This document shows, piece after piece, positions 1 through 32,000 of a DNA stretch of 32,000 nucleotides. The notes below the pieces were generated by a model, which was not told where the DNA came from, did not search any database, and saw nothing but the letters and a program-made list of their open reading frames with translations. A program made the position numbers and the translations under genes. The stretch is taken from positions 1 through 32,000 of the forward strand of contig NZ_NFJW01000006.1 in assembly GCF_002160065.1 (NCBI RefSeq). Reading direction: 5' to 3'. Origin of the DNA: Collinsella sp. An2 (GTDB taxonomy: Bacteria > Actinomycetota > Coriobacteriia > Coriobacteriales > Coriobacteriaceae). Position 1 is the stretch's first letter. The number at the start of each line of letters is the position of its first letter.

Positions 1-115
1 GCCTCCTCTTTGACTGCGGTGCGCGACCGCCGTTTGCACTGACAACAACGATTGTCGCCCAGCCCGCGCTCATGCAAAGGGGAGGCTCCGACCGATTAGT
101 TATCGGTCATATCTT

Positions 116-1255
116 CTAGCCGGCGAGCTTCGCGGCAAAATCGGCGAGCGTGCCGGGGATATCGATCTGCTGCGGACACACTGCCGCGCAGCTGCCGCAC
201 CCGATGCAGGCGTCCGGGCGCTTGTCCTCGGGCAGCGTTCCGACGTACATGCTGGGGATGAAGCCGCCCTTGCCGCCTGTCACGATGGCTTCGTTGTACA
301 TCTCGAGCAGCTTGGGGATGTCGAGCCCCTGCGGGCAGTGGTTCGTGCAATAGTGGCACGCGGTGCATGGCACGGTGCCGCGGCCGAGCATCTCGTCCAC
401 AACTGCCTGCAGCGCCGCCCGCTCTTCCTCGTTGAGCGACTTGTCCTCAGAGAACGTCTGGATGTTCTCCTTCAGCTGATCCATGTTGGACATGCCGGAC
501 AGCGTCACGCACACCTCCGGGATGCCCTGGATAAAGCGGAACGCCCACGCCACGGTGGACTCGTCGGGGCGCAGTTCGTGCAGACGGGCCGCATCCTCGT
601 CCGAGATCTGCGCAAGCTTGCCCCCGCGCACCGGCTCCATGACCCACACGGGCAGGTTATATTTCTTCAGCAGGTCGACCTTGCCCTTGGCGTTCTGGAA
701 CCGCCAATCCAGGAAGTTCAGCTGGATCTGGCAGAATTCCATGTGCTCGCCGTAAGCCTCCAGGAAACGCTCCATGACAGGAATCGCTCCGTGCGCAGAG
801 AAGCCCAGGTGGCGAATCCGGCCCGCCTTCTTCTGCTCAAGCAGATACGGCATGATCCCGTGGGCGGGGTTCAGATACTCGTCGATATTCGACTCGCACA
901 CGTTGTGGATGAGGTAGAAGTCGAAGTACTCCATCCCCGTCTTCTCGAGCTGGCGCTCGAAGATCTCCTCGACCTTGTCCATGTTGGAGAGGTCGTATCC
1001 AGGGAACTTCGTGGCCAGGTAGAACTGATCGCGCGGATGCTGCGCGAGGGCGCGTCCCAAAGCGACCTCGGAGTTGCCGCCGTGGTAGCCCCACGCGGTG
1101 TCGTAGTAGTTGATGCCCTGCTCCATGGCGTAGGCGACCATCCCGTTCACGGCATCCTGGTCAATCTTCGTGTCGTCGCCGTCAACGACTGGCAGGCGCA
1201 TGGCGCCCAGGCCGAGCGCCGAGAGCTTGAGCCCTTGAAAATCCTTATACAGCAT
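116..1255 (-). CDS. Aldo/keto reductase family oxidoreductase with C-terminal 4Fe-4S ferredoxin-type domain
   Basis: ORF 116..1303 trimmed to the ATG at 1255, which has GGGAGAG 6 nt upstream on the minus strand. The N-terminus has AKR-like motifs (LGLGAMRLP, YYDTAWGYHGG, LATKF). The C-terminus has two CxxCxxxCP clusters (CTACHYCTNHCP and CIGCGSCAAVCP), as in Fe-S-containing AKRs. Confidence 0.85.
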   Translation of the reverse strand: MLYKDFQGLKLSALGLGAMRLPVVDGDDTKIDQDAVNGMVAYAMEQGINYYDTAWGYHGGNSEVALGRALAQHPRDQFYLATKFPGYDLSNMDKVEEIFERQLEKTGMEYFDFYLIHNVCESNIDEYLNPAHGIMPYLLEQKKAGRIRHLGFSAHGAIPVMERFLEAYGEHMEFCQIQLNFLDWRFQNAKGKVDLLKKYNLPVWVMEPVRGGKLAQISDEDAARLHELRPDESTVAWAFRFIQGIPEVCVTLSGMSNMDQLKENIQTFSEDKSLNEEERAALQAVVDEMLGRGTVPCTACHYCTNHCPQGLDIPKLLEMYNEAIVTGGKGGFIPSMYVGTLPEDKRPDACIGCGSCAAVCPQQIDIPGTLADFAAKLAG

Positions 1256-1346
1256 GGATATCTCTCCCTCTCTGTCGATGAGCGCCAACGCGCATGGCAA
1301 CATCTCCGTGCCGACGCAGCCGCACTCCAGTACAGGAAAATCATAG

Positions 1347-1368
1347 GACCTTGAGCGCGCTTAAGGTC
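1347..1368. promoter_or_regulatory. 22-bp near-perfect palindrome GACCTTGAGCG|CGCTTAAGGTC, candidate operator
   Basis: 10 of 11 positions are self-complementary. It lies between divergent starts at 1255 (-) and 1552 (+), so a terminator role does not fit. Confidence 0.35.
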
Positions 1369-1551
1369 AAGGCTGAGACGGCGTTTTACGATCGACAGCG
1401 TATTCGGTCGAGCAACCCCTTACGGGTCATTCGTCGCGCATCCACTTTTTCACCGAACAGGTGGACATGTCCTCACCGGTGACCGGTCGGGGCTTTATTA
1501 TGGGGAGCGGGACTCGAAGCGCGCCGAAGCGCGCAGACGATAGGAGCATGC

Positions 1552-3273
1552 ATGGGCGAAGAGAAGCACAAACAGGCAGCATACGAATCGGTCGAGCATG
1601 AAGGCGACGAGCAGCTGCATGGACATGCCGCGGAACCGGTCACAGACGAGCCCGTCGAAACAGCGACGGACATGACGGCTGAAGAACACGTACAGGCATC
1701 CGACGATACAGTCGCAGTCGACGAGGTCGCCGACGACAATCGCACCGCGTCGAGCGACCCCGCCGAAGGTGCGGTCTCCCCTGCTACGGACAGTGAGCAG
1801 GACGTCCCCGTACAGGCGGCGGAGCGTGTTGCCGAGGCGGAATCCAACACGGCAGACGAACTTGGCACCGCAACCGAAGAGCATCTCGAAGCCATAGCCC
1901 TCAAGGAGCATGCCCCGACAGCAGAAGCAGCAGCCGATGCACACGACGGCGGCAGCATGCCTTCCTGGCTGCAACACCCGACAGCGCCCGGCGCGGCGAA
2001 CGCCAACGACGTCATCCGCCATGAGGGTGTCGACCTCCCCGCTCCGGCAGCGCCGGGCGTGGACACCCAGCACCATGCGGCAAGCTCGCACCCCGAACGG
2101 GACGTCACTGCCGCCGCGGCCGAAGCGGCAAACGCCGTGGGAACCTTCTTCTCGGAAGGCGCAGCCGCCGTGCGTGCCATGAACGCCGCCAAGAAAGCCC
2201 ACGCCGAGGCGCGCGAGCAGCTTGATACCCTGGACCGCACCATCGCCGAAGAGGAGGCGGAACTCGAGCATCGCCGCGACGTCGCCTCCCGCTACCACGA
2301 CATCGTTACCGAGCAGACGGCGCGCGTGAAGGCGGCTGTCAAGGCGATCTCTGATGCCGAGACCAAGCAAAAGGCTATCGACGCCACGATTCAGCAGCTG
2401 AAAGAGCAGCTTGAAAGCATGAAGGCCGACGATGCGCAGGCCGAGAAGCGCCTGAAGGCGACCCTTGACGCCGCCGAGGCCAAAGAGGCGTCGGCACGCG
2501 AGGCGAGCTCGCGTCTGAAGCGCCGGCTCGACGATGCAGAGCGCAACCTCGCCAAGGCCGAGGAGGACAAGAAAAACGGAATCGCCGCCGCCACGACCGC
2601 GGCCGAAAGCGCCGAGGCACGCCTCAAGACTCTGCGCGAAGAGTTCGCCGAGGTTCAGCGCAACCCGTCCGCAAACTCTGCCGCCTACAACGTGCGCGCC
2701 AACGAACTCGAGGCGCAGATCTCGGACGCCATGCACGAGCTGCGCGAGGCGCGCGACGGCCTGCCCCAGCTCACCGCCGAGCTCGACGCGGCCATCGCCT
2801 CCGCCAAAAGCCTGCTCGCTGAGGCGCAGAAGCCTATCGAGGCGGCCAAGGCGGAGTTCGAGAATATCCGCGAAGAGGCGGATGACGCCCGCGATGCCTA
2901 CGAGACGGCCAAGCAGGAGTCCAGCGAGCGCCAGCGTGAGCTGCGCGAGAAGGTCGCCGAGCAGGAGAAGGCTCGCCGCGAGCAAGAGCAGGCGGCATCG
3001 GATGCCCGCGACGAGCAGGCGGCCGCCCAGCTCCTCATCGACGAGGCAGAAGACATCCACGCGCACCCCGAGGTGACCGACGCGATTGCAGGCCGTCTCG
3101 ACGCCGACCGCGCTGAGCGCATCGAGGTTGCCAGAGAGGTCGAGCAGCTCGCCGCCGCCGAGCAGAACGTCCGCGAGCAGACCCGCTCATCGCGCCTGCG
3201 CTTCACCGCCGTCGTGGCAGCCATCGTCGTGGTGATCCTGCTCCTGATCATCCTCTGGCTCGTCTTGAGCTAA
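1552..3273 (+). CDS. Tail-anchored coiled-coil protein, function unknown
   Basis: ATG at 1552 with AGGAG 5 nt upstream; 573 aa. An acidic low-complexity N-terminal ~200 aa is followed by ~330 aa of A/E/K/R/Q-rich heptad-like sequence. The last ~23 residues form one hydrophobic helix (FTAVVAAIVVVILLLIILWLVLS). There is no N-terminal signal peptide. Confidence 0.7.
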   Translation: MGEEKHKQAAYESVEHEGDEQLHGHAAEPVTDEPVETATDMTAEEHVQASDDTVAVDEVADDNRTASSDPAEGAVSPATDSEQDVPVQAAERVAEAESNTADELGTATEEHLEAIALKEHAPTAEAAADAHDGGSMPSWLQHPTAPGAANANDVIRHEGVDLPAPAAPGVDTQHHAASSHPERDVTAAAAEAANAVGTFFSEGAAAVRAMNAAKKAHAEAREQLDTLDRTIAEEEAELEHRRDVASRYHDIVTEQTARVKAAVKAISDAETKQKAIDATIQQLKEQLESMKADDAQAEKRLKATLDAAEAKEASAREASSRLKRRLDDAERNLAKAEEDKKNGIAAATTAAESAEARLKTLREEFAEVQRNPSANSAAYNVRANELEAQISDAMHELREARDGLPQLTAELDAAIASAKSLLAEAQKPIEAAKAEFENIREEADDARDAYETAKQESSERQRELREKVAEQEKARREQEQAASDARDEQAAAQLLIDEAEDIHAHPEVTDAIAGRLDADRAERIEVAREVEQLAAAEQNVREQTRSSRLRFTAVVAAIVVVILLLIILWLVLS

Positions 3274-3274
3274 C

Positions 3275-3304
3275 GCGCGCGGGCACCCCCAAGCACCCGC
3301 GCGC
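3275..3304. terminator. GC hairpin between convergent genes (possible bidirectional terminator)
   Basis: GCGCGCGGG (3275-3283) pairs perfectly with CCCGCGCGC (3296-3304) across a 12-nt loop. It sits between the stop at 3273 (+) and the stop at 3319 (-). No U-tract on either side. Confidence 0.35.
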
Positions 3305-3318
3305 AAGTGGGCAGGCAT

Positions 3319-4545
3319 CTATTCGATGAACATCGCGTCGCCGAACGACAGGAACCGATAGCGTTCGGCGATCGCCTGCTCGTAGGCGTCCATGATCTGG
3401 TCACGCGTCGCCAGAGCGGAGACGAGCATCATGAGCGTCGAGCGGGGCACATGGAAATTCGTGATGAGGGCATCGACGACGTGATAGGTCGAACCCGGCA
3501 TGAGGTAGAGATTCGTGGTGGCGTTCTCGCGCGGAACGATGTCGCCGCGTCCGGTCACCGCTGCGGAGTCCGGCGCCTGCTCGAACCGACGAGCCACGAC
3601 AGCAGGGTCGCTCGCAGGCGCATCGGGGTCCCAGGCGCTCTCGAGCGAACGCACGGCCGTGGTACCAACCGCGATCACGCGATGGCCCGCCGCCTTCGTG
3701 GCGTGCACCGCCTCGACGACGTCGGCGGGCACATGGTAGCGCTCGGTATGCATGACATGCTGGGTGGGATCGTCCTCCTCCACCAGGCGAAACGTGTCGA
3801 TACCGACCTCAAGCTCGACCGTCACGAACCCGATGCCCTTGTCCTCGAGCGAAGCGATGAGCTCGGGCGTGAAATGCAGGCCTGCCGTAGGGGCCGCCGC
3901 GGAGTGCTCCTCCTGCATGGCGTAGACGGTCTGATACTTCTCGGGATCACCCTCGTATTGGGTGATATAGGGAGGCAGCGGCACGTGTCCGGCAGCATGG
4001 ATGGCCTCGTCGAGGGTACGCGGGCGGCCGTCGACCCCCTCGCCGACCGGCTCGAAGCGAACGAGGCGGCCTCCCCTGCTCTCGGGCACAAAGTCGACGA
4101 CGGTACCGGTGAGCACCACCGGCGAGGACGCGGGCGCGTGCAGGCCGCCGGCACGATACTCGATCACGGCACCCGGCTTGAGACGGCGCCCCGGGTTCAC
4201 CAGGCACTCCCACACATGGCCAAGCGCATCGACGTCCTCGCGCCGCTTGAGCAGCAGCGTCTCGGCAACGCCGCCCGTGCCGGCCTTATGACCCACCAGG
4301 CGGGCGGGCATGACACGCGTCTTGTTTGCCACAAGCAGGTCGCCCGGCTCGAGGTAGTCGGCGATGTCATAGAAGTGCCGATGCTCGACGCTGCCGCCAT
4401 GACGAAGCGGCACGGTCTGCGAAGCGGTGGCAAGTGGCTCGTCGTCGCGGTGCAACACAAGCAGGCGACAAGAATCGCGCGGGTCTGCAGGGGCCTGTGC
4501 GATGAGTTCGTCGGGCAGGTCGTAGTCAAAGTCGTCGGTACGCAT
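3319..4545 (-). CDS. queA: S-adenosylmethionine:tRNA ribosyltransferase-isomerase
   Basis: N-terminus MRTDDFDYDLPDELIAQAP, plus HVPLPPYI, APTAGLHFT, VIAVGTTAVRSLES, VVDALITNFHVPRSTLMMLVSA and YRFLSFGDAMFIE all match QueA. I chose the ATG at 4545 (AAGAGG 5 nt upstream) over the ATG at 4560, which has no SD. At 408 aa it is longer than E. coli QueA (~356 aa), mostly because of extra residues after the SLES motif. Confidence 0.9.
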   Translation of the reverse strand: MRTDDFDYDLPDELIAQAPADPRDSCRLLVLHRDDEPLATASQTVPLRHGGSVEHRHFYDIADYLEPGDLLVANKTRVMPARLVGHKAGTGGVAETLLLKRREDVDALGHVWECLVNPGRRLKPGAVIEYRAGGLHAPASSPVVLTGTVVDFVPESRGGRLVRFEPVGEGVDGRPRTLDEAIHAAGHVPLPPYITQYEGDPEKYQTVYAMQEEHSAAAPTAGLHFTPELIASLEDKGIGFVTVELEVGIDTFRLVEEDDPTQHVMHTERYHVPADVVEAVHATKAAGHRVIAVGTTAVRSLESAWDPDAPASDPAVVARRFEQAPDSAAVTGRGDIVPRENATTNLYLMPGSTYHVVDALITNFHVPRSTLMMLVSALATRDQIMDAYEQAIAERYRFLSFGDAMFIE

Positions 4546-4909
4546 GAAATCCTCTTTCATAAAGCCGCATAGTGCGGCGAAAGTTCAAACACACCTATCC
4601 TAGCGCAACGCGGCGCGGCTCCGTCACGCCCTGGTGCCCTCACGAACTTCTTCATGCATTTGCTCTGCTGCGCGTTGCGTCGGATAGCGCTTATTTTGCC
4701 CACAAGCTGCTCTAGGAGCTCAAGATGGACTTGTTTCAGCAATGCATACACGCCGGCAGAGCCGAAAAAACGCGATTTTGAACACTTGGCTGGAGAGACT
4801 TATATCTAACCCCTCTAAAACAGGCCAGCGATACTCACGCCGCTTCACATCCTGGCCCACAATGGCGCAAGCGCCCAGGGAAACCGGACAGGCGCTTATC
4901 TTGCAGCGC

Positions 4910-5404
4910 CTAATCTGCCCCAGACGCCTGTCCTTCTGCCGCGAGGGCATCGAGCGTGTCGCCTGTGATGCGGTAGACAGTCCAATCGTCCATGGGCTCT
5001 GCTCCAAGTGAGCGGTAAAACGCGATGCTTGGCTCATTCCAGTCCAGGCACCACCACTCAAGACGCCCACAGCCGCGCTCTCGAGCGATCCGCGCAAGCT
5101 CAACGATGAGGCCACGCCCGTATCCCTTGCCGCGATGCTCTGGCCGCACATACAGATCTTCCAAGTAGACCCCCGCGCGACCCAAAAACGTTGAAAAGTT
5201 GTGGAAGAACAGGGCAAACCCAACCTCTTTGCCTTCATCGTCTAGCACGAAGATGACCTCGGCAGTCCGGCGGTCGAACAACCATTCCTCGAGCGTCGCC
5301 TCATCGGCAACCACCTGATCGAGCATGTGCTCGTAGTCGGCAAGCTCTTTGATAAACGCAAGGATCAGCGAGACGTCCTCACGCGCGGCAGACCGAAACC
5401 TCAT
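4910..5404 (-). CDS. GNAT family N-acetyltransferase (spermidine/diamine acetyltransferase-like)
   Basis: ORF 4910..5611 trimmed to the ATG at 5404, which has AAGGAGGAG just upstream. It has the acetyl-CoA binding motif RPEHRGKGYGRGL and the general GNAT layout. 164 aa. Confidence 0.85.
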   Translation of the reverse strand: MRFRSAAREDVSLILAFIKELADYEHMLDQVVADEATLEEWLFDRRTAEVIFVLDDEGKEVGFALFFHNFSTFLGRAGVYLEDLYVRPEHRGKGYGRGLIVELARIARERGCGRLEWWCLDWNEPSIAFYRSLGAEPMDDWTVYRITGDTLDALAAEGQASGAD

Positions 5405-6038
5405 GGTGCTCCTCCTTTGGCTGAGCGGCTTTTTGAGCAGCAGCCTGCGCGTCGTGCGCCGCGACCTTTGCGGCGCGGCGCTCGTCGCGCAGGCGCGCTC
5501 GGTCAAGCACTGCCTCGGCAGCCGAGAACCGGCAGCCGCAGTAGTTCTGTCGATACATGCCAAGCTCGCGCGAACGACGCGTGGCCTCGGGATACCATGG
5601 GCGAAAATCACGAATCACCGGCACGAGGCCACGCGCGGCGGCGAGCCGCTCGAGCACCTCGTTGCAGACCTCGAACAGCTGGTAGGGCGACACGGCAAGC
5701 GTGGTCGCGATGTGCGTGAACCCCTCGCGCTCCGCCACGCGGCAGGCTTCGGCAAGGCGCAGCGCGTAACAGGCGCGGCATCTGCGCTCCCGGTTGCGGG
5801 CACCGACGGGCGCGACCCCGCGTTCCCAGGCGGCGTAGTCCTCATGTGCCTCGATCAGCGGCGTCGAGGTGGCGGCGCAGTACCGTCTTAGCTCGGCAAG
5901 GCGCCGATCGTGCTCCTCGGCAGGCTGAATGTTGGGGTTGCACCAGCAAATGGTAGGGTCGAAGCCTTCCTCGCGCAGCATCCGCAGGGGTTCAAGCGAA
6001 CACGGGGCGCAGCAGGCGTGAAGCAGCAGCGCGGTCAT
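5379..6038 (-). CDS. queH: Epoxyqueuosine reductase QueH (DUF208 family)
   Basis: N-terminal LLLHACCAPCS motif, CRACYALRL and a C-terminal YCGCRFS motif are typical of DUF208/QueH. The ATG at 6038 overlaps the upstream stop as ATGA. The 3' end overlaps the GNAT start by 26 nt. Confidence 0.85.
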   Translation of the reverse strand: MTALLLHACCAPCSLEPLRMLREEGFDPTICWCNPNIQPAEEHDRRLAELRRYCAATSTPLIEAHEDYAAWERGVAPVGARNRERRCRACYALRLAEACRVAEREGFTHIATTLAVSPYQLFEVCNEVLERLAAARGLVPVIRDFRPWYPEATRRSRELGMYRQNYCGCRFSAAEAVLDRARLRDERRAAKVAAHDAQAAAQKAAQPKEEHHEVSVCRA

Positions 6039-6703
6039 GCGGCATCTCCCCCATCCACGGCGGACCCGCATCGGCCGGACGCGTCTTCTTCTGTACGCGC
6101 GGCGTCGCCGTCATCGAAAAACTGCACACCCCATGTGGTGTCCTCGCACCACGCGATATTCGGATCGCCCGCAATCGCGCGCGCGTATCCCCAGTCACCT
6201 GTACAGCCCGAAAGGTGCAGCACGGCAATGACCACGCCCATGACGGGACATCCCGCCAGGACGCCCAGAGCGACAGCAAGCAGGGTCACCACGATGCTTG
6301 GGGCAAGGGAGACCGCCATATACTGGCGGCGCGTGTAGACGATACCCTCGGCGCAGGCATAGATCATACCCATCTTCCAATTCGCCCCGAAGGTCACGCG
6401 CGAATCATGCGGCGCGAACACCTTGAAAAGGGCAGCGTGAACACCTTCATGGACCAGAAGCGACAAGCAGGTGCCCACGGCCACGGCAACGAGCCACACG
6501 ATCGCGGACCACACACCGGAATCTCCCGAAACGAACAGGCCGCGCAGACCGGAATCAAGCAGGTTGGGAGTCACAACGGCCAAGACGGCCGTAAGAGCGA
6601 CGCATACGGCGATGCCCGCCGCCAGGACGATGACGGTCATTCGGGCAATCCAGCGCAAAAACGCCTTGTCTTCAAACGTATGTATGTCGCTTCGTTTTCT
6701 CAC
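6035..6703 (-). CDS. Polytopic membrane protein with HExxH motif (DUF3267-like putative zincin peptidase)
   Basis: Several hydrophobic helices and LLVHEGVHAALFK (HExxH). The overall pattern recalls DUF3267. The start is a GTG at 6703 with no obvious SD, so the start is uncertain. The stop overlaps the queH start. Confidence 0.65.
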   Translation of the reverse strand: MRKRSDIHTFEDKAFLRWIARMTVIVLAAGIAVCVALTAVLAVVTPNLLDSGLRGLFVSGDSGVWSAIVWLVAVAVGTCLSLLVHEGVHAALFKVFAPHDSRVTFGANWKMGMIYACAEGIVYTRRQYMAVSLAPSIVVTLLAVALGVLAGCPVMGVVIAVLHLSGCTGDWGYARAIAGDPNIAWCEDTTWGVQFFDDGDAARTEEDASGRCGSAVDGGDAA

Positions 6704-6736
6704 GCGTTCAAGGATACACGCATTCCTGCGCTCGTG

Positions 6737-6745
6737 TGCGATAAT
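6737..6745 (+). promoter_or_regulatory. Candidate extended -10 element (TGcGATAAT) upstream of metG
   Basis: TG-N-GATAAT lies 56 nt upstream of the ATG at 6801, in the divergent intergenic region. No convincing -35 element. Confidence 0.3.
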
Positions 6746-6800
6746 GTGGCCCTGCTATCTCGTATCTATTGGAACGACCCACTACCAAGGGAGTGGTCTC

Positions 6801-8849
6801 ATGGCCCAGAAGCTCAGCCGCACGGCACGGCCCAGCTGGCCCAAGCGCGCCATTGTCACGGCGGGCATGCCCTACGGCAACAAGAACCTGCACTTCGGCC
6901 ATGTGGGCGGCGTGTTCGTCCCGGCCGACTTCTATGCGCGCTTCCTGCGCGACCGCCTCGGTGCCCAAAACGTGCTCTTTGTCTCCGGCACCGACTGCTA
7001 CGGCTCGCCCATCATGGAGAGCTATCGCAAGCTGCACGACGAACACGGCTATCAGAAGCACATCTCGGACTACGTCCAGGAAAACCACGACCGTCAGGCC
7101 GCAACACTTGCCGGCTACGACGTCGAGCCAGACTTCTTTGGCGGCAGCGCGCTAGAGCCGGCCGTGCATGTGCACGAGCAGGTCACCAACGAGGTCATCA
7201 TGCGCCTTAAAGAGCGCGGCGTGCTGCAGAAGCGCGCGACCAAGCAGTTCTACGACCCGGTCGCCGGCCAGTTCCTGAACGGCCGCCAGGTCATCGGCCG
7301 TTGCCCCATCCAGGGCTGCAAGTCCGAGAAGGCCTACGCCGACGAATGCGACCTCGGCCATCAGTTCGAACCCGAGGAGCTCATCGCCCCCAAGTCTGCT
7401 ATCACCGGCGAGACGCCTGAGCTGCATCCGGTCGACAACATCTACTTCGACCTGCCCGCGTATCTGGACTTCCTGAAGGACTATACGAAGCAGATGGAGG
7501 GCGACGAAACGGTACGCTCCGTGGTGGTGAAGACCATGGAGGAGTGGCTGAACCCGCCGCAGCTCTACATCCAGAACAAGTTCCGCGAGGCCTTCGATGC
7601 CATCGAGGACCAGCTGCCGGAGCATAGTGTCGCCGAGCCCGAGGGCAACAAGAGCTCCTTTACCGTGACCTTCCCAAGCTGGGTGGAGCGCGACGCAGCC
7701 CATGAGGTGCTCGCCGCGGGCGGCGTGCGCTTCCGTTCTGGCAAGGCGCTCGTCCCCTTCCGCATCACGGGCAACATCGAGTGGGGCGTTCCCGTTACCG
7801 ACGAATGCGGCTGCTCGGGCCTTACCTGCTGGGTCTGGCCCGAGAGCCTGTGGGCACCCATCAGCTTCACCCGCACCGCCCTCTCAGAGGCCGAGCGCAC
7901 GGGCTATGCCGACCGCTACGCAAGCCTTGACTGGCACGACTGGTGGTGCTCGCCCGACGCGCATGCCTACCAGTTTATCGGCCAGGACAACATCTACTTC
8001 TATGGCATCGCGCAGACGGCGCTGTGGGAAGCCCTGGGCTGCGGCATGCAGCAGAGCACGCTCGTGGCCAACTACCACGTGCTCTACATGGGTAAAAAGG
8101 CGAGCTCCAGCTCTCAGACCCCGCCGCCGCCCGCCAGCGAGCTGCTCGACCACTACGCCGCCGAGCAGCTGCGTGCGCACTTCCTGTCGCTCGGTCTGGG
8201 CGAAAAGCCGGTGAGCTTCTCCCCGAAGGCCTACGACACGCGCGAGACCGGCAAGAACCCGGACGGGACACCGCTGCTGGCACGCGACGACAAACGCGTG
8301 ATCGACCCCGTCCTCAAAGAGAGCGCGCTGCTCACCGGTGTGTTCAACCGCCTGGCACGCTCCTGCTTCTACGGCGTGGCCACAAAGGACGGAGACGATG
8401 CCCCCTACCGCACCGGATGCATCCCCGCAGGCGACCCCTCGGATGCGGCGCGCGACGCCGCCGAGCAGGCCACACTAGCCTTTGAGCAGGCCATGCACCG
8501 CTTCGAGCTGAACCGCGCCCTGTCCGTCTGCGACGGCTTCCTGCGCGCGGCCAACAAGCGCTGGAGCGACGCCAGCAAGGCCGCCAAGAACGCCGGCGAC
8601 GATACAGCCATGACCCAGGCGCTCATCGACGCCTTCCACGAGCTGCGCGTGGCCACCGTCCTTATGCACGGCATCGTCCCGGCAGGCTGCGAGCTCATCT
8701 GCGAACACTTTGCGATCGATCCCGCCGTCTTCTTCTCGTGGGACCACATCTTCGATACCTGCGACGAGCTGGTGGCGTCGCTTGGCGAAGAGCCGGGCAC
8801 CCACGCCATCGTCGAGCTGGAGCCCCGCTTCGACTTCTTCTCGTTCTAA
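6801..8849 (+). CDS. metG: Methionine--tRNA ligase (atypical KMSKS loop)
   Basis: ATG at 6801 with AAGGGAG upstream. Class I HIGH region (MPYGNKNLHFGHVGG...ADFYARFLR...GTDCYGSPIM). A MetRS-type CP-domain knuckle (CPIQGCKSEKAYADECDLGHQFEPEELIAPKSAITGETPE). The KMSKS position reads GKKASSSSQ. The 110 codons upstream in ORF 6471.. overlap the opposite-strand gene and were rejected. Confidence 0.8.
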   Translation: MAQKLSRTARPSWPKRAIVTAGMPYGNKNLHFGHVGGVFVPADFYARFLRDRLGAQNVLFVSGTDCYGSPIMESYRKLHDEHGYQKHISDYVQENHDRQAATLAGYDVEPDFFGGSALEPAVHVHEQVTNEVIMRLKERGVLQKRATKQFYDPVAGQFLNGRQVIGRCPIQGCKSEKAYADECDLGHQFEPEELIAPKSAITGETPELHPVDNIYFDLPAYLDFLKDYTKQMEGDETVRSVVVKTMEEWLNPPQLYIQNKFREAFDAIEDQLPEHSVAEPEGNKSSFTVTFPSWVERDAAHEVLAAGGVRFRSGKALVPFRITGNIEWGVPVTDECGCSGLTCWVWPESLWAPISFTRTALSEAERTGYADRYASLDWHDWWCSPDAHAYQFIGQDNIYFYGIAQTALWEALGCGMQQSTLVANYHVLYMGKKASSSSQTPPPPASELLDHYAAEQLRAHFLSLGLGEKPVSFSPKAYDTRETGKNPDGTPLLARDDKRVIDPVLKESALLTGVFNRLARSCFYGVATKDGDDAPYRTGCIPAGDPSDAARDAAEQATLAFEQAMHRFELNRALSVCDGFLRAANKRWSDASKAAKNAGDDTAMTQALIDAFHELRVATVLMHGIVPAGCELICEHFAIDPAVFFSWDHIFDTCDELVASLGEEPGTHAIVELEPRFDFFSF

Positions 8850-8878
8850 CGCAGGCAAGCAGCTCACAAGGTATCAGA

Positions 8879-8920
8879 CCGGGCCCGGGGACAGCGAGTG
8901 TCCGCCGGGCCCGATTTTGT
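8879..8920 (+). terminator. Intrinsic terminator of metG
   Basis: A 14-bp GC-rich stem with one bulge (8879-8893 pairs with 8899-8913) and a GCGAG loop, followed by ATTTTGT. It begins 30 nt after the metG stop. Confidence 0.65.
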
Positions 8921-8987
8921 AGCGCAGCGCCCGTCGGAGACCGGGCGCCGGCTAAAGACAAAAACAGACGCGCGAACGGAGGTGCAC

Positions 8988-9593
8988 ATGGGATTGCTCT
9001 ATCTGGTGAGACACGGCGAGACGGTCATGAACGCCCGCGGCATCGTCCAGGGAGGACTCGACTCTCCGCTTACGCCGCAGGGGCGCAAGCAGGCAGAGCG
9101 CGCGGCGCGGTGGCTTGCACGTCACGAAGCCGCGTTCGCGGTAGCGGCATGCTCGCCGCAGGGGCGCGCCCAGCGGACGCTCGACCTCATGTGTGCAGCC
9201 GAGCCCGTCCTTGCCGCAGCGCGGCGCGAGACCCTCTCCTGCCTGCGCGAATATAGCTATGGTACGGCGGACGGCACACCTGTCCACGACCTTGCCGGCG
9301 ACCCTTGGAACCCGCGCCGAGACTTTCAGGACCTGGGTGGCGACACCGTGCGGGACGTGGCGGACGGACTCTTCTGCGCCCTGCACGACCTCATGGAGCA
9401 AAGCGCCGGCAGCGCGGTCGCGGTATCGCATGGAACCACCATGAAGCTCTTCGTCGACGCAACGCTTGCCGAGAGCGGAAGCAGCAGGCGGCTCACACCC
9501 CAGGAGCTGTCCAACGGATGCATCGTCGTCATGCGTCACGACAGCGCGACGAAGACGTTTCGCCTCGTCGATGTCATAGCTCGCCCCGTCTAG
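8988..9593 (+). CDS. Histidine phosphatase family protein (phosphoglycerate mutase-like)
   Basis: ATG at 8988 with GGAGGTG upstream. It starts with the RHG motif (LYLVRHGETVMN) and has SHGTTMK later in the sequence. 201 aa. Confidence 0.8.
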   Translation: MGLLYLVRHGETVMNARGIVQGGLDSPLTPQGRKQAERAARWLARHEAAFAVAACSPQGRAQRTLDLMCAAEPVLAAARRETLSCLREYSYGTADGTPVHDLAGDPWNPRRDFQDLGGDTVRDVADGLFCALHDLMEQSAGSAVAVSHGTTMKLFVDATLAESGSSRRLTPQELSNGCIVVMRHDSATKTFRLVDVIARPV

Positions 9594-9630
9594 GAAAACG
9601 CTGCGTCGCGCCGTCGCGCCCGTGCGTCCC

Positions 9631-9658
9631 GTCGATGCCGCACGTCGACGGCATCGGC
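9631..9658. terminator. Hairpin between convergent genes (weak terminator candidate)
   Basis: A 10-bp stem (9631-9640 pairs with 9649-9658, one G-U) with an 8-nt loop, between the stop at 9593 (+) and the stop at 9668 (-). No U-tract. Confidence 0.3.
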
Positions 9659-9667
9659 AGGCCTTCT

Positions 9668-10417
9668 CTAGACCCCCAGCAGGTCGCAGACCTCGCCGAG
9701 CGACCGGGCGCCCGCATCCTCACGAGGGCGGGCGATCACGATTGCCTGCGCGGCGGCATCGCGACAGGCGGCGACCTTCTCTTCCAGACCCCCGGCGGTG
9801 CCGGACTCCTTGGTCACCAACCATGAGGCACCTATCTGGCGCAGCATCGCCGCGTTGAGTTCTTGGGTAAACGGCCCCTGCATGGCGATGATGTGCGACG
9901 GGGGAAATCCGGCGTCGAGCGCACGCTGCAGCGATGCCACCACGGGCAGAATCCTCACGTACACGCGCTCGATGAGGTCGGGCGTCGCAAAAGCGTCAAT
10001 CGTGTTGGTGCCCGTGGTCAACAGGACGGCTCCCGTCTGTTCCCGCAGCATCGCGGCGGCCTCTTCGGCAGAAGCGACATAGCGGGCCCCGTCCTGTCGG
10101 GCGACGCCGTCCCGGGCAAGACGCACGTAGCTTGCTCCACACGCCGCTGAGGCGGAGCGAATCGTCCTGCTTGCCTCAACGGCAAAGGGATGCGTCGCGT
10201 CGATCACGCAGGCAGTACCCTTAAGCGCCGCGGCCATGCCTGCACAGTCAAGCCGACCGGTATGGACCTCCATGCCGGGAAGGTCGTCCACAAGCTCCCC
10301 GCCGTAGTCGGTCGCCGTAAACACGCGCGCGGCACGGCCATGCGCCGCAAGGCGCTCGCACAGGATGCGGCCCTCCGACGTGCCGGCAAACACCGCAAGC
10401 GGCCCAGCCTCCATCAT
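9668..10417 (-). CDS. cbiJ: Cobalt-precorrin-6A reductase
   Basis: N-terminal VFAGTSEGR, then IDATHPFA and a C-terminal LVTKESG motif typical of CbiJ/CobK. The start forms an ATGA overlap with the cbiC stop. Last gene of the operon. Confidence 0.85.
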   Translation of the reverse strand: MMEAGPLAVFAGTSEGRILCERLAAHGRAARVFTATDYGGELVDDLPGMEVHTGRLDCAGMAAALKGTACVIDATHPFAVEASRTIRSASAACGASYVRLARDGVARQDGARYVASAEEAAAMLREQTGAVLLTTGTNTIDAFATPDLIERVYVRILPVVASLQRALDAGFPPSHIIAMQGPFTQELNAAMLRQIGASWLVTKESGTAGGLEEKVAACRDAAAQAIVIARPREDAGARSLGEVCDLLGV

Positions 10418-11061
10418 CGCGATGCTCCCGGACGCGCAAGCTGGTAGAGCAGGGCGTTCACGATAGCGGCAGCGACCGTCGAGCCGCCCTTGCGGCCCCG
10501 CGCCACGATGGAAGGGACCTCCGGCATGGCGACAAGCTCCTCTTTCGCCTCGACGACGTTCACGAACCCCACCGGCGCCCCGATCACGAGCGCAGGGTCG
10601 ATGCGGCCCGCCCGGATGAGCTCGGCCAGATGCAGCAGGGCCGTAGGCGCGTTGCCGACGGCGATGATGATCGACCCGTCGATCTCGCAGGCGCGGTCCA
10701 TGCAGGCGTGTGCGCGGGTCGTGCCCGCAGCTCGGGCACGACCCGCGACGTCGGGGTCGGCCATGAAGCAGACCGCGCGGGCACCCAGCGCGGCAAGCGA
10801 GGCCTTGCTGATGCCGGCAAGCGCCATGTTGGTGTCCGTCACCACCGTGGCGCCGGAGCGCAGCGCGTCGAGACCCCGCTCCACCGCATGCGGCGTGAAG
10901 ACGAGGTTGTCGGCATAGGAAAAGTCCGCCGTGGTATGGATGACCCGCTTGATGACGGGCTCCTCCAGCGGGTCAAAGACTCGATTCCCCAACTCTTCGG
11001 AGATGATCTCGAAGCTTCGGCGCTCGATGTCCGCCGGAGCGGTGTAGGCATGGGTCATCAT
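10414..11061 (-). CDS. cbiC: Cobalt-precorrin-8 methylmutase
   Basis: IERRSFEIISEELG, IKRVIHTTADFSY and IAVGNAPTAL are CbiC/CobH hallmarks. ATGA overlaps at both ends. Confidence 0.9.
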   Translation of the reverse strand: MMTHAYTAPADIERRSFEIISEELGNRVFDPLEEPVIKRVIHTTADFSYADNLVFTPHAVERGLDALRSGATVVTDTNMALAGISKASLAALGARAVCFMADPDVAGRARAAGTTRAHACMDRACEIDGSIIIAVGNAPTALLHLAELIRAGRIDPALVIGAPVGFVNVVEAKEELVAMPEVPSIVARGRKGGSTVAAAIVNALLYQLARPGASR

Positions 11062-12584
11062 GCCCCCTCTCTTCGCATGGAGGGCGCGTCGGCGGCGCCT
11101 TCCTCGATGATGTGATAGATGGCCTCCATATCAAGCGATGCGCGAACCGTATCGGCAAGCAGGTCGTATTGATGCTCCCGGTAGGCCTGGGCATCATGGA
11201 CCCGCGGCGCGCTGGACGGCAGACCGCGAGCCGTAAGCAGGGCGTCGACCAGGGTGTCGACCACCGCCGGCTCATCGAAGAGCCCGTGGAGGTACGTGCC
11301 TGCAACGTTTTCGCGTACAGCCCCCATATTCTGCGACGCATCGCCTCGCGCAACCGCAAAGAAGGCGGCCGCAGAGACGGTCGCGCCTGCATGGATCTCG
11401 TAGCCTCGCGCTGCAAGGCCGTTCCAGCACGCAAAGATTCCCTCGCGCGGGCACAGCTCCATCTCGGTTTGGGCGAGGCGTTTATCCGCAGCAAAGGAAG
11501 TGCGCACAGGCAGCAGCCCAAGGCCGTCGGCCGACCCTCCGCCTTCGGTGCCCAAGGGGTCCTCGATGTGTTCTCCGAGCATCTGATAGCCTCCGCAGAT
11601 CCCTAGAATCGGCGTACCCGCCGCCGCAAGTACCTCGATGCATGTTGCTAGACCCGCCTCCTTGAGCCATGCGAGGTCGTCGAGGGTCTGCTTGGTTCCC
11701 GGCAGGACCACCAGGTCGGGACGACCCAGGTCCTCGGCGCGGGCGACATAGCGCACGCCGGCTGCAGGATTGCGCTCGAGGGGCGAGAAATCGGTGAAGT
11801 TGGACAGGTGCGGCAGGCGCACCACCGCGATGTCGATCACCCGCGCACAAGACCGCGCGTCGAGCCGTGATGACAGGCTGTCCTCGTCATCCAGGTCAAG
11901 ATCCACATACGGGACGACACCCAGCACAGGTGCGCCGCAGAGCTCCTCGAGCGGCGCGAGCCCGGGACGCAGGATGGACACGTCGCCGCGAAACTTGTTG
12001 ATCACCAACCCGCGCACACGCTCCCGGTCGGCGGCATCGAGCAGCTGGACGGTGCCCACCAACTGGGCAAAGACCCCGCCTGGATCGATGTCTCCCACCA
12101 GCAGCACCGGCGCGTCGATGAGGCGGGCAAGCCCCATGTTCACGATGTCGTCGCGCTGCAGATTGATCTCGGCAGGCGATCCCGCGCCCTCCACCAGCAC
12201 GACGTCGTAGGAGGCGGCAAGGTCGCGATACGCCGCCATGACCTCAGGCACGAGATCGCGTCGGTGCGTAAAGTAGTCGCGCGCACTCATGGAGCCGCGG
12301 GCGCGTCCGCCAACGATCACCTGGCTGCCACGCTCCCCCTCCGGCTTGAGCAGGATCGGGTTCATGCGAACGTCGGGAGCGATGCCGGCGGCTTCGGCCT
12401 GCATGGCCTGGGCGCGCCCCATCTCGCCCCCGTCGGCAGCAACAAAGCTGTTGAGCGCCATGTTCTGGCTCTTGAACGGCGCCACGCGAAGCCCGTCCTG
12501 AACAAGGACCCGGGCGAGCCCCGCCACAAGCAGGCTCTTTCCCGCATTCGACATGGTGCCCTGAATCATCAGCGATCGCGCCAT
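11058..12584 (-). CDS. cbiP: Cobyric acid synthase
   Basis: N-terminal MIQGTMSNAGKSLLVAGL P-loop-like segment, GAGSPAEINL, and a C-terminal glutamine amidotransferase region (GICGGYQMLG...YEIHAG) match CbiP/CobQ. AGGAGG upstream of the ATG at 12584. Confidence 0.92.
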   Translation of the reverse strand: MARSLMIQGTMSNAGKSLLVAGLARVLVQDGLRVAPFKSQNMALNSFVAADGGEMGRAQAMQAEAAGIAPDVRMNPILLKPEGERGSQVIVGGRARGSMSARDYFTHRRDLVPEVMAAYRDLAASYDVVLVEGAGSPAEINLQRDDIVNMGLARLIDAPVLLVGDIDPGGVFAQLVGTVQLLDAADRERVRGLVINKFRGDVSILRPGLAPLEELCGAPVLGVVPYVDLDLDDEDSLSSRLDARSCARVIDIAVVRLPHLSNFTDFSPLERNPAAGVRYVARAEDLGRPDLVVLPGTKQTLDDLAWLKEAGLATCIEVLAAAGTPILGICGGYQMLGEHIEDPLGTEGGGSADGLGLLPVRTSFAADKRLAQTEMELCPREGIFACWNGLAARGYEIHAGATVSAAAFFAVARGDASQNMGAVRENVAGTYLHGLFDEPAVVDTLVDALLTARGLPSSAPRVHDAQAYREHQYDLLADTVRASLDMEAIYHIIEEGAADAPSMRREGA

Positions 12585-13693
12585 GACCTCGAGTCCTCCT
12601 CCGTGCCGCCGGCCTTAAGCGCACCTGTGCACGCCTGGAGCAACCGATCGTTCTCCTCAGGCGTCCGTACGGCAACCCGCACGTAGCCCTTAGGCAGGCC
12701 TTCGTAGTTTCCACAATCCCGAACGATGACCCCGTGCGCAGCAACACGCTCGGCAAACCCTTCGAGCGGCGACCGAACAAGTAGGTAGTTGGCCTCGCCG
12801 GGAACGACTGCGCAACCAAGGGCGCCAAGACCCGCCACAAGCCGTGCTCGCTCGGCGGCGATAAGCTCCCGGGTTCGTTCGACAAACGCCGTGTCGGCAA
12901 GCGCGGCCACACCCGCCGCCTGAGCCGGCGTGGACACGCTCCATGGAGGACCCGCCGCATAGACGCGCTCGGCAAGGTCGGCGTCCCCGCATACCAAGTA
13001 TCCCAAGCGAAGACCGGCCATCCCATAGAGCTTGGTGAACGCGCGCAGCACCACGACGCTCTCCCCTGCAGCCGCCTGCTGCACAAGCGTACGCTCCGCA
13101 CCGTCGGCGACAAATCCCAAGAAGCACTCGTCGACCGCCAGCAGCGCACCCGCGGCCCGGCAGCGCTCGACGATGCGACCCATAAGCTCCACAGGGACCG
13201 TCCGTCCAGTCGGGTTGTTGGGGTTGCACAGGAAGACCAGGTCGATGTCATCGTCGATGGCCGCCAAGAAGCCCTCGTCGAGGACGAACCCGCAGGAGAC
13301 ATCGAGCGCATGGCTACAGACGCGCGCACCATAGAACCGTGCGGCTGCACCATATTCCGAAAAGGTGGGGGCCGTCAGCAGCATCGCCCGGGGACGCACC
13401 GTCGCCACGAGGCGCCAGATGAGATCTGCCGCGCCGTTGCCGCAAAGCACCGCCTCGGACGCGATGTCATGGTGCCGGGCAATGGCCTCCACAAGCTCCC
13501 GACAGTGTGGATCGGGATAGCGATCACACGCGGACAGGGCGCGCGCCGCGGCCGCTCGTACCGCCTCGGGCATGCCCAGCGGGTTCGTGTTGGCAGAGAA
13601 GTCGATGACGTTGGATCCCCAGCGCTCGCGCGCCGTCCAGACGTCGCCGCCGTGCCCATAGGAACGGTGGGAACGGGGTTTCCTATCTTCCAT
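12569..13693 (-). CDS. cobD: L-threonine-O-3-phosphate decarboxylase (class I/II aminotransferase fold)
   Basis: N-terminal HGGDVW, IDFSANTNPLG, NPNNPTG and FTKLYGMAGLRLGY (PLP lysine context) are typical of CobD. GGAGGGGAG lies 10 nt upstream of the ATG at 13693. Confidence 0.85.
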   Translation of the reverse strand: MEDRKPRSHRSYGHGGDVWTARERWGSNVIDFSANTNPLGMPEAVRAAAARALSACDRYPDPHCRELVEAIARHHDIASEAVLCGNGAADLIWRLVATVRPRAMLLTAPTFSEYGAAARFYGARVCSHALDVSCGFVLDEGFLAAIDDDIDLVFLCNPNNPTGRTVPVELMGRIVERCRAAGALLAVDECFLGFVADGAERTLVQQAAAGESVVVLRAFTKLYGMAGLRLGYLVCGDADLAERVYAAGPPWSVSTPAQAAGVAALADTAFVERTRELIAAERARLVAGLGALGCAVVPGEANYLLVRSPLEGFAERVAAHGVIVRDCGNYEGLPKGYVRVAVRTPEENDRLLQACTGALKAGGTEEDSRSWRDR

Positions 13694-13743
13694 ATCCCGT
13701 CATCTCCCCTCCATCTCGTCCTGACACCATGCTGCCCCCAGAA

Positions 13744-13864
13744 TTGTGGCAATTTACACGCCCACCTTCTGTTTTGTGGCAATATACACGCTCAAGGGCG
13801 TAAAACAGGCACCTGAGCGTGTAGATTGCCACACGATAGCGAGCAAGCGTGTGGATTGCCACAA
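13744..13864. repeat. Four copies of a 17-18 bp motif (TGTGGCAAT-NN-ACACGC): two direct, then two inverted
   Basis: Copies: 13744-13761 TTGTGGCAATTTACACGC; 13774-13791 TTGTGGCAATATACACGC; 13817-13833 GCGTGTAGATTGCCACA; 13847-13864 GCGTGTGGATTGCCACAA. Same-orientation copies are 30 bp apart. The spacers between copies are not conserved. The copies differ only at the NN dinucleotide. Confidence 0.85.
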
Positions 13865-13910
13865 TTCCGCCCCTTGCGAATACATCGCACGCCAAAGGGA
13901 CGGCCGCCCG

Positions 13911-14882
13911 TTAACCCGACCAGACTACCACGCTGACGATGCGCACGGCTGCGAACACCAGGAACGCCAGCGCGGCAGCGGCATACATGAGTCGGTTAGC
14001 ACGGCGGATATCCTCGGGCTCTATGGGACGAAGGTCGTCTCCGATAGTGGGTTTTTCCACCATATGCCCAAAATACGACGCCGGCCCTGCCAAACGCACG
14101 GAGAGGGCACCCGCCATGGCGGCTTCGGTCTGTGCGGCGTTGGGACTTGCATGACGCCTGCGGTCGCGCCGCCAGATGCGCCAGGCACCCGCACCGGACA
14201 GCCCCGTCAGCGGGGCGGCCGCAACCAGGCAGAGCGCCGCGATGCGTGACGGCACGAAGTTCACGACGTCGTCGAGGTGCGCGGAGGCACGACCGAAGTC
14301 GATGTACCGCTCGTTTTTGTACCCCACCATGCTGTCGAGTGTGTTGACGGCCTTATACGCGGCAGCAAGGGGCGCGCCACCCACCATCATGTACAGCAGC
14401 GGTGCGACGACGCCGTCGCTCGCGTTCTCGGCCACCGTCTCGACGGCGGCGCGCACGACACCGTCCTCGTCAAGCGCCTCGGTATCGCGCCCGACGATAT
14501 ACGACACCGCTGTGCGCGCGGCAGCGAGACCTTGGTCGCGCAGAGCAGCCAACACGGCCATGCTCTGGCGCCGAAGCTCACATGCGGCGAGCAGCTGGTA
14601 GCACACCCAGGACTCAGCGATGAGACAAAGCGTCGGATGGATCGCACCGAGCGCGGCAAGGACGGCCCAGCAGATTGCAAACGAGCCAAGCGGCAATGCG
14701 ACGGCAAGCACGCGGCCGGCGGCGCGGCGTCCTGCCGCGGTGTCGGGGAACCGCGAGCGCAGACGAGGCTCCGCCCACCCGATCGCCCGTCCCATGGCGA
14801 CCACCGGATGCGGAAGCCAGCGCGGATCGCCCAGGGCGAGGTCGAGCACGGCGCCGATCGCCACGGCGGCAAGCGTCATCAT
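13911..14882 (-). CDS. cbiB: Adenosylcobinamide-phosphate synthase
   Basis: Polytopic membrane protein with LDLALGDPRWLPHPV near the N-terminus and later DTEALD, ENASDGVVAPL and VNTLDSMVGYKN motifs typical of CbiB/CobD. Start trimmed to the ATG at 14882, which overlaps the cobC stop (ATGA). Confidence 0.9.
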   Translation of the reverse strand: MMTLAAVAIGAVLDLALGDPRWLPHPVVAMGRAIGWAEPRLRSRFPDTAAGRRAAGRVLAVALPLGSFAICWAVLAALGAIHPTLCLIAESWVCYQLLAACELRRQSMAVLAALRDQGLAAARTAVSYIVGRDTEALDEDGVVRAAVETVAENASDGVVAPLLYMMVGGAPLAAAYKAVNTLDSMVGYKNERYIDFGRASAHLDDVVNFVPSRIAALCLVAAAPLTGLSGAGAWRIWRRDRRRHASPNAAQTEAAMAGALSVRLAGPASYFGHMVEKPTIGDDLRPIEPEDIRRANRLMYAAAALAFLVFAAVRIVSVVVWSG

Positions 14883-15487
14883 GCGCAGCCCCTCCCGCCG
14901 CTGCAACCCTCCTGCGAAGGAGGACAGATCACCTCGAGCCGACGCCCGTCCCCCTCGAGCTCCCAGCAGCCACCCGGCGGCGTCTCGATGGAGAAGTACT
15001 CCATCGCCGGCACGGCAAGCGACGAGATGATCGCGCGGGCGGTGCCCGCATGCGCCACGATAACGACTTGCTCAGCGCCCGCACGCCCAAGGTCGTCGAC
15101 GAGGTCAGAAAAGGCCCCGACGCAGCGGCGCGTGAAGCCCGAACGGTCCTCGCCGCCGGGACAGACGCCCCAGCAGCCACCCTCGACCCACTGGCGATAC
15201 GCGCCATCGTCGGCGAGGTCTGCAAACGCCTTGCCTTCAAAGGAGCCGAAATCCATCTCGCGCAGGCCTGGCACGGCTATCTGGCGCGCGTGGGGAAACA
15301 GAATCTGTGCGGTCTGGGCACAGCGCAGCATGCCACTGGTGTAGACCGTGCTCACGCACTCATCGACAGGCAGCATCGACAGGGCGGCGCGACCGGCCTC
15401 GGACAAGGCGACGTCGGTCCCGGCGCCCTCATAGCGTCGGGCGACGGTTCCCTCCGTGGCACCGTGCCGATAGAGCAAGATTCTCAC
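14879..15487 (-). CDS. cobC: Histidine phosphatase family protein, probable alpha-ribazole phosphatase
   Basis: RILLYRHGATEG (RHG motif) and AHAGT later. It lies inside the nucleotide-loop assembly block next to cobS/cobU/cobT. GTG start at 15487 with AAGGGGG upstream, and a GTGA overlap with the preceding stop. The function is assigned from context. Confidence 0.7.
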   Translation of the reverse strand: MRILLYRHGATEGTVARRYEGAGTDVALSEAGRAALSMLPVDECVSTVYTSGMLRCAQTAQILFPHARQIAVPGLREMDFGSFEGKAFADLADDGAYRQWVEGGCWGVCPGGEDRSGFTRRCVGAFSDLVDDLGRAGAEQVVIVAHAGTARAIISSLAVPAMEYFSIETPPGGCWELEGDGRRLEVICPPSQEGCSGGRGCA

Positions 15488-15831
15488 AAGACCCCCTTGA
15501 TTACCTGCGGCAAGCCGCACACCATGCGCACTACGGCCTCGGCGTGCTCGGCAAGCAGGCATCCCAGGCGGCCGGCGTCCTCGCGCCAGGCGCGCTCACC
15601 GGCATCGAGCGGCACCACGCCGCAGCCCACCTCGTCCATGAGCACGGCCCGCTTACCACTCAGCACCCGCGCCGCCTCCTCGGGCGAGAGCGTATGCACA
15701 AGCTGTTCGGCGTGCTCGACGGCAGGGCGCTCGTCCACGCATCCGTTCGACAAGTCTTCCGGACCAAGCCCAAGCCTCGTGCAGGCAAAAGCACGTTTGC
15801 CAGACCCCATCCCGCCCACGATCAAGATCAT
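15484..15831 (-). CDS. Short CobU-like P-loop protein (115 aa)
   Basis: The ATG at 15831 forms an ATGA overlap with the cobS stop. It has the P-loop MILIVGGMGSGKRAFA and a CobU C-terminal block (LMDEVGCGVVP...REDAGRLGCLLAEHAEAVVRMVCGLPQVIKG). It lacks the central YxAT...RIxxH segment. The 207 codons upstream in ORF 15484..16452 are out-of-frame overlap with cobS and were rejected. Confidence 0.65.
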   Translation of the reverse strand: MILIVGGMGSGKRAFACTRLGLGPEDLSNGCVDERPAVEHAEQLVHTLSPEEAARVLSGKRAVLMDEVGCGVVPLDAGERAWREDAGRLGCLLAEHAEAVVRMVCGLPQVIKGVL

Positions 15832-16604
15832 GAGATGCCTCCCAACAGCACGATCACGGCAACCATCGCGAGCTCGTCCCATTGCACGAACCATCCGGCA
15901 AGGTCCCCGGTCACACCGCCGAAGAGGCCAAATGCCATGTGCCGATACCATGCGAATCCCACAAGGCCCACCGCCACGGCGACGGCGCCGACCCAACCGC
16001 CGACACCGATGAGCAGAACCGCAAAGACGACCGCCTGCACGGTGAGCGCGCGACGGACCGACGCCGCGGCATCCGCTCCCCCGGCAAGCGAGGCGGCCAT
16101 GCCCTCGGGGCGGGCCTTTGGCCAGCAAGCGACCGCCACACCCGAAAGCGCACGGGAGAATGCGAAGAGTGGCACGAGAGCGACCGCTTGAAGCACCCCG
16201 GGCCTCCAGCTTGCAGCGAGCGAGAAAAAGAGCAGCAGGTAGCATCCGACCGCCATGACGCCGAAGGCGCCCGCGCGCGGATCCTTCATGATCTCCAGCC
16301 GGTGCGTGCGGTCCGCATAGCTGGCGAGCGCATCGGCCGTGTCGCAGAGCCCGTCCAGGTGAATGCCTCCGTTCACCACCAGGGGCATCGCGGTGAGCAC
16401 GGCCCCTTCGACCAGGGGCGGCACGCCCAGCGCGCCGGCGAGCATCGTCCACGCCGCCATGGTGAGCCCTTGAACCACGCCCACGGCCGGAAAACCTGCC
16501 AGCGCACTGCCCCCGTCCCAGTCGACACGCTCAAGAAGGGCGCGGGGCACCGGAATGCGCGAGAACACCGAAAACGCCGCAGCGACGGCATCGATCAGCT
16601 TCAT
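15828..16604 (-). CDS. cobS: Adenosylcobinamide-GDP ribazoletransferase (cobalamin synthase)
   Basis: Membrane protein with FSRIPVP, GGIHLDGLCDTADA, MKDPRAGAFG and GVTGDLAG motifs typical of CobS. The ATG at 16604 forms an ATGA overlap with the cobU stop. Confidence 0.9.
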   Translation of the reverse strand: MKLIDAVAAAFSVFSRIPVPRALLERVDWDGGSALAGFPAVGVVQGLTMAAWTMLAGALGVPPLVEGAVLTAMPLVVNGGIHLDGLCDTADALASYADRTHRLEIMKDPRAGAFGVMAVGCYLLLFFSLAASWRPGVLQAVALVPLFAFSRALSGVAVACWPKARPEGMAASLAGGADAAASVRRALTVQAVVFAVLLIGVGGWVGAVAVAVGLVGFAWYRHMAFGLFGGVTGDLAGWFVQWDELAMVAVIVLLGGIS

Positions 16605-17170
16605 CGTCCGCGCTCCCTCCACATCTCCTCGTTTCCACGCATCCAGACCGGCAGGCCCACGACGACCTCGACCACCGCGTCGGCCCGCCGTGCCAGCCGA
16701 GCGTTCACCCGCGCGATCGCGCGCTGGTAGCTGACGGTCTCGGGCGCATAGGACACGCCGTCCGAGGCGATGCTGTTCGTAACCACCACGCAGTCCTGTG
16801 CGGCCGCGGCGACGACGTCGATGCCATCGAGAACGGCCTCGACGACGCGGTCTTCCGCAAGCGTGCCTCCGCACGCGACTCCCGCCGAATCCGGTGACCA
16901 AAGCTCGTTTGCCAGCAGGTTGCCCACGTCCTCGACGAGCACGACGTCCGTGGAAGGAACCACCGCCCGCGCGAGGTCGCGCGAGCATTCGAGCAGACGG
17001 AATCCCTTGCCTCGCCTGAGCTCGCGATGCCGTGCGATCCGACGAGCAGCCTCCGTCCCGGCGGCTTCCATGGTCGCCACGTAGAGAACCGTCCCTCCGC
17101 GCGCCGTGCACAGCTCCTCCGCAAAGGCACTCTTACCGCTTGCGGCGCCGCCGATGACCAAGGCCTGCAC
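16601..17170 (-). CDS. cobU: Adenosylcobinamide kinase / adenosylcobinamide-phosphate guanylyltransferase
   Basis: P-loop VIGGAASGKSAFAE, LYVATMEAAG...RIARHRELR (the region holding the guanylyl-histidine in characterised CobU) and a C-terminal RVNARLARRADAVVEVVVGLP block. GTG start at 17170, 1 nt after the cobT stop. Confidence 0.85.
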   Translation of the reverse strand: MQALVIGGAASGKSAFAEELCTARGGTVLYVATMEAAGTEAARRIARHRELRRGKGFRLLECSRDLARAVVPSTDVVLVEDVGNLLANELWSPDSAGVACGGTLAEDRVVEAVLDGIDVVAAAAQDCVVVTNSIASDGVSYAPETVSYQRAIARVNARLARRADAVVEVVVGLPVWMRGNEEMWRERGR

Positions 17171-17171
17171 G

Positions 17172-18314
17172 CTAGCTCAGCTCCTCATAGGCGTCCAGGC
17201 CGCTCTCGTCGAACGTCGCGGCTTCGCGGTAGACCGCAAGCGCCTGGTCGAGAAGCGGCATGAGCGCGACGGCCCCCGTGCCCTCACCCAGGTGCATGCC
17301 GGCTTCGAGCGGCGCCGAGAGCCCCAGCCTTCCCAGAAGCAGACGCGCTGCAGGCTCCGACGAGCAGTGGCTGGCCAGCAGATAGTCCCGCGTGTCCGGT
17401 CGCAGTGCGGAGGCGACAGCCGCCGCCGTACACGAGATGACCCCGTCGAGCACGGCTGGGCATCGTGAGGCGGCGGCACCCAGATAAAAGCCGCACATCG
17501 CGCAGAGGTCGAGACCGCCCACCGAGGCGAGCACGCCCACCGGATCCGCAGGGTCGGGGGCGTTGACCGCAAGGGCACGGGTCACCACGGCGCGCTTCCG
17601 GCGGAGCCCCTCGTCGCTGAGGCCAGCACCGCGACCCACGGCGTCCTCGGGCGCAATGCCCAGCAACGCGCAGGCAACGGCCGCGCTTGTGGTGGTGTTG
17701 CCAATGCCCATCTCGCCGGCGGCGAGCAGGCGGGCGCCGCCCTCTGCAAGCAGACGCGCCACCGTGGCCCCCGCCAGAATCGTCGCAACGGCGCACGAGC
17801 GGCTCATGGCCGGCCCGCATGCGATGTCGGCGGTGCCGCGCACACAGGCAGCATCGTACAACCCCTCACAAGTAAGCTCGCGAGCCAGGCCGACATCGAC
17901 CGGCACGACCGCGCAGCCGGCGACGCGCGCCATGCGGCACACGCTCGCCGCACCTGCGGCCATGTTGCGCGCCGCGGTCCACGTCACGTCCTGGCCGCTT
18001 TGCGACACGCCCTCGGCGACCACGCCGTTATCGGCGATAAAGATCGCCAACGCACGAGGCTCGGACACGACATCCGGCGTGCCCTGGGCGCCCGCCATGC
18101 GCGTGACTGCCTCCTCGAGAAGCCCCAGGCCTCCGAGCGGCTTGGCGACGGAGTCCCAGCGTTCCCGCGCCACGTGCGACGCCTCCCGATCGACCGGTCG
18201 CACCACTTCGAGAAGCGCGCCGAGACGCTCCTCGAGGGCGCCGTCACCCGGCCCGGGCAATGCCGCGGCATCAAAGGCGGCGTGAAACCGTGCCTCGATA
18301 TCCTCAGCTGCCAC
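17172..18314 (-). CDS. cobT: Nicotinate-nucleotide--dimethylbenzimidazole phosphoribosyltransferase
   Basis: WDSVAKPLGGLGLLEE, FIADNGV, GEMGIGNTT and HLGEGTGA motifs typical of CobT. GTG start at 18314 with GGAAGGAGG 5 nt upstream. The longer ORF start at 18413 would overlap cbiA by 110 nt and has no SD. Confidence 0.88.
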   Translation of the reverse strand: MAAEDIEARFHAAFDAAALPGPGDGALEERLGALLEVVRPVDREASHVARERWDSVAKPLGGLGLLEEAVTRMAGAQGTPDVVSEPRALAIFIADNGVVAEGVSQSGQDVTWTAARNMAAGAASVCRMARVAGCAVVPVDVGLARELTCEGLYDAACVRGTADIACGPAMSRSCAVATILAGATVARLLAEGGARLLAAGEMGIGNTTTSAAVACALLGIAPEDAVGRGAGLSDEGLRRKRAVVTRALAVNAPDPADPVGVLASVGGLDLCAMCGFYLGAAASRCPAVLDGVISCTAAAVASALRPDTRDYLLASHCSSEPAARLLLGRLGLSAPLEAGMHLGEGTGAVALMPLLDQALAVYREAATFDESGLDAYEELS

Positions 18315-19692
18315 AGCGGCCTCCTTCCTCGCGATAGCGTGCCTGCGCCCGAACGAAGGCGCGGGCGGCGTCTGGATTCGAGGGATAGTATACGTGCGGG
18401 AAGCCGGCGGCAAGCGTCGGCGTCACGTCCATGCATGCCCAGCCCCGGTTGCGACGCGGCTTTGCCGCCCAGGCGCTGTCCCCTTCGCGCTCGGCACGCC
18501 AGTAGTGAAACTCATGACCTCGCAACACCGTGCCCGCCGGCCCATAGGGACCGGCGCACGCCATCGTGAGCTCTATATAGCCGAAATGGCCAAAGCCGCG
18601 CCCTCGGTAAGCCCCTCCGGGCAGCACCCCTGCCATGGGCCACGAGGTACCTCGGTCGTCGTCGAGGCTCTCGAGCAGGTACAGGTACCCGCCACACTCT
18701 GCGACCGTGGGCATCCCCGCCTTCACGGCTGCGCGGACGGCGGCGCGCATGCCTTCGTTGTCCGACAGCTCCTGCGCGTGGAGCTCGGGATAGCCGCCGG
18801 CAAGATAGAGCCCCGTCACACCCGCCGGCAGCTTCTCGTCGCGCAACGGGCTGAACGAAACAAGCTCCACACCCAGGTCTTCAAGCATGCGCAGGTTCTC
18901 GGCATAGCGAAAACAGAACGCCTCGTCGTCCGCCACGGCGCAACGGAGCCCCTCATAGGGCAGTCGCTCGGTTCGATAGGGAGCAGCGGTGACGGGCGCC
19001 GCGGAGCGTGCCACATCGACGAGGCGCTTGACGTCGAGTGTCTCCTCCAACACGTCCGCCATGGCATCCACCCGCCCGCGCAGGTCCTCGACCTCGTCGG
19101 CACCCACCAGACCAAGGTGGCGGCTTTCCAGCTGAAAGCGGTCGTCCTGCGGAAGGTACCCGAGCACCGGCACGCCCGTCTCGTCCTCGATGGCGCCCGC
19201 GGCATAGCGATACGCCGCCTCGGAGCAGCCGTTCAAGACCACACCGCGCACGCAGGCATCCGATCGGAAGCGGGCGAAGCCGTCGACGAGCGCGGCAAGC
19301 GACAGCGAGGCGCCGCGGGCGGATACCACCAGCACGACGGGGGTATCGGTCAGACGGGCAACGTCGTATGCGCTCGCGTCGGTCGTGCCGGGGGCCATGC
19401 CGTCGTAGAAGCCCATCGCCCCCTCGATGACGGCGATGTCGCTTCCCGCCGCCCCACGGGCCAGAAGGGCACGCAGGTCGGCCGCACTCGAAAAGAAGGC
19501 GTCGAGGTTGCCGGCGGCGACCCCGCTCACGCGGCGATGAAAGCGTTGGTCGATGTAGTCCGGTCCGCACTTGAACGCGGCGGGCCTCAGGCCCGACCGC
19601 TCGAGCAGCCGAATCAGCGCGCAGGTGAAGACGGTCTTACCCGAGGCGCTCGACGGGGCGGACACCATGAGACGTGCGGGAAGCTCGCTCAT
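18304..19692 (-). CDS. cbiA: Cobyrinate a,c-diamide synthase
   Basis: N-terminal SSASGKTVFTCALIRLL and FKCGPDYID, plus a C-terminal glutamine amidotransferase block (ECGGYLYL...GHEFHY), match CbiA/CobB. GAGGAGGAG upstream. ATGA overlap with the cbiET stop. Confidence 0.9.
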   Translation of the reverse strand: MSELPARLMVSAPSSASGKTVFTCALIRLLERSGLRPAAFKCGPDYIDQRFHRRVSGVAAGNLDAFFSSAADLRALLARGAAGSDIAVIEGAMGFYDGMAPGTTDASAYDVARLTDTPVVLVVSARGASLSLAALVDGFARFRSDACVRGVVLNGCSEAAYRYAAGAIEDETGVPVLGYLPQDDRFQLESRHLGLVGADEVEDLRGRVDAMADVLEETLDVKRLVDVARSAAPVTAAPYRTERLPYEGLRCAVADDEAFCFRYAENLRMLEDLGVELVSFSPLRDEKLPAGVTGLYLAGGYPELHAQELSDNEGMRAAVRAAVKAGMPTVAECGGYLYLLESLDDDRGTSWPMAGVLPGGAYRGRGFGHFGYIELTMACAGPYGPAGTVLRGHEFHYWRAEREGDSAWAAKPRRNRGWACMDVTPTLAAGFPHVYYPSNPDAARAFVRAQARYREEGGRCGS

Positions 19693-20939
19693 AGCTCCTC
19701 CTCCGCAACCATGCGCGCCGAGACGACGAAGACGGGATTCAGGGCGCGCATCAGGTCGTGGGAGCCGACGCGACGGGCGCGGGCCACTCCCACCTGCGAC
19801 ACCTCCATGTCGGCAAACCCGGGACCGGATAGGATCGGCAGCGCCGCCGAGAGTGTCTGAAGCGAGATACAGGTGATGCAGACGCGCGGCAGTCCCCCGC
19901 TGGCACGCACGGTGTCCAAGATCTCGGAGAGCTTCCCAGCAGACCCGCCGATAAAGACGGCGTCGGGCGCCGGCAGCCCGCGCAGGGCCTGGGGTGCCTC
20001 GCCCGCCACCACCTCGACGTTGCGCAGCCCGAAAGCGCGAACGTTGGCGTCGATGAGCTCCAGGGCCTCTGACGCCCGCTCTATTGCGAAGACCCGGCCC
20101 GCACGGGCAAGCAGCCCAAGTTCCACCGACACCGAGCCGGTCCCCGCCCCGATGTCATAGGCGATGTCGCCAGATCCGACACGCAGCTTCGCCAAAGCGA
20201 CCGCACGGACCTCCTGCTTGGTCATAGGCACCCGGCCGCGCTCAAAACACTCATCGGGAATGCCCGGGGTCACCCAGGGCCACGCGGTGCGCGACGCGTC
20301 GGCAGCGAAGTCGATGACCATAGCGTTGAGCGGAGCGAAGGAGACATTCACGAACTCGCCGGCGACGCCACGCACGATGCGCTCATCTGGATAGGAGAGC
20401 TGCTCGGCCACCGTCACGGCAGCGTCGCCGCATCCAGCCGCCACGAGCTCGCGGCAGACGGACGCGGGGCCCTCGGAGCCCCCTGTCACCAGAAAGAGCG
20501 TCCCACCGCGCGCCGCCTCGGCAGCAAGGTCGCATGCAGCGCCATGCACGCTTGCAAACCGCCAGTCCTGCCACGGCCTGCCAAGACGCGATGCCAGATA
20601 CGCCGCCGAGCTGATGCCCGGCACCGTCTCCACGGCACAATCCGCAAGCGCCGGCTCGTCCGCAAGGGCGCGCAGCACACCCGCCGCACCCGAGAAGAGC
20701 CCCGTATCTCCGCTCATGAGAACGCAAGCGCGCGACCACGTGGCGTCGCCCGCCAAAAAGGACGCGATGTCGCGAGCACGCACTGCCGCGTGCGCAGCCA
20801 CGCCGTCCGGCAGCGAAGTTCCTTCCAGCAGACGGGGCGACCCCACCGCCACGTCGCATGCACCCAGCGCCGCGCGGGCGCGCTCGGCAAGCAGGTCGGC
20901 GGCGCCAGGACCGCATCCGATTACCGTGACGCTTCTCAT
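19689..20939 (-). CDS. cbiET: Fused cobalt-precorrin-7 C5-methyltransferase / cobalt-precorrin-6B C15-methyltransferase (decarboxylating)
   Basis: The N-terminal half is a tetrapyrrole methylase (VIGCGPG...LMSGDTGLFS). The C-terminal half is a CbiT-like SAM methyltransferase (MTKQEVRAVALAKL...DIGAGTGSVSVE). 416 aa; ATGA overlaps at both ends. Confidence 0.88.
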   Translation of the reverse strand: MRSVTVIGCGPGAADLLAERARAALGACDVAVGSPRLLEGTSLPDGVAAHAAVRARDIASFLAGDATWSRACVLMSGDTGLFSGAAGVLRALADEPALADCAVETVPGISSAAYLASRLGRPWQDWRFASVHGAACDLAAEAARGGTLFLVTGGSEGPASVCRELVAAGCGDAAVTVAEQLSYPDERIVRGVAGEFVNVSFAPLNAMVIDFAADASRTAWPWVTPGIPDECFERGRVPMTKQEVRAVALAKLRVGSGDIAYDIGAGTGSVSVELGLLARAGRVFAIERASEALELIDANVRAFGLRNVEVVAGEAPQALRGLPAPDAVFIGGSAGKLSEILDTVRASGGLPRVCITCISLQTLSAALPILSGPGFADMEVSQVGVARARRVGSHDLMRALNPVFVVSARMVAEEEL

Positions 20940-21673
20940 CGGTCCAGCTCCCGATATCCACGCGGCGTGACCATGCGCCCGCCCTCCAGGCGCGTGGCGG
21001 CGTTGCCCACAAAGATTGTCGTAAACATATCGGCCTCAAACGACCCCAGCTCAGAGAGCGGCAGGGTACCGGCCTCCTCACCGTCACGACCGATGTTGCG
21101 CACCCAGCCGCACACGGTCTCGGGCGCCTTATGAGAAAGCAGCGCCTCCGCCGCGCGGGCCAGGTGGTCCCTGCGCTTCTTGCTGCGGGGGTTATACAAG
21201 CAGACGCACAGGTCTGCCCAGGCACACGCGACAAGCCGCCGCTCGATGACATCCCACGGCGTCAGAAGGTCCGAGAGCGATATGACCGCAAAGTCGTGCC
21301 CCAGCGGAGCACCGAGGCGGGCCGCGCCGCTCTGAGCCGCGGTGACGCCCGCCACGACCTCGACCTCGACCTCAGGATAGTCCGGCGCGAGCTCGAGCAC
21401 GGGCGCGGCCATGCCGTAGACGCCCGCGTCCCCGCTACAGACGAGGGCGCAGGTCGTCCCCGCATCGGCGATCTCGAGCGCACGACGGCAGCGTTCCACC
21501 TCGCGCATCATGGGCGTCGACTCGCATCGCTTACCCGCAACGAGCGGCATTACGAGCTCGAGATAGGCGTTGTAGCCTACCACGGCATCGGCTCGCTCGA
21601 GGGCGGCGCGCGCCTCGTCGGTCATGCCGTCGAGACGCCCCGGCCCGATGCCCACCACATAGAGGGTTCTCAT
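20936..21673 (-). CDS. cbiH: Cobalt-factor III (precorrin-3B) C17-methyltransferase
   Basis: LYVVGIGPGRLDGMT, VVGYNAYL, VCSGDAGVYGMA and the family-typical C-terminus (TTIFVGNAATR) match CbiH/CobJ. Confidence 0.9.
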   Translation of the reverse strand: MRTLYVVGIGPGRLDGMTDEARAALERADAVVGYNAYLELVMPLVAGKRCESTPMMREVERCRRALEIADAGTTCALVCSGDAGVYGMAAPVLELAPDYPEVEVEVVAGVTAAQSGAARLGAPLGHDFAVISLSDLLTPWDVIERRLVACAWADLCVCLYNPRSKKRRDHLARAAEALLSHKAPETVCGWVRNIGRDGEEAGTLPLSELGSFEADMFTTIFVGNAATRLEGGRMVTPRGYRELDR

Positions 21674-22680
21674 GCTTCCTCCTCAAACGAATAGGTCCAG
21701 GTTCGACATGCGAGCGCGACGGTGACGCCGTCCTGCGCGCGCTTGGGCACGATGAGCGCGCCGCCGCCTGCAAGCGCCGCGCGCTCGCACACGTTATCGA
21801 CCCCGCACACCTGCTCCACGAACGGTGACGACGAGACGCTGCCCTCGACGGAGGCGAGCTCGTCCACCCCGTAGAACGCAAGCGGCAATCCCCATGCCTC
21901 GGCCCAGCCGGCCAGACCCTCCTCGTCGCGTTTGAGCTCGATACTCGCCGCAGAGGCAACCGCCGCGCGAGGGACGCACGCCTGTGCGAGCGCGGCCTCG
22001 ACCGCGCGCCCGACCGCCGCGGCCGCGATGCCACGCCGGCATCCGACGCCGACGGTCACCGAGGGCGGCACCAGATGCAGCGCCTTCTCCTCCGCATGCA
22101 CGACAGGGGACATGATCACCTGCGCCTGGTCCCGCGCAACGACACGCTCCAAGCCGCGCGGCAGCTCGCCTTCCAGCACGCCGTCCAGATAGACCGTGAC
22201 GGCATCCCCTGCGAGCAGGCGCGCCGACACACCCTTCACGCGTCCGGGCTCAACGACGGCAAGCCCCGCGTCGTGCGCCCATCCGTCCGGGGACCACACA
22301 CCGCGCACGTCGCTCGCGGTGGTGATGACAGGGGTTGCCCCCACCGCCCGCCCAAGCTGCTCGGCCAGGCGGTTCGCCCCTCCCAGATGCCCCGAGAGCA
22401 GCGAGATGCACCAGGTTCCCCCCTCGTCCATGACCACGACGGCGGGGTCATGCGCCTTTGAGCGCACGTGCGGGGCGATGGCGCGCACGGCGATGCCCAG
22501 AGCGCCCACGAAAAGAAGTGCGTCGGCGTCGGCAAACGCCTCTGCCGTCCACGCCGCAAGCGGGCGCTTGCCCTCGCCAAAGCCGCGGGCGGCCTCACAA
22601 TCCCAGCCGTCGAGCGCACGGCACGCCCGCGACGCCAGCTTCCAGCCGCGCTCGGTAAACGCAATGGCGGCAAGTCTCAT
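21670..22680 (-). CDS. cbiG: Cobalt-precorrin-5A hydrolase
   Basis: Trimmed to the ATG at 22680 (ATGA overlap with the cbiL stop). FVGALGIAVRAIAP, DPAVVVMDE, ISLLSGHLGGAN and a C-terminal VGVGCRRG...ASIELK block match CbiG. The upstream 145 codons of ORF 21670..23115 are out-of-frame overlap with cbiL. Confidence 0.85.
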   Translation of the reverse strand: MRLAAIAFTERGWKLASRACRALDGWDCEAARGFGEGKRPLAAWTAEAFADADALLFVGALGIAVRAIAPHVRSKAHDPAVVVMDEGGTWCISLLSGHLGGANRLAEQLGRAVGATPVITTASDVRGVWSPDGWAHDAGLAVVEPGRVKGVSARLLAGDAVTVYLDGVLEGELPRGLERVVARDQAQVIMSPVVHAEEKALHLVPPSVTVGVGCRRGIAAAAVGRAVEAALAQACVPRAAVASAASIELKRDEEGLAGWAEAWGLPLAFYGVDELASVEGSVSSSPFVEQVCGVDNVCERAALAGGGALIVPKRAQDGVTVALACRTWTYSFEEEA

Positions 22681-23369
22681 GGACGTATCACCAGCGTCGT
22701 GAAGTACGAGCCCTTGTCGGGTGCTTCGTCCAGGTTGCGCACGACAAGCTCCCCCGGCATGCCGCAGTCGGCCACAAGCGACACTCGCTCGTACACCCCG
22801 GCCTCGGCAAGGTCGCGCTTGAGTTCGCCGAGATGCGCCCCGGCCTTCATGACCACCTTGGTGCCCGGCATGGCGAGCGCGTCCGACAGCCCGGCTGCGC
22901 GGGCGGGAACGATATGGAGCGGCTCGCGCTCGGACGGCGTGAGGTCTGCGTCTAGACGAGCCGCCACCGCGCAGAAGCTCGGCACGCCGGGCACGGCATG
23001 CGTCTCGAACCCGGCCGCGCGAACAAGACCGGCGACGCGCTGGAAGGTGGCATAGATGCTCGGATCGCCCAGGTTGAGCAGGGCCACATCGCTGCCCGAG
23101 CCAAGCAGCTCGCAAAGCTCCGCCGCCGCACGCTCGTAGCCCCGGTCCCGTTCGGCGGCGTCCCTGCTCATGGAAAACGACAGCCGGACGATACGCTTAT
23201 CGGCAAGGTCGACGGCCTGGCGCACGATGTCGAGCGCAAGCGTTCCGCCGCCCGACGTCATGGGCGCCGCCACGACGGGGCACGATTGGATGGTGCGCAC
23301 CGCCTTGAAGGTGATGAGCTCAGGGTCTCCCGGCCCCACGCCCACGCCATACAGGATGCCCTTACGCAT
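22677..23369 (-). CDS. cbiL: Cobalt-factor II (precorrin-2) C20-methyltransferase
   Basis: LYGVGVGPGDPELITFKA, LNLGDPSIYATF and PGVPSFCA are tetrapyrrole methylase motifs. Size and position match CbiL/CobI. Confidence 0.88.
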   Translation of the reverse strand: MRKGILYGVGVGPGDPELITFKAVRTIQSCPVVAAPMTSGGGTLALDIVRQAVDLADKRIVRLSFSMSRDAAERDRGYERAAAELCELLGSGSDVALLNLGDPSIYATFQRVAGLVRAAGFETHAVPGVPSFCAVAARLDADLTPSEREPLHIVPARAAGLSDALAMPGTKVVMKAGAHLGELKRDLAEAGVYERVSLVADCGMPGELVVRNLDEAPDKGSYFTTLVIRP

Positions 23370-24522
23370 GATCTCTCCTCATCCGAGCAAGCAGCTCGTC
23401 CACCCCATCGGTGCGGAAGAGCTCGCCGCGCACGTTGCTGAACACAATCGCCGCCACCGTACAGGGTGGTGCCCCATCGGCGCGCGCACGCTCCGCGCGA
23501 TACGCCAGCCTTCGACCAAGGGCCCGGGCAAGGCTCTGCGACACGGGGGCAAGCAGCCCCGCGTCCGCAATCGCGTCGAGCGCGGCGTCGGTGGTCGGCG
23601 ACTCCATGATGGCCCGCGCTACGTCGACCCCAGCGCCCGCAAGGGCAGCGTGGGCCGTCAGCGTCTCAAGCCGGGTGTCGGCTACCTGCGAATGCGTATC
23701 CATGACGCCGGCGGCGACCTTGACCATCTTGCCGATATGCCCGACCACCAGGACGCCCTCGGCCCCCGCATGCACGGCGGCGTCGAGGGCGGCCCCAATA
23801 AAGTTGGAGCATACCACCATCGGAACATCGAGGCGGGGCAAGCTCCGCTCGATATAGGCCTCGCCATAGTTGCCGGGGGTCACCAGCAGATCGCGCGCAC
23901 CGGCGGCAATCGCCTGCGAGACTTCGAGCTCGACGCTGCGGCGCAGGGCGTCAAGGCTGCGCGGCTCGACGATACCGGTGGTCCCCAGAATCGATATGCC
24001 CCCGCGAATGCCGAGGCGCGGGTTGAAGGTCCGCTCGGCGATGCGCTCCCCCTCGGGCGCGGACACCGTGAGCGCAACACCTCCTTCATAGCCGCAAGCT
24101 GCGCAGACCTCCCGTACCGCGGCGGCGATCTGGGCGCGGGGCACAGAGTTTATGGCGGCCTCGCCCACCGGCTGCTCAAGCCCCGGCTGGGTGACGCGCC
24201 CTATACCCTCGCCGCCATCGATCGCAATGCCGTCCCGCGAACGACGCGCCTCGACGTAGATGAGCATGCCGTCGGTCGCGTCCACGTCGTCGCCGCCATC
24301 CTTGCGCACCGCGCAACGCGCAACGCCCGAGGCGACGGTGGAATCGAGCACCTCGGCCTCGACGACGACCCCTCCCGGCGTGGTCACCCATGCCCGCGGA
24401 GGGACGGCGCCGCGCAACAGGCCTGTGCAGGCAGCCTGCGCAGCCAGGGCGGCGCAGGTTCCCGTTGTGTATCCGCAGCGAAGCCTCCGGTTGCCCGACC
24501 AGCGGTACAAATCGAGCGCCAT
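23362..24522 (-). CDS. cbiD: Cobalt-precorrin-5B C1-methyltransferase
   Basis: Trimmed to the ATG at 24522 (MALDLYRWSGNRRLRCGYTTGTCAAL). GISILGTTGIVEP and VGHIGKMVKVAAG are CbiD hallmarks. Confidence 0.9.
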   Translation of the reverse strand: MALDLYRWSGNRRLRCGYTTGTCAALAAQAACTGLLRGAVPPRAWVTTPGGVVVEAEVLDSTVASGVARCAVRKDGGDDVDATDGMLIYVEARRSRDGIAIDGGEGIGRVTQPGLEQPVGEAAINSVPRAQIAAAVREVCAACGYEGGVALTVSAPEGERIAERTFNPRLGIRGGISILGTTGIVEPRSLDALRRSVELEVSQAIAAGARDLLVTPGNYGEAYIERSLPRLDVPMVVCSNFIGAALDAAVHAGAEGVLVVGHIGKMVKVAAGVMDTHSQVADTRLETLTAHAALAGAGVDVARAIMESPTTDAALDAIADAGLLAPVSQSLARALGRRLAYRAERARADGAPPCTVAAIVFSNVRGELFRTDGVDELLARMRRDHA

Positions 24523-24526
24523 GGCC

Positions 24527-25351
24527 TTACGCCTCGCAGCCCGGACTTGCAGACGAAGGTTCGCGCGGCTCGCCGTCGACGTGGGCGTCGGCACCTGCGT
24601 CGTGCGCCGGGCGGAACAGCGTCGCAAACCCGGGGTCGTACAGGCGGCTGCGCTCGTAGGATGCGTCGAGCACACGCCCCACCACGACGAGGGCGGTCAG
24701 GCGGATGCCGTGCTCCTTGCCCGTCTTCGCAAGCGTTCCCACCTGGCAGCGCAGGACGACCTCGTCGGGCCAGGTCGCCTTGTAGACGATCGCCGCCGGT
24801 TCCCGCTCGCTGCGGCCCGCGGCGAGCAGCTCTTCCTGCAGCCGTTCAAGATGCCCCGCGCTCAAAAAGATCACGAGCGTAGAACCATGGGCGGCCAAGC
24901 TCCGCATGTCTTCCCCTGCAGGCATGGGGGTACGCCCTGCCAGGCGCGTGAGCATGACCGTCTGGCTGATTCCCGGCAGGGTCAACTCCTGCTCCAATGC
25001 GGCCGCCGCGCCGCAGAAGCTCGACACGCCGGGGACCACGTCGAAGGGGATACCGCGCTCGCGCAGAGCGTCCATCTGTTCCTGGATCGCGCCGTAGACG
25101 CTTGGGTCGCCCGTGTGCAGGCGCACCACCTCAAGGCCGTCCCGCTCGGCGCGCTCCATGGCATCGAGAACCTCTTCGAGCGTCATGCGGGCGCTGTCGA
25201 GGATCTCGCAGTCCTCGCGACAGACCTTCAGCAGCTCGGGATTCACCAGGCTGCCCGCCCATATCACCATGTCGGCACGGCGCAGCAGCGCGTCCCCGCG
25301 CAACGTGATGAGGTCGGGCGCGCCGGGGCCGGCACCCACGAAATGCACCAT
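24527..25351 (-). CDS. cbiF: Cobalt-precorrin-4 C11-methyltransferase
   Basis: VHFVGAGPGAPDLITLRG, LHTGDPSVYGAI and PGVSSFCGAAA match CbiF/CobM. I chose the ATG at 25351 (GAAGGGAG 8 nt upstream). In-frame alternatives at 25372 and 25408 lack an SD. First gene of the 17-gene operon. Confidence 0.9.
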   Translation of the reverse strand: MVHFVGAGPGAPDLITLRGDALLRRADMVIWAGSLVNPELLKVCREDCEILDSARMTLEEVLDAMERAERDGLEVVRLHTGDPSVYGAIQEQMDALRERGIPFDVVPGVSSFCGAAAALEQELTLPGISQTVMLTRLAGRTPMPAGEDMRSLAAHGSTLVIFLSAGHLERLQEELLAAGRSEREPAAIVYKATWPDEVVLRCQVGTLAKTGKEHGIRLTALVVVGRVLDASYERSRLYDPGFATLFRPAHDAGADAHVDGEPREPSSASPGCEA

Positions 25352-25519
25352 AGGGGTCGCTCCCTTCGTCATGGCGGCGCCCGTCCGGCCGGGCGCGTGT
25401 GGGAGCATTGTAGCGCACGGCCACCCATGTCCGCCGCCGACGGACCTGCTGCGGATTCCTTGCGCACATTTAGCCTGCAGCCCCGCTCCGTGAGACGCGC
25501 GGGGCGCGACGCGTTAAGA

Positions 25520-25700
25520 TGGGGCGGTGCCGCTTCTCAGCGGGGCGGCCGACATATGAACCAGGAGACGGCCGGCGCTCGTACCGCCGGGTCATCAAAG
25601 GGAATCAGGTGCGAATCCTGAGCAAGGGCCATTACTGTGTGCGCGGCCTCACCGCGCGAGCCAGACTGCTTTGCCGTCCCCTCTCGGCCCTCGAGGCCGT
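25520..25700 (+). promoter_or_regulatory. Cobalamin (B12) riboswitch-like aptamer
   Basis: The core GGGAATCAGGTGCGAATCCTGAGC (25600-25623) matches the conserved GGGAA-N3-GGTG-N-AA-TCC-N3-GC element. ACTGT follows at 25634-25638, then a short hairpin GTGCGCGG/CCGCGCG, then a B12-box-like GAGCCAGACTGC (25658-25669). A hairpin CCGGCG/CGCCGG precedes the core. The CCCGC element is divergent (GGGCC). The boundaries are approximate. Confidence 0.6.
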
Positions 25701-25783
25701 GGCGCCGACCTTCCGTGAACCCCGGAGGGACCGCACATTCAAGAGCCGCGTCGGCATGGAGGCCGGCGGGCGCTTCGTCCTGT

Positions 25784-25813
25784 GCGCTCTCCGACCGGTC
25801 GAAGAGCGTTTTT
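25784..25813 (+). terminator. Intrinsic terminator, probable riboswitch expression platform
   Basis: CGCTCTCCGA/TCGAAGAGCG stem with one mismatch, followed by TTTTT (25809-25813). It lies ~110 nt after the aptamer core and 76 nt before the ATG at 25889. Confidence 0.55.
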
Positions 25814-25888
25814 CGTATGCGCGAGACGTCCCGTGAGCCCGTGCGACCGCACGGGCGGACCCCATACGCACAAAGAAAGGACGAAGCC

Positions 25889-26812
25889 ATGGCCAAAACC
25901 AGCATGACTCGCAGAAACCTGGTGAAAGGAGCGACGGTGGCAGGCGTCGGAGCCGCCGCCGCGATGCTCGCCGGCTGCGCCAACGACGCCGCACAGACGG
26001 CCGCGCAGGCCGCCGTCAAGCCCGTCATCCTCGTAACGAGCTTTGGCACGAGCTATGCCTCGAGCCGTCACAGCACGATCGGGGCGATCGAGTCGGCGAT
26101 CCGCGAACGCTTCCAGCCCACGTATGACGTGCGACGCGCGTTCACCTCTGACACCATCATCGACATCCTCAAAGAGCGCGACGGCATCTCCATCGACAAC
26201 GTCGACGAGGCGATCTCCCGCTGCATCGACGACGGGGTGCGCACCCTGGTGGTCCAGCCCACGCATCTCATGGAGGGCTACGAGTACACCGACCTCGCCG
26301 ACGCGCTCGAGAAGGTGCGCGACAGCTTTGACGACGTGGTGCTCGGACGGCCGCTTCTCGACACGCAGGAGGACCTCGACGCCGTCGCCGACGCGCTGAC
26401 CGAGGAACTCGCCGACTACGACGACGGATCGTGCGCGCTCGTCCTCATGGGGCACGGCACCGAATCCGACGCGAACGGTGTCTACGCCGCCCTGCAGAAG
26501 ACCTTCGACGCCCGCGGGCAGCACCAGTTCTTCGTGGGCACGGTTGAGGCCGAACCCACCTGCGACGACGTGATCCGCGCGGTGACCGAGGCCGGCTATA
26601 CGCGCGCCGCGCTCTCCCCGCTCATGGTCGTCGCCGGCGACCATGCAACCAACGACATGGCTGACCGAAACGACCCCGAGTCCTGGGTCTCGCGCTTCGA
26701 GGCGGCTGGCATCGAGACCACCTGCATCCTCGCCGGCCTGGGTCAGTACGCCGGCATCGATTCAATCTACGTCGACCACGTCTCGGCTGCCATCGACAGC
26801 CTGAAAGGATAG
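25889..26812 (+). CDS. cbiK: Sirohydrochlorin cobaltochelatase CbiK homologue with Tat-type lipoprotein signal peptide
   Basis: The mature part aligns along its length with CbiK (ILVTSFGTSY, RRAFTS, VQPTHLMEGYEY, LMGHGT, PLMVVAGDHATNDM). The N-terminus MAKTSMTRRNLVKGATVAGVGAAAAMLAGC has a twin-arginine motif (TRRNLVK), a hydrophobic core and a lipobox (LAGC). An alternative in-frame ATG lies at 25964. Confidence 0.88.
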   Translation: MAKTSMTRRNLVKGATVAGVGAAAAMLAGCANDAAQTAAQAAVKPVILVTSFGTSYASSRHSTIGAIESAIRERFQPTYDVRRAFTSDTIIDILKERDGISIDNVDEAISRCIDDGVRTLVVQPTHLMEGYEYTDLADALEKVRDSFDDVVLGRPLLDTQEDLDAVADALTEELADYDDGSCALVLMGHGTESDANGVYAALQKTFDARGQHQFFVGTVEAEPTCDDVIRAVTEAGYTRAALSPLMVVAGDHATNDMADRNDPESWVSRFEAAGIETTCILAGLGQYAGIDSIYVDHVSAAIDSLKG

Positions 26813-26818
26813 GTATTC

Positions 26819-27352
26819 ATGAAGCTCACCTACGGCGCGTGCGCGCTCACCCTTATCGTCGCTCTTTCCGGCTGCAGCGCTCAGCCAGCAGCGACAAACG
26901 GTTCCGCGCCGGCGGCCACAGGCTCCGCTGTCGTATCCACAGGCTCCACGGACGCGTCCTCCAGCGAAAAGACGACGCCCATCACGGCCGACATGCTCGT
27001 GCCGGGGTCCTATGAGATCGACGTCGACTCGAGCTCCAGCATGTTCCGCATCGTCGCAGCGACGCTCGACGTGACGAACGACGGCATGACCTGCACCATG
27101 ACGCTTTCGGGCACCGGCTACGAGAAGCTCTATATGGGCACGGGCGAGCAGGCCGCCGCAGCCCCGGATGAGGACTGCTCGTACTTCGTCGAGGGCGCCG
27201 ACGGCTCCTACTCCTACACCGTCGCGGTTCCCGCCCTGGACAGCGACGTCGATTGCGCGGCGTTCAGCATCCGCAAGCAGAAGTGGTACGACCGCGTGCT
27301 CGTGTTCCGCTCCGACAGCCTGCCGGCAGACGCCTTCGCAGCCAACGCCTAA
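26819..27352 (+). CDS. Small lipoprotein, unknown function (domain shared with the next gene)
   Basis: MKLTYGACALTLIVALSGC is a signal peptide with a lipobox. An S/T/A-rich linker is followed by a ~110-aa domain. AAGGA lies 9 nt upstream. The gene starts 6 nt after the cbiK stop. Confidence 0.7.
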   Translation: MKLTYGACALTLIVALSGCSAQPAATNGSAPAATGSAVVSTGSTDASSSEKTTPITADMLVPGSYEIDVDSSSSMFRIVAATLDVTNDGMTCTMTLSGTGYEKLYMGTGEQAAAAPDEDCSYFVEGADGSYSYTVAVPALDSDVDCAAFSIRKQKWYDRVLVFRSDSLPADAFAANA

Positions 27353-27371
27353 TCGAAAAACGAGGATCCCC

Positions 27372-28910
27372 ATGATGCGCGCCTCCACGACTAGAGCCCC
27401 CTTTGCACGCCTCGCATGCGTCGCGCTGCTGGTGCTCGCCTTGCTGACAGCCGTCGGATGCACCTCGGCGCCTACAGCCGACGGTACGCCCGCCGATGGC
27501 TCCTACCAGGTATCGCTTGAGCTTGAGGGCGGCTCCGGCAGGGCGACGGTCGAAAGCCCTGCCGAGGCGCGTGTGGAGGATGGGCGCATCACGCTTGAAG
27601 TCGTGTGGTCGAGCTCGAACTATGACCTCATGGTCGTAGACGGCGTCGAATACGCGCCCACCTCGACCGAGGACGGCTCGACCTTCGAGATCGCCGTGCC
27701 CGCGCTCGAAGGCAACGTGGCGGTCGAGGCGCGGACCACCGCCATGGGCGACCCGCACCTCATCTCCTACACCCTGCACCTTGGCGATGCTGGCGACGAA
27801 AACCAAGGTGCCTCTACGGCAAGCGATGGGGACGCGATCCTGGTCGCCGACTACCACAATCCCGATCTGGGCTGTGGATGGGCGCCTGTCTCGTCGCTTG
27901 ACCTCTCACACGCGAAGAACTTCACAGTCGATGACTACGAGGGCGGCTATCGGCTCATCTGCATTGCCGATGGCAGCAGGTACCTGCTCGTTCCCGAGGG
28001 CAAGCAGGCTCCGGAGGGCCTTGCCTCGGACATCCGCGTCGTCGCGCAGCCGGCAGACCAGGTCTATCTGGTGTCGTCGGCCGTGGCGTGTCTTGTGGAT
28101 AAGATCGATGCGCTCGACCATGTGGCCGCGACCTCGGTAACCCCTCAGACCTGCTCGGTCGAGCGCCTGAAGGACGCCATCGAAGACGGGTCCATCCCCT
28201 ATGCGGGCCGCTACAACACCCCCGACTACGAGGTCATCACCGAAGCCGGCTGCACGCTCGCCGTCGAGAACACCATGATCTACCACACGCCCGAGGTTCG
28301 CGAAAAGCTTGAAGACCTGGGAGTCACCGTCCTCACCGAGCTCTCGAGCCGCGAGACCGAGGTCCTGGGACGGCTGGAGTGGGTCAAGCTATTCGGCGTG
28401 CTCTTCGGACGCGAAAGCGAGGCGACGAGCTTCTTCAACGAGGCTTGCGAGCGCATCGAGCAGGTCTCGGCGGACGAGCCGAGTGGCAAGACGGTGGCGT
28501 TTTTCTACATCAACTCCAACGGAGCGGCCGTGACCCGGCGCTCGAACGACTACGTATCGCAGATGATCGAGCTCGCCGGCGGCACGTACCTCTTCTCGGA
28601 CCTCCCCGGCGATGACGGGACCTCGTCCTCCACCGTCACGGTCGAGATGGAACAGTTCTATGCCATGGCCCGCGATGCCGACATCATCATCTACAACGGC
28701 ACGACCGACGACAGCATTGACGCCATCGACGACCTCGTGGCCAAAAACCCGCTGCTCGCACAGTTCCGCGCCGTACAGAACGGCCAGGTGTGGATCTGCA
28801 ACCGCAACATGTACCAGCAGATGGCAGACTCGGCCGACATCATCGAAGAGCTTCACGCCATCGTCTCCGGCAACGCGGGGCAGCTTGCCTACTTCCGCAA
28901 GATCTCGTAG
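27372..28910 (+). CDS. Lipoprotein: N-terminal unknown domain fused to a FecB/BtuF-type (cluster A, PF01497-like) ABC substrate-binding domain
   Basis: Trimmed to the ATG at 27372 (GAGGA upstream). The signal/lipobox is ALLTAVGC. Residues ~40-135 resemble the preceding lipoprotein. The C-terminal ~330 aa have the periplasmic-binding-protein pattern (RVVAQPADQVYLVSS..., LEDLGVTVLTELSSRETEVLGRLEWVKLFGVLFGRESEA). Confidence 0.8.
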   Translation: MMRASTTRAPFARLACVALLVLALLTAVGCTSAPTADGTPADGSYQVSLELEGGSGRATVESPAEARVEDGRITLEVVWSSSNYDLMVVDGVEYAPTSTEDGSTFEIAVPALEGNVAVEARTTAMGDPHLISYTLHLGDAGDENQGASTASDGDAILVADYHNPDLGCGWAPVSSLDLSHAKNFTVDDYEGGYRLICIADGSRYLLVPEGKQAPEGLASDIRVVAQPADQVYLVSSAVACLVDKIDALDHVAATSVTPQTCSVERLKDAIEDGSIPYAGRYNTPDYEVITEAGCTLAVENTMIYHTPEVREKLEDLGVTVLTELSSRETEVLGRLEWVKLFGVLFGRESEATSFFNEACERIEQVSADEPSGKTVAFFYINSNGAAVTRRSNDYVSQMIELAGGTYLFSDLPGDDGTSSSTVTVEMEQFYAMARDADIIIYNGTTDDSIDAIDDLVAKNPLLAQFRAVQNGQVWICNRNMYQQMADSADIIEELHAIVSGNAGQLAYFRKIS

Positions 28911-29171
28911 CACAGCGCGTCGCAGCGCGGCACGTGGACCGAATCCACAGGCGCGGGCGGCCGGGTTCAGCCTCCTAGAGACGCAACCCGGCCGTACGTG
29001 GAGCCGAAAGCACGATGCAAGCCAGCACGACAGGCAGCCTTTTGTGCCGGTTTGCTCAAGTCGGCAAGCGAACGACACGCCGGCGAAAAGATGGCCTATC
29101 GTAGTGCAGCCAAGAAGTTGCGCCGCATGCAATCCATGTGACCGGTTACCGAAAGGCATAGGAAGGCACAG

Positions 29172-29723
29172 ATGACCGATACGCTGACCATGCGCCGCGC
29201 CCTCCCCGAAGAGGCGACGCGCGTACTTGAAATTCTTGAAGACGGCAAGCGCTCAATCGCCCGCTTCGGCATCGAGCAGTGGCAGTGCGGCTACCCCAAC
29301 CTGGACTCCGTGCAGGGAGACCTTGCCCAGAACGCCTGCTATGTCGCCGTCGACCATGAAGGGGAGCTTGTGGGCACGCTCGCCCTCCGGCTTGACGTCG
29401 ACCCCGAGTATTCGATTGCCAACATTCCCTGGCTTACCCCGAACCCCACGGAAGAGCCCGTCCCCTACGCTGCCATCCACCGCTGCGCGACCGCCGCGTC
29501 TGCGCTCAAACGGGGGGTGATGGGCTTCCTGTTTGCTGCCGCCGAGGACGTCGCGCGTGGAGCGGGTCGCCAGAGCATCCGCATCGACACACATCCGGGC
29601 AACCTGGCTATGCGTGGCTTTTTGGAGCGCAACGGCTTTACCGAGCTTGGGCGCTTCGAGCTTGCCACCAAGGGCGACCAGGAGACCGATGTCGTGCGCA
29701 TCGGCTATGAAAAGCTGCTGTAA
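29172..29723 (+). CDS. GNAT family N-acetyltransferase
   Basis: AGGAAGG upstream of the ATG at 29172; 183 aa. GNAT-like layout (YVAVDHEGELVGTLAL..., RGAGRQSIRIDTHPGNLAMRGFLERNGF). Confidence 0.8.
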   Translation: MTDTLTMRRALPEEATRVLEILEDGKRSIARFGIEQWQCGYPNLDSVQGDLAQNACYVAVDHEGELVGTLALRLDVDPEYSIANIPWLTPNPTEEPVPYAAIHRCATAASALKRGVMGFLFAAAEDVARGAGRQSIRIDTHPGNLAMRGFLERNGFTELGRFELATKGDQETDVVRIGYEKLL

Positions 29724-29783
29724 CGTCCCTTACGTGAGACCTCAGATTGCGGGAACGCGCCCGCTGGAAGGAAGATGAGCACC

Positions 29784-30389
29784 ATGCAACGGCTGTATCT
29801 CATGCGACACGGCCAGACCGAATACAACCTCAAGGGCCTCGTGCAGGGTCACTGCGACTCGCCGCTCACCCAAAAGGGCATCGACGAGGCACGCGAGGCG
29901 GCGCGATGGCTTGCCGACCAAAACGTCGAGATCGGCTATGCATGCTCCTCTCCCCTCGGGCGCGCCCACGACACCCTGAGCATCGTGATCGATGAGAATC
30001 CGGCGTTTGCGAGCGTCCCGCGAGCCGACGAGCCCGGCCTCATCGAGCGCTGCTACGGCACCTACGAGGCAGGCCCGATGGCCGACATGCCCATCAGCCC
30101 GTGGAACCCCCACGACGAGCTCGTGGCATGTGGCGGCGACCGTGAGCTGGATGCGCGTAAGCGCATCGTCGAGGCGCTTACGCGCGCCATGGACGAGCAC
30201 CCCGGCCAAAACGTGCTAGCGGTCGCGCACGGGGCGATCATCACGCAGTTCAAACTCGCCTGGGAATCCCGCGCAACATGCCCCCAAGACGTCTTCTTGG
30301 GCAACTGCTGCATCCTTGTCTTTGATTACGACCCCAAGGACCACACGTTCACCAACACCCGCATCGTGAACCAGGCGGACCAGGCCTAA
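29784..30389 (+). CDS. Histidine phosphatase family protein (phosphoglycerate mutase-like)
   Basis: MQRLYLMRHGQTEYN (RHG motif) and AHGAIIT later. I preferred the ATG at 29784 (GGAAGGAAG 9 nt upstream) over the ATG at 29775, which abuts the SD. Confidence 0.8.
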   Translation: MQRLYLMRHGQTEYNLKGLVQGHCDSPLTQKGIDEAREAARWLADQNVEIGYACSSPLGRAHDTLSIVIDENPAFASVPRADEPGLIERCYGTYEAGPMADMPISPWNPHDELVACGGDRELDARKRIVEALTRAMDEHPGQNVLAVAHGAIITQFKLAWESRATCPQDVFLGNCCILVFDYDPKDHTFTNTRIVNQADQA

Positions 30390-30413
30390 GCTCGAGCCAA
30401 GACTCCGCCGCAA

Positions 30414-30491
30414 GGCGCCCTTCTGATTCCCCGCGGGCGTGGTCCTCGGCTTCGCCTGCGGGAAACGCCCGCGGGGAATCAGAAGGGCGCC
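30414..30491. terminator. Perfect 26-bp inverted repeat with 26-nt loop between convergent genes
   Basis: GGCGCCCTTCTGATTCCCCGCGGGCG (30414-30439) is the exact reverse complement of 30466-30491. It sits between the stop at 30389 (+) and the stop at 30506 (-). No U-tract. Each arm contains the self-complementary CCCGCGGG. Confidence 0.6.
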
Positions 30492-30505
30492 AACCGGAAT
30501 GTCCG

Positions 30506-32000
30506 CTATCGGCGCTTCCCATGGGAGTTGCGCCAAATCTCGCGGCCCAGCATCAACGCGAGCACGAGCGCCGACAGATATCCTAGAAACCCGATAACGG
30601 GGATGCCGAAGATGACCGGCTCGATCTTTGCGTAATACACCACCGACGACCCGATGAACAGGCCGGCGATGACGATGGCCATCGAAGCGCGGTCCACGAT
30701 GCCGCCCACATGGCGCAGCACCTCTTCCGAGCCCATGAGCTCCGTGTTCACCTTGAGCTGCCCGCGCGTGAGCATGCGCGAGGCAAGGCCCAGGTACTCC
30801 GCAGCCTCAAGAGATCCCTTGACCGCGCGGCCGGTCCCCGAGACCAAATCGCGCAGGGCCTGCTCGGCGCGCTCGAAGGAACTCGTCTCGTTGGCAATGT
30901 GTTCCGAGATAATCTGGATCATGTTCACGTCGGGCATGTACTCGGAAAGCAGCCCTTCAAGTGTGACCATGCCGCGTGCGAACATGGTGACCACGCTGGG
31001 TAGTTCGATCTCGTTTTTGCGTGCGAGATTGATAAGGGCGGTCAGGAAGCGGCCGATATCAAGATCTGCCAGGTCGCGTCCACCGAAGTCCTGCACGATA
31101 TAGTCGAGGTCCGTCAGAAACGCGGTGTGGTCGATCTGAGAGGTGTCCCCACGCGAGACGGCAAAACGCATGAAGGCATCTTTGAGGCGCGGCACATCGT
31201 TTTGCGCCACGGCAAAGATGATCTCTTTCACCACGCCGCGGTCATGGGAGGACATGCGGCCAACCATCCCCAAATCGATAAAGTAAATCACGCCGTCCGA
31301 AAGGATGATGTTGCCGGCGTGGGGGTCGGCATGGAAGAAACCGTCGTCGAGTACCTGCGTCGCATAGTCGTCGACGATTCTCGACCCAATGTCGCGAAGC
31401 TTGTATCCCGCTTTTTCCAGCCGCTTGGGCTCGGCAATCGAGATGCCGTCGATGTAGTCCATGACCACGATGTGCTCGGTGCAGAGGTCAAGGTAGGATC
31501 GAGGGCACGAGATGCCCCAGGCACTCGCATGAAACGCATGGAATTCGTCGAGGTTGCGTGCCTCCATGAGGAAGTTGGTCTCCTCGCGGAAGGACTGCCA
31601 CAGCTCTTCCACCACGTCGCGCAAATCGACGATCTGGTCGGTCTTGATGAAGCGCGACACATGCCGGGCCAGCGAGCGCATGATGTCGATGTCCTGTGCC
31701 ATGACCTGCTGGGCGCCGGGTCGCTGGACCTTTACGGCCACGTCCTCGCCGGAAACGAGGCGCGCGCGATGCACTTGGGCGAGCGAAGCGCTGCCAAGCG
31801 GATTGGGATCGATGGCGTCGAAAAGATCTCCCAGCTTCTTGCCGTATTCCGCTTCAAGGCACTCCAGAACCACCGGATAAGGAACCGGCTCCACGTCGGT
31901 GCGCAGACGGCGCAGCTCATCGCAGAAACGCTGCGGCAGGATTTCAGAGCGGTTGGCAAGAATCTGCCCCATCTTGACGAACATGGGGCCAAGCTCCTCG
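30506..32000 (-). CDS. ABC1/UbiB family protein kinase-like protein (5' end outside the window)
   Basis: The reading frame is open to the window edge (EELGPMFVKMGQILANRSEILP). PLGSASLAQVHRA, VAVKVQRPG, HADPHAGN and IDLGMVG are ABC1/UbiB motifs. Two C-terminal hydrophobic helices. Confidence 0.85.
   Translation of the reverse strand, partial: EELGPMFVKMGQILANRSEILPQRFCDELRRLRTDVEPVPYPVVLECLEAEYGKKLGDLFDAIDPNPLGSASLAQVHRARLVSGEDVAVKVQRPGAQQVMAQDIDIMRSLARHVSRFIKTDQIVDLRDVVEELWQSFREETNFLMEARNLDEFHAFHASAWGISCPRSYLDLCTEHIVVMDYIDGISIAEPKRLEKAGYKLRDIGSRIVDDYATQVLDDGFFHADPHAGNIILSDGVIYFIDLGMVGRMSSHDRGVVKEIIFAVAQNDVPRLKDAFMRFAVSRGDTSQIDHTAFLTDLDYIVQDFGGRDLADLDIGRFLTALINLARKNEIELPSVVTMFARGMVTLEGLLSEYMPDVNMIQIISEHIANETSSFERAEQALRDLVSGTGRAVKGSLEAAEYLGLASRMLTRGQLKVNTELMGSEEVLRHVGGIVDRASMAIVIAGLFIGSSVVYYAKIEPVIFGIPVIGFLGYLSALVLALMLGREIWRNSHGKRR

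Follow-up and report, generated by a model that had tools for sequence, protein, structure and literature searches.

A lineage-specific two-tier foldback in the cbiB-cobD spacer of a Collinsella cobalamin operon, a candidate intercistronic mRNA hairpin

The REP/BIME sequences of enterobacteria are intercistronic palindromes that occur in inverted pairs and whose mRNA stem-loops protect the upstream mRNA, as in the malE-malF case. Paired repeats of a different kind are found at the ends of Mu, Tn7 and IS21-type elements, where each end carries two direct recognition sequences of about 17 bp, the two ends are mutually inverted and the motif starts with TGT. The Correia elements (CREE/NEMIS) of Neisseria are co-transcribed with their neighbours and form a long hairpin that is bound by RNase III and either cut or protected, with a change in neighbour expression (PMC2649163). 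The element described here, located in the cobalamin operon of Collinsella sp. An2, belongs to the known kind of small palindromic intergenic or intercistronic elements and to no described family. By analogy of form and position, its closest described counterpart appears to be the Correia element: like CREE/NEMIS and similar co-transcribed MITEs, it is a foldback in the size range of about 100-150 bp with terminal inverted repeats and lies between genes (PMC2649163). It differs from CREE in having no sequence similarity to it, in being seen here as one copy rather than as many per genome, and in consisting of two tiers built from one 17-mer, whereas CREE has one inverted-repeat pair. Moreover, neither a TA duplication nor an IHF site was identified in the element, and its cleavage by RNase III is a prediction from duplex length.

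The window, the whole stretch of 32,000 nucleotides that was analysed, contains a cobalamin operon of 17 genes on the minus strand, which runs from a tetrapyrrole methylase gene at 25408 to cbiJ at 9668. The initial annotation had described an operon with overlapping junctions and one 217-bp gap between cbiB and cobD, and this was borne out for the junctions from CbiD to CbiJ, those with gene calls: adjacent genes overlap or are separated by 1 nt, with the sole exception of a 217-nt spacer (13694..13910, minus strand), the only real gap of the operon. On its upstream side, cbiB, encoding adenosylcobinamide-phosphate synthase (13911..14906, minus strand), ends a 13-gene block; the gene call on record comprises 323 aa, and its start therefore lies inside the 13911-14906 open reading frame. 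On its downstream side, cobD, encoding L-threonine-O-3-phosphate decarboxylase (12569..13693, minus strand), heads the cobD-cbiP-cbiC-cbiJ block, and the closest named match of its product is from Collinsella tanakaei, with 57% identity. The spacer is indeed poorer in GC than its flanks, at 0.51-0.58 versus 0.62-0.70. Elsewhere in the operon, two CobU-domain genes (189 aa and 115 aa) lie on either side of cobS (approximately 15484-17170 on the minus strand of the window; L120 6524-8210), and a split or duplicated CobU arrangement around cobS is also kept in the relatives L127, L129 and L130.

Within the spacer, the motif TGTGGCAAT-NN-ACACGC is present in four exact copies in the order → → ← ←. 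Exact copies of GTGGCAATNNACACGC are located at 13746 and 13776 on the plus strand and at 13817 and 13847 on the minus strand, and a search with the full 17-mer TGTGGCAATNNACACGC returned the same four sites, with starts at 13745 and 13775 (plus) and at 13817 and 13847 (minus). When up to two mismatches were allowed, the window contained 5 motif matches against 0.21 expected, a number that none of 100 shuffles reached. Copies in the same orientation are exactly 30 bp apart, the motif centres follow one another at 30, 42 and 30 bp, and the 13-nt stretches that separate same-orientation copies are equal in length and unrelated in sequence. Variation is confined to positions 10-11, which read TT, AT, CT and CC, the specified bases being identical across the four copies (15/15). 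The two direct and two inverted copies, the 30-bp spacing, the unrelated inter-copy stretches and the two variable positions had all been reported beforehand and were reproduced; since the operon is on the minus strand, the copies then termed direct (13744, 13774) correspond to 3' arms in the mRNA. The 17-mer itself contains only a weak internal dyad (GTG...CAC) and is not dyad-symmetric. A near-match with two mismatches, TGTGGCAAACAAGACGC, lies inside a coding region at 4317-4333 on the minus strand and does not exceed chance expectation, which is 0.78 per window when up to three mismatches are allowed.

The four motifs are the four arms of one 127-bp two-tier foldback, not independent sites. 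The whole element (13741..13867, unstranded) has its symmetry axis near 13804 and consists of 59-nt arms that lie 9 nt apart. Read in the mRNA sense, that is, along the minus strand, it opens with the 5' arm of an outer helix (13847..13867), made up of M1 (TGTGGCAATCCACACGC, 13863-13847) and GAAT, and continues with the first internal-loop strand (13834..13846, TTGCTCGCTATCG), which is unrelated to the strand opposite, and with the 5' arm of an inner helix (13812..13833), in which M2 (TGTGGCAATCTACACGC, 13833-13817) is followed by a 5-nt extension. The apical loop region, as given by the folds, occupies 13797..13811. Beyond it lie the 3' arm of the inner helix (13775..13796) with M3, which reads TGTGGCAATATACACGC on the plus strand at 13775-13791, the second internal-loop strand (13762..13774, AAACAGAAGGTGG) and the 3' arm of the outer helix (13741..13761) with M4, which reads TGTGGCAATTTACACGC on the plus strand at 13745-13761. 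The order of parts in the mRNA sense is GAAT-M1, 13 nt, M2-TCAGG, a 15-nt apical loop, CCTTGA-M3', 13 nt and M4'-ATTC. In the window, 19 of the 21 positions of the outer helix are paired, the internal loop is 13x13, and the inner helix is paired at 21 of 22 positions if a G·U within the 5-pair extension is included. The inner motif pair is complementary at 16 of 17 positions, while the mRNA sense of the outer pair shows two C·A mismatches that turn into G·U in the antisense, both in agreement with the pairing first proposed (about 16 of 17 pairs inside; two C-A, or antisense G-U, outside).

The element is bounded by perfect terminal inverted repeats of 13 nt, GAATTGTGGCAAT/ATTGCCACAATTC. No coding capacity was evident, as its open frames overlap genuine opposite-strand genes and the spacer is free of gene calls. 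AATT stands on both sides of GTGG...CCAC and would yield the empty site GAATTC, the predicted sequence of cbiB joined to cobD without the element being GGCGGAATTCTGGGG. This AATT flank is self-complementary and therefore indistinguishable from an extension of the inverted repeat. GCCCC is likewise found on both sides of the element, at unequal offsets. Just past the cbiB stop, a smaller hairpin (approximately 13869-13905, minus strand) consists of CCGUCCCU...AGGGGCGG enclosing GCGA/UCGC; its pairing is not kept in the sister strain L121, in which one C·A mismatch is introduced.

Folding of the spacer gave -99.9 kcal/mol for the sense strand (z -5.9, equalled by none of 200 shuffles) and -92.8 kcal/mol for the antisense strand (z -8.0, no shuffle as good), the outer helix being fully paired in the latter with two G·U. 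Both strands give the same two-tier hairpin, which persists with longer flanks and is also formed by the L121 spacer, where the inner helix is a perfect 22 bp. Substrates of RNase III measure about two turns, or some 20 bp and more, and the inner helix pairs at 21 of 22 positions in the window and at 22 of 22 in L121, the outer helix at 19 of 21. The folds pair M1 with M4 and M2 with M3, and no unit with itself, which argues against membership in REP/BIME. The element resembles these sequences in being an intercistronic arrangement of inverted palindromic repeats, but the REP unit is an imperfect palindrome of 20-40 nt, whereas the 17-mer here is not self-complementary and has its partner 25 or 85 nt away. 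REP sequences are further characterized by many copies and a RAYT transposase, neither of which was apparent in the sequence searched here. Sequestration of the ribosome-binding site was considered on account of a UCCCUUU/GGAGGGG closing helix in the fold of the spacer alone and was rejected, as this helix is lost with longer flanks. A 15-codon upstream open reading frame overlapping the cobD start was dismissed as well, being absent in a further strain, L131, through an indel and the loss of the ATG.

No sigma-70-like promoter was found on either strand in 13400-14200, and the single terminator-like site in this region lies inside cbiB, none being found at the element. The hairpin is followed by CUGGGGGCAG in the sense and by CGCCCCUUGC in the antisense direction, and lacks a U-tract; with no terminator-like site at the element either, an intrinsic (Rho-independent) terminator was rejected. 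The -10-like strings TATATT and TAAATT overlap the variable NN positions and change between strains. No Rfam 15 family reached its gathering threshold within the window, and the sole match in a permissive search reflects hairpin shape only, a plant miRNA-precursor model having scored 33.5 bits where its threshold is 197. The minus strand of 24800-27400, where the operon begins, gave no match to a cobalamin riboswitch. On the plus strand, a sub-threshold match to the cobalamin riboswitch aptamer (25552-25692; 24 bits against a gathering score of 31.5, E 0.0019) lies upstream of the plus-strand cbiK and periplasmic-binding-protein genes, which diverge from the 17-gene operon. A perfect 27-nt inverted repeat with a 24-nt loop is located at 30414-30491 between the convergent genes for His_Phos_1 (plus) and ABC1-kinase (minus); unrelated in sequence to the cbiB-cobD element, it probably forms a terminator-like hairpin that acts in both directions. 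The partial matches of the motif to the consensus sequences of a sigma-54 promoter, a DnaA box and a Rex operator are implausible as assignments, given four copies in two orientations, and an integron attC site was rejected because the boxes within one attC arm are inverted while here they are direct, and because no integrase is present.

Gene order is shared with the next relatives, whose CobD is about 60% identical. Between cbiB and cobD, L127 has 2 nt, L129 has 43 nt and L130 has a GC-rich gap of about 130 nt, and in L122 (CobD 61% identity) two genes on the opposite strand, encoding Dus and an HD-domain protein, lie exactly at the junction (L122 1317-3184). Neither the motif nor an inverted repeat was found at the junction in any of these four. 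Since it is absent from the junctions of syntenic relatives, the element is a lineage-specific acquisition at the seam of two cobalamin modules. The insertion in L122 in turn identifies the junction as an evolutionary seam and indicates that cobD-cbiP-cbiC-cbiJ can be a separate transcription unit. Comparison of this junction, which the initial annotation had suggested, therefore assigns the element to the strains of one species and not to relatives with about 60% CobD identity; the feature is clearly non-random and specific to one species lineage.

Three strains, all of one species, were available for comparison: the window, L121 (CobD 97% identical) and L132, the latter two both having a 217-nt spacer with four copies. 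Window and L121 differ by substitutions at 8 of 127 positions of the element (about 6.3%) and 14 of 217 positions of the spacer, and at third codon positions by 35 of 375 in cobD and 10 of 116 in cbiB (about 9%). Six of the eight substitutions in the element fall in the inner helix, and every one of them keeps or improves pairing: U-A is replaced by C-G twice, at 13831/13777 and 13823/13785, with both sides changed, a C·U mismatch at 13824/13784 becomes C-G through a change at 13784, and a G·U at 13813 becomes A-U. The other two are located at unpaired positions, 13765 in the internal loop and 13754 in an already mismatched outer NN. L132 has a U·G at 13823/13785. Like the other polymorphic wobble of the inner helix, this pair forms on the operon-sense strand only. 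The outer helix of L121 and L132 carries a mismatch on both strands at one of its two NN positions. When eight substitutions were placed at random in simulation, the probability of at least two compensated doubles was about 0.0014 and that of no pair being broken about 0.012, while a shuffle test of covariation (106/500) has no power with three sequences. As divergence is near-neutral and pairing is kept, the pairing is constrained while most of the sequence drifts, and the primary sequence of the element appears to be weakly constrained. The internal segments have the same orientation in 3 of 3 strains. The contig of L131 starts exactly at AATTC, directly after the last motif, a position that fits an assembly branch point between filled and empty sites, the alternative being low coverage.

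The search for further copies covered several collections. Some 40 kb of the source genome, made up of the window and its 7.7-kb right extension L133, contained no second copy at up to three mismatches, and a covariance model built from the three strains matched only the cbiB-cobD locus in 105 kb of window and relatives. A double-motif scan of viral contigs in either orientation returned nothing, blastn of the element against plasmids gave no match, and a double-motif scan of JGI metagenome contigs yielded no further element; these viral, plasmid and metagenome collections apparently do not include the source organism, and the window's own locus was not matched in them. The sole matches in the metagenome contigs were to an unrelated 44-bp tandem repeat in low-GC contigs (L124, L125 2551-2654 and L126), which holds an identical 17-mer, TGTGGCAATGTACACGC, in a different context and with no inverted copy; this was judged a coincidence. 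Six-frame translations of the element had no match among 5.8 billion predicted proteins, in a search of low sensitivity. A scan of genome contigs for the single motif (14 specified bases) gave at least 119 isolated chance matches in unrelated phyla, none of them clustered, but a pattern of 14 bases is expected to give thousands of chance matches in such contigs and is uninformative. Among the genes examined in the approximately 40 kb, none encoded a transposase, recombinase or DNA-binding regulator, and a literature search with the motif string returned primers only.

These data have led us to favour, tentatively, a model in which a foldback inserted into the operon is transcribed together with it and works as a hairpin between cistrons of the mRNA. 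The foldback would have been acquired only in this species lineage, between the 13-gene block that ends with cbiB and the cobD-cbiP-cbiC-cbiJ block. Because it lies inside the operon, it would be transcribed in the polycistronic mRNA, where it is predicted to form a very stable interrupted hairpin of about 43 pairs. The perfect or near-perfect 22-bp duplex would be a suitable substrate for the double-strand-specific RNase III, and the long hairpin may present a barrier to 3' exonucleases; with either an RNase III cut or an exonuclease barrier, the mRNA segments before and after the hairpin would no longer be coupled in amount. The presence of the same 17-mer in both tiers, with unrelated loop strands, implies either sequence-specific recognition or origin from a repeat unit, and would be best explained by a small palindromic unit nested in the loop centre of a second copy. 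Such a self-nesting unit would measure about 59 nt, with an inner copy of 17+25+17 and an outer copy that, after removal of the inner one, reads 17+26+17, the insertion having occurred at 13|13. Pairing that is kept between strains points either to a hairpin that matters or to hairpin-dependent mutation by template switching. Replication template switching in quasi-palindromes is known to yield pair-preserving changes without selection (PMC7202029), and the changes observed here could stem from it. Further points that count against the hairpin model are that selection for pairing alone leaves the 15 specified bases shared by both helices unexplained, that no second copy of the proposed repeat unit was found in the sequence searched, that the outer helix contains two C·A mismatches in the mRNA sense, and that the argument draws on three strains. 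Two of the three explanations offered by the initial annotation meet in this model, and both have gained support short of proof: nested RNA hairpins through the two-tier fold (z -5.9 sense, -8.0 antisense) and the pairing kept by compensatory changes, and an inserted repeat element through its absence from the same junction in syntenic relatives.

It is also conceivable, if somewhat unlikely, that the element is a neutral passenger: a mobile element of MITE-like or foldback type, bearing two recognition repeats at each end, that landed in the operon seam and has no function. The identity of the 17-mers would then reflect the transposase sites of a parent family, and pairing would be kept by template-switch correction, an established source of mutation in quasi-palindromes (PMC7202029), although the U·G state of L132 is not a template-switch product. 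The element has the terminal inverted repeats, the small size (127 bp, against an upper limit of about 300 bp) and the lack of coding capacity by which MITEs are recognized; it is missing from the same junction in all syntenic relatives, and its divergence is near-neutral. Its conserved 17-mers at fixed spacing, with unrelated spacers and the order → → ← ←, are arranged as in multi-site transposon ends, and it shares with those of Mu, Tn7 and IS21 the paired direct 17-mers per end, the inverted ends and the TGT start. Unlike these, it came with no transposase among the nearby genes examined, no other copy and no unambiguous target-site duplication, and its inverted repeat runs 4 nt past the TGT...ACA tips (GAAT/ATTC). 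The AATT flanks, with their would-be empty site GAATTC, favour an insertion, as does the start of the L131 contig at AATTC, which is expected of a filled/empty branch point, but the self-complementary AATT could instead be an extension of the inverted repeat. A mobile origin is further, if weakly, opposed by the searches, which returned no second copy from the roughly 40 kb of this genome or the 105 kb of window and relatives (up to three mismatches, covariance model), no copy from the viral, plasmid and JGI metagenome collections, and no spurious open reading frame translation among the 5.8 billion proteins.

An operator array is unlikely. The initial annotation had proposed that a dimeric regulator acts on an internal promoter, and in this version each 17-mer would bind a sequence-specific DNA-binding protein, with four sites on one helical face serving an internal cobD-cbiP-cbiC-cbiJ promoter or a roadblock. 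The 15 of 15 specified bases shared by the four copies, the two variable positions and the equal-length unrelated spacers are in its favour, and the identical 17-mers still call for recognition or a repeat origin. The spacer is less GC-rich than its flanks, the separate transcription unit of the cobD module in L122 makes an internal promoter at the seam plausible, and the lack of a detectable riboswitch on the minus strand of 24800-27400 makes another regulator conceivable. The proposal is weakened, however, by the lack of promoter-like hexamers in 13400-14200, by the position of TATATT and TAAATT on the variable NN, where they differ between strains, by the lack of a regulator gene or regulator domain among the genes examined in about 40 kb, and by the restriction of the motif to this locus in the sequence searched, so that no regulon is visible. 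Each copy in the window does show the TGTG...CAC with GTG-N8-CAC spacing of Crp/FNR (GlxR) operators, TGTGA-N6-TCACA, as had been pointed out, but its interpretation as a Crp-type dyad did not hold: the motif is asymmetric, with GGCAAT on one side only, it matches 7 of 10 consensus positions, and it has no promoter context. In L121 and L132, T3 changes to C in M2 jointly with A to G in M3, a pair-preserving change that turns GTG into GCG in both inner copies (GCG-N8-CAC). A GTG-N8-CAC broken by a paired change is hard to fit with four equivalent Crp-type operators and easy to fit with a helix. A role for the other strand or for DNA structure, whether as a plus-strand antisense small RNA, a recombinase or invertase site pair, or a cruciform-dependent signal, is very improbable. 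The plus strand has the better z-score (-8.0) and a fully paired outer helix with two G·U, and the inverted-repeat pair is nested, but no plus-strand promoter or terminator was found in 13400-14200, one outer NN is mismatched on both strands in L121 and L132, the inner wobbles are confined to the sense strand, the same internal orientation in three strains gives no sign of inversion, and no recombinase was found among the nearby genes examined.

Sequence-specific recognition of the 17-mer would have wider consequences, and we consider it doubtful in either of its forms. The 17-mer could be bound, as DNA or as a folded hairpin, by a dedicated trans-acting factor that gates the late cobalamin module cobD-cbiP-cbiC-cbiJ in an operon where no upstream riboswitch was detected, or the element could be the first member of an undescribed self-nesting foldback mobile family in Coriobacteriia with two recognition sites per end.

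As a mere passenger insertion, the element would be ordinary. If it is functional, it would represent a recently acquired foldback that divides a long biosynthetic operon, in terms of expression, at a natural evolutionary seam. It would likewise be one of the few small repeat elements documented in gut Coriobacteriia, and it may provide a handle on the regulation of the cobalamin pathway in an operon whose 5' end gave no riboswitch match.

Follow-up and report, generated by a model that had tools for sequence, protein, structure and literature searches.

Locus and cobalamin control

Three consecutive ORFs occupy positions 25889-26812, 26819-27352 and 27372-28910 on the forward strand of the window, the whole 32-kb stretch of Collinsella DNA analyzed here, and are closely packed, with intergenic spacers of 6 and 19 nt. 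As the initial annotation had claimed, each ORF opens with a signal peptide that ends in a lipobox cysteine (MLAGC in the first ORF, ALSGC in ORF2 and TAVGC in ORF3). An anaerobic cobalamin biosynthesis operon is transcribed divergently from the reverse strand (9668-25408). Pfam scans and our own HMM annotation assigned cbiF-D-L-G-H-ET-A, cobT, cobS, cobC, cbiB, cobD, cbiP, cbiC and cbiJ to this operon and detected no chelatase or cobalt transporter gene within it, and no second CbiK-like ORF or CbiM-like ORF was found for it. A GNAT gene (29172-29723) directly follows ORF3, then a histidine phosphatase gene (29775-30389) and, on the reverse strand, an ABC1-kinase gene (30506-31984). Annotation of all 32 kb bore out that these genes come next; no FecCD or ABC ATPase gene is present in the window.

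A whole-window Rfam scan at the gathering threshold gave no match. A focused scan identified a full-length match to the cobalamin riboswitch model RF00174 at 25552-25692 on the forward strand with a score of 24.0 bits (E = 3.9e-4), which is below the gathering score of 31.5. A peripheral extension of just 10 nt, against 62 in the model, accounts for the low score. The orthologous leader of Collinsella ihumii (locus L001) scores 22.1 bits. Comparison of leaders among relatives shows a nearly invariant aptamer core and B12 box between diverged flanks, and compensatory changes that alter both sides and keep the pairing occur in 7 of 15 predicted aptamer pairs. The core motif lies 5' of CbiK in 16/16 divergent-layout leaders of Coriobacteriia, the window included. 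These comparisons indicate that the predicted aptamer, a G+C-rich variant, is a divergent but real cobalamin riboswitch. The riboswitch-like core noted initially is therefore upheld by the full-length match and the orthologous leaders, but at a score under the model's own threshold.

The predicted intrinsic terminator of the expression platform (25784-25813, +) has a 7+3-bp stem followed by U5 and stands ahead of the ORFs as first described. The stem is weak taken alone (-13 kcal/mol, z = -1.6), and L001 carries at the same position a different sequence with a stronger 12-bp stem and U5 (-19.9 kcal/mol, z = -3.9). Between aptamer and terminator, the hairpin TCCGTGAACCCCGGAGGG (25712-25729, +) has the same sequence in the window as in L001 and L006, and the spacer around it is not conserved. 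The hairpin probably belongs to the expression platform and is possibly a kissing-loop partner. In Clostridia, strong RF00174 matches (36-123 bits) lie directly 5' of the corresponding gene module in 20 of the 21 distinct loci tested; no riboswitch was found 5' of the module on the + strand in L002 and L003. The link between module and B12 riboswitches, suggested for comparison across related genomes, thus extends to both Clostridia and Coriobacteriia.

An exported chelatase homolog and two NEAT-fold domains

The first ORF encodes a 307-residue CbiK-family class II chelatase-fold lipoprotein, and its PF06180 match (E = 7e-76) agrees with the earlier reading as a full-length CbiK homolog. The Tat-type signal contains a twin-arginine motif (TRRNLVK). 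The GHG, VE and GDHA motifs align with those of S. enterica CbiK (1qgo), where the residues are His145, Glu175 and His207, and by this alignment the predicted catalytic motifs are intact. All scorable module CbiKs except one retain the catalytic GHG and GDH motifs, and 80 of 85 module CbiKs have signal peptides. The protein scores 208 bits against the NCBIfam equivalog for biosynthetic CbiK, which has a cutoff of 400. Its solved relatives include the 'Heme-binding protein FetB' (9b86, 1.7e-38), the second-best match, and the periplasmic CbiK of Desulfovibrio (2xvx, 1e-30). The latter has a signal peptide, binds haem and keeps chelatase activity in vitro.

ORF2 encodes a 177-residue lipoprotein with a signal peptide, a low-complexity linker and one domain (residues ~51-175). 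It has no Pfam or NCBIfam family match, and the initial annotation had left it in an unrecognized family. Structure searching places it in the NEAT fold: the AF2 model has pLDDT >95 over residues 51-175, and the best 32 Foldseek matches are all NEAT or Shp, with IsdX1 first (E = 1.2e-3, TM 0.64). All of the more than 1,500 members of the ORF2 family have a lipobox or signal peptide, and such export signals recur in the families of all three proteins. A C-terminal membrane anchor replaces the lipid anchor in some ORF2 relatives.

ORF3 encodes a 512-residue fusion lipoprotein in which a NEAT-fold N-domain (residues ~41-141, nt 27492-27794, +) precedes a class-III binding domain (residues ~203-511, nt 27978-28907, +; Peripla_BP_2 match over residues 234-476, 4e-32). 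The N-domain model matches IsdC (1.2e-5), and its best 50 matches are all NEAT or Shp. BLASTP detects only marginal similarity of ORF2 to the N-terminus of ORF3 (E = 0.056), and profile-profile comparison of the ORF2 family with the N-domain (hhalign) gives 89.5% probability and E = 2e-6. The claim that ORF3 fuses an ORF2-like domain to a FecB/BtuF-type domain is supported by these data. Together the two domains match structures of IsdX1, IsdC, IsdA, Hbp2 and Shp, and the models indicate that both formerly unknown domains are remote NEAT-fold domains. In the Isd systems of Gram-positive bacteria haem is relayed by NEAT domains, and the identification thus offers a concrete analogy for the mechanism. 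The profile of the ORF3 binding domain is closest to Lmo2184 (5e-9), followed by IsdE (6e-3), which is also the best NCBIfam match of ORF3; profile comparison detects no similarity to BtuF.

These folds raise the alternative that the module acquires haem or iron, a role demonstrated for the Isd systems and proposed for Iht of Porphyromonas gingivalis, with the exported CbiK binding haem or stripping its iron and the NEAT-fold domains passing the ligand to the IsdE-like binding protein. A precedent for the chelatase component is the Porphyromonas gingivalis Iht system (IhtA-E; IhtB is FetB, 9b86), in which the genes for a binding lipoprotein, a permease and an ATPase accompany that for a haem-binding surface lipoprotein homologous to CbiK (PMC12094164), as in the full form of the module described below. 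Unlike the module, Iht is Gram-negative, uses a TonB-dependent receptor and lacks NEAT-fold proteins. It has been discussed in terms of haem/iron, is not reported to be B12-riboswitch-controlled, and works by a mechanism that is still hypothetical. The two NEAT-fold domains also depart from haem-binding NEAT proteins. The canonical NEAT haem-ligand motif is YxxxY. It is missing from both domains (Y157xxxL161 in ORF2, H129xxxY133 in the ORF3 N-domain), and only 10 of 43 family members have even a weak Pfam NEAT match. Control by a cobalamin riboswitch in Clostridia and Coriobacteriia in place of an iron regulator, and systematic embedding in cbi operons, make haem or iron acquisition very unlikely.

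The five-component unit and loss of its transporter genes

CbiK, a NEAT-like protein, a periplasmic binding protein (PBP) with or without its own NEAT-like domain, a FecCD permease and an ATPase are present together in 73 of 75 informative loci from Clostridia and Coriobacteriia. The permease is FecCD/BtuC-type and scores best against BtuC. The best-scoring models for the ATPase are those of F420-0 and corrinoid ABC ATPases, and the corrinoid model match reaches part of its C-terminal extension. The module usually lies in or beside cbi operons, with cbi genes at ≤10 kb in 48 of 84 loci. Most Collinsella have the five-component unit (L022, L024, L042, L044, L050-55, L065). These distributions overturn the initial view of an operon built without permease and ATPase. 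The literature search found no description of a Gram-positive system of such composition, in line with what had been stated at the outset. The unit is apparently an undescribed import system, widespread in gut Gram-positive bacteria and tied to B12 synthesis.

FecCD and ATPase are missing only in the window, C. ihumii, the near-identical L006-L008, L093 and L095; the L097 sequence stops too soon to show whether it has them. The gene order is PBP-FecCD-ABC-ABC1k(-) in L022 and L024, PBP-ABC1k(-) in L001 and PBP-GNAT-HisPhos-ABC1k(-) in the window. The ABC1-kinase gene is the conserved synteny anchor, and the GNAT and histidine phosphatase genes occupy the site of the transporter genes in relatives (28911-30505, +). 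Gene order thus indicates that the window trio is a deletion derivative of the five-component unit.

Loss at a conserved point of synteny could mean that the trio is a functionless remnant heading to pseudogenes, and the dN/dS of 0.48 for ORF2 is somewhat relaxed. This is barely credible. All members of the trio have intact ORFs in the window, L097, L001, L006-8, L093 and L095 at ~60-68% amino-acid identity, and conservation extends to the riboswitch core and the terminator. CbiK and ORF3 each have a dN/dS of 0.19, near the 0.16 of the CbiD control, and the trio is under purifying selection (dN/dS ~0.19). A same-family permease and ATPase are also encoded elsewhere in a sister genome. This genome (GCA_016900335.1) has a trio-only locus, L095, and on another contig a stand-alone PBP-FecCD-ATPase set, L089. 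Identity is 56% between the L089 PBP and the binding domain of ORF3, and 67% between the L089 permease and the permease encoded within the module in Collinsella. A motif search found no riboswitch core 5' of L089, and this transporter, which has its own binding protein, may serve another function. By extension from the sister genome, the trio most likely uses a same-family permease and ATPase encoded elsewhere in the window's genome. Of the two outcomes envisaged initially, a new module or a split transporter with accessory proteins, the arrangement in GCA_016900335.1 corresponds to the second.

Proposed relay and its cargo

The best reading, to which we assign a probability of about 60%, is that the trio forms the surface half, repressed by B12, of a split relay that resembles Isd and carries a cobalt tetrapyrrole or corrinoid. 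The surface capture module proposed initially survives in its B12 control, its predicted tetrapyrrole-type ligand and its extracytoplasmic chelatase-fold protein and duplicated domain, but not in its permease-free design. The three lipoproteins would be the lipid-anchored extracytoplasmic half of an importer for a metallated tetrapyrrole within the cobalamin regulon. By analogy with the Isd haem relay, the exported CbiK-fold and NEAT-fold lipoproteins would catch the ligand at the cell surface and pass it to the second NEAT-fold domain, fused to the IsdE/BtuF-class binding domain. The binding domain would then dock on a FecCD/BtuC-type permease, with import driven by the ATPase. Plentiful adenosylcobalamin would bind the leader riboswitch and end transcription at the terminator, ahead of CbiK. 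The window's genome and its closest relatives have lost the permease and ATPase genes from this locus, and selection has retained the trio. From fold, regulation and neighborhood, the most likely cargo is a cobalt tetrapyrrole, either a corrinoid for salvage or an early cobalt intermediate.

A different role for CbiK is extracytoplasmic cobalt insertion. The exported CbiK would be the pathway's real sirohydrochlorin cobaltochelatase acting outside the membrane, and cobalt-sirohydrochlorin would pass through the NEAT-fold domains, the binding protein and the ABC importer to methylation by CbiL inside. The module would then serve two ends, taking up cobalt and carrying out the chelation step in B12 synthesis. 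The conserved catalytic motifs and the 1qgo alignment are consistent with this role. In Ruminococcus-type loci a single riboswitch precedes a cbi operon that includes CbiK, and CbiL directly follows the ATPase in five loci. In L002, a separate riboswitch-controlled BtuFCD-like system lies 2.4 kb from the module, with a permease only ~30% identical, so the module there is not simply a B12 importer. The exported CbiK is the sole CbiK-like ORF in ~1.5 Mb of module loci, 37 of which have at least four cbi genes, and a motif search of the same DNA found no CbiM-like N-terminus; this survey covers the module loci, and a second chelatase (CbiX, SirB) or cobalt transporters may be encoded elsewhere in these genomes. 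A partial Gram-negative precedent, like P. gingivalis IhtB/FetB with IhtCDE, is the Desulfovibrio B12-element-cbiK-cbiL-btuCDF locus, in which one B12 riboswitch controls cbiK, a BtuCDF-type transporter and cbiL (PMC545781). As in the module, cbiK and ABC transporter genes share B12 control, but the Desulfovibrio CbiK is periplasmic, not a Gram-positive surface lipoprotein, and has no NEAT-fold partners. Extracytoplasmic insertion would require sirohydrochlorin export, for which the module has no visible exporter, and has no known precedent. Desulfovibrio vulgaris encodes a cytoplasmic CbiK in addition to the periplasmic one, so an exported paralog next to cbi genes is not necessarily the biosynthetic enzyme. 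The score far under the biosynthetic equivalog cutoff also argues against this role, and we consider it unlikely.

Among the closest counterparts of the module are the Isd/Hbp systems (S. aureus IsdA/B/C/H-IsdE-IsdF, B. anthracis IsdX1/X2 and Listeria Hbp2-Lmo2184). In both, surface NEAT-fold domains precede a class-III binding lipoprotein and an ABC importer of FecCD type, and the nearest relatives of the window binding domain are Lmo2184 and IsdE. The module differs from Isd/Hbp in its cobalamin riboswitch instead of iron control, in anchoring by lipid or a C-terminal helix instead of sortase, in linkage to cbi instead of haem degradation genes, and in the lack of YxxxY and marginal Pfam NEAT similarity. 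An obligatory exported CbiK and the fusion of one NEAT-fold domain to the binding protein also set it apart. With BtuFCD and Bacteroides BtuG and BtuH it shares repression of uptake by a B12 riboswitch. Permease and ATPase resemble the BtuFCD transporter in their BtuC and corrinoid ABC ATPase matches, unlike the binding domain with its undetectable BtuF similarity. BtuG and BtuH are surface lipoproteins that catch scarce corrinoid ahead of the transporter, as proposed here, but BtuG is a beta-propeller, unrelated to the chelatase and NEAT folds of the module.

Leader and coding capacity of the trio

The trio consists of three consecutive plus-strand genes, CbiK (ORF1, 25889-26812), ORF2 (26819-27352) and ORF3 (27372-28910), which are separated by 6 nt (ORF1/ORF2) and 19 nt (ORF2/ORF3) and preceded by a leader of ~480 nt. 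All three begin with a signal sequence and a lipobox cysteine (MLAGC, ALSGC and TAVGC, respectively), as the initial annotation had read them. The G+C content of the window is 66%. Collinsella species are its nearest named relatives, and ORF2 is ~60% identical to the C. ihumii protein.

The leader carries a variant cobalamin riboswitch aptamer at 25552-25692 (+). A focused scan matched RF00174 over its full length (model positions 1-189) with 24.0 bits and E = 3.9e-4. This score lies below the gathering score of 31.5 bits, and a scan of the whole window at the gathering threshold gave 0 matches. The riboswitch proposed from the raw sequence therefore misses the formal cutoff and stands on the full-length match and comparative support. 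The low score of the window stems chiefly from the peripheral extension, which has 10 nt compared to 62 in the model. The orthologous C. ihumii leader (locus L001) scored 22.1 bits in RF00174. Rfam searches in E-value mode of the whole 20-kb loci L001, L005 and L006 gave 0 matches because the E-value grows with the amount of sequence searched. The aptamer core GGGAAyCAGGTGsGAATCC and the B12 box AGCCAG..GCC occur upstream of CbiK in 16 of 16 Coriobacteriia leaders of the divergent layout, the window included. An alignment of eight Coriobacteriia leaders revealed compensatory pairing, with both sides changed and pairing kept in 7 of the 15 predicted pairs. The window and C. ihumii leaders share the aptamer core, a hairpin (25712-25729) and the position of the terminator; the remaining spacer has diverged. 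The stem-U5 terminator is conserved in position and not in sequence between the two leaders, and both stems fold (-13 kcal/mol in the window; -19.9 kcal/mol, z = -3.9, in L001). Scanning 25300-29300 for sigma-70 promoters and simple terminators returned nothing useful, and the window terminator was overlooked because its stem contains a mismatch. These comparisons identify the predicted element as a genuine but divergent cobalamin riboswitch.

The product of ORF1 matches PF06180 at 7.4e-76 over residues 47-302, which agrees with its earlier description as a full-length CbiK homologue. Its GHG, VE and GDHA motifs align with those of S. enterica CbiK (1qgo), where we take the residues to be His145, Glu175 and His207. 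The protein scores 208.3 bits against NF047852, the NCBIfam equivalog for biosynthetic CbiK, and thus falls below the cutoff of 400. The Salmonella enzyme is its best solved match. Among solved structures it is followed by 'Heme-binding protein FetB' (9b86, 1.7e-38) and a Desulfovibrio 'putative chelatase' (2xvx, 1e-30), both exported CbiK paralogues. The N-terminus combines a twin-arginine motif (TRRNLVK), a hydrophobic core and the LAGC lipobox. By these sequence criteria, the window CbiK is predicted to be an exported paralogue whose active site is intact, and not the cytoplasmic enzyme.

ORF2 had been assigned to an unrecognised family. This is correct for Pfam and NCBIfam, neither of which has a matching family, but the structural model makes its fold recognisable as NEAT. 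The ORF2 model (pLDDT >95, residues 51-175) was compared with the PDB, and the top 32 matches were all NEAT or Shp domains with IsdX1 as the best (E = 1.2e-3, TM 0.64); the target-normalised TM of the best structural match is ~0.65. The best 50 matches to the model of the ORF3 N-domain were also all NEAT or Shp, with IsdC first (1.2e-5). The models assign an eight-stranded immunoglobulin-like NEAT fold to ORF2 and to the ORF3 N-domain. Searching PDB sequences with a profile of the ORF2 family gave nothing meaningful. Pfam NEAT (PF05031) matched neither window ORF2 nor ORF3 at the gathering score and gave weak matches in 10 of 43 ORF2 family members (best E = 0.0028). The BLASTP match between ORF2 and ORF3 was marginal (E = 0.056). 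A profile-profile comparison of the ORF2 family with the ORF3 N-domain returned 89.5% probability and E = 2e-6, a distant relation that, with the NEAT fold of both, substantiates the proposal that ORF3 fuses an ORF2-type domain to a binding domain. The YxxxY haem-iron ligand motif of the last strand is not kept in ORF2 or in the ORF3 N-domain. The ORF2 family has an invariant W156-Y157-D-R with L at +4, and the ORF3 N-domain has invariant H129 and Y133 (HxxxY); placement of the motifs on the last strand comes from the secondary structure of the models only. The ORF2 Y157 motif and ORF3 H129/Y133 may be metal ligands. Some ORF2 relatives are named 'major membrane immunogen' or 'FMN-binding domain' by JGI; these names were rejected because the fold lends them no support.

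The binding domain of ORF3 is a Peripla_BP_2 domain (PF01497, 4.4e-32, residues 234-476). Its nearest relative is Lmo2184 (5e-9), followed more weakly by IsdE (6e-3), and profile comparison gave no match to BtuF. The best NCBIfam model is IsdE, again weak. An invariant D-L-G-C-G/D motif lies at the junction of the NEAT-like and binding domains (residues 160-172, nt ~27849-27887). It resembles a lipobox but is internal, and it also occurs in stand-alone binding proteins of the same family (loci L089 and L091). The motif may have been left over when the genes fused, or its cysteine may be functional.

A five-component unit in Clostridia and Coriobacteriia

A scan of one genome per species confirmed at least 573 stretches that encode a relative of ORF2. 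Eighty loci were fetched, supplemented with loci from protein look-ups, and annotated with HMMs built from the identified proteins. Nearly all encode CbiK, one or two NEAT-like domains, a Peripla_BP_2 binding protein (PBP), a FecCD permease and an ABC ATPase, a combination referred to here as the module. Over 84 non-redundant loci, CbiK was found in 80, a second NEAT-like domain in 77, the binding protein in 77 and FecCD in 74. At least one cbi gene lies within 10 kb in 48 of the 84 and at least four in 37. The Lachnospiraceae-type layout is CbiK, a two-domain NEAT-like protein, PBP, FecCD and ATPase. The Ruminococcus type runs NEAT-like-2, PBP, FecCD, ATPase, CbiK and NEAT-like, with cbiC/D/F/G/H/J/ET/A and cobT downstream in the same direction. 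The Coriobacteriia type has a divergent cbi operon followed by CbiK, NEAT-like, a NEAT-like::PBP fusion, FecCD, ATPase and an opposite-strand ABC1 kinase. The module is wider-spread, and of more interest, than the initial annotation could see from the window alone.

Of 21 distinct Clostridia loci, 20 carry RF00174 (36-123 bits) immediately before the gene with which the module starts (L004, L009, L011, L012, L014, L058 and 14 of 14 further loci). At the exception, L002/L003, the detected riboswitches govern the divergent cbi operon and an independent BtuFCD-like system. Together with the 16/16 Coriobacteriia leaders, this is the recurrence of a B12 riboswitch 5' of the same genes that the initial annotation had proposed to look for in relatives, and it places the unit in the B12 regulon on comparative sequence grounds. 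L002, the one Clostridia locus without a riboswitch before the module, has a 130-aa ORF with no Pfam match (8394-8786, +) between the divergent cbi riboswitch and the module CbiK.

Predicted export of CbiK is general within the module. A signal peptide was identified in 80 of 85 module CbiK ORFs and a lipobox as well in 73; the signal is of the Sec type in Clostridia and twin-arginine in Coriobacteriia. The catalytic motifs are kept in all but one of the scorable ORFs. CbiK::NEAT-like fusions occur in eight loci. NEAT-like domains fused to exported CbiK or repeated in giant proteins were recorded for L030, L047, L059, L076, L077, L080, L081 and L083 and for proteins P0241-P0278; the giant proteins have 1,000-2,500 aa and up to 10 repeats. 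One locus (L004, 8118-9863) has a 581-aa CbiK-CbiK tandem fusion. In many exported CbiKs of the Lachnospiraceae type, the N-terminal linker contains a highly conserved acidic motif, EENYDTGDASLDNxRNQDEIGExELLVVSFGT, directly before the chelatase core (L011, L025, L034, L045, L048, L056-58, L061, L062, L064, L074, L077, L082, L084, L086 and L087). It is not found in the Coriobacteriia or Ruminococcus versions and could be a metal-binding or docking segment.

For the ORF2 family, one search returned >1,500 matches, and an exhaustive search at E ≤1e-3 yielded 1,366 cluster representatives. Its full-length members have an N-terminal lipobox or a cleavable signal peptide, and some relatives have a C-terminal membrane anchor in place of the lipid. 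The module permease scores highest against BtuC. The best model for the module ATPase is a putative F420-0 ABC ATPase, with the corrinoid ABC transporter ATPase nearly equal. The ATPase has an unusual C-terminal extension of ~120-140 aa (L024 13197-14387, L002 13070-14191, L089 9050-10213), part of which is covered by the corrinoid ABC transporter ATPase model NF007082. PF27219 'MJ0874', precomputed for this extension, was not reproduced by our own Pfam scan. In five loci cbiL lies directly 3' of the module ATPase (L014 14077-14781, L015 5415-6119, L030 14144-14878, L058 14230-14961 and L063 13957-14664). CbiL is the methyltransferase acting on the product of CbiK. The divergent cbi operons of L014 and L030 hold the other ring-synthesis genes but not cbiL.

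The missing permease and ATPase of the window

Downstream of the trio, the window encodes a GNAT protein, a histidine phosphatase and, on the minus strand, an ABC1-type kinase. Genes for a permease or an ABC ATPase are absent from the entire 32 kb, so the neighbourhood is as first described. Its interpretation as a lipoprotein operon designed without a transporter does not hold; gene loss and a probable trans-encoded transporter account for it instead. FecCD adjoins the binding protein in 73 of the 75 loci that have a binding protein and enough flank, the exceptions being the window and L001. The truncated layout recurs in the near-identical loci L006-8, L093 and L095, and the sequence of L097, from a strain ~97% identical to the window, ends directly after the binding protein. 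In other Collinsella (L022, L024, L042, L044, L050-55 and L065) FecCD and ATPase lie between the PBP and the same ABC1 kinase, and both genes have therefore been deleted at this position in the window. The deletion site now holds the GNAT and histidine phosphatase genes, which were rejected as members of the unit because they are absent from L001 and all other loci.

A permease search located two proteins labelled C. tanakaei that are 67% identical to the Collinsella in-module permease. Their genes lie in PBP-FecCD-ATPase operons that stand alone at an unrelated locus (L089, L091). Compared with the ORF3 binding domain, the binding protein of these operons shows 54-56% identity, and the in-module orthologue is equally close (53%). 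The permease of these operons shares 57% identity with the L002 module permease and ~30% with the L002 BtuC-like permease. The sister genome GCA_016900335.1 carries the truncated trio that encodes protein P0012 (L095) on contig 2 and the stand-alone transporter L089 on contig 1. A candidate for the orphan transporter that the initial annotation suggested seeking elsewhere in the genome exists in a sister genome, as a same-family operon on a different contig. The comparisons identify the lack of permease and ATPase as a derived state and indicate that at least one sister genome carries a split system; we infer a trans-encoded transporter in the window's own genome.

The dN/dS values against L097 are 0.19 for CbiK, 0.48 for ORF2 and 0.19 for ORF3, with 0.16 for the CbiD control, and the trio ORFs are intact across lineages of only 61-68% amino-acid identity. 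A decaying remnant was rejected on the basis of the intact ORFs and a dN/dS of ~0.19, which indicate that the trio is maintained. The window represents the rarer state, in which the surface half is retained without an adjacent membrane half, and is a natural experiment in module splitting.

Cargo, mechanism and the divergent cbi operon

The module shares the parts of the NEAT to IsdE to IsdF relay with Isd systems. It differs from them in its control, which is by a cobalamin riboswitch and not by iron and Fur, and in its anchoring, which uses a lipobox or C-terminal helix in place of sortase-mediated wall attachment; no sortase genes were found in the annotated loci. In relation to type II chelate ABC importers (the BtuFCD/IsdEF class), the window has the Peripla_BP_2 protein without linked FecCD and ATPase. 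Riboswitch-controlled corrinoid importers are a known kind of system that shares its control with the module, and a B12-element precedes cbiK-cbiL-btuCDF in Desulfovibrio (PMC545781). P. gingivalis IhtB/FetB, a lipoprotein (PMC12094164), is an exported CbiK paralogue that is encoded with a PBP, permease and ATPase, as in the module. The same study proposes a role in haem or iron uptake for P. gingivalis Iht; such a function is unlikely here, with both regulation and neighbourhood speaking against it.

The module parts are individually of known kinds and their combination is apparently undescribed. A literature search, with subscription journals outside its coverage, found no description of this combination in Gram-positive bacteria, consistent with the earlier statement that no such system was known, and none of NEAT-fold domains in a cobalamin regulon. 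The cobalt review PMC7689651 mentions neither Desulfovibrio nor periplasmic CbiK.

The reading with the best support, by analogy with Isd, is a relay of a metallated tetrapyrrole. Surface lipoproteins of the CbiK and NEAT folds would capture the tetrapyrrole. The NEAT-fold domain joined to the binding protein would receive it from them, and the binding protein would deliver it to the BtuC-like importer. Adenosylcobalamin would shut the operon off via transcription termination. A corrinoid taken up for salvage fits the riboswitch control and the BtuC and corrinoid-ATPase affinities of the predicted proteins. The class II chelatase and NEAT folds are known from haem biology; the module joins both to a BtuC-like importer and is under B12 riboswitch control almost everywhere tested. 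In the gut, vitamin B12 and its analogues are the object of both exchange and competition, and surface machinery for their capture is known for Bacteroides; no description of such machinery in Gram-positive anaerobes was found in the literature. If the function is corrinoid capture, the module would be the Gram-positive counterpart of Bacteroides BtuG/BtuH and the NEAT fold would reach beyond haem.

A bolder alternative would make the exported CbiK itself the true cobaltochelatase of the pathway, with the importer taking in cobalt-sirohydrochlorin. The retained active-site motifs are consistent with catalysis. The exported protein is the sole CbiK-like ORF in ~1.5 Mb of module loci, complete cbi operons included, and a motif search of the same sequence detected no CbiM-like N-terminus. 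The position of cbiL after the ATPase in five loci and the separate BtuFCD-like system that adjoins the L002 module point in the same direction. However, extracytoplasmic chelation requires a tetrapyrrole exporter, none of which is seen in the module, and Desulfovibrio has a cytoplasmic as well as a periplasmic CbiK. That several hundred species of gut Clostridia and Coriobacteriia insert the cobalt of the B12 pathway outside the cytoplasmic membrane, with lipid-anchored CbiK metallating a tetrapyrrole at the surface and a NEAT-fold relay leading into a dedicated ABC importer, is improbable, at somewhat under one chance in five. Were it true, the tetrapyrrole would be the cell's 'cobaltophore' and the module would replace the cytoplasmic chelatase and a CbiMNQO-type cobalt transporter. 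Textbooks place cobalt insertion in the cytoplasm, which would fail for these species if the exported CbiK is the biosynthetic chelatase, and pathway predictions that treat this gene as a cytoplasmic "CbiK" would hide it.

Divergent from the trio is a 16-kb anaerobic cobalamin biosynthesis operon (9668-25408, -) that contains cbiF, D, L, G, H, ET and A, cobT, cobS, cobC, cbiB, cobD, cbiP, cbiC and cbiJ. No chelatase or cobalt transporter genes were found within it. The shared intergenic region (25373-25551, -) holds no riboswitch for the cbi operon, and the only aptamer found is that on the plus strand. Minus-strand cbi riboswitches are present in relatives (RF00174, 101 bits, in L002; AdoCbl-II, 41 bits, in L014). 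In the window lineage the surface trio appears to be B12-controlled and ring synthesis not, at least by any recognisable riboswitch.

Three His_Phos_1 paralogues are encoded in the window. One lies just outside the cbi operon (8898-9593, +), one inside it (14879-15562, -) and one at the site of the relatives' FecCD and ATPase genes (29775-30389, +); the paralogue inside the operon is probably CobC. The methionyl-tRNA synthetase ORF (6471-8849, +) has 792 aa with the class I synthetase domain starting at residue 128; either the protein is extended at its N-terminus or the ORF was called too long in this high-GC sequence.

Follow-up and report, generated by a model that had tools for sequence, protein, structure and literature searches.

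A predicted exported CbiK homologue in a B12-riboswitch uptake module of Collinsella sp. An2

Many gut bacteria encode a 'complete' B12 pathway, yet require B12 or an unidentified precursor. This puzzle was first raised for Porphyromonas gingivalis as the 'enigma of cobalamin biosynthesis' (Roper et al. 2000), and in 2018-2019 Collinsella and many Firmicutes were added to it. Three Collinsella were classed as 'precorrin-2' salvagers by Shelton et al. 2019 (PMC6461909, supplementary file 11), and C. aerofaciens needs B12 despite its cbi genes (Rodionov et al. 2019, PMC6593275). A need of Collinsella for external precorrin-2 is therefore already a known prediction, as is the existence of exported CbiK homologues, namely D. 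vulgaris CbiK(P) and P. gingivalis FetB.

D. vulgaris CbiK(P) (2xvx) resembles the Collinsella CbiK described here in belonging to the CbiK family and in having an export signal and cobalt-binding residues (Lobo et al. 2008; Romao et al. 2011). Its gene lies under a B12 riboswitch along with cbiL and the genes of an ABC transporter of btuCDF type (Rodionov et al. 2004, PMC545781). D. vulgaris makes its own precursors and has a second, cytoplasmic CbiK(C), whereas in Collinsella sp. An2 the exported CbiK is the sole one. The two proteins match at only E = 1e-30, CbiK(P) lies outside the exported clade of the Collinsella protein, and its inter-subunit haem ligand His96 aligns with Thr134 in Collinsella. 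Collinsella differs further in being monoderm and in having a CbiK that is predicted to be lipid-anchored and has NEAT-like partners.

In P. gingivalis, the CbiK-like lipoprotein IhtB/FetB shares its operon with an ABC transporter (PMC12094164). No chelatase homologue found in that genome scores higher, and the protein acts in vitro as a Co and Mn chelatase, with no dechelatase activity (PMC13065792). As at the Collinsella locus, the FetB lipoprotein (9b86) is encoded next to an ABC transporter in an organism with cbi genes and no precorrin-2 synthesis. FetB differs in its setting, with a diderm outer membrane, a TonB-dependent receptor partner and no NEAT-like partners; it is discussed for haem, iron and Mn-PPIX rather than B12, and lies outside the Gram-positive exported clade.

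Two further systems bear on the locus. S. enterica CbiK (1qgo) is the best solved-structure match (E = 5e-42, compared with E = 2e-38 for FetB, 9b86) and has the same fold family and His/Glu/His set, but it is cytoplasmic, signal-less and part of a de novo pathway. In the Gram-positive Isd haem relay, NEAT receptors pass haem on to the binding protein IsdE and the permease IsdF; the module described below has a similar predicted order of surface-anchored NEAT-fold domains, a Peripla_BP_2 lipoprotein and a FecCD-type ABC importer. Unlike Isd, the module has no Pfam NEAT match and no YxxxY motif, is preceded by a B12 riboswitch rather than being under iron control, includes a chelatase, and relies on predicted lipoprotein anchoring in place of sortase.

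The CbiK domain and its export signal

We analysed a 32,000-nucleotide stretch of Collinsella sp. An2 DNA (the window). Its cbiK gene (25889..26812, + strand) encodes a 307-aa protein identified as an exported class II sirohydrochlorin cobaltochelatase homologue, with the catalytic domain at residues 44-303. The product matches Pfam CbiK (PF06180) over residues 47-302 with 255.4 bits against a cut-off of 26.2; the NCBIfam CbiK equivalog NF047852 gives 208.3 bits, under the cut-off of 400 that marks the canonical cytoplasmic enzyme. A preliminary description of the window had listed the chelatase motifs LMGHGT, AGDHATNDM and MEGYEY, and all three are in the translation, where we found SFGTSY (51-56), MEGYEYTD (128-135), LMGHGT with His189, GTVE with Glu220 and AGDHATNDM with His252. 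His189, Glu220 and His252 align with the MGHG, VE and GDHA of 1qgo, whose metal-binding and catalytic residues are His145, Glu175 and His207. Four of four CbiK motifs are kept in 108/120 homologues. The catalytic His/Glu/His set is intact and conserved, and cobalt insertion is the predicted activity.

The N-terminus of the protein, MAKTSMTRRNLVKGATVAGVGAAAAMLAGC, reads as a twin-arginine lipoprotein signal (25889..25978, + strand, residues 1-30), with TRRNLVK at 7-13, a hydrophobic stretch at 14-26, the lipobox LAGC at 27-30 and Cys30 as the predicted lipidated residue. It satisfies a pattern of S/T-R-R-x-F-L-K-like residues followed by a hydrophobic region and the lipobox [LVI][ASTVI][GAS]C. 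The match of residues 5-25 to Pfam TAT_signal is weak (15.3 bits, E = 0.019, below the cut-off of 22.7). The genome encodes TatC (contig C42:96801-97424, 180 bits). The signal had been proposed in the preliminary description, and comparison with homologues bears it out: the same Tat-lipoprotein layout is seen in the orthologues, with the RR signal in 6/6, and ∼112/117 close homologues have a Tat or Sec export signal (Tat and/or lipobox). Export is kept in the homologues despite swaps of Tat for Sec and of the lipobox for an AxA cleavage site. The exported CbiKs form one clade (SH-aLRT 99) apart from the signal-less CbiKs, with the Sec-lipoprotein Firmicutes basal. Of the 30 CbiK N-termini read from genomes carrying the module, 29 begin with a Tat or lipoprotein signal; the other belongs to a second, signal-less copy in G072. 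By these comparisons, the predicted export of CbiK is ancestral and maintained.

Two start sites were considered. The Shine-Dalgarno-like AAAGGA (25876..25881, + strand) lies 7 nt before the first cbiK ATG, and a purine-rich block of this kind precedes the signal-encoding start in most orthologous loci, being weakest in G050. The in-frame ATG of M26 (25964..25966, + strand), put forward earlier as an internal start for a signal-less isoform, is present as described with GGAG (25949-25952) 11 nt upstream. This Met is conserved in no orthologue, neither in position nor in presence, and the predicted isoform is without comparative support in orthologues and homologues. The idea that the signal is simply not used is contradicted by its conservation in 6/6 orthologues and ∼112/117 homologues, together with the Shine-Dalgarno-like block before the first ATG and the fusions of CbiK to a lipoprotein domain described below.

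Chelatase and precursor genes across the genome

The divergent cobamide operon (9668..25408, - strand) was assigned with Pfam and NCBIfam and contains, in order, cbiF, cbiD, cbiL, cbiG, cbiH, cbiET, cbiA, cobT, cobU, cobS, cobC, cbiB, cobD, cbiP, cbiC and cbiJ. CbiF, CbiL and CbiH each exceed their equivalog cut-offs. It had been described as a 17-gene operon free of chelatases; we found neither a chelatase nor SUMT among the assigned genes, which number 16 rather than 17 on the minus strand.

We searched the whole genome (2.54 Mb, 99.87% complete) and found one PF06180 match and one PF01903 match, both within cbiK at 25889-26812, and no CobN. The statement that the locus has no other chelatase thus holds genome-wide, with a single CbiK/CbiX-type gene, and the suggestion of a cytoplasmic chelatase encoded elsewhere found no cbiK, cbiX or cobN to support it. 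With none of these genes at a second site in the genome, the paradox of an exported sole chelatase is real and sharper than first stated. Of the readings offered for it at the outset, an extracytoplasmic role survives; the unused signal and the M26 start do not find support.

The substrate of the chelatase is not made either. HemB, HemC and HemD were not found in the Collinsella sp. An2 genome or in four relatives with the same locus. SUMT is missing genome-wide, since the sole TP_methylase outside the cobamide operon is RsmI. With hemB, hemC, hemD and SUMT all missing, the genome cannot make sirohydrochlorin, and CbiL is consequently the earliest cytoplasmic enzyme of the pathway that it encodes. 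Ferrochelatase HemH is encoded elsewhere (contig C44:46538-47554). EutB and EutC were not found in this genome by tblastn.

A short 157-aa SirC-like protein, the only remote candidate for a cytoplasmic chelatase, is encoded on contig C46. The protein is as long as a dehydrogenase-only SirC, its match to the CysG N-terminal model (205 positions) is confined to positions 1-138, and it was not found in G020, G032 and G050, relatives with the same arrangement. Given the partial match and these absences, it is unlikely to be the missing chelatase as a general answer. As a cytoplasmic protein it is a hint that the cell contains a pool of imported precorrin-2. CbiK-like proteins of 430-518 aa occur in relatives, and none is encoded in this genome; except in G003 they are found only in cbiD-less genomes. 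The G003 protein joins a CbiK-like domain to NAD_binding_7, as a SirB-like/SirC fusion.

The riboswitch-headed module and its distribution

The cbiK leader contains a cobalamin riboswitch aptamer (25552..25692, + strand) that spans the full length of the RF00174 model (1-189) with a score of 24.0 bits (E = 4e-4), under the gathering threshold of 31.5. Six related loci share the GGGAA..GGTG..AATCC core and the B12 box, placed alike upstream of cbiK; read by eye, the stem differences among these 6 leaders preserve pairing. The G003 cbiK leader scores 27.6 bits, and Firmicutes versions of the operon leader score over the threshold (57.2 and 43 bits). A regular-expression screen returned three more riboswitch-like cores (contigs C1, C15 and C45), none of which was confirmed by Rfam. 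By this comparative evidence, cbiK heads a module under a predicted B12 riboswitch, comprising cbiK, a NEAT-like lipoprotein and a NEAT-like domain-substrate-binding protein fusion, and the module is predicted to be regulated by B12 and not by iron.

The second gene of the module encodes a 177-aa Sec-type lipoprotein (MKLTYGACALTLIVALSGC; 26819..27352, + strand) in which domain A, a NEAT-like beta-sandwich, spans about residues 55-170. It has no Pfam family match. The AlphaFold2 model has a pLDDT of 83, rising above 90 across domain A. The top Foldseek matches of domain A are the haem-binding NEAT/Shp proteins IsdX1, Shp, IsdH and IsdA, with target-normalised TM up to 0.66 and E ∼ 1e-2; of the top 17, NEAT domains account for 16 and the haem-transfer protein Shp for the remaining one. 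Where the YxxxY haem-iron ligand motif of the last NEAT strand is expected, domain A has WYDR..L.F. In 7 homologues of 446-453 aa and one partial protein, domain A is fused to CbiK, which would place both in one exported polypeptide.

The third gene encodes a 512-aa lipoprotein (27372..28910, + strand) with a NEAT-like domain B (about 42-140) and a Peripla_BP_2 substrate-binding domain (234-476; PF01497, 112 bits). Its best NCBIfam match, a weak one, is to haem-binding IsdE. AlphaFold2 modelling of residues 1-233 gives domain B a pLDDT above 90, and all of the domain's top 50 Foldseek matches are NEAT domains (best, IsdC with haem, E = 1e-5, TM 0.64). YxxxY is absent from domain B, which has a conserved H129-x3-Y133 instead. 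Pfam NEAT (PF05031) gave no match to the proteins of the window even at E <= 10; a precomputed or faint match is seen in a few homologues of the partner proteins. Searching solved structures by sequence with both binding proteins returned a weak match to Listeria Lmo2184 or nothing, and pointed to no ligand. Judged from the models, domains A and B are NEAT-like folds, and folds of this type typically bind haem. The permease and ATPase of the module now lie 28 kb away (contig C43:56.6-59.0 kb); the permease is most like BtuC and the ATPase most like a corrinoid ABC ATPase. With its NEAT-like folds, Peripla_BP_2 domain and BtuC-like permease, the set of partners is predicted to be of tetrapyrrole-handling types.

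The module was found in at least 563 species, of which genome samples of 30 and 50 were tested. cbiD is present in 77/80 module genomes (30/30 and 47/50, 96%), counts that are not phylogenetically independent. In one genome family (f1) no genome has cbiD except the 5 with an exported cbiK, and the module is absent from 31/31 cbiD-less genomes. The module is often inside or beside the cbi operon, and in several loci cbiL is directly 3' of the transporter genes. The module travels with corrin-ring synthesis.

The state of the early pathway varies among these genomes. No CbiK or CbiX besides the module's own was found in 28/30 module genomes. HemB is absent in 20/30, and HemB and SirC are both absent in 14/30. 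In the order sample, HemB occurs in 0/7 genomes with an exported-type CbiK and in 4/5 with a signal-less CbiK. The other 10/30 module genomes have HemB and a SirC/CysG-B-like gene, mostly with the exported CbiK alone. These ten make sirohydrochlorin inside and must therefore chelate it there by other means, so the exported enzyme is not necessarily the chelatase of the pathway. Conversely, the relative G039 is HemB-less yet has a signal-less CbiK, and salvage accordingly needs no exported enzyme.

Proposed site of cobalt insertion

That the sole cobaltochelatase is predicted to be exported and lipid-anchored, and is encoded in a B12-controlled operon with haem-receptor-like proteins, suggests capture outside the cell, cobalt loading and import. 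The extracytoplasmic role first proposed takes a different shape here, because the genome does not make the substrate and the gene belongs to a widespread B12-riboswitch uptake module. Our preferred reading, held tentatively, is that a scavenged tetrapyrrole of the sirohydrochlorin type may receive its cobalt outside the membrane, the product then being imported for CbiL. CbiK would be exported by Tat, anchored by lipid to the outside of the cytoplasmic membrane, and active there. The two NEAT-like domains would capture the tetrapyrrole at the cell surface, with neighbouring microbes or the host as the source; it would have to come from outside because the genome cannot make it. CbiK would then put Co2+ into the captured tetrapyrrole, and cobalt-sirohydrochlorin would pass to the substrate-binding domain for import by the BtuCD-like permease and ATPase and join the cytoplasmic pathway at CbiL. 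The B12 riboswitch would turn the module off once cobamide suffices. Sirohydrochlorin and precorrin-2 are labile, and we know of no documented environmental supply of either.

A competing explanation, which we consider unlikely, is that the module takes up corrinoids (cobamide or cobinamide) or tetrapyrroles in general. CbiK would bind its ligand at the surface and hand it on, the role proposed for D. vulgaris CbiK(P), and cobalt would be inserted in the cytoplasm by a CysG-B/SirC-like or unrecognised chelatase, or the pathway would lie idle unless late intermediates were imported. Corrinoid importers are the classical targets of B12 riboswitches, which usually precede the importer genes, and the permease and ATPase are closest to BtuC and a corrinoid ABC ATPase. 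Every HemB-positive module genome has a SirC/CysG-B-like gene, usually without a further CbiK. There is precedent for exported metalloporphyrin-binding CbiK homologues in DvCbiK(P) and FetB (PMC13065792), although the haem ligand His96 of DvCbiK(P) is replaced by Thr134 here. A pure importer, however, would be most useful to genomes without cbi genes, yet almost all module genomes have cbiD and the 31 cbiD-less genomes of family f1 lack the module. The strict retention of the catalytic His/Glu/His set also argues against this explanation, and no SirC-like candidate for the cytoplasmic step exists in 14/30 module genomes, nor in G020, G032 and G050.

Dual localisation would keep the reaction inside: one gene would yield a cytoplasmic CbiK, through the internal start at M26 in this strain or as a folded Tat precursor acting before export on imported sirohydrochlorin or precorrin-2. 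Tat substrates fold in the cytoplasm, M26 has its GGAG, the genome has no other chelatase, and the SirC-like precorrin-2 dehydrogenase, being cytoplasmic, would yield sirohydrochlorin inside. We regard this as improbable, since the internal Met is unconserved among orthologues and homologues while a conserved Shine-Dalgarno sequence stands before the first ATG, since basal members of the clade use Sec lipoprotein signals and would have no folded cytoplasmic stage, and since the fusions to the extracytoplasmic NEAT-like domain argue that the catalytic domain works outside. An Iht/FetB-like device for haem or iron acquisition, in which the exported chelatase removes or exchanges the metal of metalloporphyrins from host or diet and the link to B12 is incidental, appears very improbable. 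The NEAT-like partner folds, typically haem-binding, would suit it, as would a genome with HemH but no HemB, HemC or HemD. P. gingivalis IhtB/FetB, a CbiK-like lipoprotein of an ABC-transporter operon (PMC12094164), is its model; FetB, however, showed no dechelatase activity in vitro (PMC13065792). Cobalamin riboswitch control in Coriobacteriaceae and Firmicutes alike and the 96% co-occurrence with cbiD also speak against it, as does the absence of the NEAT YxxxY motif, with HxxxY in domain B.

Extracellular chelation followed by import remains our preferred reading. In its broadest form, which we regard as possible but rather doubtful, the first committed step of anaerobic B12 synthesis would take place outside the cytoplasmic membrane in many gut Coriobacteriaceae and Firmicutes. 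Sirohydrochlorin, scavenged or self-released, would be loaded with cobalt and imported in this form through the NEAT-like receptors and the ABC importer for CbiL, the tetrapyrrole serving at once as salvaged precursor and cobalt carrier. The conserved module of riboswitch, exported CbiK, NEAT-like receptors and ABC importer is the likely entry gate. If this is true, genome-based prediction of B12 producers changes, sirohydrochlorin becomes an exchanged metabolite in gut communities, and a rare biosynthetic step is located outside the cell. CbiM was not found in this genome or in 23/30 module genomes. Among cbiD-positive Coriobacteriales its frequency does not differ with the module, CbiM being present in 4/11 genomes without the module and 2/6 with it.

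CbiK, its export signal and its leader

The cbiK gene (25889–26812, + strand) encodes a 307-aa protein that matches Pfam CbiK at 255 bits over residues 47–302. Its closest solved structure is S. enterica CbiK (1qgo, E = 5e-42), followed by P. gingivalis FetB (9b86, E = 2e-38) and the periplasmic CbiK(P) of D. vulgaris (2xvx, E = 1e-30). When aligned to these structures, the catalytic and metal-binding residues His189, Glu220 and His252 are conserved, whereas the haem-ligating His96 of CbiK(P) is replaced by Thr134. The protein scores 208 bits against the canonical CbiK NCBIfam equivalog, below the cut-off of 400. Residues 1–30, MAKTSMTRRNLVKGATVAGVGAAAAMLAGC, comprise a TRRNLVK twin-arginine motif, a hydrophobic core and an LAGC lipobox; the Pfam TAT_signal match is weak (15.3 bits), and TatC is encoded in the genome.

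The preliminary description read this N-terminus as a twin-arginine lipoprotein signal and raised, as one of three options, a second, signal-less isoform starting at M26. Alignment of orthologue N-termini supports the signal but not the isoform. Orthologues carry the RR signal. Of the 120 nearest homologues in the database, 117 were scorable, and ∼112 of these have a Tat and/or lipoprotein signal. The ATG at 25964 and the GGAG 11 nt upstream are both there, but none of these homologues conserves a Met in the vicinity of residue 26. An SD-like purine-rich block precedes the first ATG at most orthologous loci and is weakest in the related genome G050. Several homologues resemble Firmicutes proteins and have Sec-type signals (MKKK...LAGC). 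The exported CbiKs form a single clade (SH-aLRT 99) with Sec-lipoprotein forms basal, apart from signal-less CbiKs, S. enterica CbiK, FetB and CbiK(P), a topology that makes export ancestral to the subfamily and retained despite the change of signal type. Many Firmicutes versions, from Lachnospiraceae-type CbiK loci (L135, L137, L140, L143, L145, L146, L147), have a conserved acidic motif, ENYDTGDAS.D..RN.D.IG, in the segment joining the lipobox to the CbiK domain; the Coriobacteriaceae proteins lack it.

A full-length cobalamin riboswitch lies upstream of cbiK (25552–25692, + strand), scoring 24 bits, below the gathering score of 31.5. Its core and B12 box are conserved at an identical position across six related leaders, among which stem differences, read by eye, preserve pairing, and its counterparts in two Firmicutes loci reach 57.2 and 43 bits. 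No riboswitch turned up for the cobamide operon on the minus strand. Downstream of the aptamer lies GTGAACCCCGGAGG (25714–25730), which the leaders of G003 (Collinsella tanakaei by protein name) and G032 conserve and those of G050, G020 and G023 conserve in part; it may belong to the expression platform.

NEAT-like lipoproteins and the transporter

The first gene after cbiK (26819–27352, + strand) encodes a 177-aa lipoprotein with a Sec-type signal and a domain we call A; the second (27372–28910, + strand) encodes a 512-aa lipoprotein with an N-terminal domain, B, and a C-terminal Peripla_BP_2 domain. No Pfam family matched the 177-aa protein or the first 230 residues of the 512-aa protein. 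AlphaFold2 models of both domains have pLDDT >90 over the folded parts and are closest to NEAT haem-binding domains, which make up 50 of the top 50 Foldseek matches for domain B (best, IsdC with haem, E = 1e-5, TM 0.64) and 16 of 17 for domain A, the remaining one being the haem-transfer protein Shp. Where NEAT domains have YxxxY, domain B has a conserved HxxxY (H129, Y133). Signal, CbiK and domain A are naturally fused in seven homologues of 446–453 aa and one partial protein. Domain A carries a Sec-type lipoprotein signal of its own in the window, so these fusions place the CbiK catalytic domain in that extracytoplasmic compartment too, and the lipoprotein neighbours would account for the location of CbiK.

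FecCD permease and ATPase genes continue the operon in G032, G020 and G050. In Collinsella sp. An2 they lie 28 kb downstream of the cbiK operon on the same contig (C43:56594–58992) and include the genome's only FecCD permease. That region (C43:55293–58992; L039:3294–6992) also encodes a binding-protein paralogue, 54% identical, without the NEAT-like domain and with its own RR-like lipoprotein signal; no riboswitch was detected upstream of it. One Firmicutes module has a PNPOx/Pyridox_ox_2-family gene (L043:12696–13211) between the NEAT-like and binding-protein genes, a family that includes HugZ-like haem-degrading enzymes.

Pathway gaps and the proposed site of cobalt insertion

The assembly is 2.54 Mb and 99.87% complete. 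The locus had been noted to contain no other chelatase, and this extends to the whole genome, where cbiK is the sole PF06180 and the sole PF01903 match and CobN was not found. The divergent cobamide operon (25408 down to 9668, − strand) encodes cbiF, cbiD, cbiL, cbiG, cbiH, cbiET, cbiA and cobT, together with cobU, cobS, cobC, cbiB, cobD, cbiP, cbiC and cbiJ. HemB, HemC and HemD are found neither in this genome nor in the locus-sharing relatives G003, G020, G032 and G050. The five TP_methylase matches are CbiF, CbiL, CbiH and CbiE of the operon and RsmI (TIGR00096, 216 bits); there is therefore no SUMT, and with HemB, HemC and HemD also missing the pathway's earliest cytoplasmic enzyme is CbiL. 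From its gene content this genome is predicted to be unable to make the chelatase substrate. Collinsella aerofaciens, C. tanakaei and Collinsella sp. 4_8_47FAA are precorrin-2 salvagers according to Shelton et al. 2019 (PMC6461909, supplementary file 11), and C. aerofaciens requires B12 despite its cbi genes (Rodionov et al. 2019, PMC6593275).

A 157-aa SirC-like protein with a CysG N-terminal domain (87 bits) is encoded on another contig (C46:37471–37944) beside an 863-aa protein (C46:34546–37137), by eye a pyridine-nucleotide-disulfide oxidoreductase fused to a sulfite-reductase-like 4Fe-4S/sirohaem module. The pair suggests that sirohaem is needed in this organism, whose genome lacks SUMT, HemB, HemC, HemD and SirB. 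HemH ferrochelatase (C44:46538–47554, 269 bits) is present though HemB, HemC and HemD are absent; its neighbour (C44:45176–46480) is a Tat-type lipoprotein, by eye glycoside hydrolase family 3-like.

When the domain-A alignment was run against one genome for each species, at least 563 species matched. At the best 80 loci, cbiK is immediately 5′ of domain A in 78, with a Peripla_BP_2 gene (73), a FecCD permease (71) and an ATPase (67) close by; a regular expression found the riboswitch core at 57, and at least 27 have cbi genes within 8 kb. Some loci run riboswitch, binding protein, permease, ATPase, cbiK, NEAT-like gene, then cbiL or cbiC, cbiF and others, and in other loci cbiL follows the transporter genes at once. 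Whole-genome checks found cbiD in 30/30 and 47/50 module genomes, a single CbiK in 28/30, a separate CbiX in 0/30 and HemB in 10/30; a SirC-like gene is present in 10/10 HemB-positive and 6/20 HemB-negative module genomes. All counts given here are drawn from related genomes and do not represent independent events.

The most economical account of all these observations, which we favour tentatively and at somewhat less than an even chance, is that the module would capture a sirohydrochlorin-type tetrapyrrole at the surface, where CbiK would insert cobalt, and the cobalt-loaded product would then be imported for CbiL. Its main weakness is that one third of module genomes have hemB and a SirC/CysG-B-like gene with only the exported CbiK. 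Those carriers must rely on another route for cytoplasmic chelation of the sirohydrochlorin they make, which means that the exported enzyme need not serve as the pathway chelatase. An accessory role in corrinoid or tetrapyrrole uptake is unlikely but the nearest competitor, weakened by the 96% co-occurrence with cbiD and by the retained catalytic residues. Dual localisation of CbiK, through the M26 isoform or otherwise, would supply a cytoplasmic enzyme, but with no conserved internal start and with Sec signals in basal clade members we consider it improbable. A haem or iron role like that of Iht/FetB is contradicted by the B12 control of the module and seems very improbable indeed.

In the literature searched we found no Gram-positive module with NEAT-like partners, no near-obligate tie of such a module to the corrin pathway, no account of its CbiK as sole chelatase in most carriers and no proposal of cobalt chelation outside the cell. 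Already known are the exported homologues CbiK(P) and FetB/IhtB, the Desulfovibrio riboswitch-cbiK-cbiL-btuCDF arrangement (PMC545781), the P. gingivalis 'enigma' and the predicted precorrin-2 auxotrophy of Collinsella.

CbiK kinds among relatives

The CbiK-domain proteins of 61 related genomes fall into three kinds. Orthologues (56–68% identity to the An2 protein; G003, G020, G023, G032, G050, G059) have an RR motif followed by a lipobox or AxA site. CbiKs without a signal (31–39%) occur in other families of the order. Longer CbiK-like proteins (∼30–34%, open frames of 290–518 aa), also without a signal, occur in G001, G003, G005, G007, G008, G010, G012 and G029, of which only G003 has cbiD. 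In one family of the Coriobacteriales sample (f1), cbiD is confined to the five genomes with exported cbiK, and across the sample HemB is present in 0/7 exported-type versus 4/5 signal-less-type genomes.

Frames of 430–518 aa with a CbiK/SirB-like domain (∼113–142 bits) were seen at L016/G008, L025/G003, L015/G005, L017/G012, L018/G029, L020/G007 and L021/G001; none is present in An2. The hosts, G003 excepted, are Coriobacteriaceae without cbiD and without HemB. The G003 protein (451 aa) is a SirB-like/SirC fusion with the SirC NAD_binding_7 domain downstream in frame.

At 67.7%, the G+C content of the cbi operon and cbiK module (9668–28910) exceeds that of the flanks (64.2% and 62.1%). Both other genomes of the genus (G001, G002) have neither cbiD nor exported cbiK; presence of the ∼19-kb block therefore varies across the genus.
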